A stretch of 64,000 nucleotides of DNA from Nitrosopumilus sp. (GCA_965207445.1 CBDBLX010000002.1:608001-672000); one strand, 5' to 3'. Numbered from the stretch's first letter, positions 1 to 64,000 are shown. Made by a program: numbers and translations. The notes: generated by a model from the sequence alone, not told the origin.

Positions 1-777
1 ACCCTTTTCCCCTACTGCATCAATAACGCCATCAATTGTCCCCTGATATCCACATATGTATATTATCGTGTTCTCTGGTGTGATAGACTCACCTACCATC
101 TCGTCTACAGGGGACAATCCTGTCTTTTTGTTTGGCACAAAGAACGATTCTACCCTTCCAGTATGTCCGCTCCATGATCTATTGAAAAACTCTTTTGGTC
201 TGCTGATGGCTGCACTATACCTGAAATTCCATTCATCTCTTCCTCTCTTCTCACTTTCTATCTCTAAATCTGTGAGTAATCGTTTGTAACTAAGCTCATC
301 TACATAACTTGCACCATGTAAAACTACAACCTCACGTTTGTCATTTGTGTCATGAAAGTGTTTTGCAAATGCAATAAATGGTGCTAGTCCCGTACCGCCT
401 CCTACACATATTACTCTCCTGCTGTCCTTTTTACCGTTATGGAGTTTTTCACTTATCTGAAGCGCAGCACCTGTAGGCTCACCGAGCCAGACTTCATCCC
501 CCACACTTGCATAAAATAACTCTGTTGTGACTCTACCTGGTAGTGGTTTTCTGACCCATCTGATTACAAACTCAAAATAGTCCTGATTCTCTGGATGCGA
601 TGCTATTGAATATGCACGTCTAACAATCTTCTTTTCAGTTGGTATTGGTACGCCAATTGTGAGAAACTGCCCTGTCTTGTACTTTGGCATACCTGTCTCA
701 GGTACTAGTCTGATTATAACTAGATCTTCTTTTAGTAGTTCTACATATGTGATCTTTGCCTTGACTTCACTTACCAT
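1..777 (-). CDS. Ferredoxin--NADP+ reductase family protein (3' end runs off the window)
   Basis: Own translation from ATG at 777: MVSEVKAKITY..., RRAYSIAS (FAD-binding), GGGTGLAPF, LHGAS, YICG motifs; absent from the ORF track because it is truncated. Confidence 0.85.
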   Translation of the reverse strand, partial: MVSEVKAKITYVELLKEDLVIIRLVPETGMPKYKTGQFLTIGVPIPTEKKIVRRAYSIASHPENQDYFEFVIRWVRKPLPGRVTTELFYASVGDEVWLGEPTGAALQISEKLHNGKKDSRRVICVGGGTGLAPFIAFAKHFHDTNDKREVVVLHGASYVDELSYKRLLTDLEIESEKRGRDEWNFRYSAAISRPKEFFNRSWSGHTGRVESFFVPNKKTGLSPVDEMVGESITPENTIIYICGYQGTIDGVIDAVGEKG

Positions 778-890
778 TTACTTGATTTTTGTACCGTTGT
801 TTAAAAAATATTGCTTTTGTGATTTTATCTGTGTTTGATCTCAAGTTGTTTGGCTCAATTGGCAGTCTTTGAGTATATTTTATTCACATA

Positions 891-1856
891 TTACAGAACG
901 TTTGGTTTGAGAAATACTTTGAGCACATTATGTTGTTGTGCGTGTTTTATGGCCGCATCAAACTCATCAAGTGTAAATGTTGCATCTGCCATATAGTCGA
1001 CTAGAATGGTATTTTTTGCAAGCGCGTTTATTGCAGGCTCAAACAATCCACACCTAGATCCGACTAGTGTCACTTCATGTATTATTGCAGGTGTAATGTC
1101 GGCTTTGTTGTTTTGGGCTGTGGTAGATTTTAGTACTAGTGTACCTCGTGGTTTTACCAGTCTCATCGCATCTGTGAATCCTGATGGACTTCCTGCTGCT
1201 TCTATGACCATGTCAAAATTATTCATATCTGTGTCTTTGATGCCAATTTTAGTATGTATGTCAAACTCTCTTAATTTTGACATTTTTTTGCTATATCTGC
1301 CAAAACATGTCACGTCACTAGTTGGATATGTTGCTCTCATAACTTGTGATACTAGTTGTGCTAGTCTGCCATCTCCTACTATTGCAATTTTAGAATCTGG
1401 TTTGATTGACACTTGACTGCATATCTCAAAGGCGGCCGCTAGTGGTTCAATGAAGACTGCCTGTTTGTCGCTGATAAGATCTGGAATCACATGTAGGTTC
1501 TCTTTTGGAAGTGACAAATATTGTGCAAATGCACCATCGCGATTAAGTATGCCAAGTACTGTTCTAAATGGGCAGTGTCGTTGCATCGAGTTGTTACACA
1601 TGTGGCATCTCTTACATCCTACATTGATCTCCCCTACCACTCGCTTTCCGATCATCTCTGTATCTTTACATTCTTTCACAACTCCAACAAACTCGTGGCC
1701 TGGCACTCCCGTGTATCCCATATACCCATTTAACATCTCAAGATCTGTTCCACATATTCCTGCAAGTGATACTTTGATTATGGTCTCATTATTTGCAGGA
1801 TGAGGATAATCTGATCTAAGAGATGGCTTTGAGTTCTCAAGATATACTGCTTTCAT
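891..1856 (-). CDS. Zn-dependent medium-chain alcohol dehydrogenase
   Basis: GICGTD, GHEFVG, structural CxxCxxCx7C zinc motif. Confidence 0.9.
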   Translation of the reverse strand: MKAVYLENSKPSLRSDYPHPANNETIIKVSLAGICGTDLEMLNGYMGYTGVPGHEFVGVVKECKDTEMIGKRVVGEINVGCKRCHMCNNSMQRHCPFRTVLGILNRDGAFAQYLSLPKENLHVIPDLISDKQAVFIEPLAAAFEICSQVSIKPDSKIAIVGDGRLAQLVSQVMRATYPTSDVTCFGRYSKKMSKLREFDIHTKIGIKDTDMNNFDMVIEAAGSPSGFTDAMRLVKPRGTLVLKSTTAQNNKADITPAIIHEVTLVGSRCGLFEPAINALAKNTILVDYMADATFTLDEFDAAIKHAQQHNVLKVFLKPNVL

Positions 1857-2055
1857 TGTGTGTACACACGGTGTTCAATTTAAAGATGTATTGTTGGTCA
1901 TTACAATGTTTATATATTATTTGCCTATTTTTTATAAACAATTATACAAATCATGTTTTGATCAAATGTGCGATTATTGTTGTGGTTTGTTTTACTAAAT
2001 ATCACGTAAATTCCAAAATTGGATATATAATCATATATAATTATATATAATAGTA

Positions 2056-2871
2056 TTAATGTATGGGTTTTATCTTTGATGTAATTTCATCTAACATGCT
2101 TTTATTTGATGCCATGATAAATGATATTCTTGTATTGTAACTCAACTCTGCATCTAGTGGTTCCAAATTCTCATCAAGTAAAAGCCCTCTTGCCTCTTTT
2201 ACAATTATGTATCCTGCTGCAATATCTTGTATCCTTATTTTACCTCTTATGTCCACAAACGCATCAAACAACCCTCGAGCAAAATGTGCCATCTCAAGTG
2301 CGTTTGCACCAAAATGCCTTATGTGATAGTTGTCCTCAAAGAGTGGTTGTAATCTATTGAGCAATTCTGATGACGCGCCTGACAAGTTTATTCCTACGAT
2401 CTTGTAAATTGGATCTCTGTTTCGTACATGTATCTTGTCGTTGTTCAAAAATGCACCATTTTTTGCACTTGCCCAATACATGTCACCGTTAGTCAAGTCA
2501 GTTACTACTCCTGCTGATACAGATTTGAGACTGTTACTAGTTGCAAATGCAAGAGAACTACAAAAGAATGGAACGCCTCTAACTGCATTAGCTGACCCGT
2601 CAATTGCATCCATTATTATATAGCCGCTTGGATTTTCCCCTATCTCTACTCTACCGCATTCCTCACCTAGTACTGTGTATGACGCATCTCTCTCTTTGAG
2701 ATAGTCTAGAACCGTCTTTTCTGCTACAATATCTATCTTCCTTGATACGTCACCGCCTGCACCTATACCATGACTGCTCTCTGCATCTATGGTTCCTGCC
2801 ATTTCATTTACATTGGAATATATCTGCTGTGATACTTCTTTGAGAATCTCAATAATACTCTCTTTTGTCAT
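2056..2871 (-). CDS. Inositol monophosphatase / archaeal FBPase-IMPase family
   Basis: GEE, DAIDGSAN, DIAAG motifs. Confidence 0.88.
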   Translation of the reverse strand: MTKESIIEILKEVSQQIYSNVNEMAGTIDAESSHGIGAGGDVSRKIDIVAEKTVLDYLKERDASYTVLGEECGRVEIGENPSGYIIMDAIDGSANAVRGVPFFCSSLAFATSNSLKSVSAGVVTDLTNGDMYWASAKNGAFLNNDKIHVRNRDPIYKIVGINLSGASSELLNRLQPLFEDNYHIRHFGANALEMAHFARGLFDAFVDIRGKIRIQDIAAGYIIVKEARGLLLDENLEPLDAELSYNTRISFIMASNKSMLDEITSKIKPIH

Positions 2872-3049
2872 ATGTTTGGTGTGATGTGTCGTAATTTAAA
2901 CAAGTGCAATCTTTCGTCATGTGTTTGTCTAATGTATGATAAGACTGTGATCAAAAGAATACTCTGAATATGATATTTTGCGAAAATACATTTGGGGTTG
3001 TTACATATACGAGATAAAAGATAAAAAAGCCCATGCAATTAAACAAATT

Positions 3050-3331
3050 ATGAGCAGACTATGTACCAAATGTAAAGATACAATACCTGATTCTGAGGTA
3101 CTTGATCCAGTTGCAGAAAAATACCCTGTATGTAACAAATGTTGGGCAGAATGGAAAGAGTATCGTGTAATGGTGATAAATGAGATGCGACTTGATATGT
3201 CGATGCCAGATCATAGAAAATTAGTTCGCAAACACGAAAAGATCTTTGCAGGTGTAATGTCACCTGACGGTGAGATAATTGACTTTACAAACGAGGATAA
3301 CCGACGTCCTGATGATCCGCCACCATCCTGA
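3050..3331 (+). CDS. Fe(II)-trafficking / oxidative-damage protection protein (YggX-like)
   Basis: CWAEWKEYRVMVINEMRLDM resembles the YggX W..W...Q.M.INE.RL motif; ATG 3050 preferred to TTG 2978. Confidence 0.7.
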   Translation: MSRLCTKCKDTIPDSEVLDPVAEKYPVCNKCWAEWKEYRVMVINEMRLDMSMPDHRKLVRKHEKIFAGVMSPDGEIIDFTNEDNRRPDDPPPS

Positions 3332-3343
3332 TTATGGTGAGTT

Positions 3344-3403
3344 ATACCTTGTTTTTGATACCTTGTTTTTGATACCTTGTTTTTGATACCTTGTTTTTGA
3401 TAC
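3344..3403. repeat. Tandem repeat ATACCTTGTTTTTG x4
   Basis: Four perfect 14-bp units, intergenic. Confidence 0.95.
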
Positions 3404-3504
3404 TAAACAATGGACAAGCATACAAAAAGTCATCTTTTTTATGAATTACACTGATATTTTATCTCTGTTGAATACATAAATACAAAATTGAGCTTGCGCA
3501 TATT

Positions 3505-4629
3505 GTGCTAGGCAAAAATCAATCTGTATTTGAAAAGAGCATACTTGCAAGCACAAAACCTGGCAAGCAGATAATACGCCAACGATTATTCAAATCAAAA
3601 GGGTACAAATTATTTGATAAATACAAGACTGAATCTGAGGAAAACTTTTCAGACTTTGCAGCACGTTTTACCGCAGACCTGCACAAAGAGATTACCCTTG
3701 ACTCGTCTACATCATCTACCTTGCAATCGTTTGTAGATGAGGTAAACTCTGATGAGATGGCGCTCTCCTCATCAGAAATTGATCATACAAAGCAACGACT
3801 TGAATCAATAGAGTCACTACGTATTAGAGTAGACCGAATACTTGACTCTAACTTTGTTAAAATGACATTTCCTGTATTCAATGCATTGTATGATGGTGCT
3901 TCTGAATTGTATGAAAAAGGTACAAATGATACCCATAGTGATTTGCGCCGTGATATAGTAGAAGGGCACATTCTCGCAATTGATCTAAGTGAGCCGATGG
4001 ATCGTATAGTTGACAAGGATGAGGACTTGGAATTTCTTGATGATTACAAGCTCATGAATCCATACATCTTACGTCTTGCTCGAAGTCGCATATCAAAAGC
4101 AGGTGATCACGTGTTGGCATCATTTGAGCAAGGGTTCAAAGATGCTCGGCTAGGCCAAGACTTGGATGAGAATCTAAAGTCACAACCTTCTAGCATCACT
4201 GAGGATGATATGACTATATCTTACAAGAAATATCGTGCTGTAATGGGCACTGCTGGACGCAACATGGCGCTTGCAGAACGTCCACTTGGGGATATATTCT
4301 ATCTTGGAATGGCAAAGACTGCTGAAGGCGTTGGATGTGGAAACGAGATTGAAGACTCTATTCGTGATCGCGCAGTAAAGATTCCATCATGGCCATTATA
4401 TTATTCAGTACTATCTGGAAGCTCACGCACTGGATTTGCCGCTGCATTTGAAAAGGGTAATCTCTATCTCCAAGATGCACGGCTTGCAATATCTTTACTT
4501 CCTGAGAATTTTGCAAATACTGCATTATTGGAATTTTTGTTTATTTCGATGGAACATTATAACACGTATTGGCATGATCAATTGTTAAAGCTTGGGGCGT
4601 GGGATGAGTTTGATTCTAGTTTGCCTTGA
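3505..4629 (+). CDS. Conserved hypothetical protein (thaumarchaeal type)
   Basis: 374-aa ORF of normal composition; no motif recognised. Confidence 0.75.
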   Translation: MLGKNQSVFEKSILASTKPGKQIIRQRLFKSKGYKLFDKYKTESEENFSDFAARFTADLHKEITLDSSTSSTLQSFVDEVNSDEMALSSSEIDHTKQRLESIESLRIRVDRILDSNFVKMTFPVFNALYDGASELYEKGTNDTHSDLRRDIVEGHILAIDLSEPMDRIVDKDEDLEFLDDYKLMNPYILRLARSRISKAGDHVLASFEQGFKDARLGQDLDENLKSQPSSITEDDMTISYKKYRAVMGTAGRNMALAERPLGDIFYLGMAKTAEGVGCGNEIEDSIRDRAVKIPSWPLYYSVLSGSSRTGFAAAFEKGNLYLQDARLAISLLPENFANTALLEFLFISMEHYNTYWHDQLLKLGAWDEFDSSLP

Positions 4630-4632
4630 TGT

Positions 4633-4652
4633 GGGGGGGGGGGGGGGGGGGG
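4633..4652. repeat. Poly-G tract (20 nt)
   Basis: G20 directly visible, 25 bp upstream of the rfcL start. Confidence 0.9.
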
Positions 4653-4677
4653 TAATGTGTGGGGTGTGGTGTATTAG

Positions 4678-5907
4678 TTGATCTGGTCTGATAAATACCG
4701 TCCTAGCTCTATTTCCAAAATGATTGGAAATCCTGACGCACGGTCTGTTATGGTAAAATGGCTTGCAGACTGGAAACCAAATGCAAAGCCAATGTTGTTG
4801 GTAGGTCCGCCTGGTATTGGCAAGACCACAATGGCATTTTTACTTGCAGAGCAGTTTGGATATGATATGGTTGGATTGAATGCAAGTGATGTTCGCAACA
4901 AATCAAAAATAAATGAGATACTCGGACCCGTATTGGGAAACCTCGCAGTCACTGACAAGCCATCTATTGTATTCATCGATGAGGTTGATGGTATCCATGG
5001 ACGTAGTGACTATGGTGGTGCATCGGCTCTTGTTGATATATTGAAAAGAGCAAATGTTCCCGTAATACTTGCCGCAAACGATGCTTCATCAGATAAACTA
5101 AAACCCATAATCAAAATTACCGACGTCGTAGAGTTTAAACGCATACCACCACGACTCTTAAAGATGTATCTGCAACATATCATTAATTGTGAGGATACAA
5201 AAAAGCCTGACAGTACTGCCAAGACTATGACGTATGGACTACTCATCAAGATAATAAATAGATCAAAAGGAGACATACGCTCTATGATAAATTTGGCACA
5301 GTCATATGCAACTGGATTCAACCCTGCCACAGAAACATCAGTTGAGTTACTTACATCTGAGCAGGCCATATCTGCATTCTTTAAAGCTCCGTCCATGTTT
5401 GATGCACTAGATATTTTACACCGTATGCCATCTGATCCACGTGAAAAGATAAATGCCTTTTACTCTAGTATAATAACTAGTACTGATCTTACGCCTATGC
5501 AATTGGTTGCTCTACTTTCTGTTATAGCCGACGCTGATGTTTTATATGGTCGTATACTGCGTAATCAAAATTGGAGATTGTTGCGTTATCTCAATGGTAT
5601 TCTTATCAATATGTATACTATATTTAATAGACCTGATATCATAAAGAATGATAATGCAGTTAAATATTCACAGTATAACATTTCATGGCCTCTTTTGTCT
5701 CGTATCAGATTCGATGGTGCCAAGATCAAATTACTTGCTGCTGATATGGGTTCTGCATTACATGTGTCCTCTAGTGTGTTTGGTGCATTGTATATGCCAT
5801 ACATGTTATTTTGTCTCAAAAAAGGAATGCTTGAAATGCCTGATTCTAAAGAAGATGCACATGCAGAAATACTTGCAAAAGAGGTTCAACGACTTGCTTC
5901 AATGTAA
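4678..5907 (+). CDS. rfcL: Replication factor C large subunit
   Basis: WSDKYRP, GPPGIGKT, LNASDVR, IDEVDG, GDIRS clamp-loader motifs. Confidence 0.9.
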   Translation: MIWSDKYRPSSISKMIGNPDARSVMVKWLADWKPNAKPMLLVGPPGIGKTTMAFLLAEQFGYDMVGLNASDVRNKSKINEILGPVLGNLAVTDKPSIVFIDEVDGIHGRSDYGGASALVDILKRANVPVILAANDASSDKLKPIIKITDVVEFKRIPPRLLKMYLQHIINCEDTKKPDSTAKTMTYGLLIKIINRSKGDIRSMINLAQSYATGFNPATETSVELLTSEQAISAFFKAPSMFDALDILHRMPSDPREKINAFYSSIITSTDLTPMQLVALLSVIADADVLYGRILRNQNWRLLRYLNGILINMYTIFNRPDIIKNDNAVKYSQYNISWPLLSRIRFDGAKIKLLAADMGSALHVSSSVFGALYMPYMLFCLKKGMLEMPDSKEDAHAEILAKEVQRLASM

Positions 5908-5992
5908 TGGTACATGTGATGATATGTGTAATGGTACATGTGATGATACGTGTAATGGTATGTGTAATGGTATGTGTAATGGTACATGTAAT
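5903..5992. repeat. Imperfect 12/24-bp tandem repeat (TGTAATGGTAYR / TGTGATGATAYG)
   Basis: Visible just after the rfcL stop. Confidence 0.85.
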
Positions 5993-6106
5993 GTGAGGTG
6001 TTTGCAACAATACAATTGCACAGTTGAGATATCTTATATCAGATATAATATTATATGTGATACTATGTCTAATTTTATTAACAATAAAAAAAGAGTTGTA
6101 TAATAC

Positions 6107-6508
6107 GTGGCTTGGATAAAACTTACCATGAAATTTCCAGGCAAATGCATGGAATGTGGAAAACCTATACCCGCAGGACAGCCGGGATTGTGGTTAAAAG
6201 GCGTGGGTGTTAAACACGTACAGTGTGCCACTTCTGAGGATATGGATTCATCAGATACCTCTGTACCTGTTGTTAATCGTATAATGTGTTCTTTATGTGG
6301 TAAATCTGCTGGATGCTCAGAGTGTGAATTTCAAGACAATTGTGACATTGCAAATGTATCTCCATCTTGTCTGTGTGCACCATGCAGTCAAAAAAATGAT
6401 GTACTGTCTTTGTATCATGTATCAGTTGGAAAAAAGTTTCCTATTTTGATTGAAGATGCGCCTAAAAAAGACACTAGCCCAAAGTATACTAATGCACGTC
6501 TCTTCTAA
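6107..6508 (+). CDS. Cys-rich putative zinc-binding hypothetical protein
   Basis: CxxC...HxxC and several further CxxC motifs. Confidence 0.7.
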   Translation: MAWIKLTMKFPGKCMECGKPIPAGQPGLWLKGVGVKHVQCATSEDMDSSDTSVPVVNRIMCSLCGKSAGCSECEFQDNCDIANVSPSCLCAPCSQKNDVLSLYHVSVGKKFPILIEDAPKKDTSPKYTNARLF

Positions 6509-7533
6509 GTTTTCTTTTACAACCAAAGTATCAGTTTGAATTATGATGCTCGCAGGCTGTGAGATATATCACGCGAGCTGGAATGTCACGTTTGAACAAT
6601 GAAATCTGGATACCTGATAGGTTCTCTTGCAAACGCAGTTGATCGGTGTTTATATGAATTTTTTATTTGAATTTGATATTTGAGGCTGAAAAATGTAAAT
6701 TTTTAGTACTTTTTTGTGTGACTGTGACGATGGTTTGGAATAGGAATTAGTTAGAGTTGGTATCAAAAAGACAAACGAGTTTATCTTGAAGAAATTGAGT
6801 TGTATGCCAAATGATAGTTTGATTTGGCATCAAAACACAAACAGATGTAGAGTGTTTGTATATATGATGTGTAATGTGTAGAATCTGACAATTCAGGCAG
6901 AGGAACATATGGATGCGTTTTGAATGAACGTTATCCAAGCATAACAACTATCTGCAAGATCAGAGCCTTTTACTGGTATAATGTCAATTTCAATTGACTT
7001 GGCAGGTGTCATGTTGTTTTTGAGGCTTGTGTGTTTTCTAAAAAAAGTTATGATATACTATATCAGACGTAAGAGTCCCAGGGTCCTCTGATTTTAGTCC
7101 ACGTACACACTTGATGGGGGCAGAAATGACAGTAAAACTACTGTATACTGGCATTCTGAGAAATTTTTTTGTGTAGGGTTCTGATAGTAAATGAACATGT
7201 ACATGCTGATTAATCGTCGTCGTCGTTGTATGACTCGCGCAATAACATCCTGTGGGGCGTCATCCGGCAGCGAGCCAAGACATGCAGGCCGGTGTCATGT
7301 GTGGTCTTGCTTTCATGGTACGACCTGCAGAAGGTCTGTTGATTACCAATATTTCACATAGCACCTACAGTGATGGTGATCAATATAATGTGGTCTGCTT
7401 GCGCCCAGTCCGTCAGATGTTTGGCGCACGCGGTGAAATACATGTGCAGGGTATAACTTGCCAATAATTAACACAAGGATACTAGTAATGATTACCATCT
7501 AATTAATATTATGCCACCCAACACTATAATTAT

Positions 7534-9081
7534 ATGCATGCTGAAAAACTTGATACTTTTGGAAAGAAAAGAGAGACTGCTCTGAATGGAGGCGGTTCTG
7601 ATAAAATTAACGCACAACATGAAAAAGGCAAACTTACTGCTCGTGAGCGAATTAATCTCTTACTTGATGAAGGTACATTTGTAGAGGTGGATCCACTTGC
7701 CACCCATCACTATCATGAATATGACATGCAAAAGAAAAAATTTTTCACTGACGGTGTAGTTGGTGGATATGGAAATGTTGCAGGAAGGCAGACATTTGTA
7801 TTTGCATATGATTTTACAGTTTTGGGCGGTACACTCAGCCAAATGGGTGCAAAAAAGATAACAAAACTAATGGATCATGCACTTCGTACAGGATGTCCAA
7901 TAATAGGAATAATGGACTCTGGTGGTGCACGTATACAAGAAGGAATAATGAGTCTTGATGGTTTTGCTGACATATTTTACCACAATCAGCTTGCATCTGG
8001 TGTAATTCCTCAGATAACTGCTAGTATTGGACCATCGGCTGGTGGTTCTGTGTACTCACCTGCAATGACTGACTTTGTAATTATGGTTCAAAAAGTAGGT
8101 ACAATGTTTGTGACTGGTCCTGATGTTGTAAAGACTGTACTTGGTGAGGAAATATCATTTGATGATCTTGGCGGTGCCACTACACATGGTGCCAAAAGTG
8201 GCGTTGCCCATTTTGTTGCAAACAACGAGTATGAATGCATGGATCACATACGCACACTCTTGTCATACTTGCCTCAGAACAACTCTCAAGGACCTGATTC
8301 GATTAAATCAAATGATGATCCGAACAGACTAGATCACAATCTAATTAATATATTGCCAGAAAATCCATTACAGCCATATGATATGAAAGATATCATAAAT
8401 GTAATTGTTGATGATCATACATTTTTTGAAGTACATGAACTCTTTGCACCAAATATAGTAGTTGGCTTTGCACGAATGGACGGTAAAGTTGTAGGTATTG
8501 TCGCAAACAACCCAATGCACCTTGCAGGAGCATTAGACATTGACTCTTCAAACAAAGCAGCACGTTTTGTCAGATTTTGTGATGCATTCTCAATACCATT
8601 GATCACCCTTGTTGATACTCCGGGATATATGCCAGGTTCCAATCAAGAGCACAATGGAATTATCCGACATGGTAGCAAGCTTCTTTATGCGTACTGTGAA
8701 GCGACGGTCCCAAAGATTACTCTAGTTGTGGGAAAGGCTTATGGTGGTGCATACATTGCTATGGCAAGCAAAAATCTCAGAACAGATATCAACTATGCAT
8801 GGCCAACTGCTCGATGTGCTGTGTTAGGTGGTGAGGCTGCTGTCAAGATAATGTATAGAAAAGAACTACAGACTGCAAATGACCCTGACTCTTTTAAAAA
8901 GGAATTGATAGATGAGTTTGTCGAAAAATTTGAAAACCCATATGTTGCTGCATCATATGGCACAGTTGATAATGTAATTGACCCTTCAGAGACGCGTCCG
9001 ATGCTCATAAAGGCCTTGAACATGTTAGAGGGCAAACGTGAGCGTCAACTACCCCGAAAACATGGGAACATAAACTTGTGA
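7534..9081 (+). CDS. pccB: Acetyl-/propionyl-CoA carboxylase, carboxyltransferase subunit (3HP/4HB cycle)
   Basis: GKLTARERI, DSGGARIQEG, KAYGGAY, PRKHGNINL. Confidence 0.95.
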   Translation: MHAEKLDTFGKKRETALNGGGSDKINAQHEKGKLTARERINLLLDEGTFVEVDPLATHHYHEYDMQKKKFFTDGVVGGYGNVAGRQTFVFAYDFTVLGGTLSQMGAKKITKLMDHALRTGCPIIGIMDSGGARIQEGIMSLDGFADIFYHNQLASGVIPQITASIGPSAGGSVYSPAMTDFVIMVQKVGTMFVTGPDVVKTVLGEEISFDDLGGATTHGAKSGVAHFVANNEYECMDHIRTLLSYLPQNNSQGPDSIKSNDDPNRLDHNLINILPENPLQPYDMKDIINVIVDDHTFFEVHELFAPNIVVGFARMDGKVVGIVANNPMHLAGALDIDSSNKAARFVRFCDAFSIPLITLVDTPGYMPGSNQEHNGIIRHGSKLLYAYCEATVPKITLVVGKAYGGAYIAMASKNLRTDINYAWPTARCAVLGGEAAVKIMYRKELQTANDPDSFKKELIDEFVEKFENPYVAASYGTVDNVIDPSETRPMLIKALNMLEGKRERQLPRKHGNINL

Positions 9082-9094
9082 GTGGTGTTGGTAA

Positions 9095-10627
9095 ATGATA
9101 GAAAAAGTCTTGATTGCAAACAGAGGTGAGATTGCACTTCGAGTAATTCGTACATGCCGTGTATTAGGAATCAAGACTGTTGCTGTATATTCTGATGAGG
9201 ATACAAACTCACTTCATGTAAAGCAAGCAAGTGAATCATACCATATAGGTGAAGCTGCTCCTGCAAAATCATACCTTAATCAGGACGAAATTTTGGACGT
9301 TATATTGTCATCTGGTTCTGATGCTGTGCATCCTGGATACGGATTTCTCTCTGAGAATGATGACTTTGCAAGACTGTGTGAAAAGAACTCGATTAACTTT
9401 ATTGGACCTAGTGCAGACTCTATGAATCTGTGTGGTGACAAGATGCGTTGCAAGGCAGCAATGCTAAAGGCAAACGTACCTACTGTACCTGGTAGCCCTG
9501 ACTTGGTCAAGGATGTTGATGAGGCCTTGTCGATTGCAAATGACATTGGTTATCCGGTACTCTTAAAGTCTGTATATGGTGGTGGTGGTCGCGGAATTCG
9601 ATTGGCAACAAATGATGCAGAACTACGATCAGGTTATGAATCAGTTACAGGTGAATCTATTGCAGCAGTAGGAAAATCTGCAATCTTGGTTGAAAAATTT
9701 CTAGAGCGGACTCGTCATATAGAATATCAGATGGCTCGTGACACAAAGGGCAATACAGTTCATCTCTTTGAGCGTGAGTGTTCTATTCAGAGAAGAAATC
9801 AAAAACTAATAGAGCAGACGCCATCCCCAGTAGTTGACGCTGAGACTCGAGAGCGCATAGGCGCAATTGTATGTGATGCTGCGCGCGCAGTCGATTATAC
9901 AAATCTAGGAACGGCGGAATTTTTGCGCTCTGATGAAGGTGAATTTTACTTTATAGAGATAAATGCCCGACTCCAAGTAGAACATCCAATAACTGAATAT
10001 GTGTCTGGACTGGATCTTGTAAAGTTACAAATAGATATTGCAAATGGTGAGCCATTACCATTTGAACAAAAAGATTTGGTTATGAATGGGTATGCAATCG
10101 AGTGTAGAATAAATGCCGAAGATACATTTCTTGACTTTGCACCTTCAACAGGACCGGTACCTGACGTGGAGATTCCCTCGGGGCCATGTGTACGTTGTGA
10201 CACGTATTTGTATCCTGGTTGTACAGTATCTCCATTTTATGATTCGTTGATGGCAAAACTCGTCACGTGGGGTCAAACATTTGAAGAGTCTCGAACTCGT
10301 ATGCTTGCGGCACTTGATGACTTTTACATACGTGGTGTTGAGACATCGATTCCTCTTTATAAGACTATATTGCGCTCAAAAGAGTACAAAGAGGGGAAAC
10401 TATCAACTGACTTTTTGAAGAGATATGATATGATAAACCGACTTGAAGCTGATATAAAATCTGACAAGATATCAAAAGCAGATGCAGCACTTGCCGCAGC
10501 TGTTGTGCATGCAGAATTTTTGAAAAGCCGAGCTAGTAATCATAATAATAACAACAACAACAACGACAACAACACCAACAAAAATGATGAAAACCATAAT
10601 CATTGGAGGAGTATGTTGTATCGATGA
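9095..10627 (+). CDS. accC: Acetyl-/propionyl-CoA carboxylase, biotin carboxylase subunit
   Basis: IANRGEIA, HPGYGFLSEN, GGGGRG, ERECSIQRRNQK, RLQVEHP. Confidence 0.95.
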   Translation: MIEKVLIANRGEIALRVIRTCRVLGIKTVAVYSDEDTNSLHVKQASESYHIGEAAPAKSYLNQDEILDVILSSGSDAVHPGYGFLSENDDFARLCEKNSINFIGPSADSMNLCGDKMRCKAAMLKANVPTVPGSPDLVKDVDEALSIANDIGYPVLLKSVYGGGGRGIRLATNDAELRSGYESVTGESIAAVGKSAILVEKFLERTRHIEYQMARDTKGNTVHLFERECSIQRRNQKLIEQTPSPVVDAETRERIGAIVCDAARAVDYTNLGTAEFLRSDEGEFYFIEINARLQVEHPITEYVSGLDLVKLQIDIANGEPLPFEQKDLVMNGYAIECRINAEDTFLDFAPSTGPVPDVEIPSGPCVRCDTYLYPGCTVSPFYDSLMAKLVTWGQTFEESRTRMLAALDDFYIRGVETSIPLYKTILRSKEYKEGKLSTDFLKRYDMINRLEADIKSDKISKADAALAAAVVHAEFLKSRASNHNNNNNNNDNNTNKNDENHNHWRSMLYR

Positions 10628-11160
10628 CTAGTACAAAATATGTGATAGATGGTATTGATACTACTGGTACATTTGATGCCAGTCTGAAAGATGACCTTGG
10701 AGGCGGAGAGTACACAGTCGGTATTAACGGTGCAGATCGTATCTTGCGTATATTGAATCTTAAATCTGATGGAATTGAGTTTATGCTTGATAACGTATAT
10801 CACAAAGTAAAGTACATCTCACGTACAACTAGGGAGATTTCACTACTAATTGATGGTGTGCCGATCTCACTTGGAATGCACGCTGAATTAGATGAGATCG
10901 TATTCAAGAACTCTGGTGGTGTTGGGGGCTCTGGTACAAGTAATGCACAAATCTCACTACAGAGTCAGATACCTGGCAAGGTTGTATCAATAGCTGTATC
11001 TGAGGGTGACTCTGTCAAGAAAGGTGATGTGGTGTGTACTTTGGAATCGATGAAGATGCAAGTAGCCATCAAGTCACATAAAGACGGTGAGATAAAGTCA
11101 ATCAAAGTAAAAGAGTCTGCAAATGTTGCAAAGGGCGACATTATAGCTGACATTGAATGA
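10624..11160 (+). CDS. accB: Biotin carboxyl carrier protein
   Basis: ESMKM biotinylation motif; ATG overlaps the accC stop. Confidence 0.92.
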   Translation: MTSTKYVIDGIDTTGTFDASLKDDLGGGEYTVGINGADRILRILNLKSDGIEFMLDNVYHKVKYISRTTREISLLIDGVPISLGMHAELDEIVFKNSGGVGGSGTSNAQISLQSQIPGKVVSIAVSEGDSVKKGDVVCTLESMKMQVAIKSHKDGEIKSIKVKESANVAKGDIIADIE

Positions 11161-11460
11161 CATTTTTTGTAAGTTATATCTCATATTTGTAGTGCTTTGT
11201 GGTGTGGTATTTTTTCATCTACGTAACATCAAAATATACATATTATACACGGTACATTATTTGAGTATTATACATGCATGTAATGGATGCAGCTAAGTGA
11301 ATCTCAAATATATTAACTATATATGATCAATTAGAATATACAGTCAGATATTTTATATCTTCTTGCCGTATCTGATGATGATGTATAGATTGTAATTTTT
11401 GTTCTCAGTCAAAAAAAAAAGTGACGTAAAGCCTATGGAATGTTTGCGCATGTTCTAGTC

Positions 11461-11516
11461 GTGTCGTGTATCTGTTACCGTGTAGTGTCGTGTATCTGTT
11501 ACCGTGCAGTGTCGTG
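11461..11516. repeat. 24-bp tandem repeat GTGTCGTGTATCTGTTACCGTGYA x~2.3
   Basis: Directly visible. Confidence 0.85.
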
Positions 11517-11867
11517 TTGTATAATTAGGCAAAATCTGTTTTAGCACAATATGTGTTTCTGGTTTTATATGTGATATATTTTTTAATTGTCTAGTTTAAA
11601 TATAATTATAATGTATGATTTAATAAATTTATTATATAATTATATTTTTATAAATAACTTAGTAAATAATTTTATAAATAATTTTGTGAATAATTTTTAG
11701 TAAGATTATATAAAATAACAAATATCTAAAATTAAAAGCACTTGTAAAAATTAATTTTATATGCACACCAATGAAATCTAAAATAATACTGACTGAGTCT
11801 TGATTTGTTTTTGACTATAGTTCATTTTTATTAACAAATAAAAAAATAACAAAGTGCGTAGATTGCA

Positions 11868-12341
11868 CTATTGTGATTTTAGATAATTTTTGATCGCATC
11901 ATAGTCTGGCTCTTCTAATGGATTATCAGTGACCCATTTGTATCCTATCTTACCATCTACATCTATTACAAAGACTGATCGTTTTGCAGCGTTGTAGTCT
12001 TTTATGTGCAACAAATCCTTCATCAGCACATCATAATCGCGTATGGTCTTACTATTGTAGTCTGATAGGAATGGGAATGTATATCTGTTTGCTGTAGCAA
12101 ATGCCTTGTTTGCAAACGGACCATCATTACTGATCGCTATCACTTGCGCTCCTGCATCTGATATTTCTTGCCATGCATCTCTAAGTTTACACAGCTCTGT
12201 CTCACATACTGGTGAGCTAGATGCCACAATGAATGTCAGCACGATCTTTTTTGTACCTTTGAACTCGTCTAGGTTTCTCATCTTCAAGTCCGTATCTGGA
12301 AGCTCAAAACCTGGAGCAATATCGCCTACGTTCAATGTCAT
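11868..12341 (-). CDS. Peroxiredoxin (AhpC/TSA, BCP-like)
   Basis: GDIAPGFEL, SPVCETELC, RSVFVID. Confidence 0.88.
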   Translation of the reverse strand: MTLNVGDIAPGFELPDTDLKMRNLDEFKGTKKIVLTFIVASSSPVCETELCKLRDAWQEISDAGAQVIAISNDGPFANKAFATANRYTFPFLSDYNSKTIRDYDVLMKDLLHIKDYNAAKRSVFVIDVDGKIGYKWVTDNPLEEPDYDAIKNYLKSQ

Positions 12342-12551
12342 TATTTGTGTGTATTTTTTTGTATTATAAAGGTCTTAGAAGCTTTGGTTGTTGGACTAAC
12401 ATCCAACCATCTTCTCTGAAAAAAAAGTTATGATGGATGATCATCGAGTGTATGATGAAAGATATGTAGACTTTAATCCGCGCGTCGATTTGAGTTTGTT
12501 CTCAAACCCACCATTGAGTTTTTTAGAGATGTTGTTTTAGTTGAATATGTT

Positions 12552-12613
12552 TTGCAGACGTATCTTGCAGACGTATCTTGCAGACGTATCTTGCAGACGT
12601 ATCTTGCAGACGT
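12552..12613. repeat. 13-bp tandem repeat TTGCAGACGTATC x~4.8
   Basis: Directly visible. Confidence 0.95.
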
Positions 12614-13097
12614 GCACAAAGCGCGATCCGTTCCTCTTACAGAATATCTTCTTTGCAGGCTTGATGAACTCTTGGAGGCAGTCGTTGATTAGTGTATACG
12701 TGGTAACCTGAGCGCATGTCAGGCAGTAGATACAAACAATCCAACACGATCAGCTCTTTTTTTTGATTGAGTATTTTCATACAAGAGAAATACTGCTTTG
12801 TCTTTTTTCTGATCTGCCTTGATGGAGACAAAATCATCTGAATTTGCACTAAAATATCACCAATTAAATTTGTAAATATCAAGGGTCTTCTGCGTTAATC
12901 GTTGGTAACTGAAATCTGGCAAGTTTAGTAGGTATACTCATGGCGTGGTTGAATAAACTTTTTAAAAATTCACAATTTAAAATCTCACATAATGTATAAT
13001 TCTAGTGAACATTTTCTCAAAATATGGGTGTGTTGACATCGTTTTTGCACATGAACGTTAAATATACACGTCGTGAGATCCCATTGATGAATAAAAA

Positions 13098-14885
13098 ATG
13101 AGATCAAAGAGTGTACAACAAAAGATTACTGATTATGAATTTAACCCTGGTGATGTTCAAGATTCAAATGATTTGGGACAAAAACGCCCAAAGCTAGATC
13201 GTCTTAAACGATTTAGAGGATGGTTTACACTAAAACATGACAGGACAGTAAGGCTAGCAACATGGATGCAAAAACGTGTCTCATGGAGCAAGGGCGCAGA
13301 AAAACGAGGTCAAAAAGCCATGCGTATACTGGAAAAACCAGAGAATATAACGTGCATTAAACCTGGTCATTATGCAGTCAAATCGCAGTCCCAACCAGGT
13401 CTGTGGTATGATGTTATCCGGAAATCCACCGGAAGATATGAGTGTAACTGCTTAGATTACGAATACAGAAAAGCTAAATGTAAACACATTTTGGCGGTGA
13501 CGGCACATGTAGTGGACAATGAAGCAGAAAAAATTATGAAAAACATATCGGAGACCGACAATAAAGAGACAAACGTTACAAATCGTTGCACTACCATTAC
13601 AGAATATTGTACCAAAAAATACGATGGTGGTGATCAATTACCACACACAGAATCAAAGCAAGAAAAAGATACAGACACACAAACAAAATCTGAATTATAT
13701 GATGATAATGGTGATGATCAATTACCACACACAGAATCAAAGCAAGAAAAAGATACAGACACACAAACAAAATCTGAATTATATGATGATAATGGTGATG
13801 ATAATGGTGATGATAATGGTGATGATAATGGTGATGATAATGGTGATGATAATGGTGATAATGAATTTACAGATTCTGTTGAGCCTACACACATCTACCC
13901 CATAGATGAAAAACGCCCTCCAAAGTGTAAATACTGCAATAATACGCACATAATCAAATATGGGACACAGGAATGGACTGTAAAAGAAACAGGCCAAAAA
14001 AAGAAAGAACAAAGATGGCAGTGTAGTAAAAAAGACGGTTGTGGTGCAGTATTTGTATACAGAGCAGGCATGGAACGTATGCGTTGTAGCAAAAAAGACG
14101 TAGCAGATATGTTAAATGATTATTTCAAAGGACACTCATCACCAGCAATTTCTGACACACTAAAATCCCAAGGACTAGAAAGACATCACACCAGCATCCT
14201 CAGAACAATTGCAAAATACACCAAAATGATCAATACATACACAATGAACCTACCATTACCAAATCTTGGCGATAGATTTCATGTAGATGAAGTATATGTA
14301 AAGATAAGTAATAAAACGCATTATCTATTTACTATAATTGACTACAAGACGCGGGTATTGCTTGCAATTGAACTGGGAGGTAAAAAGGATGAATTTAATG
14401 CAACGAGCCTGTTTACAAATGCCGCAATACGTGCAAATAAGATACCCGTAGAGATTATCAGCGACGATCTTGACTCATACAAAGTTGCATTTAGAGTCGT
14501 ATACGCACAACTTAGTCCACTTGATGATCACTGTGAGCACATTTCAGATCCTGATAAAATTACACAATTGCAACGACAAAAAAAGACACAATGTATACAC
14601 AAAGACAAAGCAGGAATAAGCAAAACTCATGACAAGGGAAACAACAATGTCATTGAAAGTTTTAACAATATACAGCGAATCTGTTACAATCCTCGACGCG
14701 GAATCAAAAGCACAAAATCTGCCATAGCCATGGGCTTTAGTGTGTGGTACAACTATGTACGTCCACATGGATCATTAGGAGGTACACCCGCAGAAGCAGC
14801 AGGAATAACAATACACGGCAATAACAAATGGATTACACTCATCGGCAATGCTGGCGTGGCAGCCATGGGAGGAGCAGTGGCCTGA
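13098..14885 (+). CDS. DDE transposase (IS6-like) with N-terminal SWIM zinc finger and Zn ribbon
   Basis: SWIM CNC..CKH; CKYC...C..C ribbon; HVDEVY / ISDDL / NNVIES triad; YNYVRPH. Confidence 0.88.
   Translation: MRSKSVQQKITDYEFNPGDVQDSNDLGQKRPKLDRLKRFRGWFTLKHDRTVRLATWMQKRVSWSKGAEKRGQKAMRILEKPENITCIKPGHYAVKSQSQPGLWYDVIRKSTGRYECNCLDYEYRKAKCKHILAVTAHVVDNEAEKIMKNISETDNKETNVTNRCTTITEYCTKKYDGGDQLPHTESKQEKDTDTQTKSELYDDNGDDQLPHTESKQEKDTDTQTKSELYDDNGDDNGDDNGDDNGDDNGDDNGDNEFTDSVEPTHIYPIDEKRPPKCKYCNNTHIIKYGTQEWTVKETGQKKKEQRWQCSKKDGCGAVFVYRAGMERMRCSKKDVADMLNDYFKGHSSPAISDTLKSQGLERHHTSILRTIAKYTKMINTYTMNLPLPNLGDRFHVDEVYVKISNKTHYLFTIIDYKTRVLLAIELGGKKDEFNATSLFTNAAIRANKIPVEIISDDLDSYKVAFRVVYAQLSPLDDHCEHISDPDKITQLQRQKKTQCIHKDKAGISKTHDKGNNNVIESFNNIQRICYNPRRGIKSTKSAIAMGFSVWYNYVRPHGSLGGTPAEAAGITIHGNNKWITLIGNAGVAAMGGAVA
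13632..13863. repeat. In-frame 84-bp duplication followed by a 12-bp (DDNG)n repeat inside the transposase
   Basis: 84-bp units start at 13632 and 13716, then GATAATGGTGAT units. Confidence 0.95.
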
Positions 14886-15071
14886 GTCTGTACAACCTTG
14901 CCATGTGAATCCAAGGGTCTTGAGCCAGTCATGCAACGACGGTGATATTACGGGACGCATCAATGTCGTACAAGCGACAATGGTAGCAACGTGCAAGTTA
15001 CCAACGATTAACGCAGAAGACCCAATATCAAATATGAAATAGTTATATGTAGAATATTATGCAAACTTGTT

Positions 15072-16796
15072 ATGAAATTATTTAATATGATATTGTGTAG
15101 TGTTTTGGTGGCTACAGTATCATTGATAGGGTTTGAAATAATGTATACTGATAATAATGATAATAATAATAGTCTAGTAGTTCAAGAGGCTAGTGCTCAA
15201 AAACCCTACCCGCCTGAACAAATAGGACGTCTCCCAACCTCAGACATGCTACCTGTATGGACACCTAATCAACCAGCACAACCAACTGGAATGCCAGCTA
15301 ACATGAGTAACGTAAATGTTGTGTTTAATGTGGTTATACCATATCTTGGAGGTTGGATACATGAAGATGTCTCTCCATACTTTGCAGACCCCTCTGTTTC
15401 ATTTCGCTATGTTACACTTATTCTAAATGTTGGATATGATGCCAGTGCACCCTATCACCCAACTGCAGTAGGTGTATACTCTAATATCGAAAATAGACCT
15501 GTAGCCGAATATGCCGATGATGAGAACATCAATGTAGCTGTAATGCATGCTCTATACCATCTTGCACTAGAACTTGATTCGAACAAAAAGGATCGTTGGG
15601 ATGAAATGCTAACTCGTATAGGACTTGATCCTACTGATAGACGTGGCCTTGACCTTGACTGTAGCACCACTCAGACGATATCTGATCCAGTTGTAATTGG
15701 TAACTTTGCTGGAAAATGTGTCATCGAAGGACGTCAAAATGATGGATTTAACTATGGCAACACTTACTCTTACTCTGGAACTTATCCTATCATACCTAGT
15801 ACCGTTAATTATACTCCCGTAAATACTGCTACTAATCTAGTAGACCCCTCAAAGTGGCAACCACAACTAGTAACCAAACATAACACACAGTTTGTACAAC
15901 AGTTTGTAACCCCACAATGGGCAAATACAGAGCCATATGCAATAGGATTTAACCCTCGAGACATTAGAACACCTTCTCCTGTAAATAGTGACTATGCGAA
16001 CAACATGGCCGGCTACAAGGCACAAGCAGATGAAGTAATTAATGCAGTTGCAGGTTTAACAGATGAGCAAAAGATGATTATCGAATATTTTGACAACAAG
16101 GCTCGTGAAGTATTGTTCTTTCCAGCAGTAGAGGCAATCAACCCTGAGACTGGCATGCCACACAGAACAGCAGACTTTTTCCGACTAGACTTTATGTTGC
16201 ACATTGCACAATTTGATGCAGGTATATTCACATGGCAAGAGAAAGCCATACATGATGCAGTACGCCCAATAACTGCAATTCAGACAATTTACGGTGACCA
16301 GATGATTCGTACATTTAACGGACAGATGGTATCTGGAAATGACTGGACATCTTATGCTGATGTCGGAGACCACCCAGAGTATCCGTCTGCCACTGCTTGC
16401 TTTTGCGCAGCACAAGCTGCGGCATGGAAACAGTATCATGGTGGTAGTGATACAATTCCAACATTCCAACATCCTCTGTTAGGTCCAGTACCTGGATTCA
16501 CTGGTGTCCTACCTGCTGGCTCTTCAATATATGAGCCTGACATAACTCCTCAAAACAACGTGACTGTAAACTTTGATACATGGTCTGATTATGTTGATAC
16601 GTGTGGTGAGAGTCGTATATGGGCAGGACTGCACTTTAGAGATGCAGTAGATGCATCAATTGAGGTGTGTGATGATATAGGTAATCTTGCGTTTGCATAC
16701 TTTGATACTTTGCTAGATGGTACTGCACAATCGCCTAGAACTCCTGCTGTGGCACTAACTCCTTATGTGGCACCCGTGTCTGCAATTTGTCGTTAA
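15072..16796 (+). CDS. Secreted vanadium-dependent haloperoxidase-like protein (PAP2 superfamily), copy 1
   Basis: N-terminal hydrophobic signal; K-x6-RP (EKAIHDAVRP), HPEYPSAT, SRIWAGLHF; WQP..QFVTPQW segment typical of bacterial VHPO-like proteins. Confidence 0.82.
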   Translation: MKLFNMILCSVLVATVSLIGFEIMYTDNNDNNNSLVVQEASAQKPYPPEQIGRLPTSDMLPVWTPNQPAQPTGMPANMSNVNVVFNVVIPYLGGWIHEDVSPYFADPSVSFRYVTLILNVGYDASAPYHPTAVGVYSNIENRPVAEYADDENINVAVMHALYHLALELDSNKKDRWDEMLTRIGLDPTDRRGLDLDCSTTQTISDPVVIGNFAGKCVIEGRQNDGFNYGNTYSYSGTYPIIPSTVNYTPVNTATNLVDPSKWQPQLVTKHNTQFVQQFVTPQWANTEPYAIGFNPRDIRTPSPVNSDYANNMAGYKAQADEVINAVAGLTDEQKMIIEYFDNKAREVLFFPAVEAINPETGMPHRTADFFRLDFMLHIAQFDAGIFTWQEKAIHDAVRPITAIQTIYGDQMIRTFNGQMVSGNDWTSYADVGDHPEYPSATACFCAAQAAAWKQYHGGSDTIPTFQHPLLGPVPGFTGVLPAGSSIYEPDITPQNNVTVNFDTWSDYVDTCGESRIWAGLHFRDAVDASIEVCDDIGNLAFAYFDTLLDGTAQSPRTPAVALTPYVAPVSAICR

Positions 16797-16943
16797 TCTT
16801 ATTTTCTAAACACAACTCCTACATACTGTTGAAGACATGTGGGTATTGAAAAACAAACCCCGGCATAATCTTACAAAATGAAAAACATCTCTAAAAATAA
16901 AAATAACTACAATTTATCATAAAATAGTAATTGCCTCAAAACA

Positions 16944-17017
16944 TGGGGACGATGGGACTTGAACCCATGATCTCCAGCGCCCGAGGCTGGCAGTATACCA
17001 AGCTAACCTACGTCCCC
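16944..17017 (-). tRNA. tRNA-Pro(CGG)
   Basis: GGGGACG/CGTCCCC acceptor stem, CCAGC-CTCGGGC-GCTGG anticodon arm, GGTTCAAGTCC T-arm. Confidence 0.95.
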
Positions 17018-17065
17018 GAGTAATTTTTTGTATGTTGTAATATGAACCATTGACATTGTATTTTA

Positions 17066-17145
17066 GTAATCATTTAACTCCCTTCCTACGCCAGACGTTA
17101 AGTGGTGAATCTATGCCTAAATTTGGTAAGAAATTGAACGGTTAC
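17066..17145. mobile_element. 80-bp MITE (family B, GTAA...TTAC ends) with 9-bp direct repeat TGTATTTTA
   Basis: Flanks 17057-17065 and 17146-17154 are identical; homologous to 58836-58916. Confidence 0.75.
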
Positions 17146-17288
17146 TGTATTTTAGATCAAATTGACGTATTAGATGTTTTTAACTTGTTTTCACACTAAA
17201 GTGTATTAGATTATAAATCCATATTCTTTAACTGTGGTTTAAATTTAAAGGATAGCTTTTTATACAAAAATTAAGGCAAAAAGCTAAA

Positions 17289-17663
17289 TTGGTTGGGGAG
17301 TTAGCAGGCAATTATGGTACAATTGCGCTAATGTTTGGTTTTGCTGCTGTTGCTATGGCACCTGCACTACTTGTTTCAAGAATGATCTCGCCTCGCAAGC
17401 GTAGCAACCCTGTAAAGTTTTTGCCTATGGAGTGTGGTCAAGTGCCTTCAGGTGAAGGACGTACACATTTTATGATGCAGTATTATCCATATATTTTGAT
17501 GTTTGTTGTATTTGATGTGATGGCAATCTTTTTGTATGCTTGGGGTAGCGCACTTTTTGAGCTTCCAAAAAGTGCTACTTTGCCTATGATCGGATTTCTT
17601 GGCATAATGTTCGGCGCTATGGCATTTGCACTATATCAATCGGGGAGAAAAAAGATATGGTAG
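17289..17663 (+). CDS. nuoA: Complex I subunit A
   Basis: PMECG, YILMFVVFDV; first gene of the operon. Confidence 0.93.
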   Translation: MVGELAGNYGTIALMFGFAAVAMAPALLVSRMISPRKRSNPVKFLPMECGQVPSGEGRTHFMMQYYPYILMFVVFDVMAIFLYAWGSALFELPKSATLPMIGFLGIMFGAMAFALYQSGRKKIW

Positions 17664-17752
17664 TTTCTTATATGCGAAATTTCTATTGTATATTGATGAC
17701 TGATAGTGGGCTGAGCATTCATAAAAGTGAAAAAGGGGGGTGTTTGGTCTAA

Positions 17753-18277
17753 ATGCTCAAAGACTTGGTGACTCCTGAGAATGCCAATGTTTTTGTTGGC
17801 AAACTCGGTGACATACTGGAGCGTGCAATTGACAAACCTCTTGGGTATGCAATAAATTGGGGCCGAATATGGTCACTGTGGCCTGTACATATTGAAACTG
17901 CGTGCTGTAGTGTAGAGTTTGGTGCTGCATCTGGACCACGTTATGATGTTGAACGATTTGGTATTATCGAAGCATTTGGTTCATTACGTCAATGTGATTT
18001 GGTGGTTGTGCAAGGTACTATAACGCGCAAGATGGCTCCAAGACTAAGGTTAGTCTATGATCAAATGCCTGAACCAAAGTATGTTATTGCCATGGGCGCA
18101 TGTGCTATTACAGGTGGACTTTATTTTGATTCATACAATGTACTACCGGGGATTGATGGTGTAATACCTGTAGATGTGTATGTACCCGGATGCCCACCAA
18201 GACCTGAGACATTAATACAGGGTTGTATCCTGTTACAAGAAAAGATCAAGAGAATGAAAGCTAGGAAGTTCGTATAA
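17753..18277 (+). CDS. nuoB: Complex I subunit B
   Basis: TACCSVE, MGACA, VPGCPPRPE. Confidence 0.96.
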   Translation: MLKDLVTPENANVFVGKLGDILERAIDKPLGYAINWGRIWSLWPVHIETACCSVEFGAASGPRYDVERFGIIEAFGSLRQCDLVVVQGTITRKMAPRLRLVYDQMPEPKYVIAMGACAITGGLYFDSYNVLPGIDGVIPVDVYVPGCPPRPETLIQGCILLQEKIKRMKARKFV

Positions 18278-19236
18278 TGAGTAAAGATTCATCGGCAGAT
18301 ACAGAAAAGCCAACATCAAATGAAGCCACTACTACAACAGCAACAAAAGCAGTACAACAATCTACTGAGAGTGATAATGCTACAGATAAAACAACACCAA
18401 AGTCTGAGAGTTCTGATGAACCTACGTCATCTGATTATACAAAAGAAAAAACTATACCCAAGCCAACATCTGATACTAAATCGCCACCAGAACAATCCAA
18501 AACATCATCTGATGTTGTAAAACCACCTGCTGCTAAACCCACACCTGCTGCTAAACCCACACCTGCTGCTAAACCCACACCTGCTGCTAAACCCACACCT
18601 GCTGCTAAACCCACACCTGCTGCTAAACCCACACCTGCTGCTAAACCCACACCTGCTGCTAAACCCACACCTGCTGCTAAACCCACACCTGCCAAAAAAC
18701 CTCTTGCTAAAAAACAACCACCCCCACCCCCACCCCCACCCCCAGAGTTTGAAAAAGGAATATCTGACAAGATATCTGCAAAATTTACTGATGGTGCCGT
18801 AACGTCCACATTCATAAAACCTGGCAGAGTCGGGATAAAAGCAGAGCGAGAGACTGTGCATATGGTCGCAGAATTTATCAGAGATGAACTTGGTTTTGAT
18901 CATGTAGAATCCGTATCTGGTGTAGATTACCCTGCAGACGGTGAGATCGAAGTAGTTTATCACATTGGCTCTTACACTAGTGACTCCTTGGCAGGTCAAA
19001 TAATTACCCTGTCCACTCGAGCACAACGTGAAGACGATCCGATACCTGGAGGTGATGCAACACGACTACCAAGCCTTCGTGATGTATTTTATAGTGTAGA
19101 GTTTCACGAGCGTGAGATATTTGAAATGTTTGGTGTATATTTTGAAGGACATCCGGACAATCGTCGACTATTATTACCCGAAGATTGGGCTGATTTACCA
19201 CCTCTAAGAAAAGACTTTGCCATAAAAGGGAGATGA
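18277..19236 (+). CDS. nuoC: Complex I subunit C with long low-complexity N-terminal extension
   Basis: EREIFEMFGVYFEGHPD..RLLLPEDW...PLRKDF. Confidence 0.93.
   Translation: MSKDSSADTEKPTSNEATTTTATKAVQQSTESDNATDKTTPKSESSDEPTSSDYTKEKTIPKPTSDTKSPPEQSKTSSDVVKPPAAKPTPAAKPTPAAKPTPAAKPTPAAKPTPAAKPTPAAKPTPAAKPTPAAKPTPAKKPLAKKQPPPPPPPPPEFEKGISDKISAKFTDGAVTSTFIKPGRVGIKAERETVHMVAEFIRDELGFDHVESVSGVDYPADGEIEVVYHIGSYTSDSLAGQIITLSTRAQREDDPIPGGDATRLPSLRDVFYSVEFHEREIFEMFGVYFEGHPDNRRLLLPEDWADLPPLRKDFAIKGR
18526..18687. repeat. Perfect 18-bp tandem repeat CCTGCTGCTAAACCCACA x9 (PAAKPT) in nuoC
   Basis: Nine identical units counted. Confidence 0.95.
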
Positions 19237-20438
19237 TTACAACGATGACAGATACACATACAACAGTACCGGCCACCTTTACTAACACTGCACCTGCACC
19301 ATTCACACCCGCTGAACTTCCTCCGGGATTGGCACTCCAAAAGGTTGATGAACGCATCATGACACTAAATGTAGGTCCACAACATCCAGGCTCAGGACAC
19401 ATGCGTATCGTGGTGCAGATTGACGGTGACTATATTGTCGCATGTGATCCGGATCCTGGATATGTACACCGTGGTGAAGAAAAGATGGCAGAGTATCGTA
19501 ACTATATTACAAACATACCTCATCTCGAGAGGCCTGTCATACATGACTCTTGTAACATTTTGTATCCCTATGTGCTTGGAGTCGAAGAACTACTTGGAAT
19601 TGAGACTCCTGAGCGAGCTAAATATGTAAGAGTCATTGCTGCTGAGCTGAACCGTTGTATATATACAATGTACTGGCTTGCAATATATGGAATATTTTTG
19701 GGACACTCTACAATGTTCATGTGGCCTGCAGGTGACAGAGAATTATTAATAGACTTGATGGAAAAGATGACTGGTGCTCGTGTCACGCATGCGCATTTTG
19801 TGCCAGGTGGAATCAGAAACGATCTTCCTCCAAACTTTGAGGATGTCTGTATTAGGCAGGTGAACTATTTTGAAAAACGAATTCGTGAGTATGCTGATAT
19901 CTTTTATGACAATCCAATATTAATATCGCGTACAAAAGATACTGGAGTACTGTCACGTCAAGACGCAATTCGCCTTGGTACTACTGGTTCTGTACTGCGT
20001 GCAAGCGGTGTGGATTATGATGTTCGTAAAAAAGAGCCATATGATGTATATGATGAGCTTGATGTCCAAACAAATGTAATGACTTCTGGTGATTCATATG
20101 CTCGCTCACGTGTTCCTTGGCTTGATATGCTTGAGAGTTGTAACATAATCAAAAGTGCGCTTGAAAAGATGCCAAAGTCTGGTTCTGTGCGGGTCAAATT
20201 AAAACCAAACCCAAAGGGCGGTAATGACACTGTATACAAGCGCGTAGAGTCTGGACGTGGCGCCCTTGGTTGTTATATTGTATCTGATTCAAAACCAGAA
20301 CCATATCGTGTAAAGATGAGTGTTGGTTCGTTTAGAAATCTTATTGCACTGCCATATCTACTCAAGGGTGAAAAACTTGGTAATATGCCGTCTGTATATT
20401 GGAGCCTGAATTATTGGCCAGTGGAGGCTGATCGTTAA
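19233..20438 (+). CDS. nuoD: Complex I subunit D
   Basis: LNVGPQHPGSGH, GYVHRGEEK, C-terminal EADR. Confidence 0.95.
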   Translation: MITTMTDTHTTVPATFTNTAPAPFTPAELPPGLALQKVDERIMTLNVGPQHPGSGHMRIVVQIDGDYIVACDPDPGYVHRGEEKMAEYRNYITNIPHLERPVIHDSCNILYPYVLGVEELLGIETPERAKYVRVIAAELNRCIYTMYWLAIYGIFLGHSTMFMWPAGDRELLIDLMEKMTGARVTHAHFVPGGIRNDLPPNFEDVCIRQVNYFEKRIREYADIFYDNPILISRTKDTGVLSRQDAIRLGTTGSVLRASGVDYDVRKKEPYDVYDELDVQTNVMTSGDSYARSRVPWLDMLESCNIIKSALEKMPKSGSVRVKLKPNPKGGNDTVYKRVESGRGALGCYIVSDSKPEPYRVKMSVGSFRNLIALPYLLKGEKLGNMPSVYWSLNYWPVEADR

Positions 20439-21742
20439 TGTCAGTTATTGCACCCAACTTTAAACTAAGTGAATTTATAAAATCACTTTTTGACAATGCA
20501 TTTTGGGCACTATTGCTTGCAAATTTGGTAGGTCTACCTGCCATAATGATGGTGCTGTTTTATATCGAGATGCCTGTGATCGATGGTGAACTTCTCACAC
20601 CATTTCTTGCATTCACATGGTTAGCTGACCCATCGCGTATACTGCCAATAGTGCATGCGTTTATGGCAACTGACATGTTCCGTGTTATGGTATTTCCAGG
20701 ATTTGGGTTTGCTGCTTTGATTGCCGCAGGGACAATATTTGTAGAGCGAAAGATGCTTGCAAAATTACAGCTTCGTGTGGGTCCATTTTACTGTGGCAAA
20801 GTAGAGGGAATACTTCAGTTGATGGGTGATGGTTTGAAACTTATATCAAAAGAGATAATCATCCCTGCAAAAGCAGACAAGCCAATATTTTGGGTCGCAC
20901 CTATAATTTTTGTGGCTACTGCTGCTGCATTTGTGGCACTGATTCCTGTCGCACCTGGTTGGGTTGTTGCAGACGTTGACTTGGGTCTACTTGCAGTATT
21001 TGCAGTTATAGGGTTCTTTCCAATAGTGACTATACTCTCTGCGTGGTCTGCAAATTCAAAGTTCCCATTCATTGGTGGAATCAGGGCACTATTTCAGATG
21101 GTCTCATTTGAGATTCCATTAATATTGTCTCTTCTTGGTGTAGTTATACTAACAGGTACATTAAACCTCTCTGAGATTGCTGCTAGCCAATCATCATTCC
21201 CATGGATAGTATTTCTACCAATAGGTGCAATCGTATTCTTTACCACGATGCTTGCAGAACTAGAACGAATCCCATTTGATCTACCTGAAGCTGAATCAGA
21301 AATTGTGGCAGGCTGGCTCACAGAACTCTCTGGAATGATGTACGGGTTGGTACAACTTGGAACGTATCTTAAACTCTATGCATTTGCAGCTCTGTTTGTT
21401 GTATTATTTTTGGGTGGTTGGAATGGGCCTATGGTAGTGCCACCTTTCCCAGCGGAGATCATAACTGATGGTATTGTTATGGGTCCTGTAACTGCAAAGT
21501 TCCCTGGACTGCCACTATTCACACAGGAGATGCTAAATGGAACATTGTGGTTTGTTCTAAAGACCGTAGCAGTGATATTCTTCATATTATTGCCCAGAGG
21601 TGTGTTCCCTCGAATTAGAATTGATATGTTGCTTAGTCTAGGATGGGGCAAGCTTATAGGACTTGCATTTGTCAACATCTTTATTGCATTGGGCTTGATT
21701 TATGCTGGAGTTTTGGGACCTGGAGGTATGATACTGCAATGA
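20438..21742 (+). CDS. nuoH: Complex I subunit H
   Basis: ERKMLAKLQLRVGP, DGLKLISKE, RIPFDLPEAESE. Confidence 0.95.
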   Translation: MSVIAPNFKLSEFIKSLFDNAFWALLLANLVGLPAIMMVLFYIEMPVIDGELLTPFLAFTWLADPSRILPIVHAFMATDMFRVMVFPGFGFAALIAAGTIFVERKMLAKLQLRVGPFYCGKVEGILQLMGDGLKLISKEIIIPAKADKPIFWVAPIIFVATAAAFVALIPVAPGWVVADVDLGLLAVFAVIGFFPIVTILSAWSANSKFPFIGGIRALFQMVSFEIPLILSLLGVVILTGTLNLSEIAASQSSFPWIVFLPIGAIVFFTTMLAELERIPFDLPEAESEIVAGWLTELSGMMYGLVQLGTYLKLYAFAALFVVLFLGGWNGPMVVPPFPAEIITDGIVMGPVTAKFPGLPLFTQEMLNGTLWFVLKTVAVIFFILLPRGVFPRIRIDMLLSLGWGKLIGLAFVNIFIALGLIYAGVLGPGGMILQ

Positions 21743-22236
21743 ATACTGCAACTGGAATTATACGTGCATTAAACTCTGGTGTTAAACACTTGGCTATCAA
21801 GCGATTTACACTACGATACCCTGAAGAAAAACTAAAGTTTGTAGGTGATGGGTACCAGTTTGACCCTTCTACTGGTGTAGGGATTGCAGGACTCAAGGGA
21901 AGACACATGCTCTTTCATGATCATTGTACTGGGTGTCAGTTGTGCTCTATTGCATGTGAGGGTGTTGCAGAAGCCATAGGAATGGTAAAGGTACCTGAAG
22001 AGCAAAAACAGAACAAAAAATCCATAATGCCGCAGATCGACTATGGCAAGTGTGTCTTTTGTGGATTGTGCGTTGATGCGTGTCCATTTTATGCGCTATA
22101 CATGACAAATGACTATGAATTATCATCATTCTCAAAAGAGGGTCTCATATACACACCTGCCCAGTTGGCAGTAAAGCCGTATGTAAAGCAGGATGCTAGT
22201 ATTCAGATAACTGATAGGGGTGCGACTCATGGCTGA
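21739..22236 (+). CDS. nuoI: Complex I subunit I
   Basis: Two 4Fe-4S motifs CTGCQLC..AC and CVFCGLCVDACP; ATG at 21739. Confidence 0.94.
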   Translation: MNTATGIIRALNSGVKHLAIKRFTLRYPEEKLKFVGDGYQFDPSTGVGIAGLKGRHMLFHDHCTGCQLCSIACEGVAEAIGMVKVPEEQKQNKKSIMPQIDYGKCVFCGLCVDACPFYALYMTNDYELSSFSKEGLIYTPAQLAVKPYVKQDASIQITDRGATHG

Positions 22237-22744
22237 TCCTGTCTTTGTGGTTTTAGCAGTTATTACGATTGGATCTGCAATTGCCGCCCTTGAACTACGC
22301 TCATTAATATATGGCTCAATTGCTCTTATGGGAACACTTGGTGGCATTGCGGGATTCTTTTTGTTGCTTGACTCTACGTTTGTAGCACTGTTTCAGCTTG
22401 CAGTATATGTGGGGTCTATTGCTGTATTGATACTCTTTACTGTCATGCTTGTAAAACGTGAATTAATATTTAAAAAGATTGAAGACAACCGTCGCAGGTT
22501 TGCAGGTATTGCATTGATGCTTGTTGTGATGGTCGGAATTGGTGCTGTGTTTATAGACTCTGGCATCAAAGATATAACCACAGACGCACCCCCTGTTGAC
22601 TTTAGGGAGATCGGTTCTGACTTTGTCACATATTATTGGCCTGCGCTTATCTTGATGGGTCTTATTCTTGCAGGTTCTGTGACTGGTGCACTGGTGCTAG
22701 CAAGGAGGGAGGATATAGAGGAGAATGGTCAACGAACTAGTTGA
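22229..22744 (+). CDS. nuoJ: Complex I subunit J
   Basis: FQLAVYVGSIAVL, multiple TM segments, operon position. Confidence 0.92.
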   Translation: MADPVFVVLAVITIGSAIAALELRSLIYGSIALMGTLGGIAGFFLLLDSTFVALFQLAVYVGSIAVLILFTVMLVKRELIFKKIEDNRRRFAGIALMLVVMVGIGAVFIDSGIKDITTDAPPVDFREIGSDFVTYYWPALILMGLILAGSVTGALVLARREDIEENGQRTS

Positions 22745-23030
22745 TTTTACTCTAGTCTCCGTCGCCCTCTTGGGGATAGGGATCTATGGGCTTGCAGTAA
22801 AGCGCAATTTTATTCGAATGCTCTTTGCAGTGGAGATCATAATTAATGCGGCGAATCTGAATCTGGTGGCATTTGGCAGATTCATACCTGAGAGTGGTGG
22901 GCAGACATTGGCACTATTCTCTATTGCAATTGCTGCAGCAGAGGTGGCCGTAGGTTTATCGTTAATTATAGTGGCGTATAGGATGTATCAAAATGTGGAT
23001 ATTGCAGACTTTAGGAGCCTTAGGGGCTAG
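22725..23030 (+). CDS. nuoK: Complex I subunit K
   Basis: EIIINAANL, AAAEVAVGL. Confidence 0.94.
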   Translation: MVNELVDFTLVSVALLGIGIYGLAVKRNFIRMLFAVEIIINAANLNLVAFGRFIPESGGQTLALFSIAIAAAEVAVGLSLIIVAYRMYQNVDIADFRSLRG

Positions 23031-23050
23031 TTGGATGGTGAAAATATAAT

Positions 23051-24778
23051 ATGATGGATTATGCGTTATTACAAGCAGTCTTTCTACCACTGTTGCTATC
23101 TCCTGTTGCTTATGTGTTGGGACGCAAGATGGGACCGTCTCCTGCAATGTGGTTTACGTTTGCAGTCTTGCTGTATTCTACTGTACTTGTGATAACATCT
23201 GCAATTCAAAACGACGTGACAGAAGAGCATTACCCGTGGACTGAACTTTTCGGAGAGTTTGGATTCTTGATGGATGGCTTGGCATCACCGTTTGCAATTA
23301 TCATATATGTACTATCTACAATACTTGCTGTATACTCTAAACCGTATATGATTCACAAGTTCAAAGAACAGTTTGAAGAAGAGCGACACACTGCGATCAC
23401 TGCTACGGCAACGCATGAGGTATCGCATGGTAGTAGCAGTAATAATACTACTAGTAACCGCGACAACGCTGATGATGATGATGCTGCTGCTGTTGCTGCT
23501 GATGTTTCTACCCCTAGTAACTCAAATAATGCCAAAGCACTAGAATCATACATCAACGCAAAATCTGGTCTGTACTTTGCACTATATCTGGTATTTGCAA
23601 TGGGTATGCTTGGAACAGTTCTTGCAACCAATTTAATCGAATTTTACATCTTCTTTGAGGTCATGCTCATACCTGGTTTCTTTTTAGTTGCATTGTGGGG
23701 TGATGGACCGCGTCGAAAGATTGGATTGATGTTCCTATTTTGGACTCATGCAGGTGCTGTTGTGCTACTTTTAGGCTTTCTTATGATTGGGCTGACGATT
23801 GGAAGCTTTGATTTTGCTGCTATTGATGAGTCTGTACTACCGTCTGATATTGCCTTGCTGTCTGGTGTTGCTATCACGATTGGACTTGGGGTAAAGTTGG
23901 CAGTCTTTATGTTTCATATATGGCTACCATACGTACATGGCTCGGCCCCTACTCCGATAAGCGCACTACTGTCTCCTGCAATGATCGGTATTGGTGCATA
24001 TGGTGTGTTTAGATTGATAGTGGAGTTATTGCCTGCGACGTTTGCAGAATTATCCATATGGCTTCATGTATGGGGACTAGTCACTATGATATATGGTGGC
24101 GCCATGGCACTCATGCAAGATGATCTCAAACGACTATTGGCGTACTCGAGTATAAGTCAGATGGGATACCTTTTGTTTGGAATTGGTTCTGCGTCTGTAC
24201 TCGGACTGTCTGGTGCAGAGATGATGTATGTCACACATGCATTGGGCAAAGGAATACTGTTCATGACCGCTGGCATTATTATTGTCAGAGTTGGCACACG
24301 TAGTATATCGAAGCTTGGTGGTCTAGCAGGTAAGATGCCAATTACTGCAGTGTGTGCTGTGATCGGTGCACTGACGATCATGGGTGTGCCCCCTACAAGT
24401 GGATTTATGGGCGAATGGATTCTATTTTATGGCGCCCTGGAGACTGCAATTGAAGAGGACTCTATGCTTCGTTCTGTTACGTTTGGATTGGGATTGGTTG
24501 CAACTGCGCTTACAATGTCTTATATGTTGTGGATGTTAAAGCGTGTCTTTTTTGGCAAGATGCCTGAGCATTTGAGCAACGTCAAAGAAGGGAGTTGGTA
24601 CATGACTGTCCCGATGATGATATTGGCAGGATTTACTATTGTATTGGGCGTGTATCCTGATATATTTTTGGAAACTATTGTTCCATATATGGAGACATTA
24701 TTTATCTCACCTGTAGCATCTACAGTGAGCGTAATTGATGCTGATGTATTGGGTGTAGGAGGAGGAGGAGTCGTATAA
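23051..24778 (+). CDS. nuoM: Complex I subunit M (with polar low-complexity insertion)
   Basis: FFEVMLIP, FHIWLPYVHGSAPT, KRLLAYSSISQMG. Confidence 0.92.
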   Translation: MMDYALLQAVFLPLLLSPVAYVLGRKMGPSPAMWFTFAVLLYSTVLVITSAIQNDVTEEHYPWTELFGEFGFLMDGLASPFAIIIYVLSTILAVYSKPYMIHKFKEQFEEERHTAITATATHEVSHGSSSNNTTSNRDNADDDDAAAVAADVSTPSNSNNAKALESYINAKSGLYFALYLVFAMGMLGTVLATNLIEFYIFFEVMLIPGFFLVALWGDGPRRKIGLMFLFWTHAGAVVLLLGFLMIGLTIGSFDFAAIDESVLPSDIALLSGVAITIGLGVKLAVFMFHIWLPYVHGSAPTPISALLSPAMIGIGAYGVFRLIVELLPATFAELSIWLHVWGLVTMIYGGAMALMQDDLKRLLAYSSISQMGYLLFGIGSASVLGLSGAEMMYVTHALGKGILFMTAGIIIVRVGTRSISKLGGLAGKMPITAVCAVIGALTIMGVPPTSGFMGEWILFYGALETAIEEDSMLRSVTFGLGLVATALTMSYMLWMLKRVFFGKMPEHLSNVKEGSWYMTVPMMILAGFTIVLGVYPDIFLETIVPYMETLFISPVASTVSVIDADVLGVGGGGVV

Positions 24779-26859
24779 TGGCAGAAGCAGAATTGGAATC
24801 ATTTTTACCCCATATTGAAGCGATGCCTGAGGCTGCATGGTTGGTATGGATAATTCCGTTTGCTGCTGCCTTGTTGATGCCTGCAATAGGTAAAGGCTCT
24901 CAGCGAATAACTGGCTATGCTGCAGTTGGCTTTGCACTAATGTCGGCCCTTTCTGCATTTACGCTACTACCAACAGCGCTTGTCGGTGGTGAAATACATG
25001 ATCAGATCATGTGGATTGAGGCCATTGGACTAAAAGCAGGCGTGCTTGCTGATCCTCTGTCAGCTATAATGGCAAACGTGGTTGCATGGATATCATTTCT
25101 GATTATGATATATAGCACTGGCTATATGAAGGGCGACAAAAATATTGTCCGATTCTGGTTTTGGATGTTATTCTTTATAGGCTCTATGCAGTTGATTGTA
25201 CTATCTGATAATCTGTTGCAAGTATTCTTTGGCTGGGAGGGAGTCGGACTTGCGTCATATGCGTTGATCAGCTTTTGGTATCGTGACAAGCGCAAGGACC
25301 ATGTTGGACAAGAGAATCGCCGTGTATTGGGGTTGATGGATTACTATGCACCCACGCATGCTGGCATGAAGGCATTCATCATGACAAAAGTCGGTGATGT
25401 AATGATGATTGCAGGAATGCTATTGATATTCTTGTATGCTGGCACATTTGGCTTTAAAGAGTTAGTGGGTGATACTGCATGGGCAGTTGAGATGTCTGCA
25501 CAAGGACTATTGGTTCCTGCATTTGTTTTGTTGTTTGGTGGAGCTGTTGGTAAATCTGCACAATTTCCGTTAAATGAATGGCTACTAGAAGCCATGACCG
25601 GTCCTACTGCTGTCTCTGCATTGATACATGCAGCAACTATGGTAAAGGCAGGAGTATTTTTGGTTGCTCGTATAGGGCCAATAGTGTTTGCGTTGGGTGC
25701 TGCTGGTATACTAGCAGACCAATTCTTTGAGATTGTGGCTTGGGTTGGTGCAATTACTGCGTTGTTGCTTGCAACACAAGGTATGACGAATCCTGAGATC
25801 AAAAAAGTATTGGCATATTCTACTGGCTCACAGATAGGTTATATGATGATGGCCCTAGGCGTTGCTGGACTCTCGTATCAGTATGTTGATGGGTACACTG
25901 CGGGCTTTTTCCATCTAATATCACATGCAATGTTCAAAGCTTCATTGTTTATGGCAGCAGGCTCCCTTTTGCATGTGGTAGGCTCTAGATTCATGACTGA
26001 TATGGGTGGGCTACGAAAACACATGAAAAAGACATATGCGTTTATGTGGGCAGCCGGTCTGGGATTGATGGGCGCACCATTCATCACAACTGGCTTTTGG
26101 AGTAAAGATGCGATATTTGCAGCCGTCTTTGAGTCAAGTTCTGAGTGGGCATTACCTCTATATGCAATTGCAGTACTGACTGCTGTGATCACTGCATTTT
26201 ACACTACTAGAATGATTGGAATGGTATTCTTTGGTCCAAAATCAAAACACATTCAAAAGATGGAAGAAGATGGACACACTGTTCATGAAGCATCAATCTC
26301 AATGTGGGTGCCATATGGTATACTTGCAGTGTTGACTATTGGAATTGGTATAATTGGACTCTCTGCTGAGGAAGGACTGCATCATTTGTTTGATGTGTAT
26401 TTAGCAGAGTCATTTGGAATACATGCTACTGCTACTACAACACTTGAAGAATCCATATTGCCAGAATTCTTGCAAGGATTGAATCCTGTTGCACTTGGCT
26501 CGTCGCTTGTCGCATTTGCAGTTGGAATTGGACTAGGGTACATATTTTACATTGGTAGGTTAGTTGACCCTGTACGATTTGTTAATTCTAATTTATTCTT
26601 TTATGCAATACACAAAGTCATACTCAATAGATGGTATCTGAATGCTATTGTGTATTGGTGCTTTGTTGTAGCACCTCTGTGGCTTGCACGTGGTGTGTTT
26701 AGATACTTTGAGAAGACTGCAATCGATTATGGTATGAACGATGGATTACAAAAGGCGACTAGCTGGAGTGCTCGGGTGGTACAGGGAACTCAGACTGGTG
26801 TCTCGCAGTCGTATCTATTTGTGTTCGGGGCTGGACTGCTTTTCGTGGTCTTGATATTG

Positions 26860-26868
<9 letters not shown>
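24778..26868 (+). CDS. nuoL: Complex I subunit L
   Basis: GWEGVGLASY, GKSAQFPL..WL..AM.GPT.VSALIHAATMV. Confidence 0.95.
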
Positions 26869-27005
<137 letters not shown>

Positions 27006-27229
27006 AACGTAATTGACATGATGAAAACAAACTCAATTACAACAAAGATGCCAAATGTGATTGGCAGTATTATTGATGTATCAAACATACATAATACTGA
27101 TGTATCCATTGTAGCATACAATGATAACTGTATATCTAACAATATGTTGACCATACTACCACCCTCAACCTCTACGCATCATAATTATGATCAAACTTGT
27201 ACTAAACATATAGGAGGTCTCTTGCCACA

Positions 27230-28717
27230 ATGATCCCAATTGACTCTACACCTATGGTACTTGCAGCAATTTTGGGTGTTGTTGGCGTTGTGTTACCTCT
27301 CATCAGTATAGCACGTCGTGAATCTGGTGGCAGTTCTTCAAACACAATGTATGCTACAATTGCTTTTGGTACAATTTTAGTTGCGCTAGGATACGTGGGT
27401 TATCAGTTCATTGATGGGCAGATGAGTGCATCTGCACTATTCTCCGATGAGGTACTCTCTGATGATGCGTTTGGTGGATTTTTTGCAATTGTCATGTTGA
27501 TAGTTGCTCTGTTTACTGTGGCAGGTTCATTTACATACATGCGCAAGCATGAGAATGCGTCACCTGCTGTATACTATTCTCTGATACTTCTTGCCACAAT
27601 AGGAATGGTGCTAGTTGCATACTCTACTGACTTGGTTATGTTGTTTGTCGCATGGGAGTTGATGAGTATTCCAACATACATACTCGTTGGATTCATGAAA
27701 CGAAATCCTGCCTCAAATGAGGCCGCCCTAAAGTACTTTTTGTTCGGTGCCCTGTCATCTGCAATTATCATTTATGGTATATCATTATCATACGGGCTGA
27801 CAGGATCAACGAATATCGGTGATGTCATAAATGGTTATGCTACACTTGATCCGTCTCTTCTCCCACTTGCGTTATTGTCAGTTGGAATGTTGATTGCAGG
27901 ATTTGGATTCAAGATGGGATTGGTGCCGTTTCATCAATGGCTGCCTGACACATATGAAGGTGCTCCTGCTCCTATCACTACACTACTTGCTGCTGCTACC
28001 AAAAAGGCAGGATTTGCTGCTGCCATTAGAATAATTATCATGGGTGCTGTTGCACTAAATACTGACTGGACTCTTGCATTGGGTGTGATTGCCATCATGA
28101 CGATGACAGTTGGAAATGTTGCTGCTATTATGCAAAAGAATCTCTCAAGAATGCTTGCCTATTCTAGTATTGCACATGCAGGCTACATATTGATAGGACT
28201 AGCAGTGGCTCCACACAGCACACTTGGATTGCAAGGTTCTTTGTATCAAATATTCAATCATGCCATCATGAAGGGGGCCGCATTTATCGCAGTTGCAGGG
28301 ATTGTGGTTGCACTAGCAGTCACACACATTGACAAGCTTGCAGGATTGGGACGAAGGATGCCAATAACTGCATTGGGACTTGTCATCTCACTATTTGCGC
28401 TTGCAGGTGTACCACCATTGTCAGGATTCTGGAGCAAGATCATGTTGTTTGGTGGGGCACTAGATGCATCTACTACTCTATGGTGGGCACCGTGGCTTGC
28501 CATTGCCGGTGTCCTAAATAGTGCATTGTCACTTGCTTATTATGGTTGGATTACACGAAAGATGTACTTTGAAGGCGAGACTCAAAAACGTATAGTAGAG
28601 CCCAAGCCAGTAATTGCTGTAATGGTATTTGCCATGATCTTTTTGGTGGGATTCGGAGTCTATCCCGAACCGCTGATACAGTTCGTTGAATTTGCCACCC
28701 CTGTAATTGATTGGTAG
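27230..28717 (+). CDS. nuoN: Complex I subunit N
   Basis: EAALKYF, FKMGLVPFHQWLPDTYEGAP, RMLAYSSIAHAG. Confidence 0.95.
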   Translation: MIPIDSTPMVLAAILGVVGVVLPLISIARRESGGSSSNTMYATIAFGTILVALGYVGYQFIDGQMSASALFSDEVLSDDAFGGFFAIVMLIVALFTVAGSFTYMRKHENASPAVYYSLILLATIGMVLVAYSTDLVMLFVAWELMSIPTYILVGFMKRNPASNEAALKYFLFGALSSAIIIYGISLSYGLTGSTNIGDVINGYATLDPSLLPLALLSVGMLIAGFGFKMGLVPFHQWLPDTYEGAPAPITTLLAAATKKAGFAAAIRIIIMGAVALNTDWTLALGVIAIMTMTVGNVAAIMQKNLSRMLAYSSIAHAGYILIGLAVAPHSTLGLQGSLYQIFNHAIMKGAAFIAVAGIVVALAVTHIDKLAGLGRRMPITALGLVISLFALAGVPPLSGFWSKIMLFGGALDASTTLWWAPWLAIAGVLNSALSLAYYGWITRKMYFEGETQKRIVEPKPVIAVMVFAMIFLVGFGVYPEPLIQFVEFATPVIDW

Positions 28718-28942
28718 TCATATAATATTGATTGTTGTTTTATCTGCCAATCTTTTTTTTGTGTGGCCCCAAAAATAGGGCACTTTTGTATCCGAGTGGT
28801 TTGTGCACGTCAGTAGTTCGCAATGTGTTTTATATGATTTTATTTGAATAATCTGCAATGTCGTTAAACGTTGATGATCATACTTGATCAGATCAAATAG
28901 AGAGTGTAATATATGGGAACATTCTAGCACATTTGTTGTTAT

Positions 28943-29590
28943 ATGAAAAATGAGGTACTAGAACACCAATATGAATTGGGACAAGTAAATTATAAAGTTT
29001 TACGAAAATGATTCATCGATCTCGGACTAGACATACCAACTAGATATAACAGCAAGTATGGTGTGGATGATTATCTTGGTACACTTGCTACCATGTCACT
29101 TGACAACATGTGCGTAAATGCAGCAACACACAAAAGAAAACGCAATGAGGCTAACTATTTTAGAAAAGGAGAGCGCATAAACATACCATCTGAAAATACT
29201 GTGCTCAAATGCCTAAAGAGTGCAGATCTAGAGAAAGTAAAACAATGGGGTGACGAGAATGTCAAAGCAATGCTCAAGAATGCCAAAAAACACAACATGG
29301 TCAAAAAAGGTGGCACTATTGCAATTGATATGACCGGATGGGAATATTATGGCAAGGAACTTAAACCTGAGATCCTAAAAACAAAGCCCAAAAATGGCAC
29401 TGCAAGATTTCATTCATTTATGACAGCACAAATGGTAAATCAAGCAGGTAATTGTTTGCACATCGTATGATCAGTAATGATAAAATGGTCACAGTATGCG
29501 TAAAACCATTGAAAAATTAATTCGAGAGGATGCACGTCCGGAACTTGGCCTCTTTGATCGAGGTTTTTACAACGTTGCATGCATAGATTG
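28943..29590 (+). pseudogene. Degraded ISH3/IS4-like transposase
   Basis: ATG 28943, in-frame TGA 29009, then IAIDMT..YYGK..KPKNGT; downstream fragment LFDRGFY; truncated. Confidence 0.72.
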
Positions 29591-29601
29591 GTTCACACCT
29601 T

Positions 29602-29674
29602 GATATAAAGACAGGAATATAATCAAATACAAGTATGTGATTTACTTATTGCATTCAAAGAGCTTGGTTCACAC
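29602..29674 (+). mobile_element. Partial copy (right half) of ~149-bp MITE family A
   Basis: CAAATACAAGTATGTGATTT...CAAAGAGCTTGGTTCACAC aligns with 50522-50572. Confidence 0.75.
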
Positions 29675-29820
29675 CTTTAGAACACGTGGCATTATCGTCT
29701 TGCGGTGTGTACTACTGGACATCTGCATCTGAATCCGATAGAAGAGGTATGGGATATACTCAAGTGAGCAGTTGATGACGAAATTAGTTATGCGGATAAA
29801 ACGACCCATCTAACTAGAGG
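29675..29820 (+). pseudogene. IS630-family transposase remnant
   Basis: HLNPIEEVWDILK motif followed by a stop; boundaries approximate. Confidence 0.55.
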
Positions 29821-30043
29821 GGCAGTTACGCGCCGCACTTCTTGCGGCCATGTCAGACATATATAAAAAATAATCACATGTTATTTACAACCAATTCATG
29901 ACTTTGATCTGTGCTAAGACTTATGAGCGTCGTTATATGCTGGTGGGCACGCCCATGCCGGCACTTTTCGTCCTTTTTGTGGATCAATCAGAGGCCGTGT
30001 AACGAATTACGATAAAAGATGATCCTGTGTGCATAATAGTTTC

Positions 30044-30133
30044 ATTAAAGATCCGATAGTTTTCTAATATTTTGTATTCATAATATGTGCTCAACTTCGA
30101 GATGAATATCAATCAAAATATCGGATCTTTAAT
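30044..30133. mobile_element. 90-bp element with perfect 15-bp terminal inverted repeats (putative MITE)
   Basis: ATTAAAGATCCGATA 30044-30058 / TATCGGATCTTTAAT 30119-30133. Confidence 0.55.
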
Positions 30134-30180
30134 CATATTAGTATGCATAAGTACGAGACAGAACAGAATACGCAAAGTCA

Positions 30181-30558
30181 TTACTTGTCTAAGCCCGCTT
30201 CAAAAAACCAACCACGCTGTACTGCCACTGCCCGAAGACGCTGGGAAGTTTTCCTGATTTGACGGTTGGTGGCTTTTCCGAAATTAATCAATGCGTGTTC
30301 CTTATATGGCTCAGGATCAGGCACAACGTTCAGTCCCATGTGGGTGCATTCGTCCACGATCACCGCCATGACACCTCTAGACTCGCACTTGACTATGGTG
30401 GTATAATGCCGCCGTGCTTCCTCGGCCGTAATCTGATCTCCATCATAGACTGACAGGCGAGGATCACCATGCGGGGGACGAAACGCCTGAGAACCAATAC
30501 GGTCCTCATTAAAAAATCTGGGATGAATCTGTCGATACAGTCGAGTTTTGCCATTCAT
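30181..30558 (-). CDS. Hypothetical protein (LYRQIHP..SQAF..LSV..H family), downstream gene of a two-gene pair
   Basis: ATG 30558 gives MNGKTRLYRQIHP...; higher GC than core genes. Confidence 0.7.
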   Translation of the reverse strand: MNGKTRLYRQIHPRFFNEDRIGSQAFRPPHGDPRLSVYDGDQITAEEARRHYTTIVKCESRGVMAVIVDECTHMGLNVVPDPEPYKEHALINFGKATNRQIRKTSQRLRAVAVQRGWFFEAGLDK

Positions 30559-30574
30559 TTTGACATCTATTATT

Positions 30575-31059
30575 TCACGTACTTGTCTGGTCAGCGACCC
30601 ATTTCCAGTCGGCCGACTCATCTAGATCCAATGTTTTCTCGTCACTCTGGTCAGTGTCAGTATTGTAGCAGCTCCATTCGCCGTGATGATTACCAAGGTC
30701 TATCCCTAGACTGATCTCTCGCTTGCCTATACTCATTCCATGTCAACTCCGCCTTCCGGAGTAGGATACACGTAAGGAAGTGTTGCATTCTTTGGGTAAT
30801 ATCGACTAAAGATACCTGACAGCCAATCCAATCCCGAGTGGCTGGGGGCACTACCTTCTCCGTCCAACCAACCGGGTTGCATGTCGCGTAACTTGTCGAT
30901 CTGTGCCGGCACATTCAATCTGTCAGACGCGGTAATGTGTTTACGCAGCGGTATCCTACTTTTATCATTGAGTTTATCAAACTCTTGACTTATCTGATTT
31001 GTGAGCGTATTGAGTTTTGTATCTCCAATTTGTGTACACTCATCAACTGTAGTTGCCAT
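30575..31059 (-). pseudogene. Frameshifted hypothetical protein (GWLDGEG..P..YPTPEGG..EW family)
   Basis: ORF stops at ME-TGA (30733); adding one G gives MEWSIGKREISLGIDLG...WKWVADQTST ending at 30575. Confidence 0.65.
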
Positions 31060-31082
31060 ATTATTAGATGGATATGGTTTTA

Positions 31083-31136
31083 TATATTACTAGTTATCTA
31101 TATTACTAGTTATCTATATTACTAGTTATCTATATT
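31083..31136. repeat. 17-bp tandem repeat TATATTACTAGTTATC(TA) x3
   Basis: Directly visible. Confidence 0.85.
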
Positions 31137-31219
31137 GGTAACCGTTCACCCTTTCCCTCACACTCCGCCCCACAAGCCCAGAGTAGCAACAGACGCGGCT
31201 TTAACTTGATTATCTGCCC

Positions 31220-31368
31220 GTATGAAGCAAGCTCTTTGGACACAATAATAAAATCACATATTTGTATTTGGTCACATTCCTGCTTGTATATAGAATCCTG
31301 AATCTGCGCGACGTTTGACTTGGTGCTATTTTTTAATGACCATATCAGTCATAGAGCTTGGTTCATAC
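31220..31368 (-). mobile_element. Full-length 149-bp MITE family A (IS66-type ends)
   Basis: GTATGAAGCAAGCTCT ... AGAGCTTGGTTCATAC (15/16 IR); reverse complement aligns over the full length with 50425-50572; no TSD seen. Confidence 0.78.
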
Positions 31369-31497
31369 AACAAGATCTGTGTGGTAAACAACGTTTAATG
31401 GATTTTCTAGGCACGAATCTTGGTTCATACCACAACACTACAAAATTCGGGATAATGTATCTTTTTATTATAATATGTATTTTGATCTAACAAGAAC

Positions 31498-31671
31498 ATG
31501 AAAAACGTAAAATACACAATACCATTCTTGGCATTGATTTTACTCGTACCTAGGGGTATGCATAACTCACTTGCACAAGGACCAATCAACGATCAGCAAG
31601 TTCAGGGTAATACTGGTAATGCGGAAGGTGAAACACATCTATTCGAAGCACTAGATGACGAACCTTTTTAA
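31498..31671 (+). CDS. Short ORF with signal-peptide-like N-terminus (possibly a remnant)
   Basis: MKNVKYTIPFLALILLVP...SLAQ, 57 aa; stop overlaps the next ATG. Confidence 0.35.
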   Translation: MKNVKYTIPFLALILLVPRGMHNSLAQGPINDQQVQGNTGNAEGETHLFEALDDEPF

Positions 31672-31967
31672 TGATGTCTAAAATTGTATCATATAATAAG
31701 ATTGCAAGTAAGATTCATGCAATTGTGCTTTTTTCTATGGCGGCCACCATAATTATGGCCACATGGATGATTTCATCGCACGGTTTTATTCTTGAATATT
31801 TTTTATCGTTTCATTTTACTTATGGTGTTATTTTTGCCTCGTCTGCTATAGCACTTGGCACGATACAGTGGCAGAGACACAGTGGCAGCATGTGGTATTG
31901 TGTATTGGCTTGGTATGTATCACTCCTCATTACCCTGCGCTTTTATCTTGGCACAGTCGCAACATGA
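31671..31967 (+). CDS. Small membrane protein (about 3 TM)
   Basis: Hydrophobic 98-aa ORF. Confidence 0.45.
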   Translation: MMSKIVSYNKIASKIHAIVLFSMAATIIMATWMISSHGFILEYFLSFHFTYGVIFASSAIALGTIQWQRHSGSMWYCVLAWYVSLLITLRFYLGTVAT

Positions 31968-32164
31968 TCAACTATAGTAACTGATCTTGACAGTGGATGA
32001 CGTAATCCTGAGATCATGCAACGGGATGAGAAATTACACTTGGCTTTTCTACTTTGACAAAATACCGTTTGAATACGATCGAACCGGGAAAAACAAGAGT
32101 GCAATGCCGGCATGACCCGCCACAACATCCCGACGGATCCTGCGCGTCCTGGGCACCGCTGCAC

Positions 32165-32440
32165 TCATGCGGTATAATAGTCGTGAATCTTTACTGTCGG
32201 AATCGTCTTTTTCCTGACGGCGGCCCTGATTCTCCTGCGCACATCCGCGGCGTCCTCCATTATGATGCCCGACAGTCTGCCCTTGATGCCGTCCCACTGC
32301 GTCTCGATGGGGTTCAGCTCCGGGGTGTAGGACAGAATGAATTCAAACTGCATGTACACGTCTGTGTCCTTTGTAAACTACCTGAGCTTTGCCTTGCGTG
32401 ATAGGCATAGACGTCGTTCTCCATCACGTCCAGTTTCATG
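32165..32440 (-). pseudogene. IS630-family transposase C-terminal remnant
   Basis: FILSYTPELNPIETQW motif; upstream part disrupted. Confidence 0.75.
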
Positions 32441-32643
32441 TCCACACTTCTATTAAGAGGTTGGGATTATTTGAGTCACTAAAATAGGGTGGGCCCGAAG
32501 GGCCCCGGTGTAGCTGTAGGAACGAGCTCATACAAGTAACAACGGCAGAAAGCGAACCGGGACGCTTACAATATCTCTGCCACTCTTTTTTCTCCTCAGA
32601 GCTCCGCTTAGATGACTGGGAACGAACTTGGGCATGCAGTCAT

Positions 32644-33996
32644 CTATTTGGCATCGGATGCCGAAAAGCGCCCTATGAATAGAATAGTACCGCTCTCATC
32701 GTCTTGTATGACAAAAATGAATGGGTGATCCGCCGTGAATCTGACTGGTTCTGGCCTTTCCCCTTCAGTCATAATCATAATGGTGGTGACTGCGGCGGCT
32801 TCCGTTCCCTCCTCGTTTATGTCGACAAACGCATCCTGAAATGCGCTGGAGACGAACAGATTTCCAGTCATCGCAAGATCTGCCATGCCCGAAAAGTCTG
32901 CGCTGTTTGGATCAAAGACGCGCGGAATTCCAAGGTTACTGAGATATGTACCGAGCGGATAATGGGTTTCTGCCTTGAACTTGGGCATCAAGACTATGAC
33001 CTCCGCAGGATGCAGCTGCTGCCGCCATGCGTCAATCTTTTCTGCAGATATTGTCTTCTCCAGTTGTTCTATGGTGTTTCTCTCCGACGGCAAAAACACC
33101 AGCATTGAGAGCCTGTCGCCCTCATAGGGCATCTGCAGGACCTCCACCCCGTCTGACTCGACATAGTTGAAAAAGTCGTGGTTTTGCATAAAGTCTATCT
33201 CGGCCGTAGCTGTATCGTTTTTCCAGAATGTGTCTGTCCCGGTGCTGTTTGGATCAAATTGCGTCACCCACGTTCCTTTGAAGTATATGGCGTTGTTCAG
33301 CACGGCCACAGTGAGCGGACCGAGGTCACTTGCCTCCACTACTTCGGTTATCTTGTCGTCCGTCTTGTCGGCCGCCCAGCCGTTTATGCGCTCCGCGCTC
33401 CCCTTGGGATCACCTGCAAAATCAAGCGTCTCAATGTCTGCCAGATATACATCACGCACAACATCCGTGTACGTGTCGTACGGAACGAACCAATTGGCAG
33501 GCCACAAGGCGTTTGCAGTCTCGAGGGTGGCATTGGGATCGTCGCGGTTAATTGAGGATATTGTCTGGACGACGTGCTCGTGACGGGCTTCCACATTCGA
33601 ATAAAAGCCAAACATGCGCTCCATCTCGGCGGCAGTCTCGGCCCGCGCGCCCTCGTACAAGAATGAAAAGGCCATGTACATGCTAAAGGGGGAAAAGAAG
33701 ATGGTCTCTTCCTTGTGGTCCGGATCCCCCGCTATCTGGTTATACATGTCTATTGCGAACGCGTTATGGCGCATCGTGGCCTCGCGTGGGGTCGCGGGAT
33801 CCGAGTATGGTGTGTCCGATGGTGCATGTGTAGGGACAGGCGGTTCTGTGGTCTGGGCTGCAGGAATCTCTGCTTGCTGCAGTGCGCCCGGATCGTCCTG
33901 CACGGGTGCGTTCAATGTCAATCCCACGTACGCGACGGCGACCACTACTACGGATACGGTGACTATGGCAACTGCCAGCATTCGGCGTCTGCTCAC
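32644..33996 (-). CDS. Membrane-anchored serpin (serine protease inhibitor)
   Basis: FFSPFS, NAIYFKGTW, hinge EEGTEAAAVT, FTADHPFIF; N-terminal TM after MSRRR. Confidence 0.95.
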   Translation of the reverse strand: MSRRRMLAVAIVTVSVVVVAVAYVGLTLNAPVQDDPGALQQAEIPAAQTTEPPVPTHAPSDTPYSDPATPREATMRHNAFAIDMYNQIAGDPDHKEETIFFSPFSMYMAFSFLYEGARAETAAEMERMFGFYSNVEARHEHVVQTISSINRDDPNATLETANALWPANWFVPYDTYTDVVRDVYLADIETLDFAGDPKGSAERINGWAADKTDDKITEVVEASDLGPLTVAVLNNAIYFKGTWVTQFDPNSTGTDTFWKNDTATAEIDFMQNHDFFNYVESDGVEVLQMPYEGDRLSMLVFLPSERNTIEQLEKTISAEKIDAWRQQLHPAEVIVLMPKFKAETHYPLGTYLSNLGIPRVFDPNSADFSGMADLAMTGNLFVSSAFQDAFVDINEEGTEAAAVTTIMIMTEGERPEPVRFTADHPFIFVIQDDESGTILFIGRFSASDAK

Positions 33997-34352
33997 TGTA
34001 TGATCACCGTGTACATGGCGCGCTCCAAGTTCTGGCCGTCATGGCCTGTGATCATAAAGGCGTACGTGCCGGGCATCATGCTGGACGTGCTTATCGACCG
34101 GGAAGTCTTGACTATAAGCGCCATGATGCTGTCTTGTTATGGGACACTGTTTTTAAACGCTGTGTTTGCTGGCTTAAATTAAGATATCTTTATATATGCA
34201 GGAGTATAATAAGATAGCATGGAAACACACAAGAGGACGGCGCGCGGGACGCTGGACGCGTACTGCGATCTGCTTGCAAGGAGCGCCGAGGTGTTATAAA
34301 CAAGTACGTCAGCACTATATCCAAGGATGAAGTCGCCGAGAGGCCGACCGAT

Positions 34353-35633
34353 ATGGGAAACAGTACAGACACAGAGAATGACACTGCCAAATACAACAAT
34401 CGCAAACGGACCGCAAAGACATCAAACAAGGCTAGGATGCTAAGCAATCCGGAGGTAAGCAGGTGGCACACCAACATGGCAAGAGGATCTGCCATTACAG
34501 CGGACATCACGCTCAGGCGCCTTGACGTGTTCTGCAGGACCCACCAGATGAGTCCCATGGAACTGGCTGGCTTGGGCATGAAAGATGTGCGCACCGCAAC
34601 AAACCTGTTGGAGGACCACATAACGTGGATGGAGGACAAAAAGTACGCCCCCAGCTACGTCAACAGCTACGTAAAAGCGGTAAAGTCATGGCTGGCGCAC
34701 TTTGACGTCGAGATAAGGCGGAGGATCAAGGTCAGGAACATGAACCAGACCCCGACGCTGCAGGACGAGCGCGTCCCGGACGCATCGGAGATTGCAGAGG
34801 TCTTTGCAAGGGCGCCACTGCGAACCGCGGCGATGATCTCGCTGATGTCAAAGTCAGGCGTGAGGCCAGAGGTGATGGGAAACCATGACGGTACGGACGG
34901 ATTGAGCATGCGCGATCTGCCAGACGTTGTAATACATCAGGGCGTGGCAAAGTGCATCAGGATGCCGTGCCAGATTGTGGTACGGGCCGATCTCTCAAAG
35001 ACTAGGCACCAGTATTTCACGTTCCTGACCGCATCTGGCACGACAAAGCTGCTTGCGTATCTGAACGACAGGCTGGCGTGCGGCGAGCCGCTGCACGGCG
35101 AGTCGGCTGTGATAGCGCCCGACCACAGGCACCTGCAGCACCGCACCAGACATGCGCTCAAGACGTTCATCACGACGCTACAGATTGGCAAGGAGATCCG
35201 CAAGACATTCCGCCCTAGGTTTCAGTGGAGACCGTATATACTGCGGGCCTACTTTGACACGCAACTGCTGATCGCAGAGTCAAAGGGTAGGATTGCACAC
35301 GACTTTCGCGTCTTCTTCATGGGCCACAAGGGAAGCATGGAGGCAAGGTACACGACCAACAAGGGAATGCTGCCGGAGATGCTGACCCAGGAAATGCGCG
35401 AGTCCTTTGTGAGATCCGAGGAATTTCTGGACCTGGAGGATCACATGACGCACGAGCAGCACGACATGATGCAGAACCACAAGCAGGAGCTACAGGATGC
35501 AATACAGAGCGCGACGCCAGAACAGCTGGGCCTGATGCTAGAGGCGCTTAGAAAGAGCGCCGGCAATATGCAGAGTCCGGCTTGCCACCAGCAGAACAGA
35601 CCGTTGCAGACGCCGATGCCGCAGAGCGCCTGA
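34353..35633 (+). CDS. Tyrosine recombinase / integrase
   Basis: SGVRPE (R), LSKTR (K), YILR, MGH, EARYT (Y); adjacent to tRNA. Confidence 0.9.
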   Translation: MGNSTDTENDTAKYNNRKRTAKTSNKARMLSNPEVSRWHTNMARGSAITADITLRRLDVFCRTHQMSPMELAGLGMKDVRTATNLLEDHITWMEDKKYAPSYVNSYVKAVKSWLAHFDVEIRRRIKVRNMNQTPTLQDERVPDASEIAEVFARAPLRTAAMISLMSKSGVRPEVMGNHDGTDGLSMRDLPDVVIHQGVAKCIRMPCQIVVRADLSKTRHQYFTFLTASGTTKLLAYLNDRLACGEPLHGESAVIAPDHRHLQHRTRHALKTFITTLQIGKEIRKTFRPRFQWRPYILRAYFDTQLLIAESKGRIAHDFRVFFMGHKGSMEARYTTNKGMLPEMLTQEMRESFVRSEEFLDLEDHMTHEQHDMMQNHKQELQDAIQSATPEQLGLMLEALRKSAGNMQSPACHQQNRPLQTPMPQSA

Positions 35634-35755
35634 TTGTACAGCACGGATGGCGGTACGCGGGCACGTTGCCAAACGGCAAGGTCGTGCTACAGCGCCAGCG
35701 ACAACAACCATCACAGCAACGACAACCAACAAGGAGCTCGTTCCAGATGTAGGAG

Positions 35756-35829
35756 TGGGCCCGAAGGGCTTCGATCCCATGGCTCACCGGTTATGAGCCG
35801 GTTACTCTACCAAGCTGAGTTACGGGCCC
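35756..35829 (-). tRNA. tRNA with CAT anticodon, probably tRNA-Ile2(CAU)
   Basis: GGGCCCG/CGGGCCC acceptor (Ile-type), ACCGG-CTCATAA-CCGGT anticodon arm. Confidence 0.88.
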
Positions 35830-36059
35830 TCATCAAATGTACTTTATACCGAGGTATAAAATGTTGCTAGGTGATGTACGTAATCAATTTCAATGTACAA
35901 AATATTAACACTAATCAATAACAACTACGTATAAAGTTAAAAAATAATATATCATTATCAACAACATGTCAAAAAAACATAAAACACATCAGTTAAAATT
36001 AAAGGGGATATAGACACATCAGTACAAATCAAAGTAAAAAATTAAAATAAAAAGTGGTG

Positions 36060-36731
36060 TTACTTGCAGTATTCTTCATAGCATGAATCAAGCAACAAAT
36101 TTTGTGCAGAGACTGATTTTGATGCAGTGTCAAGTAGTAAAGATGCAGATTCACCACTAGGGTTCAACACAACATCATCAAAGTCCTCAATTATGTGCTG
36201 CCACAATGCTGCATGTCGAATATCTGCCTCTGTATGTAGATCAAAGTATCGCGTAGATTGCTCATCCACAATGCCATAGAATGATTCTAGTCCATCAAGT
36301 TTGGTCTGACTTACTTTTGGAATCTGTTTCTCAAAAGCATACATTGCAGAAGCTCCGGCATAAAAGCCAGATGCACTCATCAAACTCCCAAGATCGTTGA
36401 CTGCTTGTGATGTCTTTGGTAACCCCTCGTAACTTGTCAGTTCTGACTCAGATACGCCCAGCCGATCTGCAAAATCAATCCACGGTGATATGTGATCTGA
36501 CTCTTCTTGACGATTCTCTTCTAATTCAGCAACAAAAGGTGTAGATTCAGGAGCAGATTCAATTATCGCGTCCATGAATTTTGGAACAGCTTTTACTAGC
36601 TGAAAGTACTCTTTAGAGTATCCTGCAAGAGATGCCATTGATAGTTCACCAGCAGACCACATCTCATAAAATGGATGTTTGAGGAGGCTTCGTTGTTCAA
36701 TTACCTCATCGATGTACCTTACAAGGCTCAT
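36060..36731 (-). CDS. PqqC/CADD-like heme-oxygenase-like diiron protein
   Basis: LLKHPFY..W, EESDH, YAFE, HTEADIRH metal ligands. Confidence 0.82.
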   Translation of the reverse strand: MSLVRYIDEVIEQRSLLKHPFYEMWSAGELSMASLAGYSKEYFQLVKAVPKFMDAIIESAPESTPFVAELEENRQEESDHISPWIDFADRLGVSESELTSYEGLPKTSQAVNDLGSLMSASGFYAGASAMYAFEKQIPKVSQTKLDGLESFYGIVDEQSTRYFDLHTEADIRHAALWQHIIEDFDDVVLNPSGESASLLLDTASKSVSAQNLLLDSCYEEYCK

Positions 36732-37011
36732 ATTTGGACTCTCAAATAACACTAAAAAAATCTTTGGAGTTATTATTTAAAAACAAGAGGAAACTTTCGT
36801 ATTTGTGAATACTGAAATTGATCATGCATATAATGCACCATAATATCATAATAACTCATTTCACATTGAAATGATGAAAGTGCATCATGCTGTATGAATT
36901 ATAATAACATGGTAGTATAATAATCATTAATAATAATAGTAATAATAATAACAATAATAACAGTAATAATAATAACAGTAATAATAATAACGTCGTATAA
37001 TCCGATGATCG

Positions 37012-37923
37012 TCAGCGTTGTTTGTCAATAACATCTCGCAACGAATGTATATGATCTGGTGTCGTACCACAACACCCACCTATAATTCGAATGCTACGAT
37101 ATTTTTGTATGATATCTGACATTATATTTACCATCTCTGCAGGTTGCAACGGATACTCATCGGCATTGTCCATATCAGGTATGCCTGCATTTGGAACAAC
37201 TAGTAATGGATGACTACTATTCTCATCACGCCATTGTATAGAATTTATCATCTCTTCAGGTCCTGTGTTACAATTCAAGCCAAATACATCGATTCCCATG
37301 CCAGATATAGTAACATAAGCAGATTCAGTAGATGTACCCATCAACATCTTGTTTGCTTGTGCAAGTGTAATATTAGCAAAGATAGGAATGTCAGTGTCAG
37401 TGCGTTTTATTGCACTCATCGCAGTTTTTAACTCTAGTATATCTTGACTAGTCTCTAAAACTAAAGCATCAACACCACCACGTATCAATCCCGATGCTTG
37501 CAGATAAAACGCATTTTCCAGATCATCAAGTGACATCTCTACTTCTGGTGGGTTTTTCATAGTTGGCATATAGCCAGACGGTCCCATACTACCAATCACA
37601 TATTTATTATCAAATAAGTCGGCCACCGTTCTTGCCAAACTAGCAGCATTTTTGTTAAAGTCTGCTGTTTGATCACCAAACCCATACTCATCGAGTTTTA
37701 TCTTATTAGAACCAAAAGTGTTAGTAGTTATACAATCAGCACCGGACTCTAAATAATTTCGATAAACTACTTGTAACCATTCTGGGTGTGTGACATTCAA
37801 GCCATCATTGAATCCTTGCTTGTTTCCTGGAAAGTCACTATCTACAGGGTTGTGTTTTTGTAGTTGTGTATCTATTGCGCCATCAAACAACAATATCTTG
37901 GACTTTAGATCATCTCGTAGCAT
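37012..37923 (-). CDS. Homocysteine S-methyltransferase domain protein (stand-alone MetH N-terminal module)
   Basis: LFDGA, TNTFG, GLNC, GGCCGTTPDHI. Confidence 0.9.
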   Translation of the reverse strand: MLRDDLKSKILLFDGAIDTQLQKHNPVDSDFPGNKQGFNDGLNVTHPEWLQVVYRNYLESGADCITTNTFGSNKIKLDEYGFGDQTADFNKNAASLARTVADLFDNKYVIGSMGPSGYMPTMKNPPEVEMSLDDLENAFYLQASGLIRGGVDALVLETSQDILELKTAMSAIKRTDTDIPIFANITLAQANKMLMGTSTESAYVTISGMGIDVFGLNCNTGPEEMINSIQWRDENSSHPLLVVPNAGIPDMDNADEYPLQPAEMVNIMSDIIQKYRSIRIIGGCCGTTPDHIHSLRDVIDKQR

Positions 37924-38365
37924 AAAGAACAAACAGACAATACAGCATCTTAATATATGTTATAGTGCAAAAATATTACAAATACCAATTAAATTAATAT
38001 AAAAGATCATTTATTTTAAGTAGAAATAAAAATCACAAACAAAAATACAGATCATAAATTACATGTAATTATAATACGAATAATTTGATAACATATTTAC
38101 AAAATCATAAAATGATTTTTATATATATCCAGAGTTTTCTGATATGTTATGTTTATTATATGCACTTGTAACTAGTCACCAAGATGTCTACAAGTAAAAC
38201 CACCTGTTCACTCAAACAACAACATTAACCACAACAACAACCACCACATCAAAACACTGCAATTCAGGTGTGATCAATGATTGCAAATTTAAATCTCTTT
38301 ACCAAAACATGCATCTAGATGCATTAACAAAGGATTTTATGCTAAAATATTAGAATATTGATGTT

Positions 38366-38459
38366 GTTCCAGTGGTGTAGACCGGTCAAGCATACTGCCC
38401 TTTCAAGGCAGTGATCCCGGGTTCAAAATCACACGATGAAAGTCCCGGCTGGAGCACCA
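38366..38459 (+). tRNA. tRNA-Glu(TTC) with a 15-nt non-canonical intron in the T-loop (38428-38442) and encoded CCA
   Basis: GTTCCAG/CTGGAGC acceptor, CTGCC-CTTTCAA-GGCAG anticodon arm, bulge-helix-bulge in the T-arm. Confidence 0.9.
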
Positions 38460-38504
38460 AGATTTAATTAGTTGAGATGTAATTTTTAATATAGGCAGAC
38501 CTTT

Positions 38505-39356
38505 ATGGAAAGCGAGAAAGTAGAGATTAATCCACTTGCAGAGGCTTATGGAGATTACATAAAGAGAATTAATAGTGCACTTAACTATGAGCTTGCACTA
38601 TACAAAGAATCAGAGTTCATAGAGCCACTAGAATACTCACTTGAAGGCGGTAAGAGAATTAGACCTTTGATATTGATACTAGCTGCGGAGTGTGTAGGAG
38701 ATGTAGATGAGAATGCATTCACAGCATCATGTGCAGTAGAATTTTTGCATATGGAGTCCATAATACATGACGACATTATAGACAATGAGACGGTAAGAAG
38801 ACAAAAGGATCCATTTCACATAAAATATGGGTATAATACAAGTATACTTACAGGTGACTTTGTTCTAGGACTCATACTAGCAATATGCTCTAGGCTAGAC
38901 AACTCTAGAGTGACAAAAGATTTAGCTACTACTGCAATGTTGATGAGCGAAGGTGAGATGATAGAGGGAATGCTAGAGACAAGTCAAGATGTGACGTTTG
39001 ATGACTATCTAAAGGTCATAGAATACAAGACAGCAACAGCATTTGAGGTTGCATCTAGGACAGGTGCCATAATGGGCGGAGGTACAGAAGAGCAAATAGA
39101 GGCTCTCACAGAGTACGGACGAAATATCGGAATTGCATACCAAATAAGAGATGATCTTCTTGATTGGAAGAACGAAGACAAACTGTTTAATCTCTTGATA
39201 AAACACAGCTCTGATCCAAGACACGTGTTTGACAAGATGGAAGAACTGTTAACACAGTACTCTCAAAAAGCAACAAATGGACTGAGAAAGATTCCAGACA
39301 GCTCTGCAAAGGAGGGTTTGGAGAATCTAATAAGGCTCACATCATACAAAATGTGA
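38505..39356 (+). CDS. Polyprenyl (geranylgeranyl-type) diphosphate synthase
   Basis: GGKRIRP, HDDIID..RR, KTA, YQIRDDLLD. Confidence 0.92.
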   Translation: MESEKVEINPLAEAYGDYIKRINSALNYELALYKESEFIEPLEYSLEGGKRIRPLILILAAECVGDVDENAFTASCAVEFLHMESIIHDDIIDNETVRRQKDPFHIKYGYNTSILTGDFVLGLILAICSRLDNSRVTKDLATTAMLMSEGEMIEGMLETSQDVTFDDYLKVIEYKTATAFEVASRTGAIMGGGTEEQIEALTEYGRNIGIAYQIRDDLLDWKNEDKLFNLLIKHSSDPRHVFDKMEELLTQYSQKATNGLRKIPDSSAKEGLENLIRLTSYKM

Positions 39357-39379
39357 CAAAAATTTCAAAACAAAATTAA

Positions 39380-39413
39380 TTTCATTATTGTGTCCAAAGA
39401 GCTTGGCTCACAC
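39380..39413 (+). mobile_element. Solo right end of MITE family A
   Basis: TTATTGTGTCCAAAGAGCTTGGCTCACAC matches the family end. Confidence 0.6.
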
Positions 39414-39641
39414 GATTTATTGTATAGTGGTCATCCAACTGATCTATTTAATTTTTAAAGTGGTGTTTGGAAGAGATGTTGCTGCGATGAAGAATCAGAG
39501 TTAGTCTGAGATTGATGATGTAAAGGCATTTGTCTGAGCAGACCATTTTTAAATAATTATTTTTTAATTTTAATAATCCTTGACACTTGTAATCTTTTTA
39601 CAAAACCACAGAAATTTATTTTAGATCATATCAATAAATTT

Positions 39642-41018
39642 ATGCCTGAAGTATGGCTCAATTATGGTAAGACCGAAGTTGCTTTGGATATTATGGCCGA
39701 GAATCTTGATGTAATACTTGGATCAAATACTGTCTTAAATAAACCCACATTGCAACCGGTTGAGGGTGATGTCAACTCACATACTCTCGATGATCATAAT
39801 GATGATAATTCTCAAAATTTTGATACTGTTGATGACGCCGCTAAAATTATGGATGATACTATTGAAACTACACCTGACCCCACACCTGACCCCACACCTG
39901 ATACCGCACCTGACCCCACACCTGATACCGCACCTGACACTCCAAACACCATAAACAACACACTTGACACTTCTAAGATCGTAGAACGATTAAGTACGCT
40001 TGATATTACAAAACCACTTGACCTAGTTTTAATGCACGACACCCATGCAATCCGGCAGATAGTATCAACATTGTTTGATATGTGTGAGCAGCGTTCTGTT
40101 CCGTTCCCAAAGATACTGGCAGATCGAGATGTGTGGCTGAGCCTCAAATCCGGACTACCAGAAGGTAGTGTTGTAAGTGAATTTGTATTACAATCACTGC
40201 ATCGTATGTCTGGTGACAATCCTGTTGACGAAGATCATGTCGACACACAACATACCGACTCCAATCATCGTAATTTGATCTTTGTAGCAGAAGCAGAATT
40301 TGATGGATTATTCGGATATGAGACTGTTGCAACTAGACTAATACGCAAGTTTGGACGCGATGAGATGCTTGTAGCATATACAAAGCGAAATAGCAACACA
40401 CCATCTCCAGGACAGCACACAAAATGCCTTGATGAAGCTATTGAATTTGTTGACTGTTTTGAGATTCAAGGAATTGACATTGTTGCCAATTTAAATGGGA
40501 TATGTGACATTTTCATAGGACACCCATCAAAAACCACTTTACAGGCTTGTGCATCATTAGAATCAAATTCTATAATTGGTATTACGGGGCATCAAAAGAG
40601 TGCCATAGTTAGTACTGGCAAGACCTCTAGTAATCTGACACTTGGTAATGCACTCTCATCTATATGGAATAGTCGTGTTGCCGTGCGCAATAATGGTTTG
40701 TTTGTATTGGTTGCAGAGTGCTCTAACGGACTCGGTTCTGCTGCACTGCAAATGTATGTGGAAGGAAGACTGTCAATTGATAATCTACTTAACCCGTCTA
40801 CATACATTGACGGAATGGAAGATCTGTTATTTTTATCAGAAATCAAAAAGAATTTTCAAATAGCCCTGATCTCCGTACTACCTGAGGTATACACAAACAA
40901 GCTTGGATTCGTATCGATGATGGGAATGAAACACGCACTTGAATACATGCACAAGACTCAGGGTGCTCGTCACAAATCCATTGTGGTGATCGATGGATCT
41001 CGTTTGTTGTTACGATAA
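39642..41018 (+). CDS. LarA/DUF2088 (lactate-racemase-like) domain protein with acidic/Pro-Thr insertion
   Basis: VWLNYGK N-terminus, LVAECSNGLGS C-terminal motif; PDPT/PDTA 12-bp repeats at 39870-39940. Confidence 0.6.
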   Translation: MPEVWLNYGKTEVALDIMAENLDVILGSNTVLNKPTLQPVEGDVNSHTLDDHNDDNSQNFDTVDDAAKIMDDTIETTPDPTPDPTPDTAPDPTPDTAPDTPNTINNTLDTSKIVERLSTLDITKPLDLVLMHDTHAIRQIVSTLFDMCEQRSVPFPKILADRDVWLSLKSGLPEGSVVSEFVLQSLHRMSGDNPVDEDHVDTQHTDSNHRNLIFVAEAEFDGLFGYETVATRLIRKFGRDEMLVAYTKRNSNTPSPGQHTKCLDEAIEFVDCFEIQGIDIVANLNGICDIFIGHPSKTTLQACASLESNSIIGITGHQKSAIVSTGKTSSNLTLGNALSSIWNSRVAVRNNGLFVLVAECSNGLGSAALQMYVEGRLSIDNLLNPSTYIDGMEDLLFLSEIKKNFQIALISVLPEVYTNKLGFVSMMGMKHALEYMHKTQGARHKSIVVIDGSRLLLR

Positions 41019-42119
41019 AAATGGTATTGAGGATGGAATAGGCGTACATATTACTGCAAGCCCCACCACTACCACGTATGCAATTTTTCTGTTCTTTGGA
41101 AGTGGTGTTACCTCATCAAGTGGTGTTGCACTTGGATTTCGCATGCTCATAAACAGTATCAAAACTGCCATTATCCAGTATCCCAATATGACTAGTATTG
41201 CCATACTACCATATGTGGCATATTTGTGCATATTTGGACTCATAAAAGTTCTTGCCATATGCCCACCATCAAGCTGCCATGCAGGCAACAGGTTCAAAAA
41301 TGTAATCAAAAAACCCACCCATGCTGCAAACATCACTGGTGTCATTATAACCTCGTGTCCCTCACCACCTTTGCCAAACATGGCCAAACTTGCAGTTAAG
41401 AGCAAGGGCTCTCCATGATTCCATTCACTTAACATTCTACTCTCAAACATGCCTGCTGCAATCTCGTCTCCTATAGTGGGTGCAGTGTATGCGCCATATA
41501 CTGACACAATAATGGCAATGGCTAATCCTGCAACGGGTCCTGCAATAGCCACATCAAATAGTATGGCACGATTAATTGTAAGCCCCTTTGATTGGATAAA
41601 TGCACCAAATGTGGGAATTCCAATTACGGGCAAACCGGGTATAAAATATGGCCACGTGGTTTTGAGTCCATGTATTCGTGATGCTATAATATGTCCTGCT
41701 TCATGCACACCGAGTATTCCTAGTAATGCTACTGTGTATATAATGGCAATCTCAAGTGGATCTCCGATCTCAATTATATTATTTGTACTTGATGTGCGCC
41801 AAAATCCATCTATCATAACAAATGCAATTACCACACCAAAGAGTATTCTTGGGGTCCATGCTGCATCAAGAAGTCTATGTGGTTTTTGTTTTTGGAATTT
41901 TTGTACTATGATGTAAAGTGAGTCGTGCACCTTTGTCATCTTTGCCATATACTCTGTGCCCTCTAATGTTCTTGCAAGTTTCTCAAAATTGGATGATGAT
42001 TCAAAACTATTATCGTTTATCCTAAACTCTAGTGTAAATTCTGTTTTTATGATTTGCGTCACATCAAATAACGACTCTATTGTCTGTATGACATCTGTAT
42101 GTGGTTCTACATCTTCCAT
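41010..42119 (-). CDS. Site-2 protease (M50)
   Basis: HEAGH, AGP, NLLPAWQLDGG. Confidence 0.93.
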   Translation of the reverse strand: MEDVEPHTDVIQTIESLFDVTQIIKTEFTLEFRINDNSFESSSNFEKLARTLEGTEYMAKMTKVHDSLYIIVQKFQKQKPHRLLDAAWTPRILFGVVIAFVMIDGFWRTSSTNNIIEIGDPLEIAIIYTVALLGILGVHEAGHIIASRIHGLKTTWPYFIPGLPVIGIPTFGAFIQSKGLTINRAILFDVAIAGPVAGLAIAIIVSVYGAYTAPTIGDEIAAGMFESRMLSEWNHGEPLLLTASLAMFGKGGEGHEVIMTPVMFAAWVGFLITFLNLLPAWQLDGGHMARTFMSPNMHKYATYGSMAILVILGYWIMAVLILFMSMRNPSATPLDEVTPLPKNRKIAYVVVVGLAVICTPIPSSIPFLS

Positions 42120-42192
42120 GACTTACAATACCTATAATGTTTATTGTCTCTTATGTGCTTTGAATTAAATATAAAGTGTCTGATATGCACAT

Positions 42193-42690
42193 ATGCAAGA
42201 TGTCTTAAGAAGTGTGGGAGATTGCACCATAAGACGCGCAGACACTCTTGATATTATTTCTGTAATGGAGATAAATCTTAAGACATTGCCAGAACATTAT
42301 TCTGATTATTTTTATGAGGCTATACTTGCAGAGATGCCAGAAGCATTTTTGGTGGCACAAGTAGATGATAAGATAGTCGGATATATCATGTGTAAAGTTG
42401 AGCATGGATTTTCAAACTTTCGGAAACTTGGATTTGTCAAAAAAGGTCATATGGTATCAGTTGCTGTATTAGATGAGTATCGAAGAGGTGGAATTGGACG
42501 TGTATTGGTAGAAGAGTCGATAAAAGGAGTGGCCATGCGTGGATGCGACGAGTTTTATTTAGAGGTGAGATGTAGCAACATGTTAGCTGTCCGGCTATAT
42601 GAGCGACTCGGTTTTGAGGTAAGACAGAGACTTGGTGCGTATTACAAGGATGGTGAGGATGCGTACTTGATGTCAAAAGAAATAAATTAA
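42193..42690 (+). CDS. N-terminal acetyltransferase (RimI/Ard1 GNAT)
   Basis: LPEHY, YRRGGIG, LEVR.SN..A..LY, YYKDGEDAYLM. Confidence 0.9.
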   Translation: MQDVLRSVGDCTIRRADTLDIISVMEINLKTLPEHYSDYFYEAILAEMPEAFLVAQVDDKIVGYIMCKVEHGFSNFRKLGFVKKGHMVSVAVLDEYRRGGIGRVLVEESIKGVAMRGCDEFYLEVRCSNMLAVRLYERLGFEVRQRLGAYYKDGEDAYLMSKEIN

Positions 42691-42781
42691 AACTATATGT
42701 ATATACATCTATTTTTATTTGTTTTTATGTGATGAGTAATATATACAAAATCTAAAATATACCACATTTTGTCTTTATTTT

Positions 42782-44488
42782 GTGAAAGTCAAAGTCATAA
42801 AATCGACTTCTGCAAAGTCCAATATTGACATGATCTGTGGATTTGTCTTTTCTGATGATAAAAATAAACTGCCTTTGTTTCTTGTTGATATGTTTGATCA
42901 TGATGATGATGATGATAATAATAATGATGATAATAATGCTCTATTATCTGCCCTCATATCTCAGTCTGTCTGTGATATGTCAGGTAAACGTGGACAAATT
43001 ACACTAATCCCAACATCTTTAAAAAAACCTGCAAAGCGTATACTGCTTGCTGGCCTTGGCGAGCGCACAGAACTTACACTTGACACCATACGACACGTAT
43101 CTGGGATAATTGCAAAAAAGGCAAAAGAGTTAAAGCTAGGCGAGTTTATTGTTGTGCCCCCAACTGAAACTGATCTCTTGTACAGTGATATTGCATCTGC
43201 TATTGCAGAAGGATCTGTTATGTCTACGTATGGATTCAACAGTTTCAAAAGTAAGATTGACAAGTTTGATGATGATGATGCTCTTATTGTCGGCAAGATC
43301 CCAAAAGACAAACTAGCAGATGATAAATCTTCTATTGATGCTATACTGTCTGAGATACTAGCCACATCCAAAAGATCAGAGTTCACACAACGACTACCAA
43401 TTCCACACCCAAATCTTTCCATTTTAATATATAATGACAACAAAATAGAGCCAATTAACACCATATCTGATGCAGTACGCACATCTGTCATTACATCTTA
43501 TGGGAACTTGTTTGTTCGTGGTGTGGCTAATCTACCTCCTAACATATGTCCACCAAAAATGCTTGCAGATATTGCACGTATACTTGCAAAAAAGAACAAC
43601 CTAAAGTGTACAATAATCCCAAAGTGTAATCTCAAAGATCGTGGCTTTGGTGGAATTACAGCAGTAGGACAAGGAAGTAAAAATGAACCCTATTTGATAA
43701 TACTAGAACATTCTGGTTCTAAAAAGAAAAGCACTAATAGCAAACCCATAGTTCTTGTTGGCAAAGCAGTCACATTTGATACGGGTGGAATATCGATAAA
43801 GCCTGGTTCGGGTATGGATGAGATGAAGTTTGACAAATGTGGTGGATGTACTGTCCTTGGTATAATGAAGACTGTCTCTGAGTTGGGATTGCACAATAGA
43901 GTAATTGGCATCATACCTGCAGTTGAGAACATGCCTGGAGGTGAGTCGTATAGGCCTGGTGACATAATAAAGTTGTACAGTGGTAAAACTGCAGAGATAC
44001 TAAACACTGATGCCGAAGGACGATTAATATTAGCAGATGCCTTGTCGTATGGTGAACAACACTACAAACCAAGTCAGATAATTGACTTTGCCACATTGAC
44101 TGGCGCCTGTATTGTCGCACTTGGCACAAATGTGGCCGGTATGATCTCAAATGATCAAAATTTGGCAGATCAAATAAGAAAGTCCTCACAACACACCTCT
44201 GAATTAGTATGGGAACTTCCACTTGACCAAGATTATATGGATATGATCAAATCTTCTGTTGCTGATATGAAGAATATGGGCATTGGGCGTGCTGCTGGAA
44301 CTATTGCCGCTGCTGCATTTTTAAAGAATGCCATTAATGATGATACTCCTTGGGTGCATCTTGATATTGCTGGTGTGGCGTGGATGCAGACTGCAACCAA
44401 ATCGCGCTCTTACAAATCAAAGGGTGCAACAGGATTTGGCTTGCGATTAATAATTGATCATTTACTTAAGATTGATCGCAAAAAATGA
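42782..44488 (+). CDS. pepA: Leucyl aminopeptidase (M17)
   Basis: VGKAVTFDTGGISIK, MKFD, NTDAEGRL, HLDIAG. Confidence 0.95.
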   Translation: MKVKVIKSTSAKSNIDMICGFVFSDDKNKLPLFLVDMFDHDDDDDNNNDDNNALLSALISQSVCDMSGKRGQITLIPTSLKKPAKRILLAGLGERTELTLDTIRHVSGIIAKKAKELKLGEFIVVPPTETDLLYSDIASAIAEGSVMSTYGFNSFKSKIDKFDDDDALIVGKIPKDKLADDKSSIDAILSEILATSKRSEFTQRLPIPHPNLSILIYNDNKIEPINTISDAVRTSVITSYGNLFVRGVANLPPNICPPKMLADIARILAKKNNLKCTIIPKCNLKDRGFGGITAVGQGSKNEPYLIILEHSGSKKKSTNSKPIVLVGKAVTFDTGGISIKPGSGMDEMKFDKCGGCTVLGIMKTVSELGLHNRVIGIIPAVENMPGGESYRPGDIIKLYSGKTAEILNTDAEGRLILADALSYGEQHYKPSQIIDFATLTGACIVALGTNVAGMISNDQNLADQIRKSSQHTSELVWELPLDQDYMDMIKSSVADMKNMGIGRAAGTIAAAAFLKNAINDDTPWVHLDIAGVAWMQTATKSRSYKSKGATGFGLRLIIDHLLKIDRKK

Positions 44489-44492
44489 CAAT

Positions 44493-44624
44493 CTAATATC
44501 CTCGACTATTTCGGTCAGGTTTATCTACATTTGGATTTCTCCATCCGTGTTTCTCCATCATGTGGTTTAGTAGTCTTATGTCATTGTCAAATTTTTGGCC
44601 GCATATAGCACAGATTGAACTCAT
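44493..44624 (-). CDS. Small C2H2 zinc-finger protein
   Basis: CAICGQKF.....LLNHMMEKH; start uncertain. Confidence 0.55.
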   Translation of the reverse strand: MSSICAICGQKFDNDIRLLNHMMEKHGWRNPNVDKPDRNSRGY

Positions 44625-44762
44625 AATATCTGTCTTATACCATACTATTAATTTTGTATCATCTGAATTACCGCAGTAATTACATTTGAATTTTTTTGTG
44701 TGTGTTATTGAAATTTTGGTGTGAACCAACCTATTTTGGCATAATAACAAGATCATATATTT

Positions 44763-46742
44763 TTAAGATGCATCATCAGATGGTGGGCCAATGATTTTAC
44801 ACAACTCCTCCCAGACATTTAGTCCACGCAGCTTCCACGTCTCAACACAACTGAGCATCACACAGAGATTTTCTGCTCCCTTGTCACTCTTCAACTGCAG
44901 ATGACTGTTCCTCTGACCTATTACAGGTTTCATTGACTGTTCTCCAATATTTGTGGTAGAGTAGACAAATGGATACAAAACAAATGTAAAAAGTTCGGGC
45001 GCTGCGTTTTTTAGTGTGGTGCCAAACTTTTTCATTATTTCATATCTGCTTTTTTTGTATCTAGATATTATACCACATAACCATTTTTGAAGTTTTGTAA
45101 CATATGAACGCCTACTCTTTAAAGAGCGGTCGCCACGAGTCCATTTGCGCAACGCGATAAATTTTCTGTTCAACTCATTGTACAGATTGGTAGCAGATTC
45201 AAGTTCACTACGATTTGAAATAGTTCTACTCTCCCGCACAATGTGTTGTGTGCAGCGCTGTTTTATGTGATTTGGAAATACAGTATCATATCCACGGTAT
45301 CCATCTCGACTTATTGCACCAATACAATTTTTGGCCTGTGCTATGAGATCTGTTGCACTACGATTCTGAGCGTACATGTACGCTACAGTGTCATCGTTTC
45401 TAACTGCCATTATCCATCTTTTGGGCTCACCTTTGTATTCGGTCTCATCCATGATTACTGATCGTGATTTTTCTAATTCTGCCATGAAACCATCTCTTAT
45501 GGGTTTTAGCATTGCAGTTTGACGGTCGTATATATTGCGAATTGTCGTATCAGAAACATCTAGTTTGAACAGATTCTTTAAATCTTCTGAAACCATTTTA
45601 GGGGTCTTTCTGTGCGTGGATTGATATGTTACATAGCGAATTACAGAGTAATCGAACTGACCTTTTGGTGGAAGGTTATTTTTAGCTTGAAATTTTGCAC
45701 CACAGTCAAGACAATTGTACTGGGCAGTTTTGTGTAGTGTGACAGTGTGAGGGACAAATTCAGGTATCGAAACTATTGTCCGTTTTTTATCCTTGTGGAG
45801 GTCTTGTATGTTGTTTTTACCACACTCTGGGCAACATGTAGCAATATGTCTCTTTTTTTCTGTTGGTTTGAATATATGAGTGCCACCATTATGCCCTAAA
45901 ACACCACTTCGTTTGTTGGGTTTAGCCTTGTCAGTCTTTGCACCATTTGTGTTGTTTTTGTTTTGTGCAGATGTTTTTGACTTATTATTTTTTGATTTAT
46001 TGTTTTTTGATTTATTTGGATGTATGGCGCCCTGCTTTGATGATGGTGTATGGGCATTCTCATAATAGTTGAGCTTTGTCTCATAATTTTGTATGGTTGT
46101 GTCTTTTTTCTGACTTTGTTTTTTTATAGCAGTGTTATTCTTTTCTAGGTTTGAGTTATCTTCTTCTAATGTATTGACACGGCTCTTTAATGTATTTATG
46201 ATATGATCTTTTTTCTTTAGCTCTTCATCTTTTTTCTTTAGCTCTTCATCTTTTTTCTTTAGCTCTTCATCTTTTTTCTTTAGCTCTTCATCTTTTTTCT
46301 TTAGCTCTTCATCTTTTTTCTTTAGCTCTTCATCTTTTTTCTTTAGCTCTTCATCTTTTTTCTTTAGCTCTTCATCTTTTTTCTTTAGCTCTTCATCTTT
46401 TTTCTTTAGCTCTTCATCTTTTTTCTTTAGCTCTTCATCTTTTTTCTTTAGCTCTTCATCTTTTTTCTTTAGCTCTTCATCTTTTTTCTTTAGCTCTTCA
46501 TCTTTTTTCTTTAGCTCTTCATCTTTTTTCTTTAGCTCTTCATCTTTTTTCTTTAGCTCTTCATCTTTTTTCTTTAGCTCTTCATCTTTTTTCTTTAGCT
46601 CTTCATCTTTTTTCTTTAGCTCTTCATCTTTTTTCTTTAGCTCTTCATCTTTTTTCTGTTCAAGTTGCTGAATTTTCTTTTCATATTTTATTTTTAATTG
46701 AATACATGCATCGTCTGCTTTGTTTGGTCTTTTTTGACTCAT
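44763..46742 (-). CDS. IS66-family transposase with expanded coiled coil
   Basis: TPSS, GH.G, CPECG..C..C, MDET, SRDGY..Y, QRCTQHIVR, TTNIGEQSMK. Confidence 0.9.
   Translation of the reverse strand: MSQKRPNKADDACIQLKIKYEKKIQQLEQKKDEELKKKDEELKKKDEELKKKDEELKKKDEELKKKDEELKKKDEELKKKDEELKKKDEELKKKDEELKKKDEELKKKDEELKKKDEELKKKDEELKKKDEELKKKDEELKKKDEELKKKDEELKKKDEELKKKDEELKKKDEELKKKDHIINTLKSRVNTLEEDNSNLEKNNTAIKKQSQKKDTTIQNYETKLNYYENAHTPSSKQGAIHPNKSKNNKSKNNKSKTSAQNKNNTNGAKTDKAKPNKRSGVLGHNGGTHIFKPTEKKRHIATCCPECGKNNIQDLHKDKKRTIVSIPEFVPHTVTLHKTAQYNCLDCGAKFQAKNNLPPKGQFDYSVIRYVTYQSTHRKTPKMVSEDLKNLFKLDVSDTTIRNIYDRQTAMLKPIRDGFMAELEKSRSVIMDETEYKGEPKRWIMAVRNDDTVAYMYAQNRSATDLIAQAKNCIGAISRDGYRGYDTVFPNHIKQRCTQHIVRESRTISNRSELESATNLYNELNRKFIALRKWTRGDRSLKSRRSYVTKLQKWLCGIISRYKKSRYEIMKKFGTTLKNAAPELFTFVLYPFVYSTTNIGEQSMKPVIGQRNSHLQLKSDKGAENLCVMLSCVETWKLRGLNVWEELCKIIGPPSDDAS
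46206..46655. repeat. Perfect 21-bp tandem repeat x21 (KKKDEEL heptad)
   Basis: 441 bp between first and last Asp codon = 21 units. Confidence 0.95.
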
Positions 46743-46937
46743 AGTATTGGTAAAAACCTTTGATCATATAAGTGTATTTATTATTTCCACTGATTTAGAT
46801 AGATTAATTTAAATATGAGAAAAAATATTATCGTAAAACCTTAAAATCTAAATTATTTTATTTATTCATATTCAAATTTTAAATGAATATATCAGTCAGG
46901 GAGGTTGGTTCACACAAATTTTGTAATAAAGTAGAAA

Positions 46938-47054
46938 ATGCCAGCACTGTTGCTTCCCAAGGGCTCTCGCATCTTAGTAGCACAACAGCGACATCAGGTT
47001 TGACTTCCAAGTTCGGAACGGGATTGGGTCGCACCCTGACGCTATGGCCGGCTT
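46938..47054 (-). rRNA. rrf: 5S rRNA (stand-alone)
   Basis: Reverse complement GCCGGCCATAGCG...CCCGTTCCGAAC..GAAGTCAAACC...GCGAGAGCCCTTGGGAAG...GTGCTGGC. Confidence 0.93.
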
Positions 47055-47258
47055 GTTATGTTATGTCTGAGACTTGCCTATTAACGTAACGAATTTTTAA
47101 CTTGTGCAAACTCGTCAATCATTCTATAATATTTGGTATATCAGAGTTACAATAATGTCAAATATGATCTTCATTAAAATGATAATATTGTTGATAGTGT
47201 GATAGTTTTATAATATTTCGTAAAAAAAACTATTTTATACCTTTGATGTGGAGGGTCA

Positions 47259-50249
47259 TTGGTTTACATGAAAAAAATCATCAGTGTATCCTTGTTTAGT
47301 TTGTTGATTGTATCATCTTTGATTGGTTTTGATATGGCAAATACACAAGGCGGCGATTCAAGTACAAAGATGTCTATCAAAGAGGCTAGTGCTCAAAAAC
47401 CCTACCCGCCTGAACAAATAGGACGCCTCCCAACCTCAGACATGCTACCTGTATGGACACCTAATCAACCAGCACAACCAACTGGAATGCCAGCTGACAT
47501 GAGTAACGTAAATGTTGTGTTTAATGTGGTTATACCATATCTTGGAGGTTGGATACATGAAGATGTCTCTCCATACTTTGCAGACCCCTCTGTTTCATTT
47601 CGCTATGTTACACTTATTCTAAATGTTGGATATGATGCCAGTGCACCCTATCACCCAACTGCAGTAGGTGTATACTCTAATATCGAAAATAGACCTGCAG
47701 CCGAATATGCCGATGATGAGAACATCAATGTAGCTGTAATGCATGCTCTATACCATCTTGCACTAGAACTTGATTCGAACAAAAAGGATCGTTGGGATGA
47801 AATGCTAACTAGTATAGGACTTGATCCTACTGATAGACGTGGTCTTGACCTTGACTGTAGCACCACTCAGACGATATCTGATCCAGTTGTAATTGGTAAC
47901 TTTGCTGGAAAATGTGTCATCGAAGGACGTCAAAATGATGGATTTAACTATGGCAACACGTACTCTTACTCTGGAACTTATCCTATCATACCTAGTACCG
48001 TTAACTATACTCCTGTAAATACTGCTACCAATCTAGTAGACCCCTCAAAGTGGCAACCACAACTAGTAACCAAACATAACACACAGTTTGTACAACAGTT
48101 TGTAACCCCACAATGGGCAAATACAGAGCCATATGCAATAGGATTTAACCCTCGAGACATTAGAACACCTTCTCCTGTAAATAGTGACTATGCAAACAAT
48201 ATGGCCGGCTACAAGGCACAAGCAGATGAAGTAATTAATGCAGTTGCAGGTTTAACAGATGAGCAAAAGATGATTATCGAATATTTTGACAACAAGGCTC
48301 GTGAAGTATTGTTCTTTCCAGCAGTAGAGGCAATCAACCCTGAGACTGGCATGCCACACAGAACAGCAGACTTTTTCCGACTAGACTTTATGTTGCACAT
48401 TGCACAGTTTGATGCAGGTATATTCACATGGCAAGAGAAAGCCATACATGATGCAGTACGCCCAATAACTGCAATTCAGACAATTTACGGTGACCAGATG
48501 ATTCGTACATTTAACGGACAGATGGTATCTGGAAATGACTGGACATCTTATGCTGATGTCGGAGACCACCCAGAGTATCCGTCTGCCACTGCTTGCTTTT
48601 GCGCAGCACAAGCTGCGGCATGGAAACAGTATCATGGTGGTAGTGATACAATTCCAACATTCCAACATCCTCTGTTAGGTCCAGTACCTGGATTCACTGG
48701 TGTCCTACCTGCTGGCTCTTCAATATATGAGCCTGGCATAACTCCTCAAAACAACGTGACTGTAAACTTTGCTACATGGTCTGATTATGTTGATACGTGT
48801 GGTGAGAGTCGTATATGGGCAGGACTGCACTTTAGAGATGCAGTAGATGCATCAATTGAGGTGTGTGATGATATAGGTAATCTTGCGTTTGCATACTTTG
48901 ATACTTTGCTAGATGGTACTGCACAATCGCCTAGAACTCCTGCTGTGGCACTAACCCCTGATTCGGGTGTACAAGAAACGATACGAATAGGTGCATTTGT
49001 TCAATATACAACTGCGATCGATGATACTCACAACTTGAGGGCAATGCAACTCTCAGTTGATGATCTTAACAGTGACTCTAGAATAATGACTGAATATAAT
49101 GTACAACTTGTACCAATAGACATTACAGAGAACATCAACAATGCAAACTATGCTGGTATATCTACAATAATGCAAAATGCAGTTATCAACCAAGGTATCA
49201 CGAACTTTATAGGCCCCGGTGACAGTGTAGCACTCGTGCCTGCAAAACTTGTCTCTGATCAGATTCCAAATACTGTATTGATATCTGCTGGGTCATCTGC
49301 ACCTGTGATACCACGTCTTAATGCTCCTCCGATTTATCTCAATGATACTAGTGATGGCGTATTTAGACTAGTACCAAGTGACACACATCAGTCTGAAAAT
49401 CTTTTAAATTTTATAGTGAGTGAAGGAAAAGAAAAGTTCATTATACTAGTTAGAGATGAATGGACATCAATTGTAACTAGTTTGATTCCAGATTCTGCTA
49501 GTGAATTGGTTGATTATCCTCTGATACCTTTTCCTAGAGCAGAAATCTTTGCAAATAACGAATCTGTTGCCATTGCAAGCCATTTAACATTTGCACAAGA
49601 TCTTGACAACAGATTAAGTGGCTTGATAACATCTCAAGGTGACGCGGATGATGTGGCAGTCTTGTTTATAGGATATCCACTTGACTTTGAGTATAGTGCA
49701 AAAGCTATCTTGTCTGATAACAGTTTGCAGAATTTACGTAATGTGAAATGGTATGGTGTTTCTACAATGATAGGTGAGTCTGCAACATTACGTGATGCAA
49801 GTGTAGCATCTTTTGCTAATAGCGTTGACTTGACGGGAACCAGATATACAGTTCAAAGCAACGACGTTAATGAAAATCTGTGTTATAGATTGCAACAACA
49901 AGGTACCATGTGTAGTCCATATGAATATGAAATATTTGCTTCGTATGATGCAGTACATTTGTTGGTAGATGCTATCATTTTATCTGATCATCGCAACAGT
50001 GATGCGGATCTGACAAACAACTTGTCTGTAAGAGATGCTGTATATCGTGTGGCAGCAGGACAAGACCAGCATCATTTGGCTAGTGACAGAAGAGCTGTTG
50101 GTTCTGGTGCTTTGGGTGACTATGTGCTTAACTCTGCAGGTGATTTGGAAAAACCTAGACCACTAGAGTATTCAATATTGAGTGCAACTATTGATCCGTC
50201 AAATCCATGGACCAAATTATTATCATCATCATCTCCAATATGTCGCTAG
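47259..50249 (+). CDS. Secreted vanadium haloperoxidase-like protein, copy 2, fused to a C-terminal type-1 periplasmic binding protein (LivJ-like) domain
   Basis: Same VHPO core as 15072-16796; C-terminal IRIGA, DLN, IGPGDS, LISAGSSAP, FRLVPSD, YDAV, GDL motifs; start TTG 47259 or ATG 47268. Confidence 0.82.
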   Translation: MVYMKKIISVSLFSLLIVSSLIGFDMANTQGGDSSTKMSIKEASAQKPYPPEQIGRLPTSDMLPVWTPNQPAQPTGMPADMSNVNVVFNVVIPYLGGWIHEDVSPYFADPSVSFRYVTLILNVGYDASAPYHPTAVGVYSNIENRPAAEYADDENINVAVMHALYHLALELDSNKKDRWDEMLTSIGLDPTDRRGLDLDCSTTQTISDPVVIGNFAGKCVIEGRQNDGFNYGNTYSYSGTYPIIPSTVNYTPVNTATNLVDPSKWQPQLVTKHNTQFVQQFVTPQWANTEPYAIGFNPRDIRTPSPVNSDYANNMAGYKAQADEVINAVAGLTDEQKMIIEYFDNKAREVLFFPAVEAINPETGMPHRTADFFRLDFMLHIAQFDAGIFTWQEKAIHDAVRPITAIQTIYGDQMIRTFNGQMVSGNDWTSYADVGDHPEYPSATACFCAAQAAAWKQYHGGSDTIPTFQHPLLGPVPGFTGVLPAGSSIYEPGITPQNNVTVNFATWSDYVDTCGESRIWAGLHFRDAVDASIEVCDDIGNLAFAYFDTLLDGTAQSPRTPAVALTPDSGVQETIRIGAFVQYTTAIDDTHNLRAMQLSVDDLNSDSRIMTEYNVQLVPIDITENINNANYAGISTIMQNAVINQGITNFIGPGDSVALVPAKLVSDQIPNTVLISAGSSAPVIPRLNAPPIYLNDTSDGVFRLVPSDTHQSENLLNFIVSEGKEKFIILVRDEWTSIVTSLIPDSASELVDYPLIPFPRAEIFANNESVAIASHLTFAQDLDNRLSGLITSQGDADDVAVLFIGYPLDFEYSAKAILSDNSLQNLRNVKWYGVSTMIGESATLRDASVASFANSVDLTGTRYTVQSNDVNENLCYRLQQQGTMCSPYEYEIFASYDAVHLLVDAIILSDHRNSDADLTNNLSVRDAVYRVAAGQDQHHLASDRRAVGSGALGDYVLNSAGDLEKPRPLEYSILSATIDPSNPWTKLLSSSSPICR

Positions 50250-50424
50250 TTGTCTCAAATACTATATTTACAGTACAATAAAGATACCATTAAAAATATA
50301 ATCAAAAGTACTTGTAGTATGTCTATGATATTTTTTGATTAAAATAATTTTGCAAAGCAGTATTTGTAAATAAAATATATGATTAAACTACTTTAACCTG
50401 TCAGTGGTGCTATTGACGTTATTG

Positions 50425-50572
50425 ACGTGAACCAATATCCATAAATAATATAATCATTTAAAAATAACTACTAGCCAAATGCATCGCATGTACGATACTC
50501 GATATGCAGAAAAAATGTGAGCAAATACACGTATGTGATTTTATTATTATATCCAAAGAGTTTGGTTCACAC
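50425..50572 (+). mobile_element. Full-length 148-bp MITE family A with 8-bp TSD CGTTATTG
   Basis: (AC)GTGAACCAA ... TTGGTTCACAC; CGTTATTG at 50417-50424 and 50573-50580. Confidence 0.82.
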
Positions 50573-50585
50573 CGTTATTGATATT

Positions 50586-50683
50586 GATGCTATTGTGGTG
50601 ATGCTATTGTGGTGATGCTATTGTGGTGATGCTATTGTGGTGATGCTATTGTGGTGATGCTATTGTGGTGATGCTATTGTGGT
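50586..50683. repeat. Perfect 14-bp tandem repeat GATGCTATTGTGGT x7
   Basis: Directly visible, no spacers. Confidence 0.95.
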
Positions 50684-50808
50684 GATGATGGTGTTATTGT
50701 TTTTATTGTAATTTTATTTACAAATCTACAATCTACAATTAAACGATTATTATAATATCATTTAGACTTATGCACCACGTATAAAACGAGTATATTTTAG
50801 CACAATAC

Positions 50809-52605
50809 ATGACTCATCGTGTTGCGGTACTTGACAAAGACTTGTGTCAGCCTAGAAAATGTGGTCTAGAATGTATTAAATACTGTCCTGTAAACAAATC
50901 TGGTGCTGATTGTATAGTCCTTGATGAGACCTCAAAAAAGGCTACTATTGATGAGAATATATGCAATGGATGTGGCATATGTGTCAAGGTATGTCCGTTT
51001 GATGCCATTACCATAGTAAATCTTGCAGAAGAGCTTGCAACTGACAAGATACACCAATACGGACCAAATTCGTTTCGACTGTATCGTCTACCTGTGCCAA
51101 AAAAAGGTGAAGTTATGGGATTGCTTGGACGAAATGGAATGGGAAAGAGCACCATAATCAACATACTGTCTGGTAGTATGCCGCCGAATTTGGGGCGCTA
51201 TGATGACCCTCCACAATGGGATGAGATTTTACAATATTACAGTGGCACTGAACTCAAACGACACTTTGAAAAGATAATGAACAACGAGTTGAGATCATCT
51301 ATAAAACCGCAACAAGTCCAGATGATTTCATCTGCATTTGATGGAACTGCATCAGAGTTAATTGAGAAATATGATGAACGCAATGTTTCACAAAAGATGA
51401 TCACTGATCTGAATCTTGAAAACTCCGTTGATCGTATGGTACAAGAGTTGAGTGGTGGTGAGCTACAACGTGTTGCAGTTGCAGTTGCTGCATCTCGTGA
51501 TGCTGATTTTTACTTTTTTGATGAGCCTTCTTCTTACAATGATGTCTTTCAGCGAATGGCAGTCGGACGCGTCATACAAAATTTGGCCAAAATAGGAAAG
51601 AGTGTGATGGTAGTTGAGCATGATTTAACACTACTTGACTTTCTAAGTGATTATATTGATGTAGTATATGGTGAGCCTGCCGCATACGGGATTGTATCTG
51701 GTGTACTCTCAACTAGAGTGGGTGTTAATGTCTTTCTTGATGGATATCTGCCTTCTGAGAATGTCAGATTTAGAGAAAAAAAGTTCTCATTTGATGCATC
51801 TTCTGCAACTACACCTGATGATGTTTTTGATGCAGGTGATGTGATCGTATCGTATCCACAAATTGAAAAAAAGTATGATTCTTTTGATGTTTCAATAAAT
51901 GCTGGTCGTGTACGAAAGGGTGAGATATTGGGTGTGATGGGTGCAAATGCACTTGGCAAGACTACTATGATGAAGATGATTGCAGGTGTGTTAAATCCTG
52001 ATTTGGGACATGTTGATTCTAAATTAAAACTTGCATACAAACCACAATACTTGGATAACTCAAAAAACCCCAATGTTGATGTCGTTTCGTTATTATCAAA
52101 GGCAAATGATAATCAGATCGAGGGCAGCATTGAGGAAGAGCAGGTAGTGGACCCGTTGCGCATAAAAAAGTTGTATAACAAATCCGTATCCACACTATCT
52201 GGTGGTGAACTGCAAAAGGTGGCAATTGCTACATGTCTGTTACAAAAGGTTGATTTGTATGCGCTAGATGAACCGTCTGCATTTTTGGATGTAGAGGATA
52301 GAATAACTCTTGCAAAGTTTATTCAAAAGTTTGTTCGTTCATTTGGCAAATCCGCAATTATAATTGATCATGATTTACAGCTTATGGATCTTGTCTCTGA
52401 TTCAATGATTATATTTGAAGGGCAGCCAGGTATTCGTGGTACTGCCACAAGTCCATTACCAAAAGTAGATGCAATGAATAGATTTTTGAGATCACTTGAT
52501 ATGTCATTTAGGCGAGATGAGAAAAGTATGCGCCCCCGCGTAAACAAGCCTGAAAGCAGACTTGACAAGACACAAAAGACAGCAGGCACATTTTATTATA
52601 CATGA
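50809..52605 (+). CDS. rli1: Ribosome recycling ATPase ABCE1/Rli1
   Basis: N-terminal Fe-S (CQPRKC..C...CP; CNGCGICVKVCP), two ABC domains with LSGGELQ. Confidence 0.96.
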   Translation: MTHRVAVLDKDLCQPRKCGLECIKYCPVNKSGADCIVLDETSKKATIDENICNGCGICVKVCPFDAITIVNLAEELATDKIHQYGPNSFRLYRLPVPKKGEVMGLLGRNGMGKSTIINILSGSMPPNLGRYDDPPQWDEILQYYSGTELKRHFEKIMNNELRSSIKPQQVQMISSAFDGTASELIEKYDERNVSQKMITDLNLENSVDRMVQELSGGELQRVAVAVAASRDADFYFFDEPSSYNDVFQRMAVGRVIQNLAKIGKSVMVVEHDLTLLDFLSDYIDVVYGEPAAYGIVSGVLSTRVGVNVFLDGYLPSENVRFREKKFSFDASSATTPDDVFDAGDVIVSYPQIEKKYDSFDVSINAGRVRKGEILGVMGANALGKTTMMKMIAGVLNPDLGHVDSKLKLAYKPQYLDNSKNPNVDVVSLLSKANDNQIEGSIEEEQVVDPLRIKKLYNKSVSTLSGGELQKVAIATCLLQKVDLYALDEPSAFLDVEDRITLAKFIQKFVRSFGKSAIIIDHDLQLMDLVSDSMIIFEGQPGIRGTATSPLPKVDAMNRFLRSLDMSFRRDEKSMRPRVNKPESRLDKTQKTAGTFYYT

Positions 52606-52624
52606 TGTGATTGCAGTGACGCGA

Positions 52625-53497
52625 ATGCTCAAAAAAGTGTTATACGATACATTAAGTGAGTCTGAGGCAGGTGAGTTTGTATCTGCATTTGATCAAATAG
52701 GTAGCATTGTTGTGGTACGCATTCCTGATTCGTTGCTTGTAAAGAGGTATGAGATTGGGCAGGCGCTACTTGATGAGATCAAAGTAGCAAAAAGTGTGTT
52801 TTGCCAATCATCTGCTGTAAGTGGTGAGTATCGTACGCGTAAATTACAAGTTATCGCAGGTGTTGATGATACAACTACCGAATACAAAGAATCTGGATGT
52901 AGGTTTGTAGTGGATGTTGAGAATGCATTCTTTTCACCTAGACTATCTCATGAGCGTGAGCGAATAGCAGACGTGACATGTGATGGTGATGTAATGCTCA
53001 ACATGTTCGGCGGCATTGGTATGTTCTCTATAATTACTGCCATGCAAAATATGTGTACTGTATACAATATTGATTCAAATCCAATTGCTGCTGCACTGTG
53101 TGACAAGAATATTGCGCTAAACGAGTATACACGTAAAAACAAAAAAAGACGACGCAAGATGGCAGGTACGGTATATTCAATATGCGGTGACGTGTCTCAA
53201 GTTATACGGGATAAATTCTCTACTAATATGTTTGATAGAACATTGATGTTGTTGCCAGAGCGATCTGATGAATTTTTAGACTCTGCCATACATGCAACAA
53301 AGAGTGGTGGTGTAATTCATTATTATATGCATATTCATGCTGACTCTAAAAAAGATGCACCTGGACTATCTGAAGAACATTATCTTGATGTCACGTCACA
53401 TCGTGTGCATTCTGACGTACTGCACTCTCGGATCGTCAGAGCAGTTGGTCCTAGATACTATCAAACAGTAGTTGATGCTAAAATTCACAAGTTTTAG
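52625..53497 (+). CDS. Trm5/Taw2 (Met-10+) family SAM-dependent tRNA transferase
   Basis: KESGCRF.VD, FFSPRL..ER, NMFGGIG.F; start approximate. Confidence 0.82.
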   Translation: MLKKVLYDTLSESEAGEFVSAFDQIGSIVVVRIPDSLLVKRYEIGQALLDEIKVAKSVFCQSSAVSGEYRTRKLQVIAGVDDTTTEYKESGCRFVVDVENAFFSPRLSHERERIADVTCDGDVMLNMFGGIGMFSIITAMQNMCTVYNIDSNPIAAALCDKNIALNEYTRKNKKRRRKMAGTVYSICGDVSQVIRDKFSTNMFDRTLMLLPERSDEFLDSAIHATKSGGVIHYYMHIHADSKKDAPGLSEEHYLDVTSHRVHSDVLHSRIVRAVGPRYYQTVVDAKIHKF

Positions 53498-53718
53498 ATG
53501 TCATCATCTGATGTAATTGTAGCCGATGTGGCACGTGTAGTTGCAGTCACGTATCCAATCCATGCTATGACGCCGAGTATTCCGCCTACTATCATGAGCA
53601 TTGTGAGTTGTTGTATTATGGGGCTCCATTCTGAGAGCATTAAGAGATATGCATACACAAAGAATCCTATTATGGCAAGTAGAAATATCATTACACCTAC
53701 ATTTTTACGCTTGCTCAT
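53494..53718 (-). CDS. Small two-TM membrane protein
   Basis: Two hydrophobic helices, WIGY motif. Confidence 0.65.
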   Translation of the reverse strand: MSKRKNVGVMIFLLAIIGFFVYAYLLMLSEWSPIIQQLTMLMIVGGILGVIAWIGYVTATTRATSATITSDDDI

Positions 53719-53906
53719 GTCGTGTGAGATCTACAATAGTTATTTAATGGTAATACTTTATCACTTGTCGTTGGGTTCATGTCAAATCATTGGACACGAC
53801 TGAAAATACATATGACCTGTAATTATATGTGACTTTATTTACTTAATTGTGATGTGCGATGAAAGGTGGTGTGTATGATTCGTGTTTTGTAAATAATTGA
53901 CCCTTG

Positions 53907-55154
53907 TCACTTTACATCCAACTCGTGTGTGTCGGTAGTATCATTGATACTGCTACTATTACTGTTGGTAGTATCACTGATATTACTATCACTATTACTG
54001 TTGTTGTTGTTACTATTGCTGTCTCTATTGTTATTTTGAACCCTTGTAGATAAAACAAATGCAACTATAATTACGGCAATTGCCCAGTACATGACTGCTG
54101 TATACCCGTACACAAGTGCTATTGTACCTGCTGAGATAGGTCCTATCACAGTTGCAATCGATATCGTACTACTAAAGATTCCAGTACTGGTTGATTTTGG
54201 ATTATTCTCCATAAGATGAAAACTACCTCCAATGTACAAAAATGCCCATGAGAACCCTACGAGTGCCATAAATGGCATCGTCTCCCACCACTGATTTATC
54301 ATTGAGAGTCCTACAAATACAAACGTAGTAATTCCAATCCCTATCTTGAATTTCGTCACATTCGATATATTTATGCGCACTGCCATCAGATTCATTACAA
54401 CAAATGCAGTCAGAGTATTTGCAACATAGATAACTGAGATCTGCCAGATCTCTGCTCCCATTTTATCTAGTAATACAAGAGGCAGAATGGTCCAAACCGA
54501 AACTGCACCGATATGTCGAAACAATAATGCTAAAAATAGAAATTTGTTATCTAGTATGATGTGTTTTATTGTTCCTGATGCAGTCACCTTTTGAGCGTTG
54601 GTATCGGAAAGTCTTGCAGAGCATAACAATCCAATTACAAAAAATCCTGCACTGATCAAAAATATGATATTTGTATCATTTGCAATACCTGCTGCTGCAA
54701 TACCTGCAAGCCATCCAAGTGCGTGAAATGATACCACTGATGCTACCTTTTTCTTGTTTTGACCTGCCTCATATGAGTATGCAAGCATCGCAGGAATCAT
54801 CAAACCTGTTGTGATCCCGCCTGCGATCCTGGCAACTAATAGCAGTACTGCATCATCTGCAAAATAATGTAGTGCAAATACGATCGCACATGATGTGAAT
54901 CCAATTCGTATAAACAATAATCTTTTACCATATCTATCTGATAACCTCCCAAAGTAAACCTCTGATACTATCTGCGCTAGACTAAATGATGCTACTATAA
55001 TGCCAATCTCAAATACCGTCTCTGTGACATCTTCTGCTATAATTGGCATAAAGACAAGTATGGACGCAATACCTGCATGTTGAAAAAATGTAATAGTTCT
55101 GATACGATTATCAATTCCTGGTGCTATATGTGGCAGTAGCATAAAACATGGCAC
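53907..55154 (-). CDS. MFS transporter
   Basis: GRLSDRYGKR motif A, about 12 TM; Asn/Ser-rich tail. Confidence 0.9.
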   Translation of the reverse strand: MPCFMLLPHIAPGIDNRIRTITFFQHAGIASILVFMPIIAEDVTETVFEIGIIVASFSLAQIVSEVYFGRLSDRYGKRLLFIRIGFTSCAIVFALHYFADDAVLLLVARIAGGITTGLMIPAMLAYSYEAGQNKKKVASVVSFHALGWLAGIAAAGIANDTNIIFLISAGFFVIGLLCSARLSDTNAQKVTASGTIKHIILDNKFLFLALLFRHIGAVSVWTILPLVLLDKMGAEIWQISVIYVANTLTAFVVMNLMAVRINISNVTKFKIGIGITTFVFVGLSMINQWWETMPFMALVGFSWAFLYIGGSFHLMENNPKSTSTGIFSSTISIATVIGPISAGTIALVYGYTAVMYWAIAVIIVAFVLSTRVQNNNRDSNSNNNNSNSDSNISDTTNSNSSSINDTTDTHELDVK

Positions 55155-55255
55155 AATATCAGTTTAATTTGAATATGTGTATTACACGATCTCATACGTG
55201 AATACATGCATAACTAAAATGAATATGTGATTCAAACGATTTACTCGTTCTTTTT

Positions 55256-55564
55256 CTATCTTGTGGCTTGATAAATCTCATCAAGACACTTTATCACTTT
55301 ATGTCCTCTCTCATTGACCCTGTATCCTGTTCGTACTGGACGGTCTTGTGTTATTTTTCTCTCTAAAAGTTTCATATTTGAGAGATCAGTTATGGTCTTG
55401 TGTATGGATGCCCTACTTGCAACAATTTTGTTGGATGTGACGTGTTTGAGTATGGCATTATAACCAATATACTCATTGTCTTTGATGTACAGTAGGGTTT
55501 CGTACGTACCCTTTGTTGCCAACATGCGCAATGTCTTGTCTATGTCGTGTTTGTCTGGTTTCAC
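55256..55564 (-). CDS. Winged-helix (HxlR-like) transcriptional regulator
   Basis: LLERKITQDRPVRTGYRVNERG wing motif. Confidence 0.72.
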   Translation of the reverse strand: MKPDKHDIDKTLRMLATKGTYETLLYIKDNEYIGYNAILKHVTSNKIVASRASIHKTITDLSNMKLLERKITQDRPVRTGYRVNERGHKVIKCLDEIYQATR

Positions 55565-55565
55565 A
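55365..55565. repeat. ~200-bp direct repeat, copy 1 (5' two-thirds of the wHTH gene)
   Basis: Near-identical to 58929-59133. Confidence 0.92.
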
Positions 55566-56325
55566 TCAAAAACAATGTAAACCTATCTCAAAAAGTCTAA
55601 ACATATTAATTTCAAGTTAAACTCTGTTTTTATAAGTAAGACTCAACTTTTATGAGTCGATTTATAATGTGCCTAGTTGTTGCTATCATATATGTCGGTG
55701 ACAAATCAATGATGAAAAATGTCTGGCAATCCTGTAAATTCAGCGATGAGATTATCTCAGGAAACTTGGAATTACACAAATTTGCCGTAGAGTTGCATGA
55801 TGTACTCTCTGGTGGAGCTGATCCTGTGTATCAAGACCCGCGGCAATTTCTTGAAAAGACATATCTCACATCTCAGATGCAAGGTATACTCAAAGATACA
55901 CTCAACAGACTTGAGAAATCACAGGGTGTACCTTGTATAATAATTGACACTGGATTTGGTGGTGGTAAAACTCACACACTTATGTTACTGTATCACGTAT
56001 TCTCAAATCTTGCAATTGGTTTTGATTATATCAAACAATATAACCTTGAGAAGGAACTGGGATTAAGCAGTATATCAAAGACCCGCGTAGTTGCAATTGA
56101 CTGCCGAGATATCAAGAAAAATACGTTATGGGGTGAGATTGCACACAAGATTGGCAAATACGATACGGTGCGCGAGTATGATGAATCATCCAAACCGATA
56201 TCTGACATGGACTTGATAAAAGATTTTTTTGATGAACCTACACTTTTAATGATAGATGAACTTCCTCATTATCTCAGTGAGACTCTTGCAGAAAAGGTTG
56301 GTGATACCACAAAATCAAAACTTAC

Positions 56326-57651
56326 TGTGCTATCCTGTAAGTAGTTCCACTTATGATTTGACATATGCATGACTCTCCATTTCTTTTGCTGTTATGTCTT
56401 TTGGTGCTTGTTTGCGTTTATAGGCTTCTATAGGCGTTTCTTTACCGTCTTTTAGTGACATATGTGGGAGATTATTGTACCAGTTGACGAGTCTTGTTAT
56501 TGGGTCTGTTATACCCCTAGTATGGAATGGATTCCCCACATGGTCGCCGGGTTTGGAACCACGAACTGTATTACATACAGACTCTTCTTCAAATGATTTT
56601 AGATGTTGTTCAATCTCAGAGTGGAATCGTTCTAATTTACCGTTGGTTTGAGGGTGTTTTATACGTGCCATGACTTGTTTGATACCAAGCTCGACTAACT
56701 TGTTCTCAAATACTGCCACACCGCGCTCAGAGTTCTTTTTCTCATTTGCATAGAACTGAGATCCATGATCCGTTAGTATTTGGGCAGGTTTACCGTATTT
56801 CTTGATGGCGCCCTCAAGCACCTTTATTGCATGATCACTTGTAGGTTCATTATACACTCCAAAGCCCATAATCATCCTAGATGCATCGTCCTGATAGGAC
56901 ACAAACCATCTACCATCGTAAATCTGCTTAAAATCCGTATGCCATAAAGAATTTGAGAATCTTCTCTCATATCTAACCCACTTTCGCTGCTTTGCTTTTT
57001 TTGGTTGGTTTTCTACTAACTCCTCATCTTTCAATATCTTATATATGATATTGTGAGAAATATGGATTCCGATTTCTTCTTCTATTATAGTCTCGAGTCT
57101 GACTGCCATACGTCTGTTCTGCTTGCAACAAGATATCACTGCAGAATGTTCTCGACGGCCTGGTAATCCATTAGAAGGACGTCCCATTTTTAGAGGATAT
57201 GTGATATCTTTTGGCTGTAAATGACCATATCGTACGAACAATTTTCTAACCCATCGTGCAGATACACCCACTAATTTTGCAATCTGGGTGTCACTCATCT
57301 CATCATTGTGCTTTTGCTGAACTATCCACCGTACCTGTTCCTCATCAAGTTTATGTATTACACGAAGTTTTTTACCATTTTTGAGCCTAGTTTTGATCTT
57401 TGTACGAGGATCATGATTTGACCCACACACCTTCATTTCCACTCCGCACACGGATATATGAGGATCTACACCACTAGTAGCCAATTTTCTTTTCTCTCCA
57501 AGTGGGCATAAAAGCTAAACTCATCATACGCTTCATATTAAATATGATTATATCTAGGCGTGCACTCAAGGCGGAACTACTTACATTGACGATTATTCCT
57601 ATGATCATATCTAGGCGTACACTCAAGGCGGAACTACTTACAAGACAACTT
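56326..57651 (-). mobile_element. IS481-family element with imperfect ~25-bp TIR and 15-bp direct repeat
   Basis: AAAATCAAAACTTAC at 56311-56325 and 57652-57666; TGT..TGTAAGTAGTTCC / GGAACTACTTACA ends. Confidence 0.88.
56351..57484 (-). CDS. IS481-family (rve integrase core) transposase
   Basis: RYER..SNSLWHTDF, DDASR, ILTDHGSQF, HPQTNGKLERF. Confidence 0.92.
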   Translation of the reverse strand: MATSGVDPHISVCGVEMKVCGSNHDPRTKIKTRLKNGKKLRVIHKLDEEQVRWIVQQKHNDEMSDTQIAKLVGVSARWVRKLFVRYGHLQPKDITYPLKMGRPSNGLPGRREHSAVISCCKQNRRMAVRLETIIEEEIGIHISHNIIYKILKDEELVENQPKKAKQRKWVRYERRFSNSLWHTDFKQIYDGRWFVSYQDDASRMIMGFGVYNEPTSDHAIKVLEGAIKKYGKPAQILTDHGSQFYANEKKNSERGVAVFENKLVELGIKQVMARIKHPQTNGKLERFHSEIEQHLKSFEEESVCNTVRGSKPGDHVGNPFHTRGITDPITRLVNWYNNLPHMSLKDGKETPIEAYKRKQAPKDITAKEMESHAYVKS

Positions 57652-57974
57652 AAAATCAAAACTTACAGAGTCTTTTTTATACAAGCTAATATCTGCAGCA
57701 TCATCTAGTAAGAACTCTGTATTTGTCTTGACACTCACAGAAAACCAGCAACTGTACAAAGAAAACGTCGATAAAATAAAGTCTACATTAAGTGACTTTG
57801 TTATAGATGATGCCATTGGAGATTTAAAAGAGACTCTGTCGCGCCAAACTTCGATAAAAAACCCAGTACAAAAAAAGTCTCCGAAATACCGGAGTGTCTA
57901 TTATACGCGTCTCTATTTCGGACAGATCTATAAAACCATATAGTGGATCTCGTATGGATTTGAAACGAAAATAG

Positions 57975-58523
57975 TCATCTGGATACCGTGACAAGTTCTA
58001 GTCTCTCCAGTAGTTCCGCTCCCTGTCCTACATTGCATTCGGACACTTTCCATTGAAGCTTTTTGGCGTATTCTACAGCATCTGGAAATGACATGCCCAC
58101 GCTAGATTCGTGTGAATTAAGCAGGTAGTGAATCTTGGATGCATACGATAGAGGGGCTGACTTTAAATCGCAGAAATCACGGCATACTTTGACGATCTCT
58201 GCAATCCTTTCAAACATGTCACCATTTTTTTCCTTTGATATTTTTGCAATTTCCTGTCCATCTTTTGTAAGCCTGTATTTGTATCCCTCATACATAGATC
58301 CTGGGGGGATGTCTTCATACAGAAAGTAGCACGAGACCATTGTCTCTAACGCCCATCCCAGTCCTCTGCTGAATGGTCCGTAGTAATGTGCCTTGTATGG
58401 TGGCACATCAAGATTTGGAATCTTCTTGCTGGAGAGATAGACAATCTTTTGAATCACGGTTCTACCTCTTATGGTGTTGTCATTTGCATCCAATATGGCA
58501 TAAATCGTATCATAAACGTCCAT
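57975..58523 (-). CDS. YwgA/SocA(Panacea)-like winged-helix protein
   Basis: GRTVIQKIVYL, Y.AHYYGPFS, Y.Y.LT.DG. Confidence 0.62.
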   Translation of the reverse strand: MDVYDTIYAILDANDNTIRGRTVIQKIVYLSSKKIPNLDVPPYKAHYYGPFSRGLGWALETMVSCYFLYEDIPPGSMYEGYKYRLTKDGQEIAKISKEKNGDMFERIAEIVKVCRDFCDLKSAPLSYASKIHYLLNSHESSVGMSFPDAVEYAKKLQWKVSECNVGQGAELLERLELVTVSR

Positions 58524-58835
58524 GCGATAAACCCTGGCATGTAGAATTAAATTCCTTTCTATTATTATGGCGTGTTGCATAATTAGTAAATTTATACCCC
58601 TCCGGGTCGTGGTCATGTGGTCTGAGCTGCGCAACCTACGTTACACGATTCGAAGTCACTCAAATGCTCTGTAAACTGGACAGGAGGACTGTCTGCCTCA
58701 AGATATGCTGCCAGTGGGTGTGTCAAGTCACGCCTACAACAAGTCATAAGCGGGTCGTGCTTCCAAGCCTACAAAGTGTACGCGCAAAACATGGCGTGGG
58801 ATACGCCTTGGCATTTTGTGAGTACATACACATAT

Positions 58836-58916
58836 GTAACTGTTCAACCCCCGTACCTGTACTAGATGTTAGGCGGCGAGTCCGTGTCTAAATTTGGGAA
58901 GAGGTTGAACGGTTAC
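58836..58916. mobile_element. 81-bp MITE family B
   Basis: GTAACTGTTCAACC / GGTTGAACGGTTAC (13/14 IR); homologous to 17066-17145. Confidence 0.75.
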
Positions 58917-58928
58917 ATTTTTTCCTCG

Positions 58929-59133
58929 AAAAGTTTCATATTTAAGAGATCAGTTATGGTCTTGTATATGGATGCCCTACTTGCAACAATTTTGTTGGAT
59001 GTGACGTGTTTGAGTATGGCATTATAACCAATATGCTCATTGTCTTTGATGTACAGTAGGGTTTCGTACGTACCCTTTGTTGCCAACATGCGCAGTGTCT
59101 TGTCTATGTTGTGTTTGTCTGTCTGGTTTCACA
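58929..59133. repeat. ~200-bp direct repeat, copy 2 (truncated wHTH duplicate)
   Basis: Near-identical to 55365-55565, with a 4-bp GTCT duplication. Confidence 0.92.
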
Positions 59134-59183
59134 CACCAAAATTTCAAGTAGATTTTTATTCAATTTCCGAGTCAATTAATTCT

Positions 59184-60857
59184 ATGGGTTTAGATTATTG
59201 TGCAATTCGATCAAAAGTTCTTCACGCCCGCAAACTCGTAATTAGAGGCACATCTACTGCTGGTTCTGGCCATCCTGGTGGTTCATTTTCAATGGCAGAG
59301 ATACTAGGATGTCTATTTCACAAACACCTTCGATATGATCCACACAATCCGAGTTGGGATGAAAGAGACCGACTAGTATTATCAAAAGGACATGCTGCAC
59401 CTGGTCTGTACTCTAACATGGCAGTAGCTGGCTACTTTGATGAATCCGAAATTGACACCCTACGTGCATTTGGAAGTCGTCTACAAGGCCACCCTGACCT
59501 AAAGTGTCCTGGTGTTGAGTTTTGCGGCGGCTCACTTGGAACTGGTTTATCATATTCAATTGGAATCGCACTTGCAATGAGGCTTGATTCTAGAGATTCT
59601 CGCGTCTATACCATAATTGGAGATGGTGAGTCTGATGAGGGCCAGATATGGGAGGCGGCAATGACTGCTGCCAAGTACAATCTTGATAATTTGACTGTCT
59701 TTCTTGATCGTAATTTCATTCAACAGGACTCTTACACTGAACGAATAATGCCACTTGATGATACACTTAAAGATAATGATCATATTTCAAAGATGTGGCT
59801 AGAATCTGATAGATGGCAGACTGGCGACAAATGGCGTGCTTTTGGATGGAATGTTTTGGAGATTGATGGGCACCGTATAGAGCAAATAAATGATGCAATT
59901 TTATGTGCACAAAAACACAAAGATAAACCCACCATTATAATATCACGTACCATAAAGGGCAAATCAGTCGAGCATATGGAAGATAATCCACAGTGGCACG
60001 GCAAGGCACCTAATCTTGATATGGTTCCGATAATAAATGCCGAGCTAGAGTCACAGTCAGTAATTGCACCCTCTATTATTGCAGGGGATATGACTAATCT
60101 ACAATCAGAAGTGATCCGATGCTCACAGGGACGCGCCGATTACATTCATCTTGATGTGATGGATGGTGTGTTTGTCCCAAACAAGACATTTGGCCATGAA
60201 GTGATCCGATCCCTCCGACCTATTACTTTGATACCATTTGATGCACACTTGATGATAACTGATCCCCACAAACACATCAGAGAGTATGTAGATGCAGGAT
60301 GTGATATAATTACTGTCCATGCAGAAGTCACTACTGCTGATACGTTTGGTGAGATATCTGATGTCTTGCGTGAAAACAATGTTAGTGTGGGGTTAGCAAT
60401 CAACCCTGCCACTGATCTGCCAGATTGGTCACTAGAATTTTTACCAAAGATAGATCAACTTATTGTAATGTCTGTTGTACCTGGCAAGTCTGGTCAAAAG
60501 TATCTCGAATCAACACACCAAAAGATGGCCCAACTCAAACCAATCCTTACTGCAAACGGATTTGCCGGCTATGTAGAAGCAGATGGTGGAGTAAATTTGG
60601 AGAATATTGGCTCTGTCTTTGCAGATGGCGCACGCGCATTTGTAGGTGGTGGTGCTATTGTATCTCAGCCTGATGTACGTGTTGCAATACGTGAGTTTCG
60701 AGGCGCACTTGCAGCTGCAAAGAGACGCGCACTACTTGAAATGGCATCTCAATTGGGCGGTGAGCAACTAGTAGAGCGTTGGATAAATCTACATGTTGTG
60801 GGTGCAAGGCCCAGTGAGGTTCGAGCAATTGCACAGGAGGCAGGGTATGTCAGATAA
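59184..60857 (+). CDS. Transketolase N-terminal subunit fused to ribulose-phosphate 3-epimerase
   Basis: SGHPGGS, LSKGH, GDGESDEGQ then APSI, HLDVMDGVFVPN, DAHLM, MSVVPG.SGQ, DGG. Confidence 0.93.
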   Translation: MGLDYCAIRSKVLHARKLVIRGTSTAGSGHPGGSFSMAEILGCLFHKHLRYDPHNPSWDERDRLVLSKGHAAPGLYSNMAVAGYFDESEIDTLRAFGSRLQGHPDLKCPGVEFCGGSLGTGLSYSIGIALAMRLDSRDSRVYTIIGDGESDEGQIWEAAMTAAKYNLDNLTVFLDRNFIQQDSYTERIMPLDDTLKDNDHISKMWLESDRWQTGDKWRAFGWNVLEIDGHRIEQINDAILCAQKHKDKPTIIISRTIKGKSVEHMEDNPQWHGKAPNLDMVPIINAELESQSVIAPSIIAGDMTNLQSEVIRCSQGRADYIHLDVMDGVFVPNKTFGHEVIRSLRPITLIPFDAHLMITDPHKHIREYVDAGCDIITVHAEVTTADTFGEISDVLRENNVSVGLAINPATDLPDWSLEFLPKIDQLIVMSVVPGKSGQKYLESTHQKMAQLKPILTANGFAGYVEADGGVNLENIGSVFADGARAFVGGGAIVSQPDVRVAIREFRGALAAAKRRALLEMASQLGGEQLVERWINLHVVGARPSEVRAIAQEAGYVR

Positions 60858-61851
60858 TAATTATGATAATGTGAAGATGACTGATATGCGTACAGAATAT
60901 GCAAAGTCATTGATACGTGAAGGTAAAGCAAACCAAGATCTAGTGGTACTCGGAGCAGATACTACTGACTCACTCAAAATTATACAGTTTGGAAAAGAGT
61001 TTCCAGATCGTTTCTTTAATGTGGGTATAGCAGAAGGCAATCTGGTGACTATATCAGCAGGTCTTGCTGCATCAGGCAAAACTGCTTTTGCAAGTACTTA
61101 TGCGATATTTCTACCAGGACGTGCAGTAGATCAGATACGCAATAACGTTGCATATCCGTCTCCTTGTGGTAAACAGGGATTAAACGTCAAGCTTGTGGCA
61201 TCCCACGGAGGACTCTCAGTAGGTCCTGATGGTGGCTCTCATCAGCAACTAGAGGATATATCCATAATGAGAACCATTCCAAACTTTCGAGTACTTGTAC
61301 CTGCTGATACTGTTGCAGTCTCAGAATTGACACACATAATGGCAACTCAGTATGGTCCATTTTACATGAGAATGGCACGCTCAAAGACTCCACTCGTATA
61401 CGACATACATGACAATACCATAACAGAAAAATTCAAAGTCGGCAGTGCACCTGTATTACGTGACGGCTCTGATTGCACGATTGCAGCTTGTGGTATTACA
61501 GTGAATATGGCACTAGATGCTGCGCAAACACTACGGCGTGAGAAAGATATATCGTGCCGTGTACTTGACATGTTCTCTATAAAACCCATCGATGATCATG
61601 CACTTGAAAAGGCAGCTCGTGAGACTGGTAGAATACTTACTGCTGAAGAGCACAACATGGTAGGTGGAATGGGATCAGCTGTTGCTGAATCTGTCTCATC
61701 ATCGTCGTACCCTGTACCTATCCGGCGAATCGGTGCACTTGATGCATTTGGAGAATCGGCACGTGACAAGGAAGTTCCACTATTGTTGCAAAAACATGGC
61801 ATCACATCCTTTAATATGGCACAGCAAGTAACAAAACTTGTAGAGGTATAA
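60847..61851 (+). CDS. Transketolase C-terminal subunit
   Basis: FNVGIAE, GPDGGSHQ, EEHN..GG.GS. Confidence 0.93.
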   Translation: MSDNNYDNVKMTDMRTEYAKSLIREGKANQDLVVLGADTTDSLKIIQFGKEFPDRFFNVGIAEGNLVTISAGLAASGKTAFASTYAIFLPGRAVDQIRNNVAYPSPCGKQGLNVKLVASHGGLSVGPDGGSHQQLEDISIMRTIPNFRVLVPADTVAVSELTHIMATQYGPFYMRMARSKTPLVYDIHDNTITEKFKVGSAPVLRDGSDCTIAACGITVNMALDAAQTLRREKDISCRVLDMFSIKPIDDHALEKAARETGRILTAEEHNMVGGMGSAVAESVSSSSYPVPIRRIGALDAFGESARDKEVPLLLQKHGITSFNMAQQVTKLVEV

Positions 61852-61856
61852 TTGCC

Positions 61857-62510
61857 ATGAAGATATTTCTTGATACTGCCAACTTTGATCTCATCAAAAA
61901 GTATAATGATATGGGTCTTGTAGATGGTATTACTACAAATCCGTCTTTACTTGCAAAAGAGAACGGCGATCCTGCTGATGCAATGAAAAAGATAACAGAG
62001 ATCATAAAAGGTGATGTCAGTTTAGAGGTCGTTGCTACTACCTATGATGGTATGTTAGATGAGGGACGAGCACTTTATCGCACATATGGTGATAATGTAG
62101 TGGTAAAGGTACCTATGACACCTGCTGGCCTTGGAGCATGCAGGCAACTGACATCAGAGGGTATACCTGTAAACGTTACGCTGATCTTTTCTGCAAATCA
62201 GGCTATCCTTGCTGCAAAGTCTGGTGCTAAATATGTCAGTCCATTTATTGGCCGTATTGATGATACAGGACACGATGGTATGCATCTGATAAATGATTTG
62301 ACTAGGATATTTCAAAATTATCAATTCAAGACGCAAATTCTAGTTGCAAGTGTACGTCATCCTGTACATGTCAAAGAAGCTGCTCTATTGGGTGCTGATG
62401 TGGTGACACTTCCACCTGCCGTACTTGAAAAAATGTTACATCACCCACTTACTAAAATAGGATTAGATAACTTTCTTGCAGATTGGGACAAGATAAAAAA
62501 TAGATCCTAA
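61857..62510 (+). CDS. tal: Transaldolase / fructose-6-phosphate aldolase
   Basis: FLDTA, TTNPSL, VVKVP, NVTLIFS, SPFIGR. Confidence 0.92.
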   Translation: MKIFLDTANFDLIKKYNDMGLVDGITTNPSLLAKENGDPADAMKKITEIIKGDVSLEVVATTYDGMLDEGRALYRTYGDNVVVKVPMTPAGLGACRQLTSEGIPVNVTLIFSANQAILAAKSGAKYVSPFIGRIDDTGHDGMHLINDLTRIFQNYQFKTQILVASVRHPVHVKEAALLGADVVTLPPAVLEKMLHHPLTKIGLDNFLADWDKIKNRS

Positions 62511-62728
62511 TCCTTATCACACTTGTAGTTGTGTCATGTGGGTTTGATATAATAATTGCAGTGTGATTAATTTTTTTAGATTATTAATTATATGTATTTA
62601 TTATTTTGTGCACTTGTGTCATGTCACTTTGTGATGATTTTTACAAATATCATTGAGCACATTTTATTTATAAATTAAAACCATACATAATAACATGTTA
62701 ACAAAAACAAATGATGAAAAAATTTTAA

Positions 62729-62977
62729 TTATTTTGAGGATTTTGTTCCTCGACCACTACTTAGTTTGCCTTTGTATTTTGGTCTATCTTTTGGCTCTGG
62801 CACGTCTTTGAGTTTTCTAGATCCTGTTCCTCTACCTGATGTGATAGTTCTCTCACCTGATTCACGTTTACGTGCCTCTTGGATCTTTTTGAACTCTTCA
62901 CCAGACCATTTTTTGGGATCATTGTCGACTTCTATGGTACTTGTTCCTCTACCTGTTCGAATTCTTACTTTTGCCAT
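62729..62977 (-). CDS. Small basic hypothetical protein with three (T/S)GRGT motifs
   Basis: 82-aa Lys/Arg-rich ORF with an ATG and AT-rich upstream region. Confidence 0.6.
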   Translation of the reverse strand: MAKVRIRTGRGTSTIEVDNDPKKWSGEEFKKIQEARKRESGERTITSGRGTGSRKLKDVPEPKDRPKYKGKLSSGRGTKSSK

Positions 62978-63125
62978 ATGATGGTTTATACCTACTTGTA
63001 TTTATCATGTTCTATGTGTGATTGTTTATTCAAAAACATATAATAATATAAACATATGGTCATACTAACAAATTATCGATTGTTTGTTATTAATTTGATT
63101 ACTCTCTTGACTTTTGTATAATAAT

Positions 63126-64000
63126 TCATGATATTTGCTGTGCCTGATTCAGTGACAAATCCTTTCTATATTTGGCAGCTAGTATCGATACTGCAACTCC
63201 TGCCACACACAATCCAATGTACAATGTAGTATCTCCAAATACCTCTGCTACTAGACCTCCTATTGCAGGGCCTATTATCCACCCGATTCCAAATAATGCC
63301 TCATATGCTCCTATTATTGGGCCCGTGGATCTCATTTTCGTTCTGATCAATATTGCTTCTAGTGTAAGTGGCAGATACACACTAAGAACAAAACCGATCA
63401 GCACAAGCGCTATTACAAATGCTGCAAAACTCTCTGCAAACGCTGATATTGCAAAGCCGATTGCTACTCCTGCTATACCGATTGATTGGATCTTCCATGC
63501 ATGCTTTGCAATCCTACCTGATATCACAAGCGCACTGACTCTGGCAATTCCCAAGATAAAATACAGGATCAATATCCCTCCCTCACTAATACCTCTATCA
63601 TTGAGGTGGGCGGGATATATTGTTAGCATCAACCCAAAGGCAATTGTACAAAATAATAGCACTGATGTTATGCCTGGAAACTTTACAATATTAACAAGTG
63701 CTGAGAACTCTAATCTGCGTTGTTCTCCTTGTTGTATTTTTATGCGATATTTTGAAGTCATTATTGATGAGATTAGTGCTGCTGCCATTACTAGTGCAGT
63801 TATCTCAAATAACAGTACATATGTTATGCCCATTCCATCAAGTAGCCATGCGCCTACGAGTGGCCCTATCATAAACCCTGTTACAAAGCATATGACGAAC
63901 TTTGAGATGTTCTTGACGCGTTGGCCCTTTTCACTATGATCTGATATTATTGTCTCACAGGGAGGCCAAAAGAACGCATGCGCCACACCTGATACAAGTC
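63126..64000 (-). CDS. MFS transporter (5' end outside the window)
   Basis: Multiple TM segments, GWIIGPAIGG. Confidence 0.82.
   Translation of the reverse strand, partial: LVSGVAHAFFWPPCETIISDHSEKGQRVKNISKFVICFVTGFMIGPLVGAWLLDGMGITYVLLFEITALVMAAALISSIMTSKYRIKIQQGEQRRLEFSALVNIVKFPGITSVLLFCTIAFGLMLTIYPAHLNDRGISEGGILILYFILGIARVSALVISGRIAKHAWKIQSIGIAGVAIGFAISAFAESFAAFVIALVLIGFVLSVYLPLTLEAILIRTKMRSTGPIIGAYEALFGIGWIIGPAIGGLVAEVFGDTTLYIGLCVAGVAVSILAAKYRKDLSLNQAQQIS

Follow-up and report, generated by a model that had tools for sequence, protein, structure and literature searches.

Vanadium haloperoxidases (VHPOs) are drivers of much of the organohalogen chemistry of the sea. By what means selective enzymes of the bacterial type locate their substrates is presented as a current question in the part of PMC12633397 available to us, in which the residue roles of esVHPO are described, K329 acting in halide transfer, H496 coordinating vanadate and K373 and R380 serving as ligands, and in which alkyl quinolones are given as its substrates. 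NapH1 (3W35/3W36) and NapH3 (8CXL) from napyradiomycin biosynthesis in Streptomyces belong to the same family and have the motifs K-x6-RP, PS-x-x and SR-x5-H in common with the protein described here. The anion pocket is common to VHPOs and the PAP2 acid phosphatases.

The window, the whole stretch of 64,000 nucleotides that was analysed, holds a gene in which an exported VHPO-type enzyme is fused in frame to a type-1 periplasmic-binding-protein (PBP) module. This had been claimed in an initial annotation and was upheld by an ORF that is open over 996 codons and by Pfam and structure matches to both parts. The fusion is very probably real, and in the best reading the gene is a young product of domain shuffling. 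That it is a real, lineage-specific gene for a predicted exported two-module protein in which the PBP module has a tethered ligand-binding role is the account that we favour, by somewhat better than even chances.

The fusion gene and its surroundings

The features of the locus are collected in Table 1. The ATG at 47268 is a likelier start than the TTG at 47259, and the exact fusion protein starting there is present in a public protein collection. The N-terminal region is homologous to that of the upstream paralog P0002, though strongly diverged, as seen in protein alignment and hydropathy, and contains the one hydrophobic stretch of the protein; other membrane-like segments are absent by hydropathy. 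A signal peptide had been proposed for this end, and the single N-terminal hydrophobic segment is in keeping with predicted export. Export and surface exposure are predictions from the sequence only.

Table 1. Features of the fusion locus and its upstream paralog; positions are counted from the first letter of the window.
Feature	Position	Strand	Description
IS240-type DDE transposase with SWIM finger	13098..14885	+	Pfam; directly 5' of paralog P0002
Stand-alone VHPO paralog P0002	15072..16796	+	574 aa, ends ..AICR; donor or partner of the repeat
IS66-family transposase ORF	44763..46742	-	Pfam DDE_Tnp_IS66 3.3e-26; between a zinc-finger gene and 5S
5S rRNA gene	46936..47055	-	Rfam 78.9 bits; synteny; left edge of the insertion
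TATA-like TTTTATA	47233-47239	+	Read from the sequence; putative promoter element
GGAGGG	47250-47255	+	Read from the sequence; role putative
Mechanical ORF	47259..50249	+	TTG start, 996 codons; source of the residue numbers used here
N-terminal region specific to the fusion copy	47259..47379	+	Hydrophobic export signal or signal-anchor, then conserved ..LIGF..EASAQKPYPP lead-in
Fusion gene	47268..50249	+	993 codons plus stop from ATG 47268; the 993-aa form is the public protein
VHPO core	47380..48962	+	1583-bp direct repeat of 15184-16766
DUF6851 domain	47619..48059	+	aa 121-267, Pfam 2.6e-28; first helical bundle of bacterial-type VHPOs
D344-N-K346	48288..48296	+	K346 aligns with esVHPO K329, D344 with E327; positions checked in translation
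VCPO_2nd domain	48396..48917	+	aa 380-553, Pfam 7.7e-28; second helical bundle with vanadate site
K394-x6-R401-P402	48438..48464	+	Two putative vanadate ligands, equivalent to esVHPO K373, R380
P441-S442-A443-T444	48579..48590	+	S442-A443-T444 equivalent to esVHPO S427-A428-S429
S517-R518-x5-H524	48807..48830	+	R518 equivalent to esVHPO R490; H524 to vanadate-coordinating H496
Linker and junction	48921..48977	+	..AQSPRTPAVALTP then DSGVQETIR..; paralog identity ends at 48962
Type-1 PBP (Venus-flytrap) module	48978..50213	+	aa 574-985; Pfam, AlphaFold2, Foldseek
'-CR' tag	50235..50249	+	C-terminal tail P-I-C-R and stop codon
ABCE1/RLI gene	50809..52605	+	Pfam, synteny; right edge of the insertion

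The fusion gene is a lineage-specific insertion between 5S rRNA and ABCE1, a conserved housekeeping neighbourhood. Its neighbours are 5S rRNA, the IS66 transposase, an M17 peptidase, ABCE1/RLI, TYW2 and an MFS protein, and the IS66 ORF is missing at the matching position in two relatives compared by synteny (G152 and G009). ABCE1/RLI is a ribosome-recycling factor and not a transporter. Genes for the permease or ATPase of an uptake transporter were not found among the neighbouring genes. A host that oxidises ammonia had been proposed and is borne out by amoA in the genome, the bin being 96% complete with 5.47% contamination. A 147-bp dispersed repeat downstream was considered as a marker of genes with the '-CR' tail and rejected, just 5 of its 91 copies following such genes.

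The haloperoxidase module

The initial annotation had placed three motifs in the enzyme, and all three were located in the translation (K394..P402, P441..T444 and S517..H524). The profile search that it had proposed returned DUF6851, VCPO_2nd and ANF_receptor, each above its curated Pfam cut-off, with 99.6 bits for DUF6851 and 98.2 bits for VCPO_2nd against a cut-off of 27. These were the only three families matched by the fusion protein, a PAP2 match being absent even at E up to 1, and a search of NCBIfam gave 0 families. Against solved structures, aa 64-554 matched 9ptr_A at 6.7e-98 and NapH1 (3w35) at 4.5e-73, and 9l8x (6.1e-82) and NapH3 (8cxl, 3.2e-67) were matched as well.

Among 20 aligned homologs the K346 column is invariant (20/20), as are those of H524, K394, R401, R518 and S442, and the A443 and T444 columns are nearly so. 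The vanadate residues and the transfer lysine are identical to those of esVHPO except for Ser429 to Thr444 and Glu327 to Asp344. In the Lys-Ser dyad (K329 and S429 of esVHPO) the lysine is thus kept as K346, and the serine position is occupied by Thr444, a different residue that retains the hydroxyl, where both esVHPO and NapH1 have serine. Module 1 is an esVHPO/NapH1-type vanadium haloperoxidase with a complete predicted vanadate pocket, and it is probably an active haloperoxidase.

The core is present twice in the window, since 47380-48962 and 15184-16766 align by blastn with 98.99% identity, 16 mismatches and no gaps, the second copy lying in paralog P0002, 32 kb upstream. Ten of the 16 differences are synonymous and six non-synonymous (dN/dS 0.17, binomial p 0.0008), showing that the two core copies are under purifying selection.

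The binding-protein module and the '-CR' tail

A type-1 PBP domain had been recognised in the second part of the protein from motifs, and it is now supported by the Pfam ANF_receptor match (aa 593-906, 3.8e-10; 39.8 bits when the whole protein was searched and 43 bits with the module by itself, cut-off 25.4) and by a Venus-flytrap fold in AlphaFold2 and Foldseek. The structure prediction, likewise suggested at the outset, yielded the PBP1 fold for aa 568-996 with a pLDDT of 78 and a pTM of 0.78, and with this model Foldseek retrieved LivJ, LivK and the mGlu and GABA-B ectodomains at probability 1.00 and E ~1e-14, with TM up to 0.75 when normalised by target length. The ESM Atlas look-alikes of the query are generic PBP clusters (0.77). 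As for ligand contacts, the N-lobe alone aligns to 4mlc (3.2e-06) and LivJ (0.01), the C-lobe contacts being unaligned.

The closest sequences are stand-alone proteins (P0081, P0220 and P0041) with 49-56% identity to the module, which keeps 99 of the 109 family-conserved columns, a share like that of the stand-alone relatives (88-98%). Recent transfer of the PBP part from high-GC relatives was considered and rejected, its GC of about 0.40 being that of the host, compared to about 0.61 in the relatives' loci. We consider it rather likely that the module binds a small ligand, and we propose that it would act as a tethered ligand-capture or retention module and not as a transporter component.

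The protein ends in '-CR', as do 11 of the 493 ORFs of at least 400 aa, compared to 0.75 expected. The carriers are VHPOs, PBP-family proteins, among them several proteins of solute-binding type, and other large exported proteins including adhesins. In large exported proteins, members of the PBP family form arrays of one, two or four units (1x, 2x, 4x) or take part in mixed fusions, and the family thereby resembles a structural or display module. Paralog P0002 is '-CR'-tailed as well, so that both VHPO proteins are likely to be handled alike.

Distribution among relatives

The novelty that had been claimed for the architecture held in every genome and protein cluster searched. The VHPO-PBP1 fusion was found in 0 of 71 VHPO-type matches, a second one was not seen among the best 150 of 1536 matches, and it was found in 0 of the 8 other VHPO-bearing genomes of the genus (among 150 genomes) and in 0 of the 15 other matching genomes of the class (among 400 genomes). 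None of the cluster members, in the 66 listed of 72 from 10 clusters, is longer than 638 aa. Within the genus the VHPO itself is patchy, 9 of 151 genomes having it. Linkage of the two families was not seen in the three relatives that contain both, and a search with a 4-sequence alignment found a VHPO within 6 kb of 0 of 4 PBP-homolog loci (L034-L037). The longest contig was 19,297 nt for P0224 (PBP) and likewise for P0006 (VHPO), and a metagenome scan for P0224 yielded a single 5-kb contig whose first nucleotide already falls within the gene. Because the fusion is a singleton, comparative evidence for selection holding the modules together is absent, and the gene may be a young evolutionary accident. 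Public annotations already name VHPO homologs in sponge-associated Cenarchaeum bins, and a literature search found no papers on VHPOs in ammonia-oxidising archaea.

Alternative explanations

The strongest alternative accepts the fusion as real and leaves its parts uncoupled, the PBP module being a passenger or scaffold that contributes no more than the '-CR' tail and a location in the envelope, and the enzyme acting like its paralog. This is a possibility of some weight, if short of an even chance, and is in line with the singleton status of the fusion, with the display-like arrays of the PBP family and with the lack of linkage between the two families in relatives. The stand-alone VHPO is moreover already '-CR'-tailed. 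Against it, the module shows no relaxation at the family-conserved positions, and fusions of VHPO with Cache domains have arisen independently in relatives, which suggests that binding modules are useful to the VHPO enzyme.

It is unlikely that both VHPO copies serve mainly as a peroxide sink for external H2O2, with halogenation as a by-product and the PBP module doing no more than holding a sacrificial acceptor. The absence of PF00199 catalase and of PF00141 KatG-type peroxidase from the 96%-complete genome fits such a role, as does the retention of two enzyme copies under purifying selection. Sensitivity to H2O2 together with absence of catalase is reported for marine ammonia oxidisers in the part of PMC6593220 available to us, and points in the same direction. 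However, unless it is quenched, the hypohalite or haloamine that the reaction yields is reactive and no less hazardous than H2O2, and the enzyme falls in the substrate-selective branch, whose members keep hold of the oxidised halogen according to the accessible part of PMC12633397. The patchy occurrence of VHPO in the genus also speaks against a peroxide sink.

A chimera of the assembly or of a strain mixture, in which the 1.58-kb repeat would have led the assembler to join the VHPO gene to an unrelated PBP gene, is slightly less probable still. The junction near 48960 had been singled out in the initial annotation as a point where misassembly might be found, and it is sharp: identity to the paralog stops at 48962, exactly at the domain boundary. 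The end of a 99% repeat at the very junction is what such a misjoin might leave, the contamination of the bin allows for it, and a random join would be open in frame in about one third of cases. However, a repeat-mediated misjoin exchanges flanks and makes no new joint, so that the joint of core to PBP must exist in the data whichever 5' flank is true. What is missing at the joint is exactly the native tail of the VHPO and the signal peptide of the PBP, and the PBP part starts at the same point as in the mature stand-alone relatives. The absence of leftover stop-codon, spacer or leader sequence there speaks against the chimera and also led to rejection of a read-through or frameshift between adjacent genes. 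The stretch across the module joint of the fusion protein is VALTPDSGVQETIR.

Public sequencing data were compared with the locus, runs X1-X3 probably being the data behind the assembly and X5 being a sponge metagenome from a separate study. The sponge metagenomes X5 and X6 contain close relatives of the archaeon. Contigs in X1 and X3 bridge 47003-47409, from 5S through the gene's own N-terminus into the core, and a contig of X5 bridges 47289-47543, from the N-terminal region into the core. A contig of 1576 nt is identical to the fusion copy (0 differences), and the paralog's flanks form branches of their own. The sampled 31-mers of 47000-50400 are present in X1-X3 at a fraction of 1.00, which counts against the chimera. 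The check for misassembly thus came out in part: the 5' side and both repeat copies are seen in public contigs, but the VHPO-PBP joint at 48960 is seen in the assembly only, none of the contigs placed from X1, X3, X5 and X6 covering 48960-50400. This last point is in favour of a chimera, which is nevertheless unlikely. The assembled path moreover retains the 5S...ABCE1 neighbourhood of relatives, and the genome has neither an orphan PBP 5' end nor a third repeat copy.

Least probable is a VHPO module that is no halogenase, being instead a phosphatase or a NapH3-like non-halogenating enzyme whose substrate is bound by the PBP module. In favour of it are the shared anion pocket, the match to the non-halogenating NapH3 and the threonine at the dyad serine position. 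Against it, the top matches (esVHPO and NapH1) are halogenating enzymes, conservation extends to the transfer lysine and to every vanadate ligand, and PAP2 is not matched. The part of PMC13519999 available to us cautions that proteins like NapH3 and MarH2 are close homologs without being halogenases, which weighs on the side of this alternative.

A possible mechanism and its implications

Under the favoured reading, that of a young product of domain shuffling, the shuffling that produced the fusion gene would have taken place between genes for exported proteins, in a genome rich in insertion sequences. Its VHPO core would be a recent duplicate of that of the stand-alone paralog, or would have undergone recent gene conversion with it, and the PBP module would have been drawn from the organism's own '-CR'-tailed family of exported binding proteins, replacing the short native tail of the enzyme. 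The VHPO module would bind vanadate through H524, K394, R401, R518 and S442/T444 and would oxidise halide with H2O2, K346 passing the oxidised halogen to an organic substrate. Beside the halogenating site at the cell surface, the PBP module may retain either a small solute, probably one resembling an amino acid, or the enzyme itself. Whether the two activities are functionally coupled is doubtful, and the substrate channelling or ligand gating between modules that had been suggested is purely conjectural.

The most far-reaching version is a highly speculative one, a 'capture-and-halogenate' machine in which the flytrap would feed an amino-acid-like metabolite of the sponge holobiont to a site-selective bromoperoxidase. 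In that case this fusion and the Cache-VHPO fusions would together form an undescribed class of ligand-binding-coupled haloperoxidases in ammonia-oxidising archaea, and the adhesins and binding proteins of a whole exoproteome would be sorted or anchored by a new archaeal C-terminal signal, the '-CR' tail. Fusions of enzyme and binding module also offer an experimental handle, as the ligand of the PBP may reveal the substrate of the enzyme, and the present one bears on peroxide handling by catalase-free ammonia oxidisers. In the end the single fusion gene may prove less important than the clade of archaeal VHPOs, the fusions with Cache domains and the '-CR' tail.

Comparison with known systems

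The best solved match over aa 64-554 is esVHPO, the selective vanadium bromoperoxidase of Enhygromyxa salina (PDB 9PTR/9PTS). As far as it is described in the part of PMC12633397 available to us, it has in common with the fusion protein two helical bundles, a secretion signal, the ligands K, R, S, R and H and the transfer lysine, but it is a bacterial stand-alone homodimer without a binding module, whereas the fusion is archaeal and carries the PBP module. The two also differ in Ser429 and Glu327 of esVHPO versus Thr444 and Asp344 here. NapH1 and NapH3 are cytoplasmic or pathway-embedded and encoded in a biosynthetic gene cluster, whereas the fusion gene has no such cluster around it.

The PBP module shares its fold and Pfam family with LivJ/LivK-type and ANF_receptor domains (2LIV, 1Z15, 4MLC/4Q6B, mGlu, GABA-B), and its N-lobe motifs G-x-x-x-S and S-S-A-P align with ligand-contact loops of LivJ. 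It differs from these domains in having just 12-17% identity to them, in being fused to an enzyme, in its '-CR' end and in having no ABC-transporter partner nearby. Closer to it are the stand-alone '-CR' PBPs of sponge-associated Nitrosopumilaceae (P0220, P0081, P0224 and P0041; L034-L037), which are 45-56% identical over the whole module and share with it a conserved Cys pair and the -CR end, but have their own signal peptide and single or tandem domains.

The nearest parallel in architecture is given by fusions of Cache repeats to VHPO in relatives (G018, G149, G130 and G185; cluster representatives P0078 and P0079), of which a literature search found no description. These enzymes are of the same VHPO clade at 46-48% identity and also have an extracellular small-ligand-binding module attached, with dCache_2 and sCache_2 reaching their cut-offs in G018 and dCache_2 found in P0079 at 1.5e-14. 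Their module is Cache and not PBP1, it is N-terminal in G018 and P0078, and the tail is ..PSWTGR and not -CR. Among the genomes and protein clusters searched, the VHPO-PBP1 architecture is so far one of a kind.

The fusion gene and its domains

The initial annotation had proposed a vanadium haloperoxidase (VHPO) core fused to a type-1 periplasmic-binding-protein (PBP) domain, and both halves were confirmed by Pfam matches above the curated cut-offs (Table), while no NCBIfam model matched the protein. Translation more likely starts at the ATG at 47268, which is preceded by a TATA-like TTTTATA at a distance of ~30 nt and by GGAGGG at ~12 nt, both of putative role, and a 993-aa product starting at this ATG is carried in a public protein collection. 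As the only strongly hydrophobic stretch is N-terminal, the protein is probably exported or N-terminally anchored; of the signal peptide first proposed, the single hydrophobic N-terminal stretch was upheld, with export and anchoring both possible. The host genome contains amoA (387 bits), and the earlier label of ammonia-oxidising archaeon is therefore fair.

Positions of the fusion gene, its paralog and other features (window coordinates unless stated otherwise; residues on the 996-codon frame)
Feature	Position	Remarks
Fusion ORF	47259..50249 (+)	996 codons, no interruption
DUF6851	residues 121-267	Pfam E 2.6e-28
VCPO_2nd	residues 380-553	Pfam E 7.7e-28
ANF_receptor	residues 593-906	Pfam E 3.8e-10
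P0002, second VHPO gene	15072..16796	574 aa
Direct repeat, 1583 bp	15184-16766 vs 47380-48962	blastn 98.99% identity, 16 mismatches, no gaps
[IV]CR tail, fusion	50235-50246
[IV]CR tail, paralog	16785-16793
-CR examples elsewhere in host	G000:C2: 1528388-1539865, 1919310-1923995, 1106725-1109988, 482760-484043
Cache-VHPO locus L025	G018:C1:1762684-1767105
Dispersed repeat, ~147 bp	50427-50573	terminal inverted repeats GTGAACCAA / TTGGTTCAC
Perfect tandem array	50585-50687	14-nt unit x7.4, downstream of fusion gene
Perfect tandem array	46206-46657	21-nt unit x21.5 in IS66 transposase ORF, encodes (KKDEELK)n
IS240-type transposase ORF	13098-14885	internal peptide repeats
GC-rich island	32001-36000	GC 0.53 vs ~0.39 around; includes a 426-aa ORF without Pfam match
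Serpin gene	32644-33996 (-)	in island; 450 aa, Pfam Serpin 8.6e-110
tRNA gene	35756-35829	end of island
ORF in nuo-like gene row	18277-19236	long (PAAKPT)n repeat in N-terminal half

Residues 64-554 align with four solved enzymes, namely esVHPO, the stand-alone selective bromoperoxidase of Enhygromyxa salina (9ptr, E 6.7e-98), a structure named Vanadium-dependent haloperoxidase by its depositors (9l8x, 6.1e-82), NapH1 (3w35, 4.5e-73) and NapH3 (8cxl, 3.2e-67); a fungal chloroperoxidase matched weakly (~1e-3). According to PMC12633397, H496 of esVHPO is the vanadate ligand, K373, R380, R490, S427 and S429 surround the vanadate, and K329 is the lysine handing on the oxidised halide. These correspond in the alignment to H524, K394, R401, R518, S442, T444 and K346, respectively, the chain numbering of the structure being that of the paper plus 20, consistently for all seven residues. 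The K-x6-RP, PSAT and SR-x5-H pocket recognised in the initial annotation thereby aligns with the vanadate site of esVHPO. The catalytic columns were invariant across the fusion protein and 19 homologs, and A443 and T444 nearly so, which points to PSAT as a signature of the archaeal VHPO clade rather than a defect of the fusion gene.

The binding module alone (residues 568-996) matched ANF_receptor at 3.9e-11. Its AlphaFold2 model, built from nine input sequences (pLDDT 78, pTM 0.78), found LivJ/LivK and other leucine-binding proteins in Foldseek, and the amino-terminal domains of mGlu, GABA-B and glutamate receptors too, in both cases at E ~1e-14 and probability 1.00. With a profile of the PBP family, 4mlc, a leucine-binding protein, was matched at 3.2e-06 and LivJ at ~0.01, the alignment covering the N-lobe only, too little to assign a ligand. 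Nearest in sequence are exported proteins with this domain alone (450-489 aa, 45-56% identity) and a tandem protein of 847 aa, through its second half (49%); larger family members have the domain two or four times. Of the 109 columns kept in at least seven of the other eight sequences, the fusion retains 99 and the stand-alone relatives 88-98%, a comparison in which no sign of decay was seen.

Distribution and coupling of the two modules

No other VHPO-PBP1 fusion was found among the matches listed, in agreement with the initial annotation. Of the 72 proteins (547-1743 aa) given by a word-indexed search, 71 were of VHPO type and one was of PBP type, and in none were the two domain sets combined. 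HMMER against 1.84 billion representatives gave 1536 matches; among the 150 listed, the best (681 bits) was a VHPO-only protein and all five VHPO matches of at least 800 aa had a single matched stretch. Since the 993-aa fusion protein was hidden within the cluster of its 574-aa paralog, ten multi-member VHPO clusters were inspected for hidden fusions, and none of the 66 members listed of 72 exceeded 638 aa; the clusters of P0003 and P0224 had no members beyond 569 and 461 aa, respectively. Within the genus, 9 of 151 genomes had a VHPO match; a sample of the class gave 16 of 401, and among these 401 only the host had a match spanning residues 1-996.

Other VHPO partners were HYR, Ig and cadherin domains (P0075), a GDSL lipase with RTX (P0184), DUF4114 (P0165) and Cache repeats. 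The last occur with the same VHPO clade in proteins of at least 1040 aa, in P0079 (dCache_2 1.5e-14), in cluster P0078 and in the relatives G018 (L025; N-terminus dCache_2 28.8 bits, sCache_2 25 bits), G130 (L024), G149 and G185. These Cache-VHPO fusions make a VHPO with an extracellular ligand-binding module a recurrent theme in the group, of which the PBP1 version appears to be a singleton.

The protein is best read as a putative halogenating enzyme that is exposed at the cell surface and has a binding module tethered to it. By analogy with esVHPO, vanadate would sit on H524, peroxide would be activated and halide then oxidised, and the oxidised halide would be transferred through K346, with the flytrap keeping a small polar ligand near the enzyme, or keeping the enzyme in place. 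The main rival, a real fusion that is uncoupled and has the PBP as passenger or scaffold, draws on the singleton status and on the VHPO and PBP genes being unlinked in relatives, but the PBP module is intact and Cache-VHPO fusions occur in parallel, both of which argue against it. In three relatives (G096, G152, G112) a VHPO was found along with a PBP homolog of 45-50% identity, the two in separate frames and ~300 kb apart in G152, and at none of four loci in Nitrosopumilaceae bins was a VHPO within 6 kb of a PBP homolog.

The host genome, 96% complete, has two VHPO genes with predicted exported products; neither catalase (PF00199) nor a KatG-type peroxidase (PF00141) was detected in it. Marine ammonia oxidisers are peroxide-sensitive (PMC6593220). 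On both grounds, some of the benefit may lie in removing peroxide.

Genomic neighbourhood and the VHPO-PBP joint

The gene order in relatives G152 and G009 is M17 peptidase, small zinc-finger gene, 5S rRNA and ABCE1, with a 5S-ABCE1 gap of ~100 bp. Relative to these the host has two insertions, an IS66 transposase between the zinc-finger gene and 5S, and, between 5S and ABCE1, the fusion gene together with a tail of 560 bp; at the same spot G149 has an unrelated 2.9-kb insert with Fic-like and acetyltransferase-like ORFs. A transposase directly precedes P0002, and no transporter genes were found near the fusion gene. The dispersed ~147-bp repeat has 91 genome-wide copies of at least 90 nt (71-86% identity), a fold z-score of -3.0 and no Rfam match, and looks like a MITE. 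The GC-rich island looks horizontally acquired.

Upstream of the 1583-bp repeat the N-termini of P0002 and the fusion are homologous and strongly diverged; downstream, P0002 ends as ..TPYVAPVSAICR and the fusion runs on as ..TPDSGVQETIRIGAF.., its PBP part starting where the mature stand-alone relatives start, right after their signal peptides. The 16 core differences comprise 10 synonymous and 6 non-synonymous changes (dN/dS 0.17, p 0.0008 against neutrality), and the copies are distinct sequences, constrained by purifying selection as they diverged from a last identical state. A near-identical tract with sharp ends in an old divergence fits either gene conversion between the two paralogs or a core that was duplicated recently, neither of which gives the age of the fusion; the gene may be a young accident.

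Misassembly near 48960, a concern of the initial annotation, would make the fusion a chimera, which is improbable. All sampled 31-mers of 47000-50400 (1.00) were present in public runs X1-X3, which are from one sample and probably the source of the assembly. An X1/X3 contig bridges 47003-47409, from 5S through the fusion copy's own N-terminus to the core, another of 1576 nt is identical to 47380-48955 (0 differences), and the loose ends of separate branch contigs are the 5' and 3' flanks of the other copy. The contigs thus confirm the fusion copy's 5' side and both repeat copies, reaching 48955 in the fusion copy, short of the joint, and the uncovered 48960-50400 proves nothing either way. Misassembly through a repeat exchanges flanks and makes no new joints, so the core-PBP joint must exist in the data whichever N-terminus is true. 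Because, in addition, 5S and ABCE1 flank one insertion in the assembled path, as synteny predicts, and neither a third repeat copy nor an orphan PBP 5' end was found in the host genome, a real joint is favoured. Read-through or frameshifting of adjacent genes was rejected, the junction being free of any remnant of a stop codon, a spacer or a leader.

In X5, a sponge metagenome of another study, a 257-nt contig runs from the fusion copy's N-terminal region to the core, with one difference in the copy-specific part 47289-47379 and the other copy's letters at two polymorphic core sites; it therefore documents the second VHPO locus in a related population and has no bearing on the PBP joint. A 5.4-6.7 kb contig (X1, X3) matches only 24-50 nt of the core (48278-48433) with several mismatches and continues GC-rich, which suggests that another organism of the same sample carries a related VHPO gene.

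The C-terminal Cys-Arg ending

A C-terminal Cys-Arg (-CR), often [IV]CR, was found in 29 of 219 retrieved proteins, namely the VHPOs most similar to the fusion and members of the PBP family. Another VHPO group ends in ..PH[FW]TGR, and in many homologs a conserved ..DPLL..PH[FW]TGR tail stands in place of -CR. The host has 18 such endings in 3337 crude ORFs of at least 100 aa (5.1 expected) and 11 in 493 of at least 400 aa (0.75 expected), nine of these 11 with a strongly hydrophobic N-terminus. The ending thus seems to mark large exported proteins of the host, both VHPOs included. Ten were scanned with Pfam: three giant adhesin-like proteins with Ig, FG-GAP, fn3 or cadherin domains, two dCache_2 proteins of ~1560 aa, three SBP_bac_3 proteins, one ANF_receptor protein and one SBP_bac_5 + ANF_receptor fusion. 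From this make-up the fusion would unite two members of one exported, -CR-tailed set in which binding modules were already shuffled. Possibly -CR is an archaeal tag for sorting or anchoring, as yet undescribed.

Comparison with known haloperoxidases

In a literature search covering few subscription journals, nothing was found on VHPOs of Thaumarchaeota, Nitrosopumilus or sponge ammonia-oxidizing archaea, or on haloperoxidases with Cache domains. The gene draws attention to a clade of archaeal haloperoxidases that is unstudied and to what may be a new C-terminal tag, and fusions with ligand-binding modules offer a handle on substrate identity. Lys plus Ser is used as a flag for selective enzymes in PMC13519999, which also warns of NapH3-like proteins as close non-halogenating relatives. 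VHPOs of the archaeal clade are already named in public annotation, and the fusion is a new domain architecture from two well-known families. Among the catalytic positions compared with esVHPO, two show conservative changes, Ser429 to Thr444 and Glu327 to Asp344.
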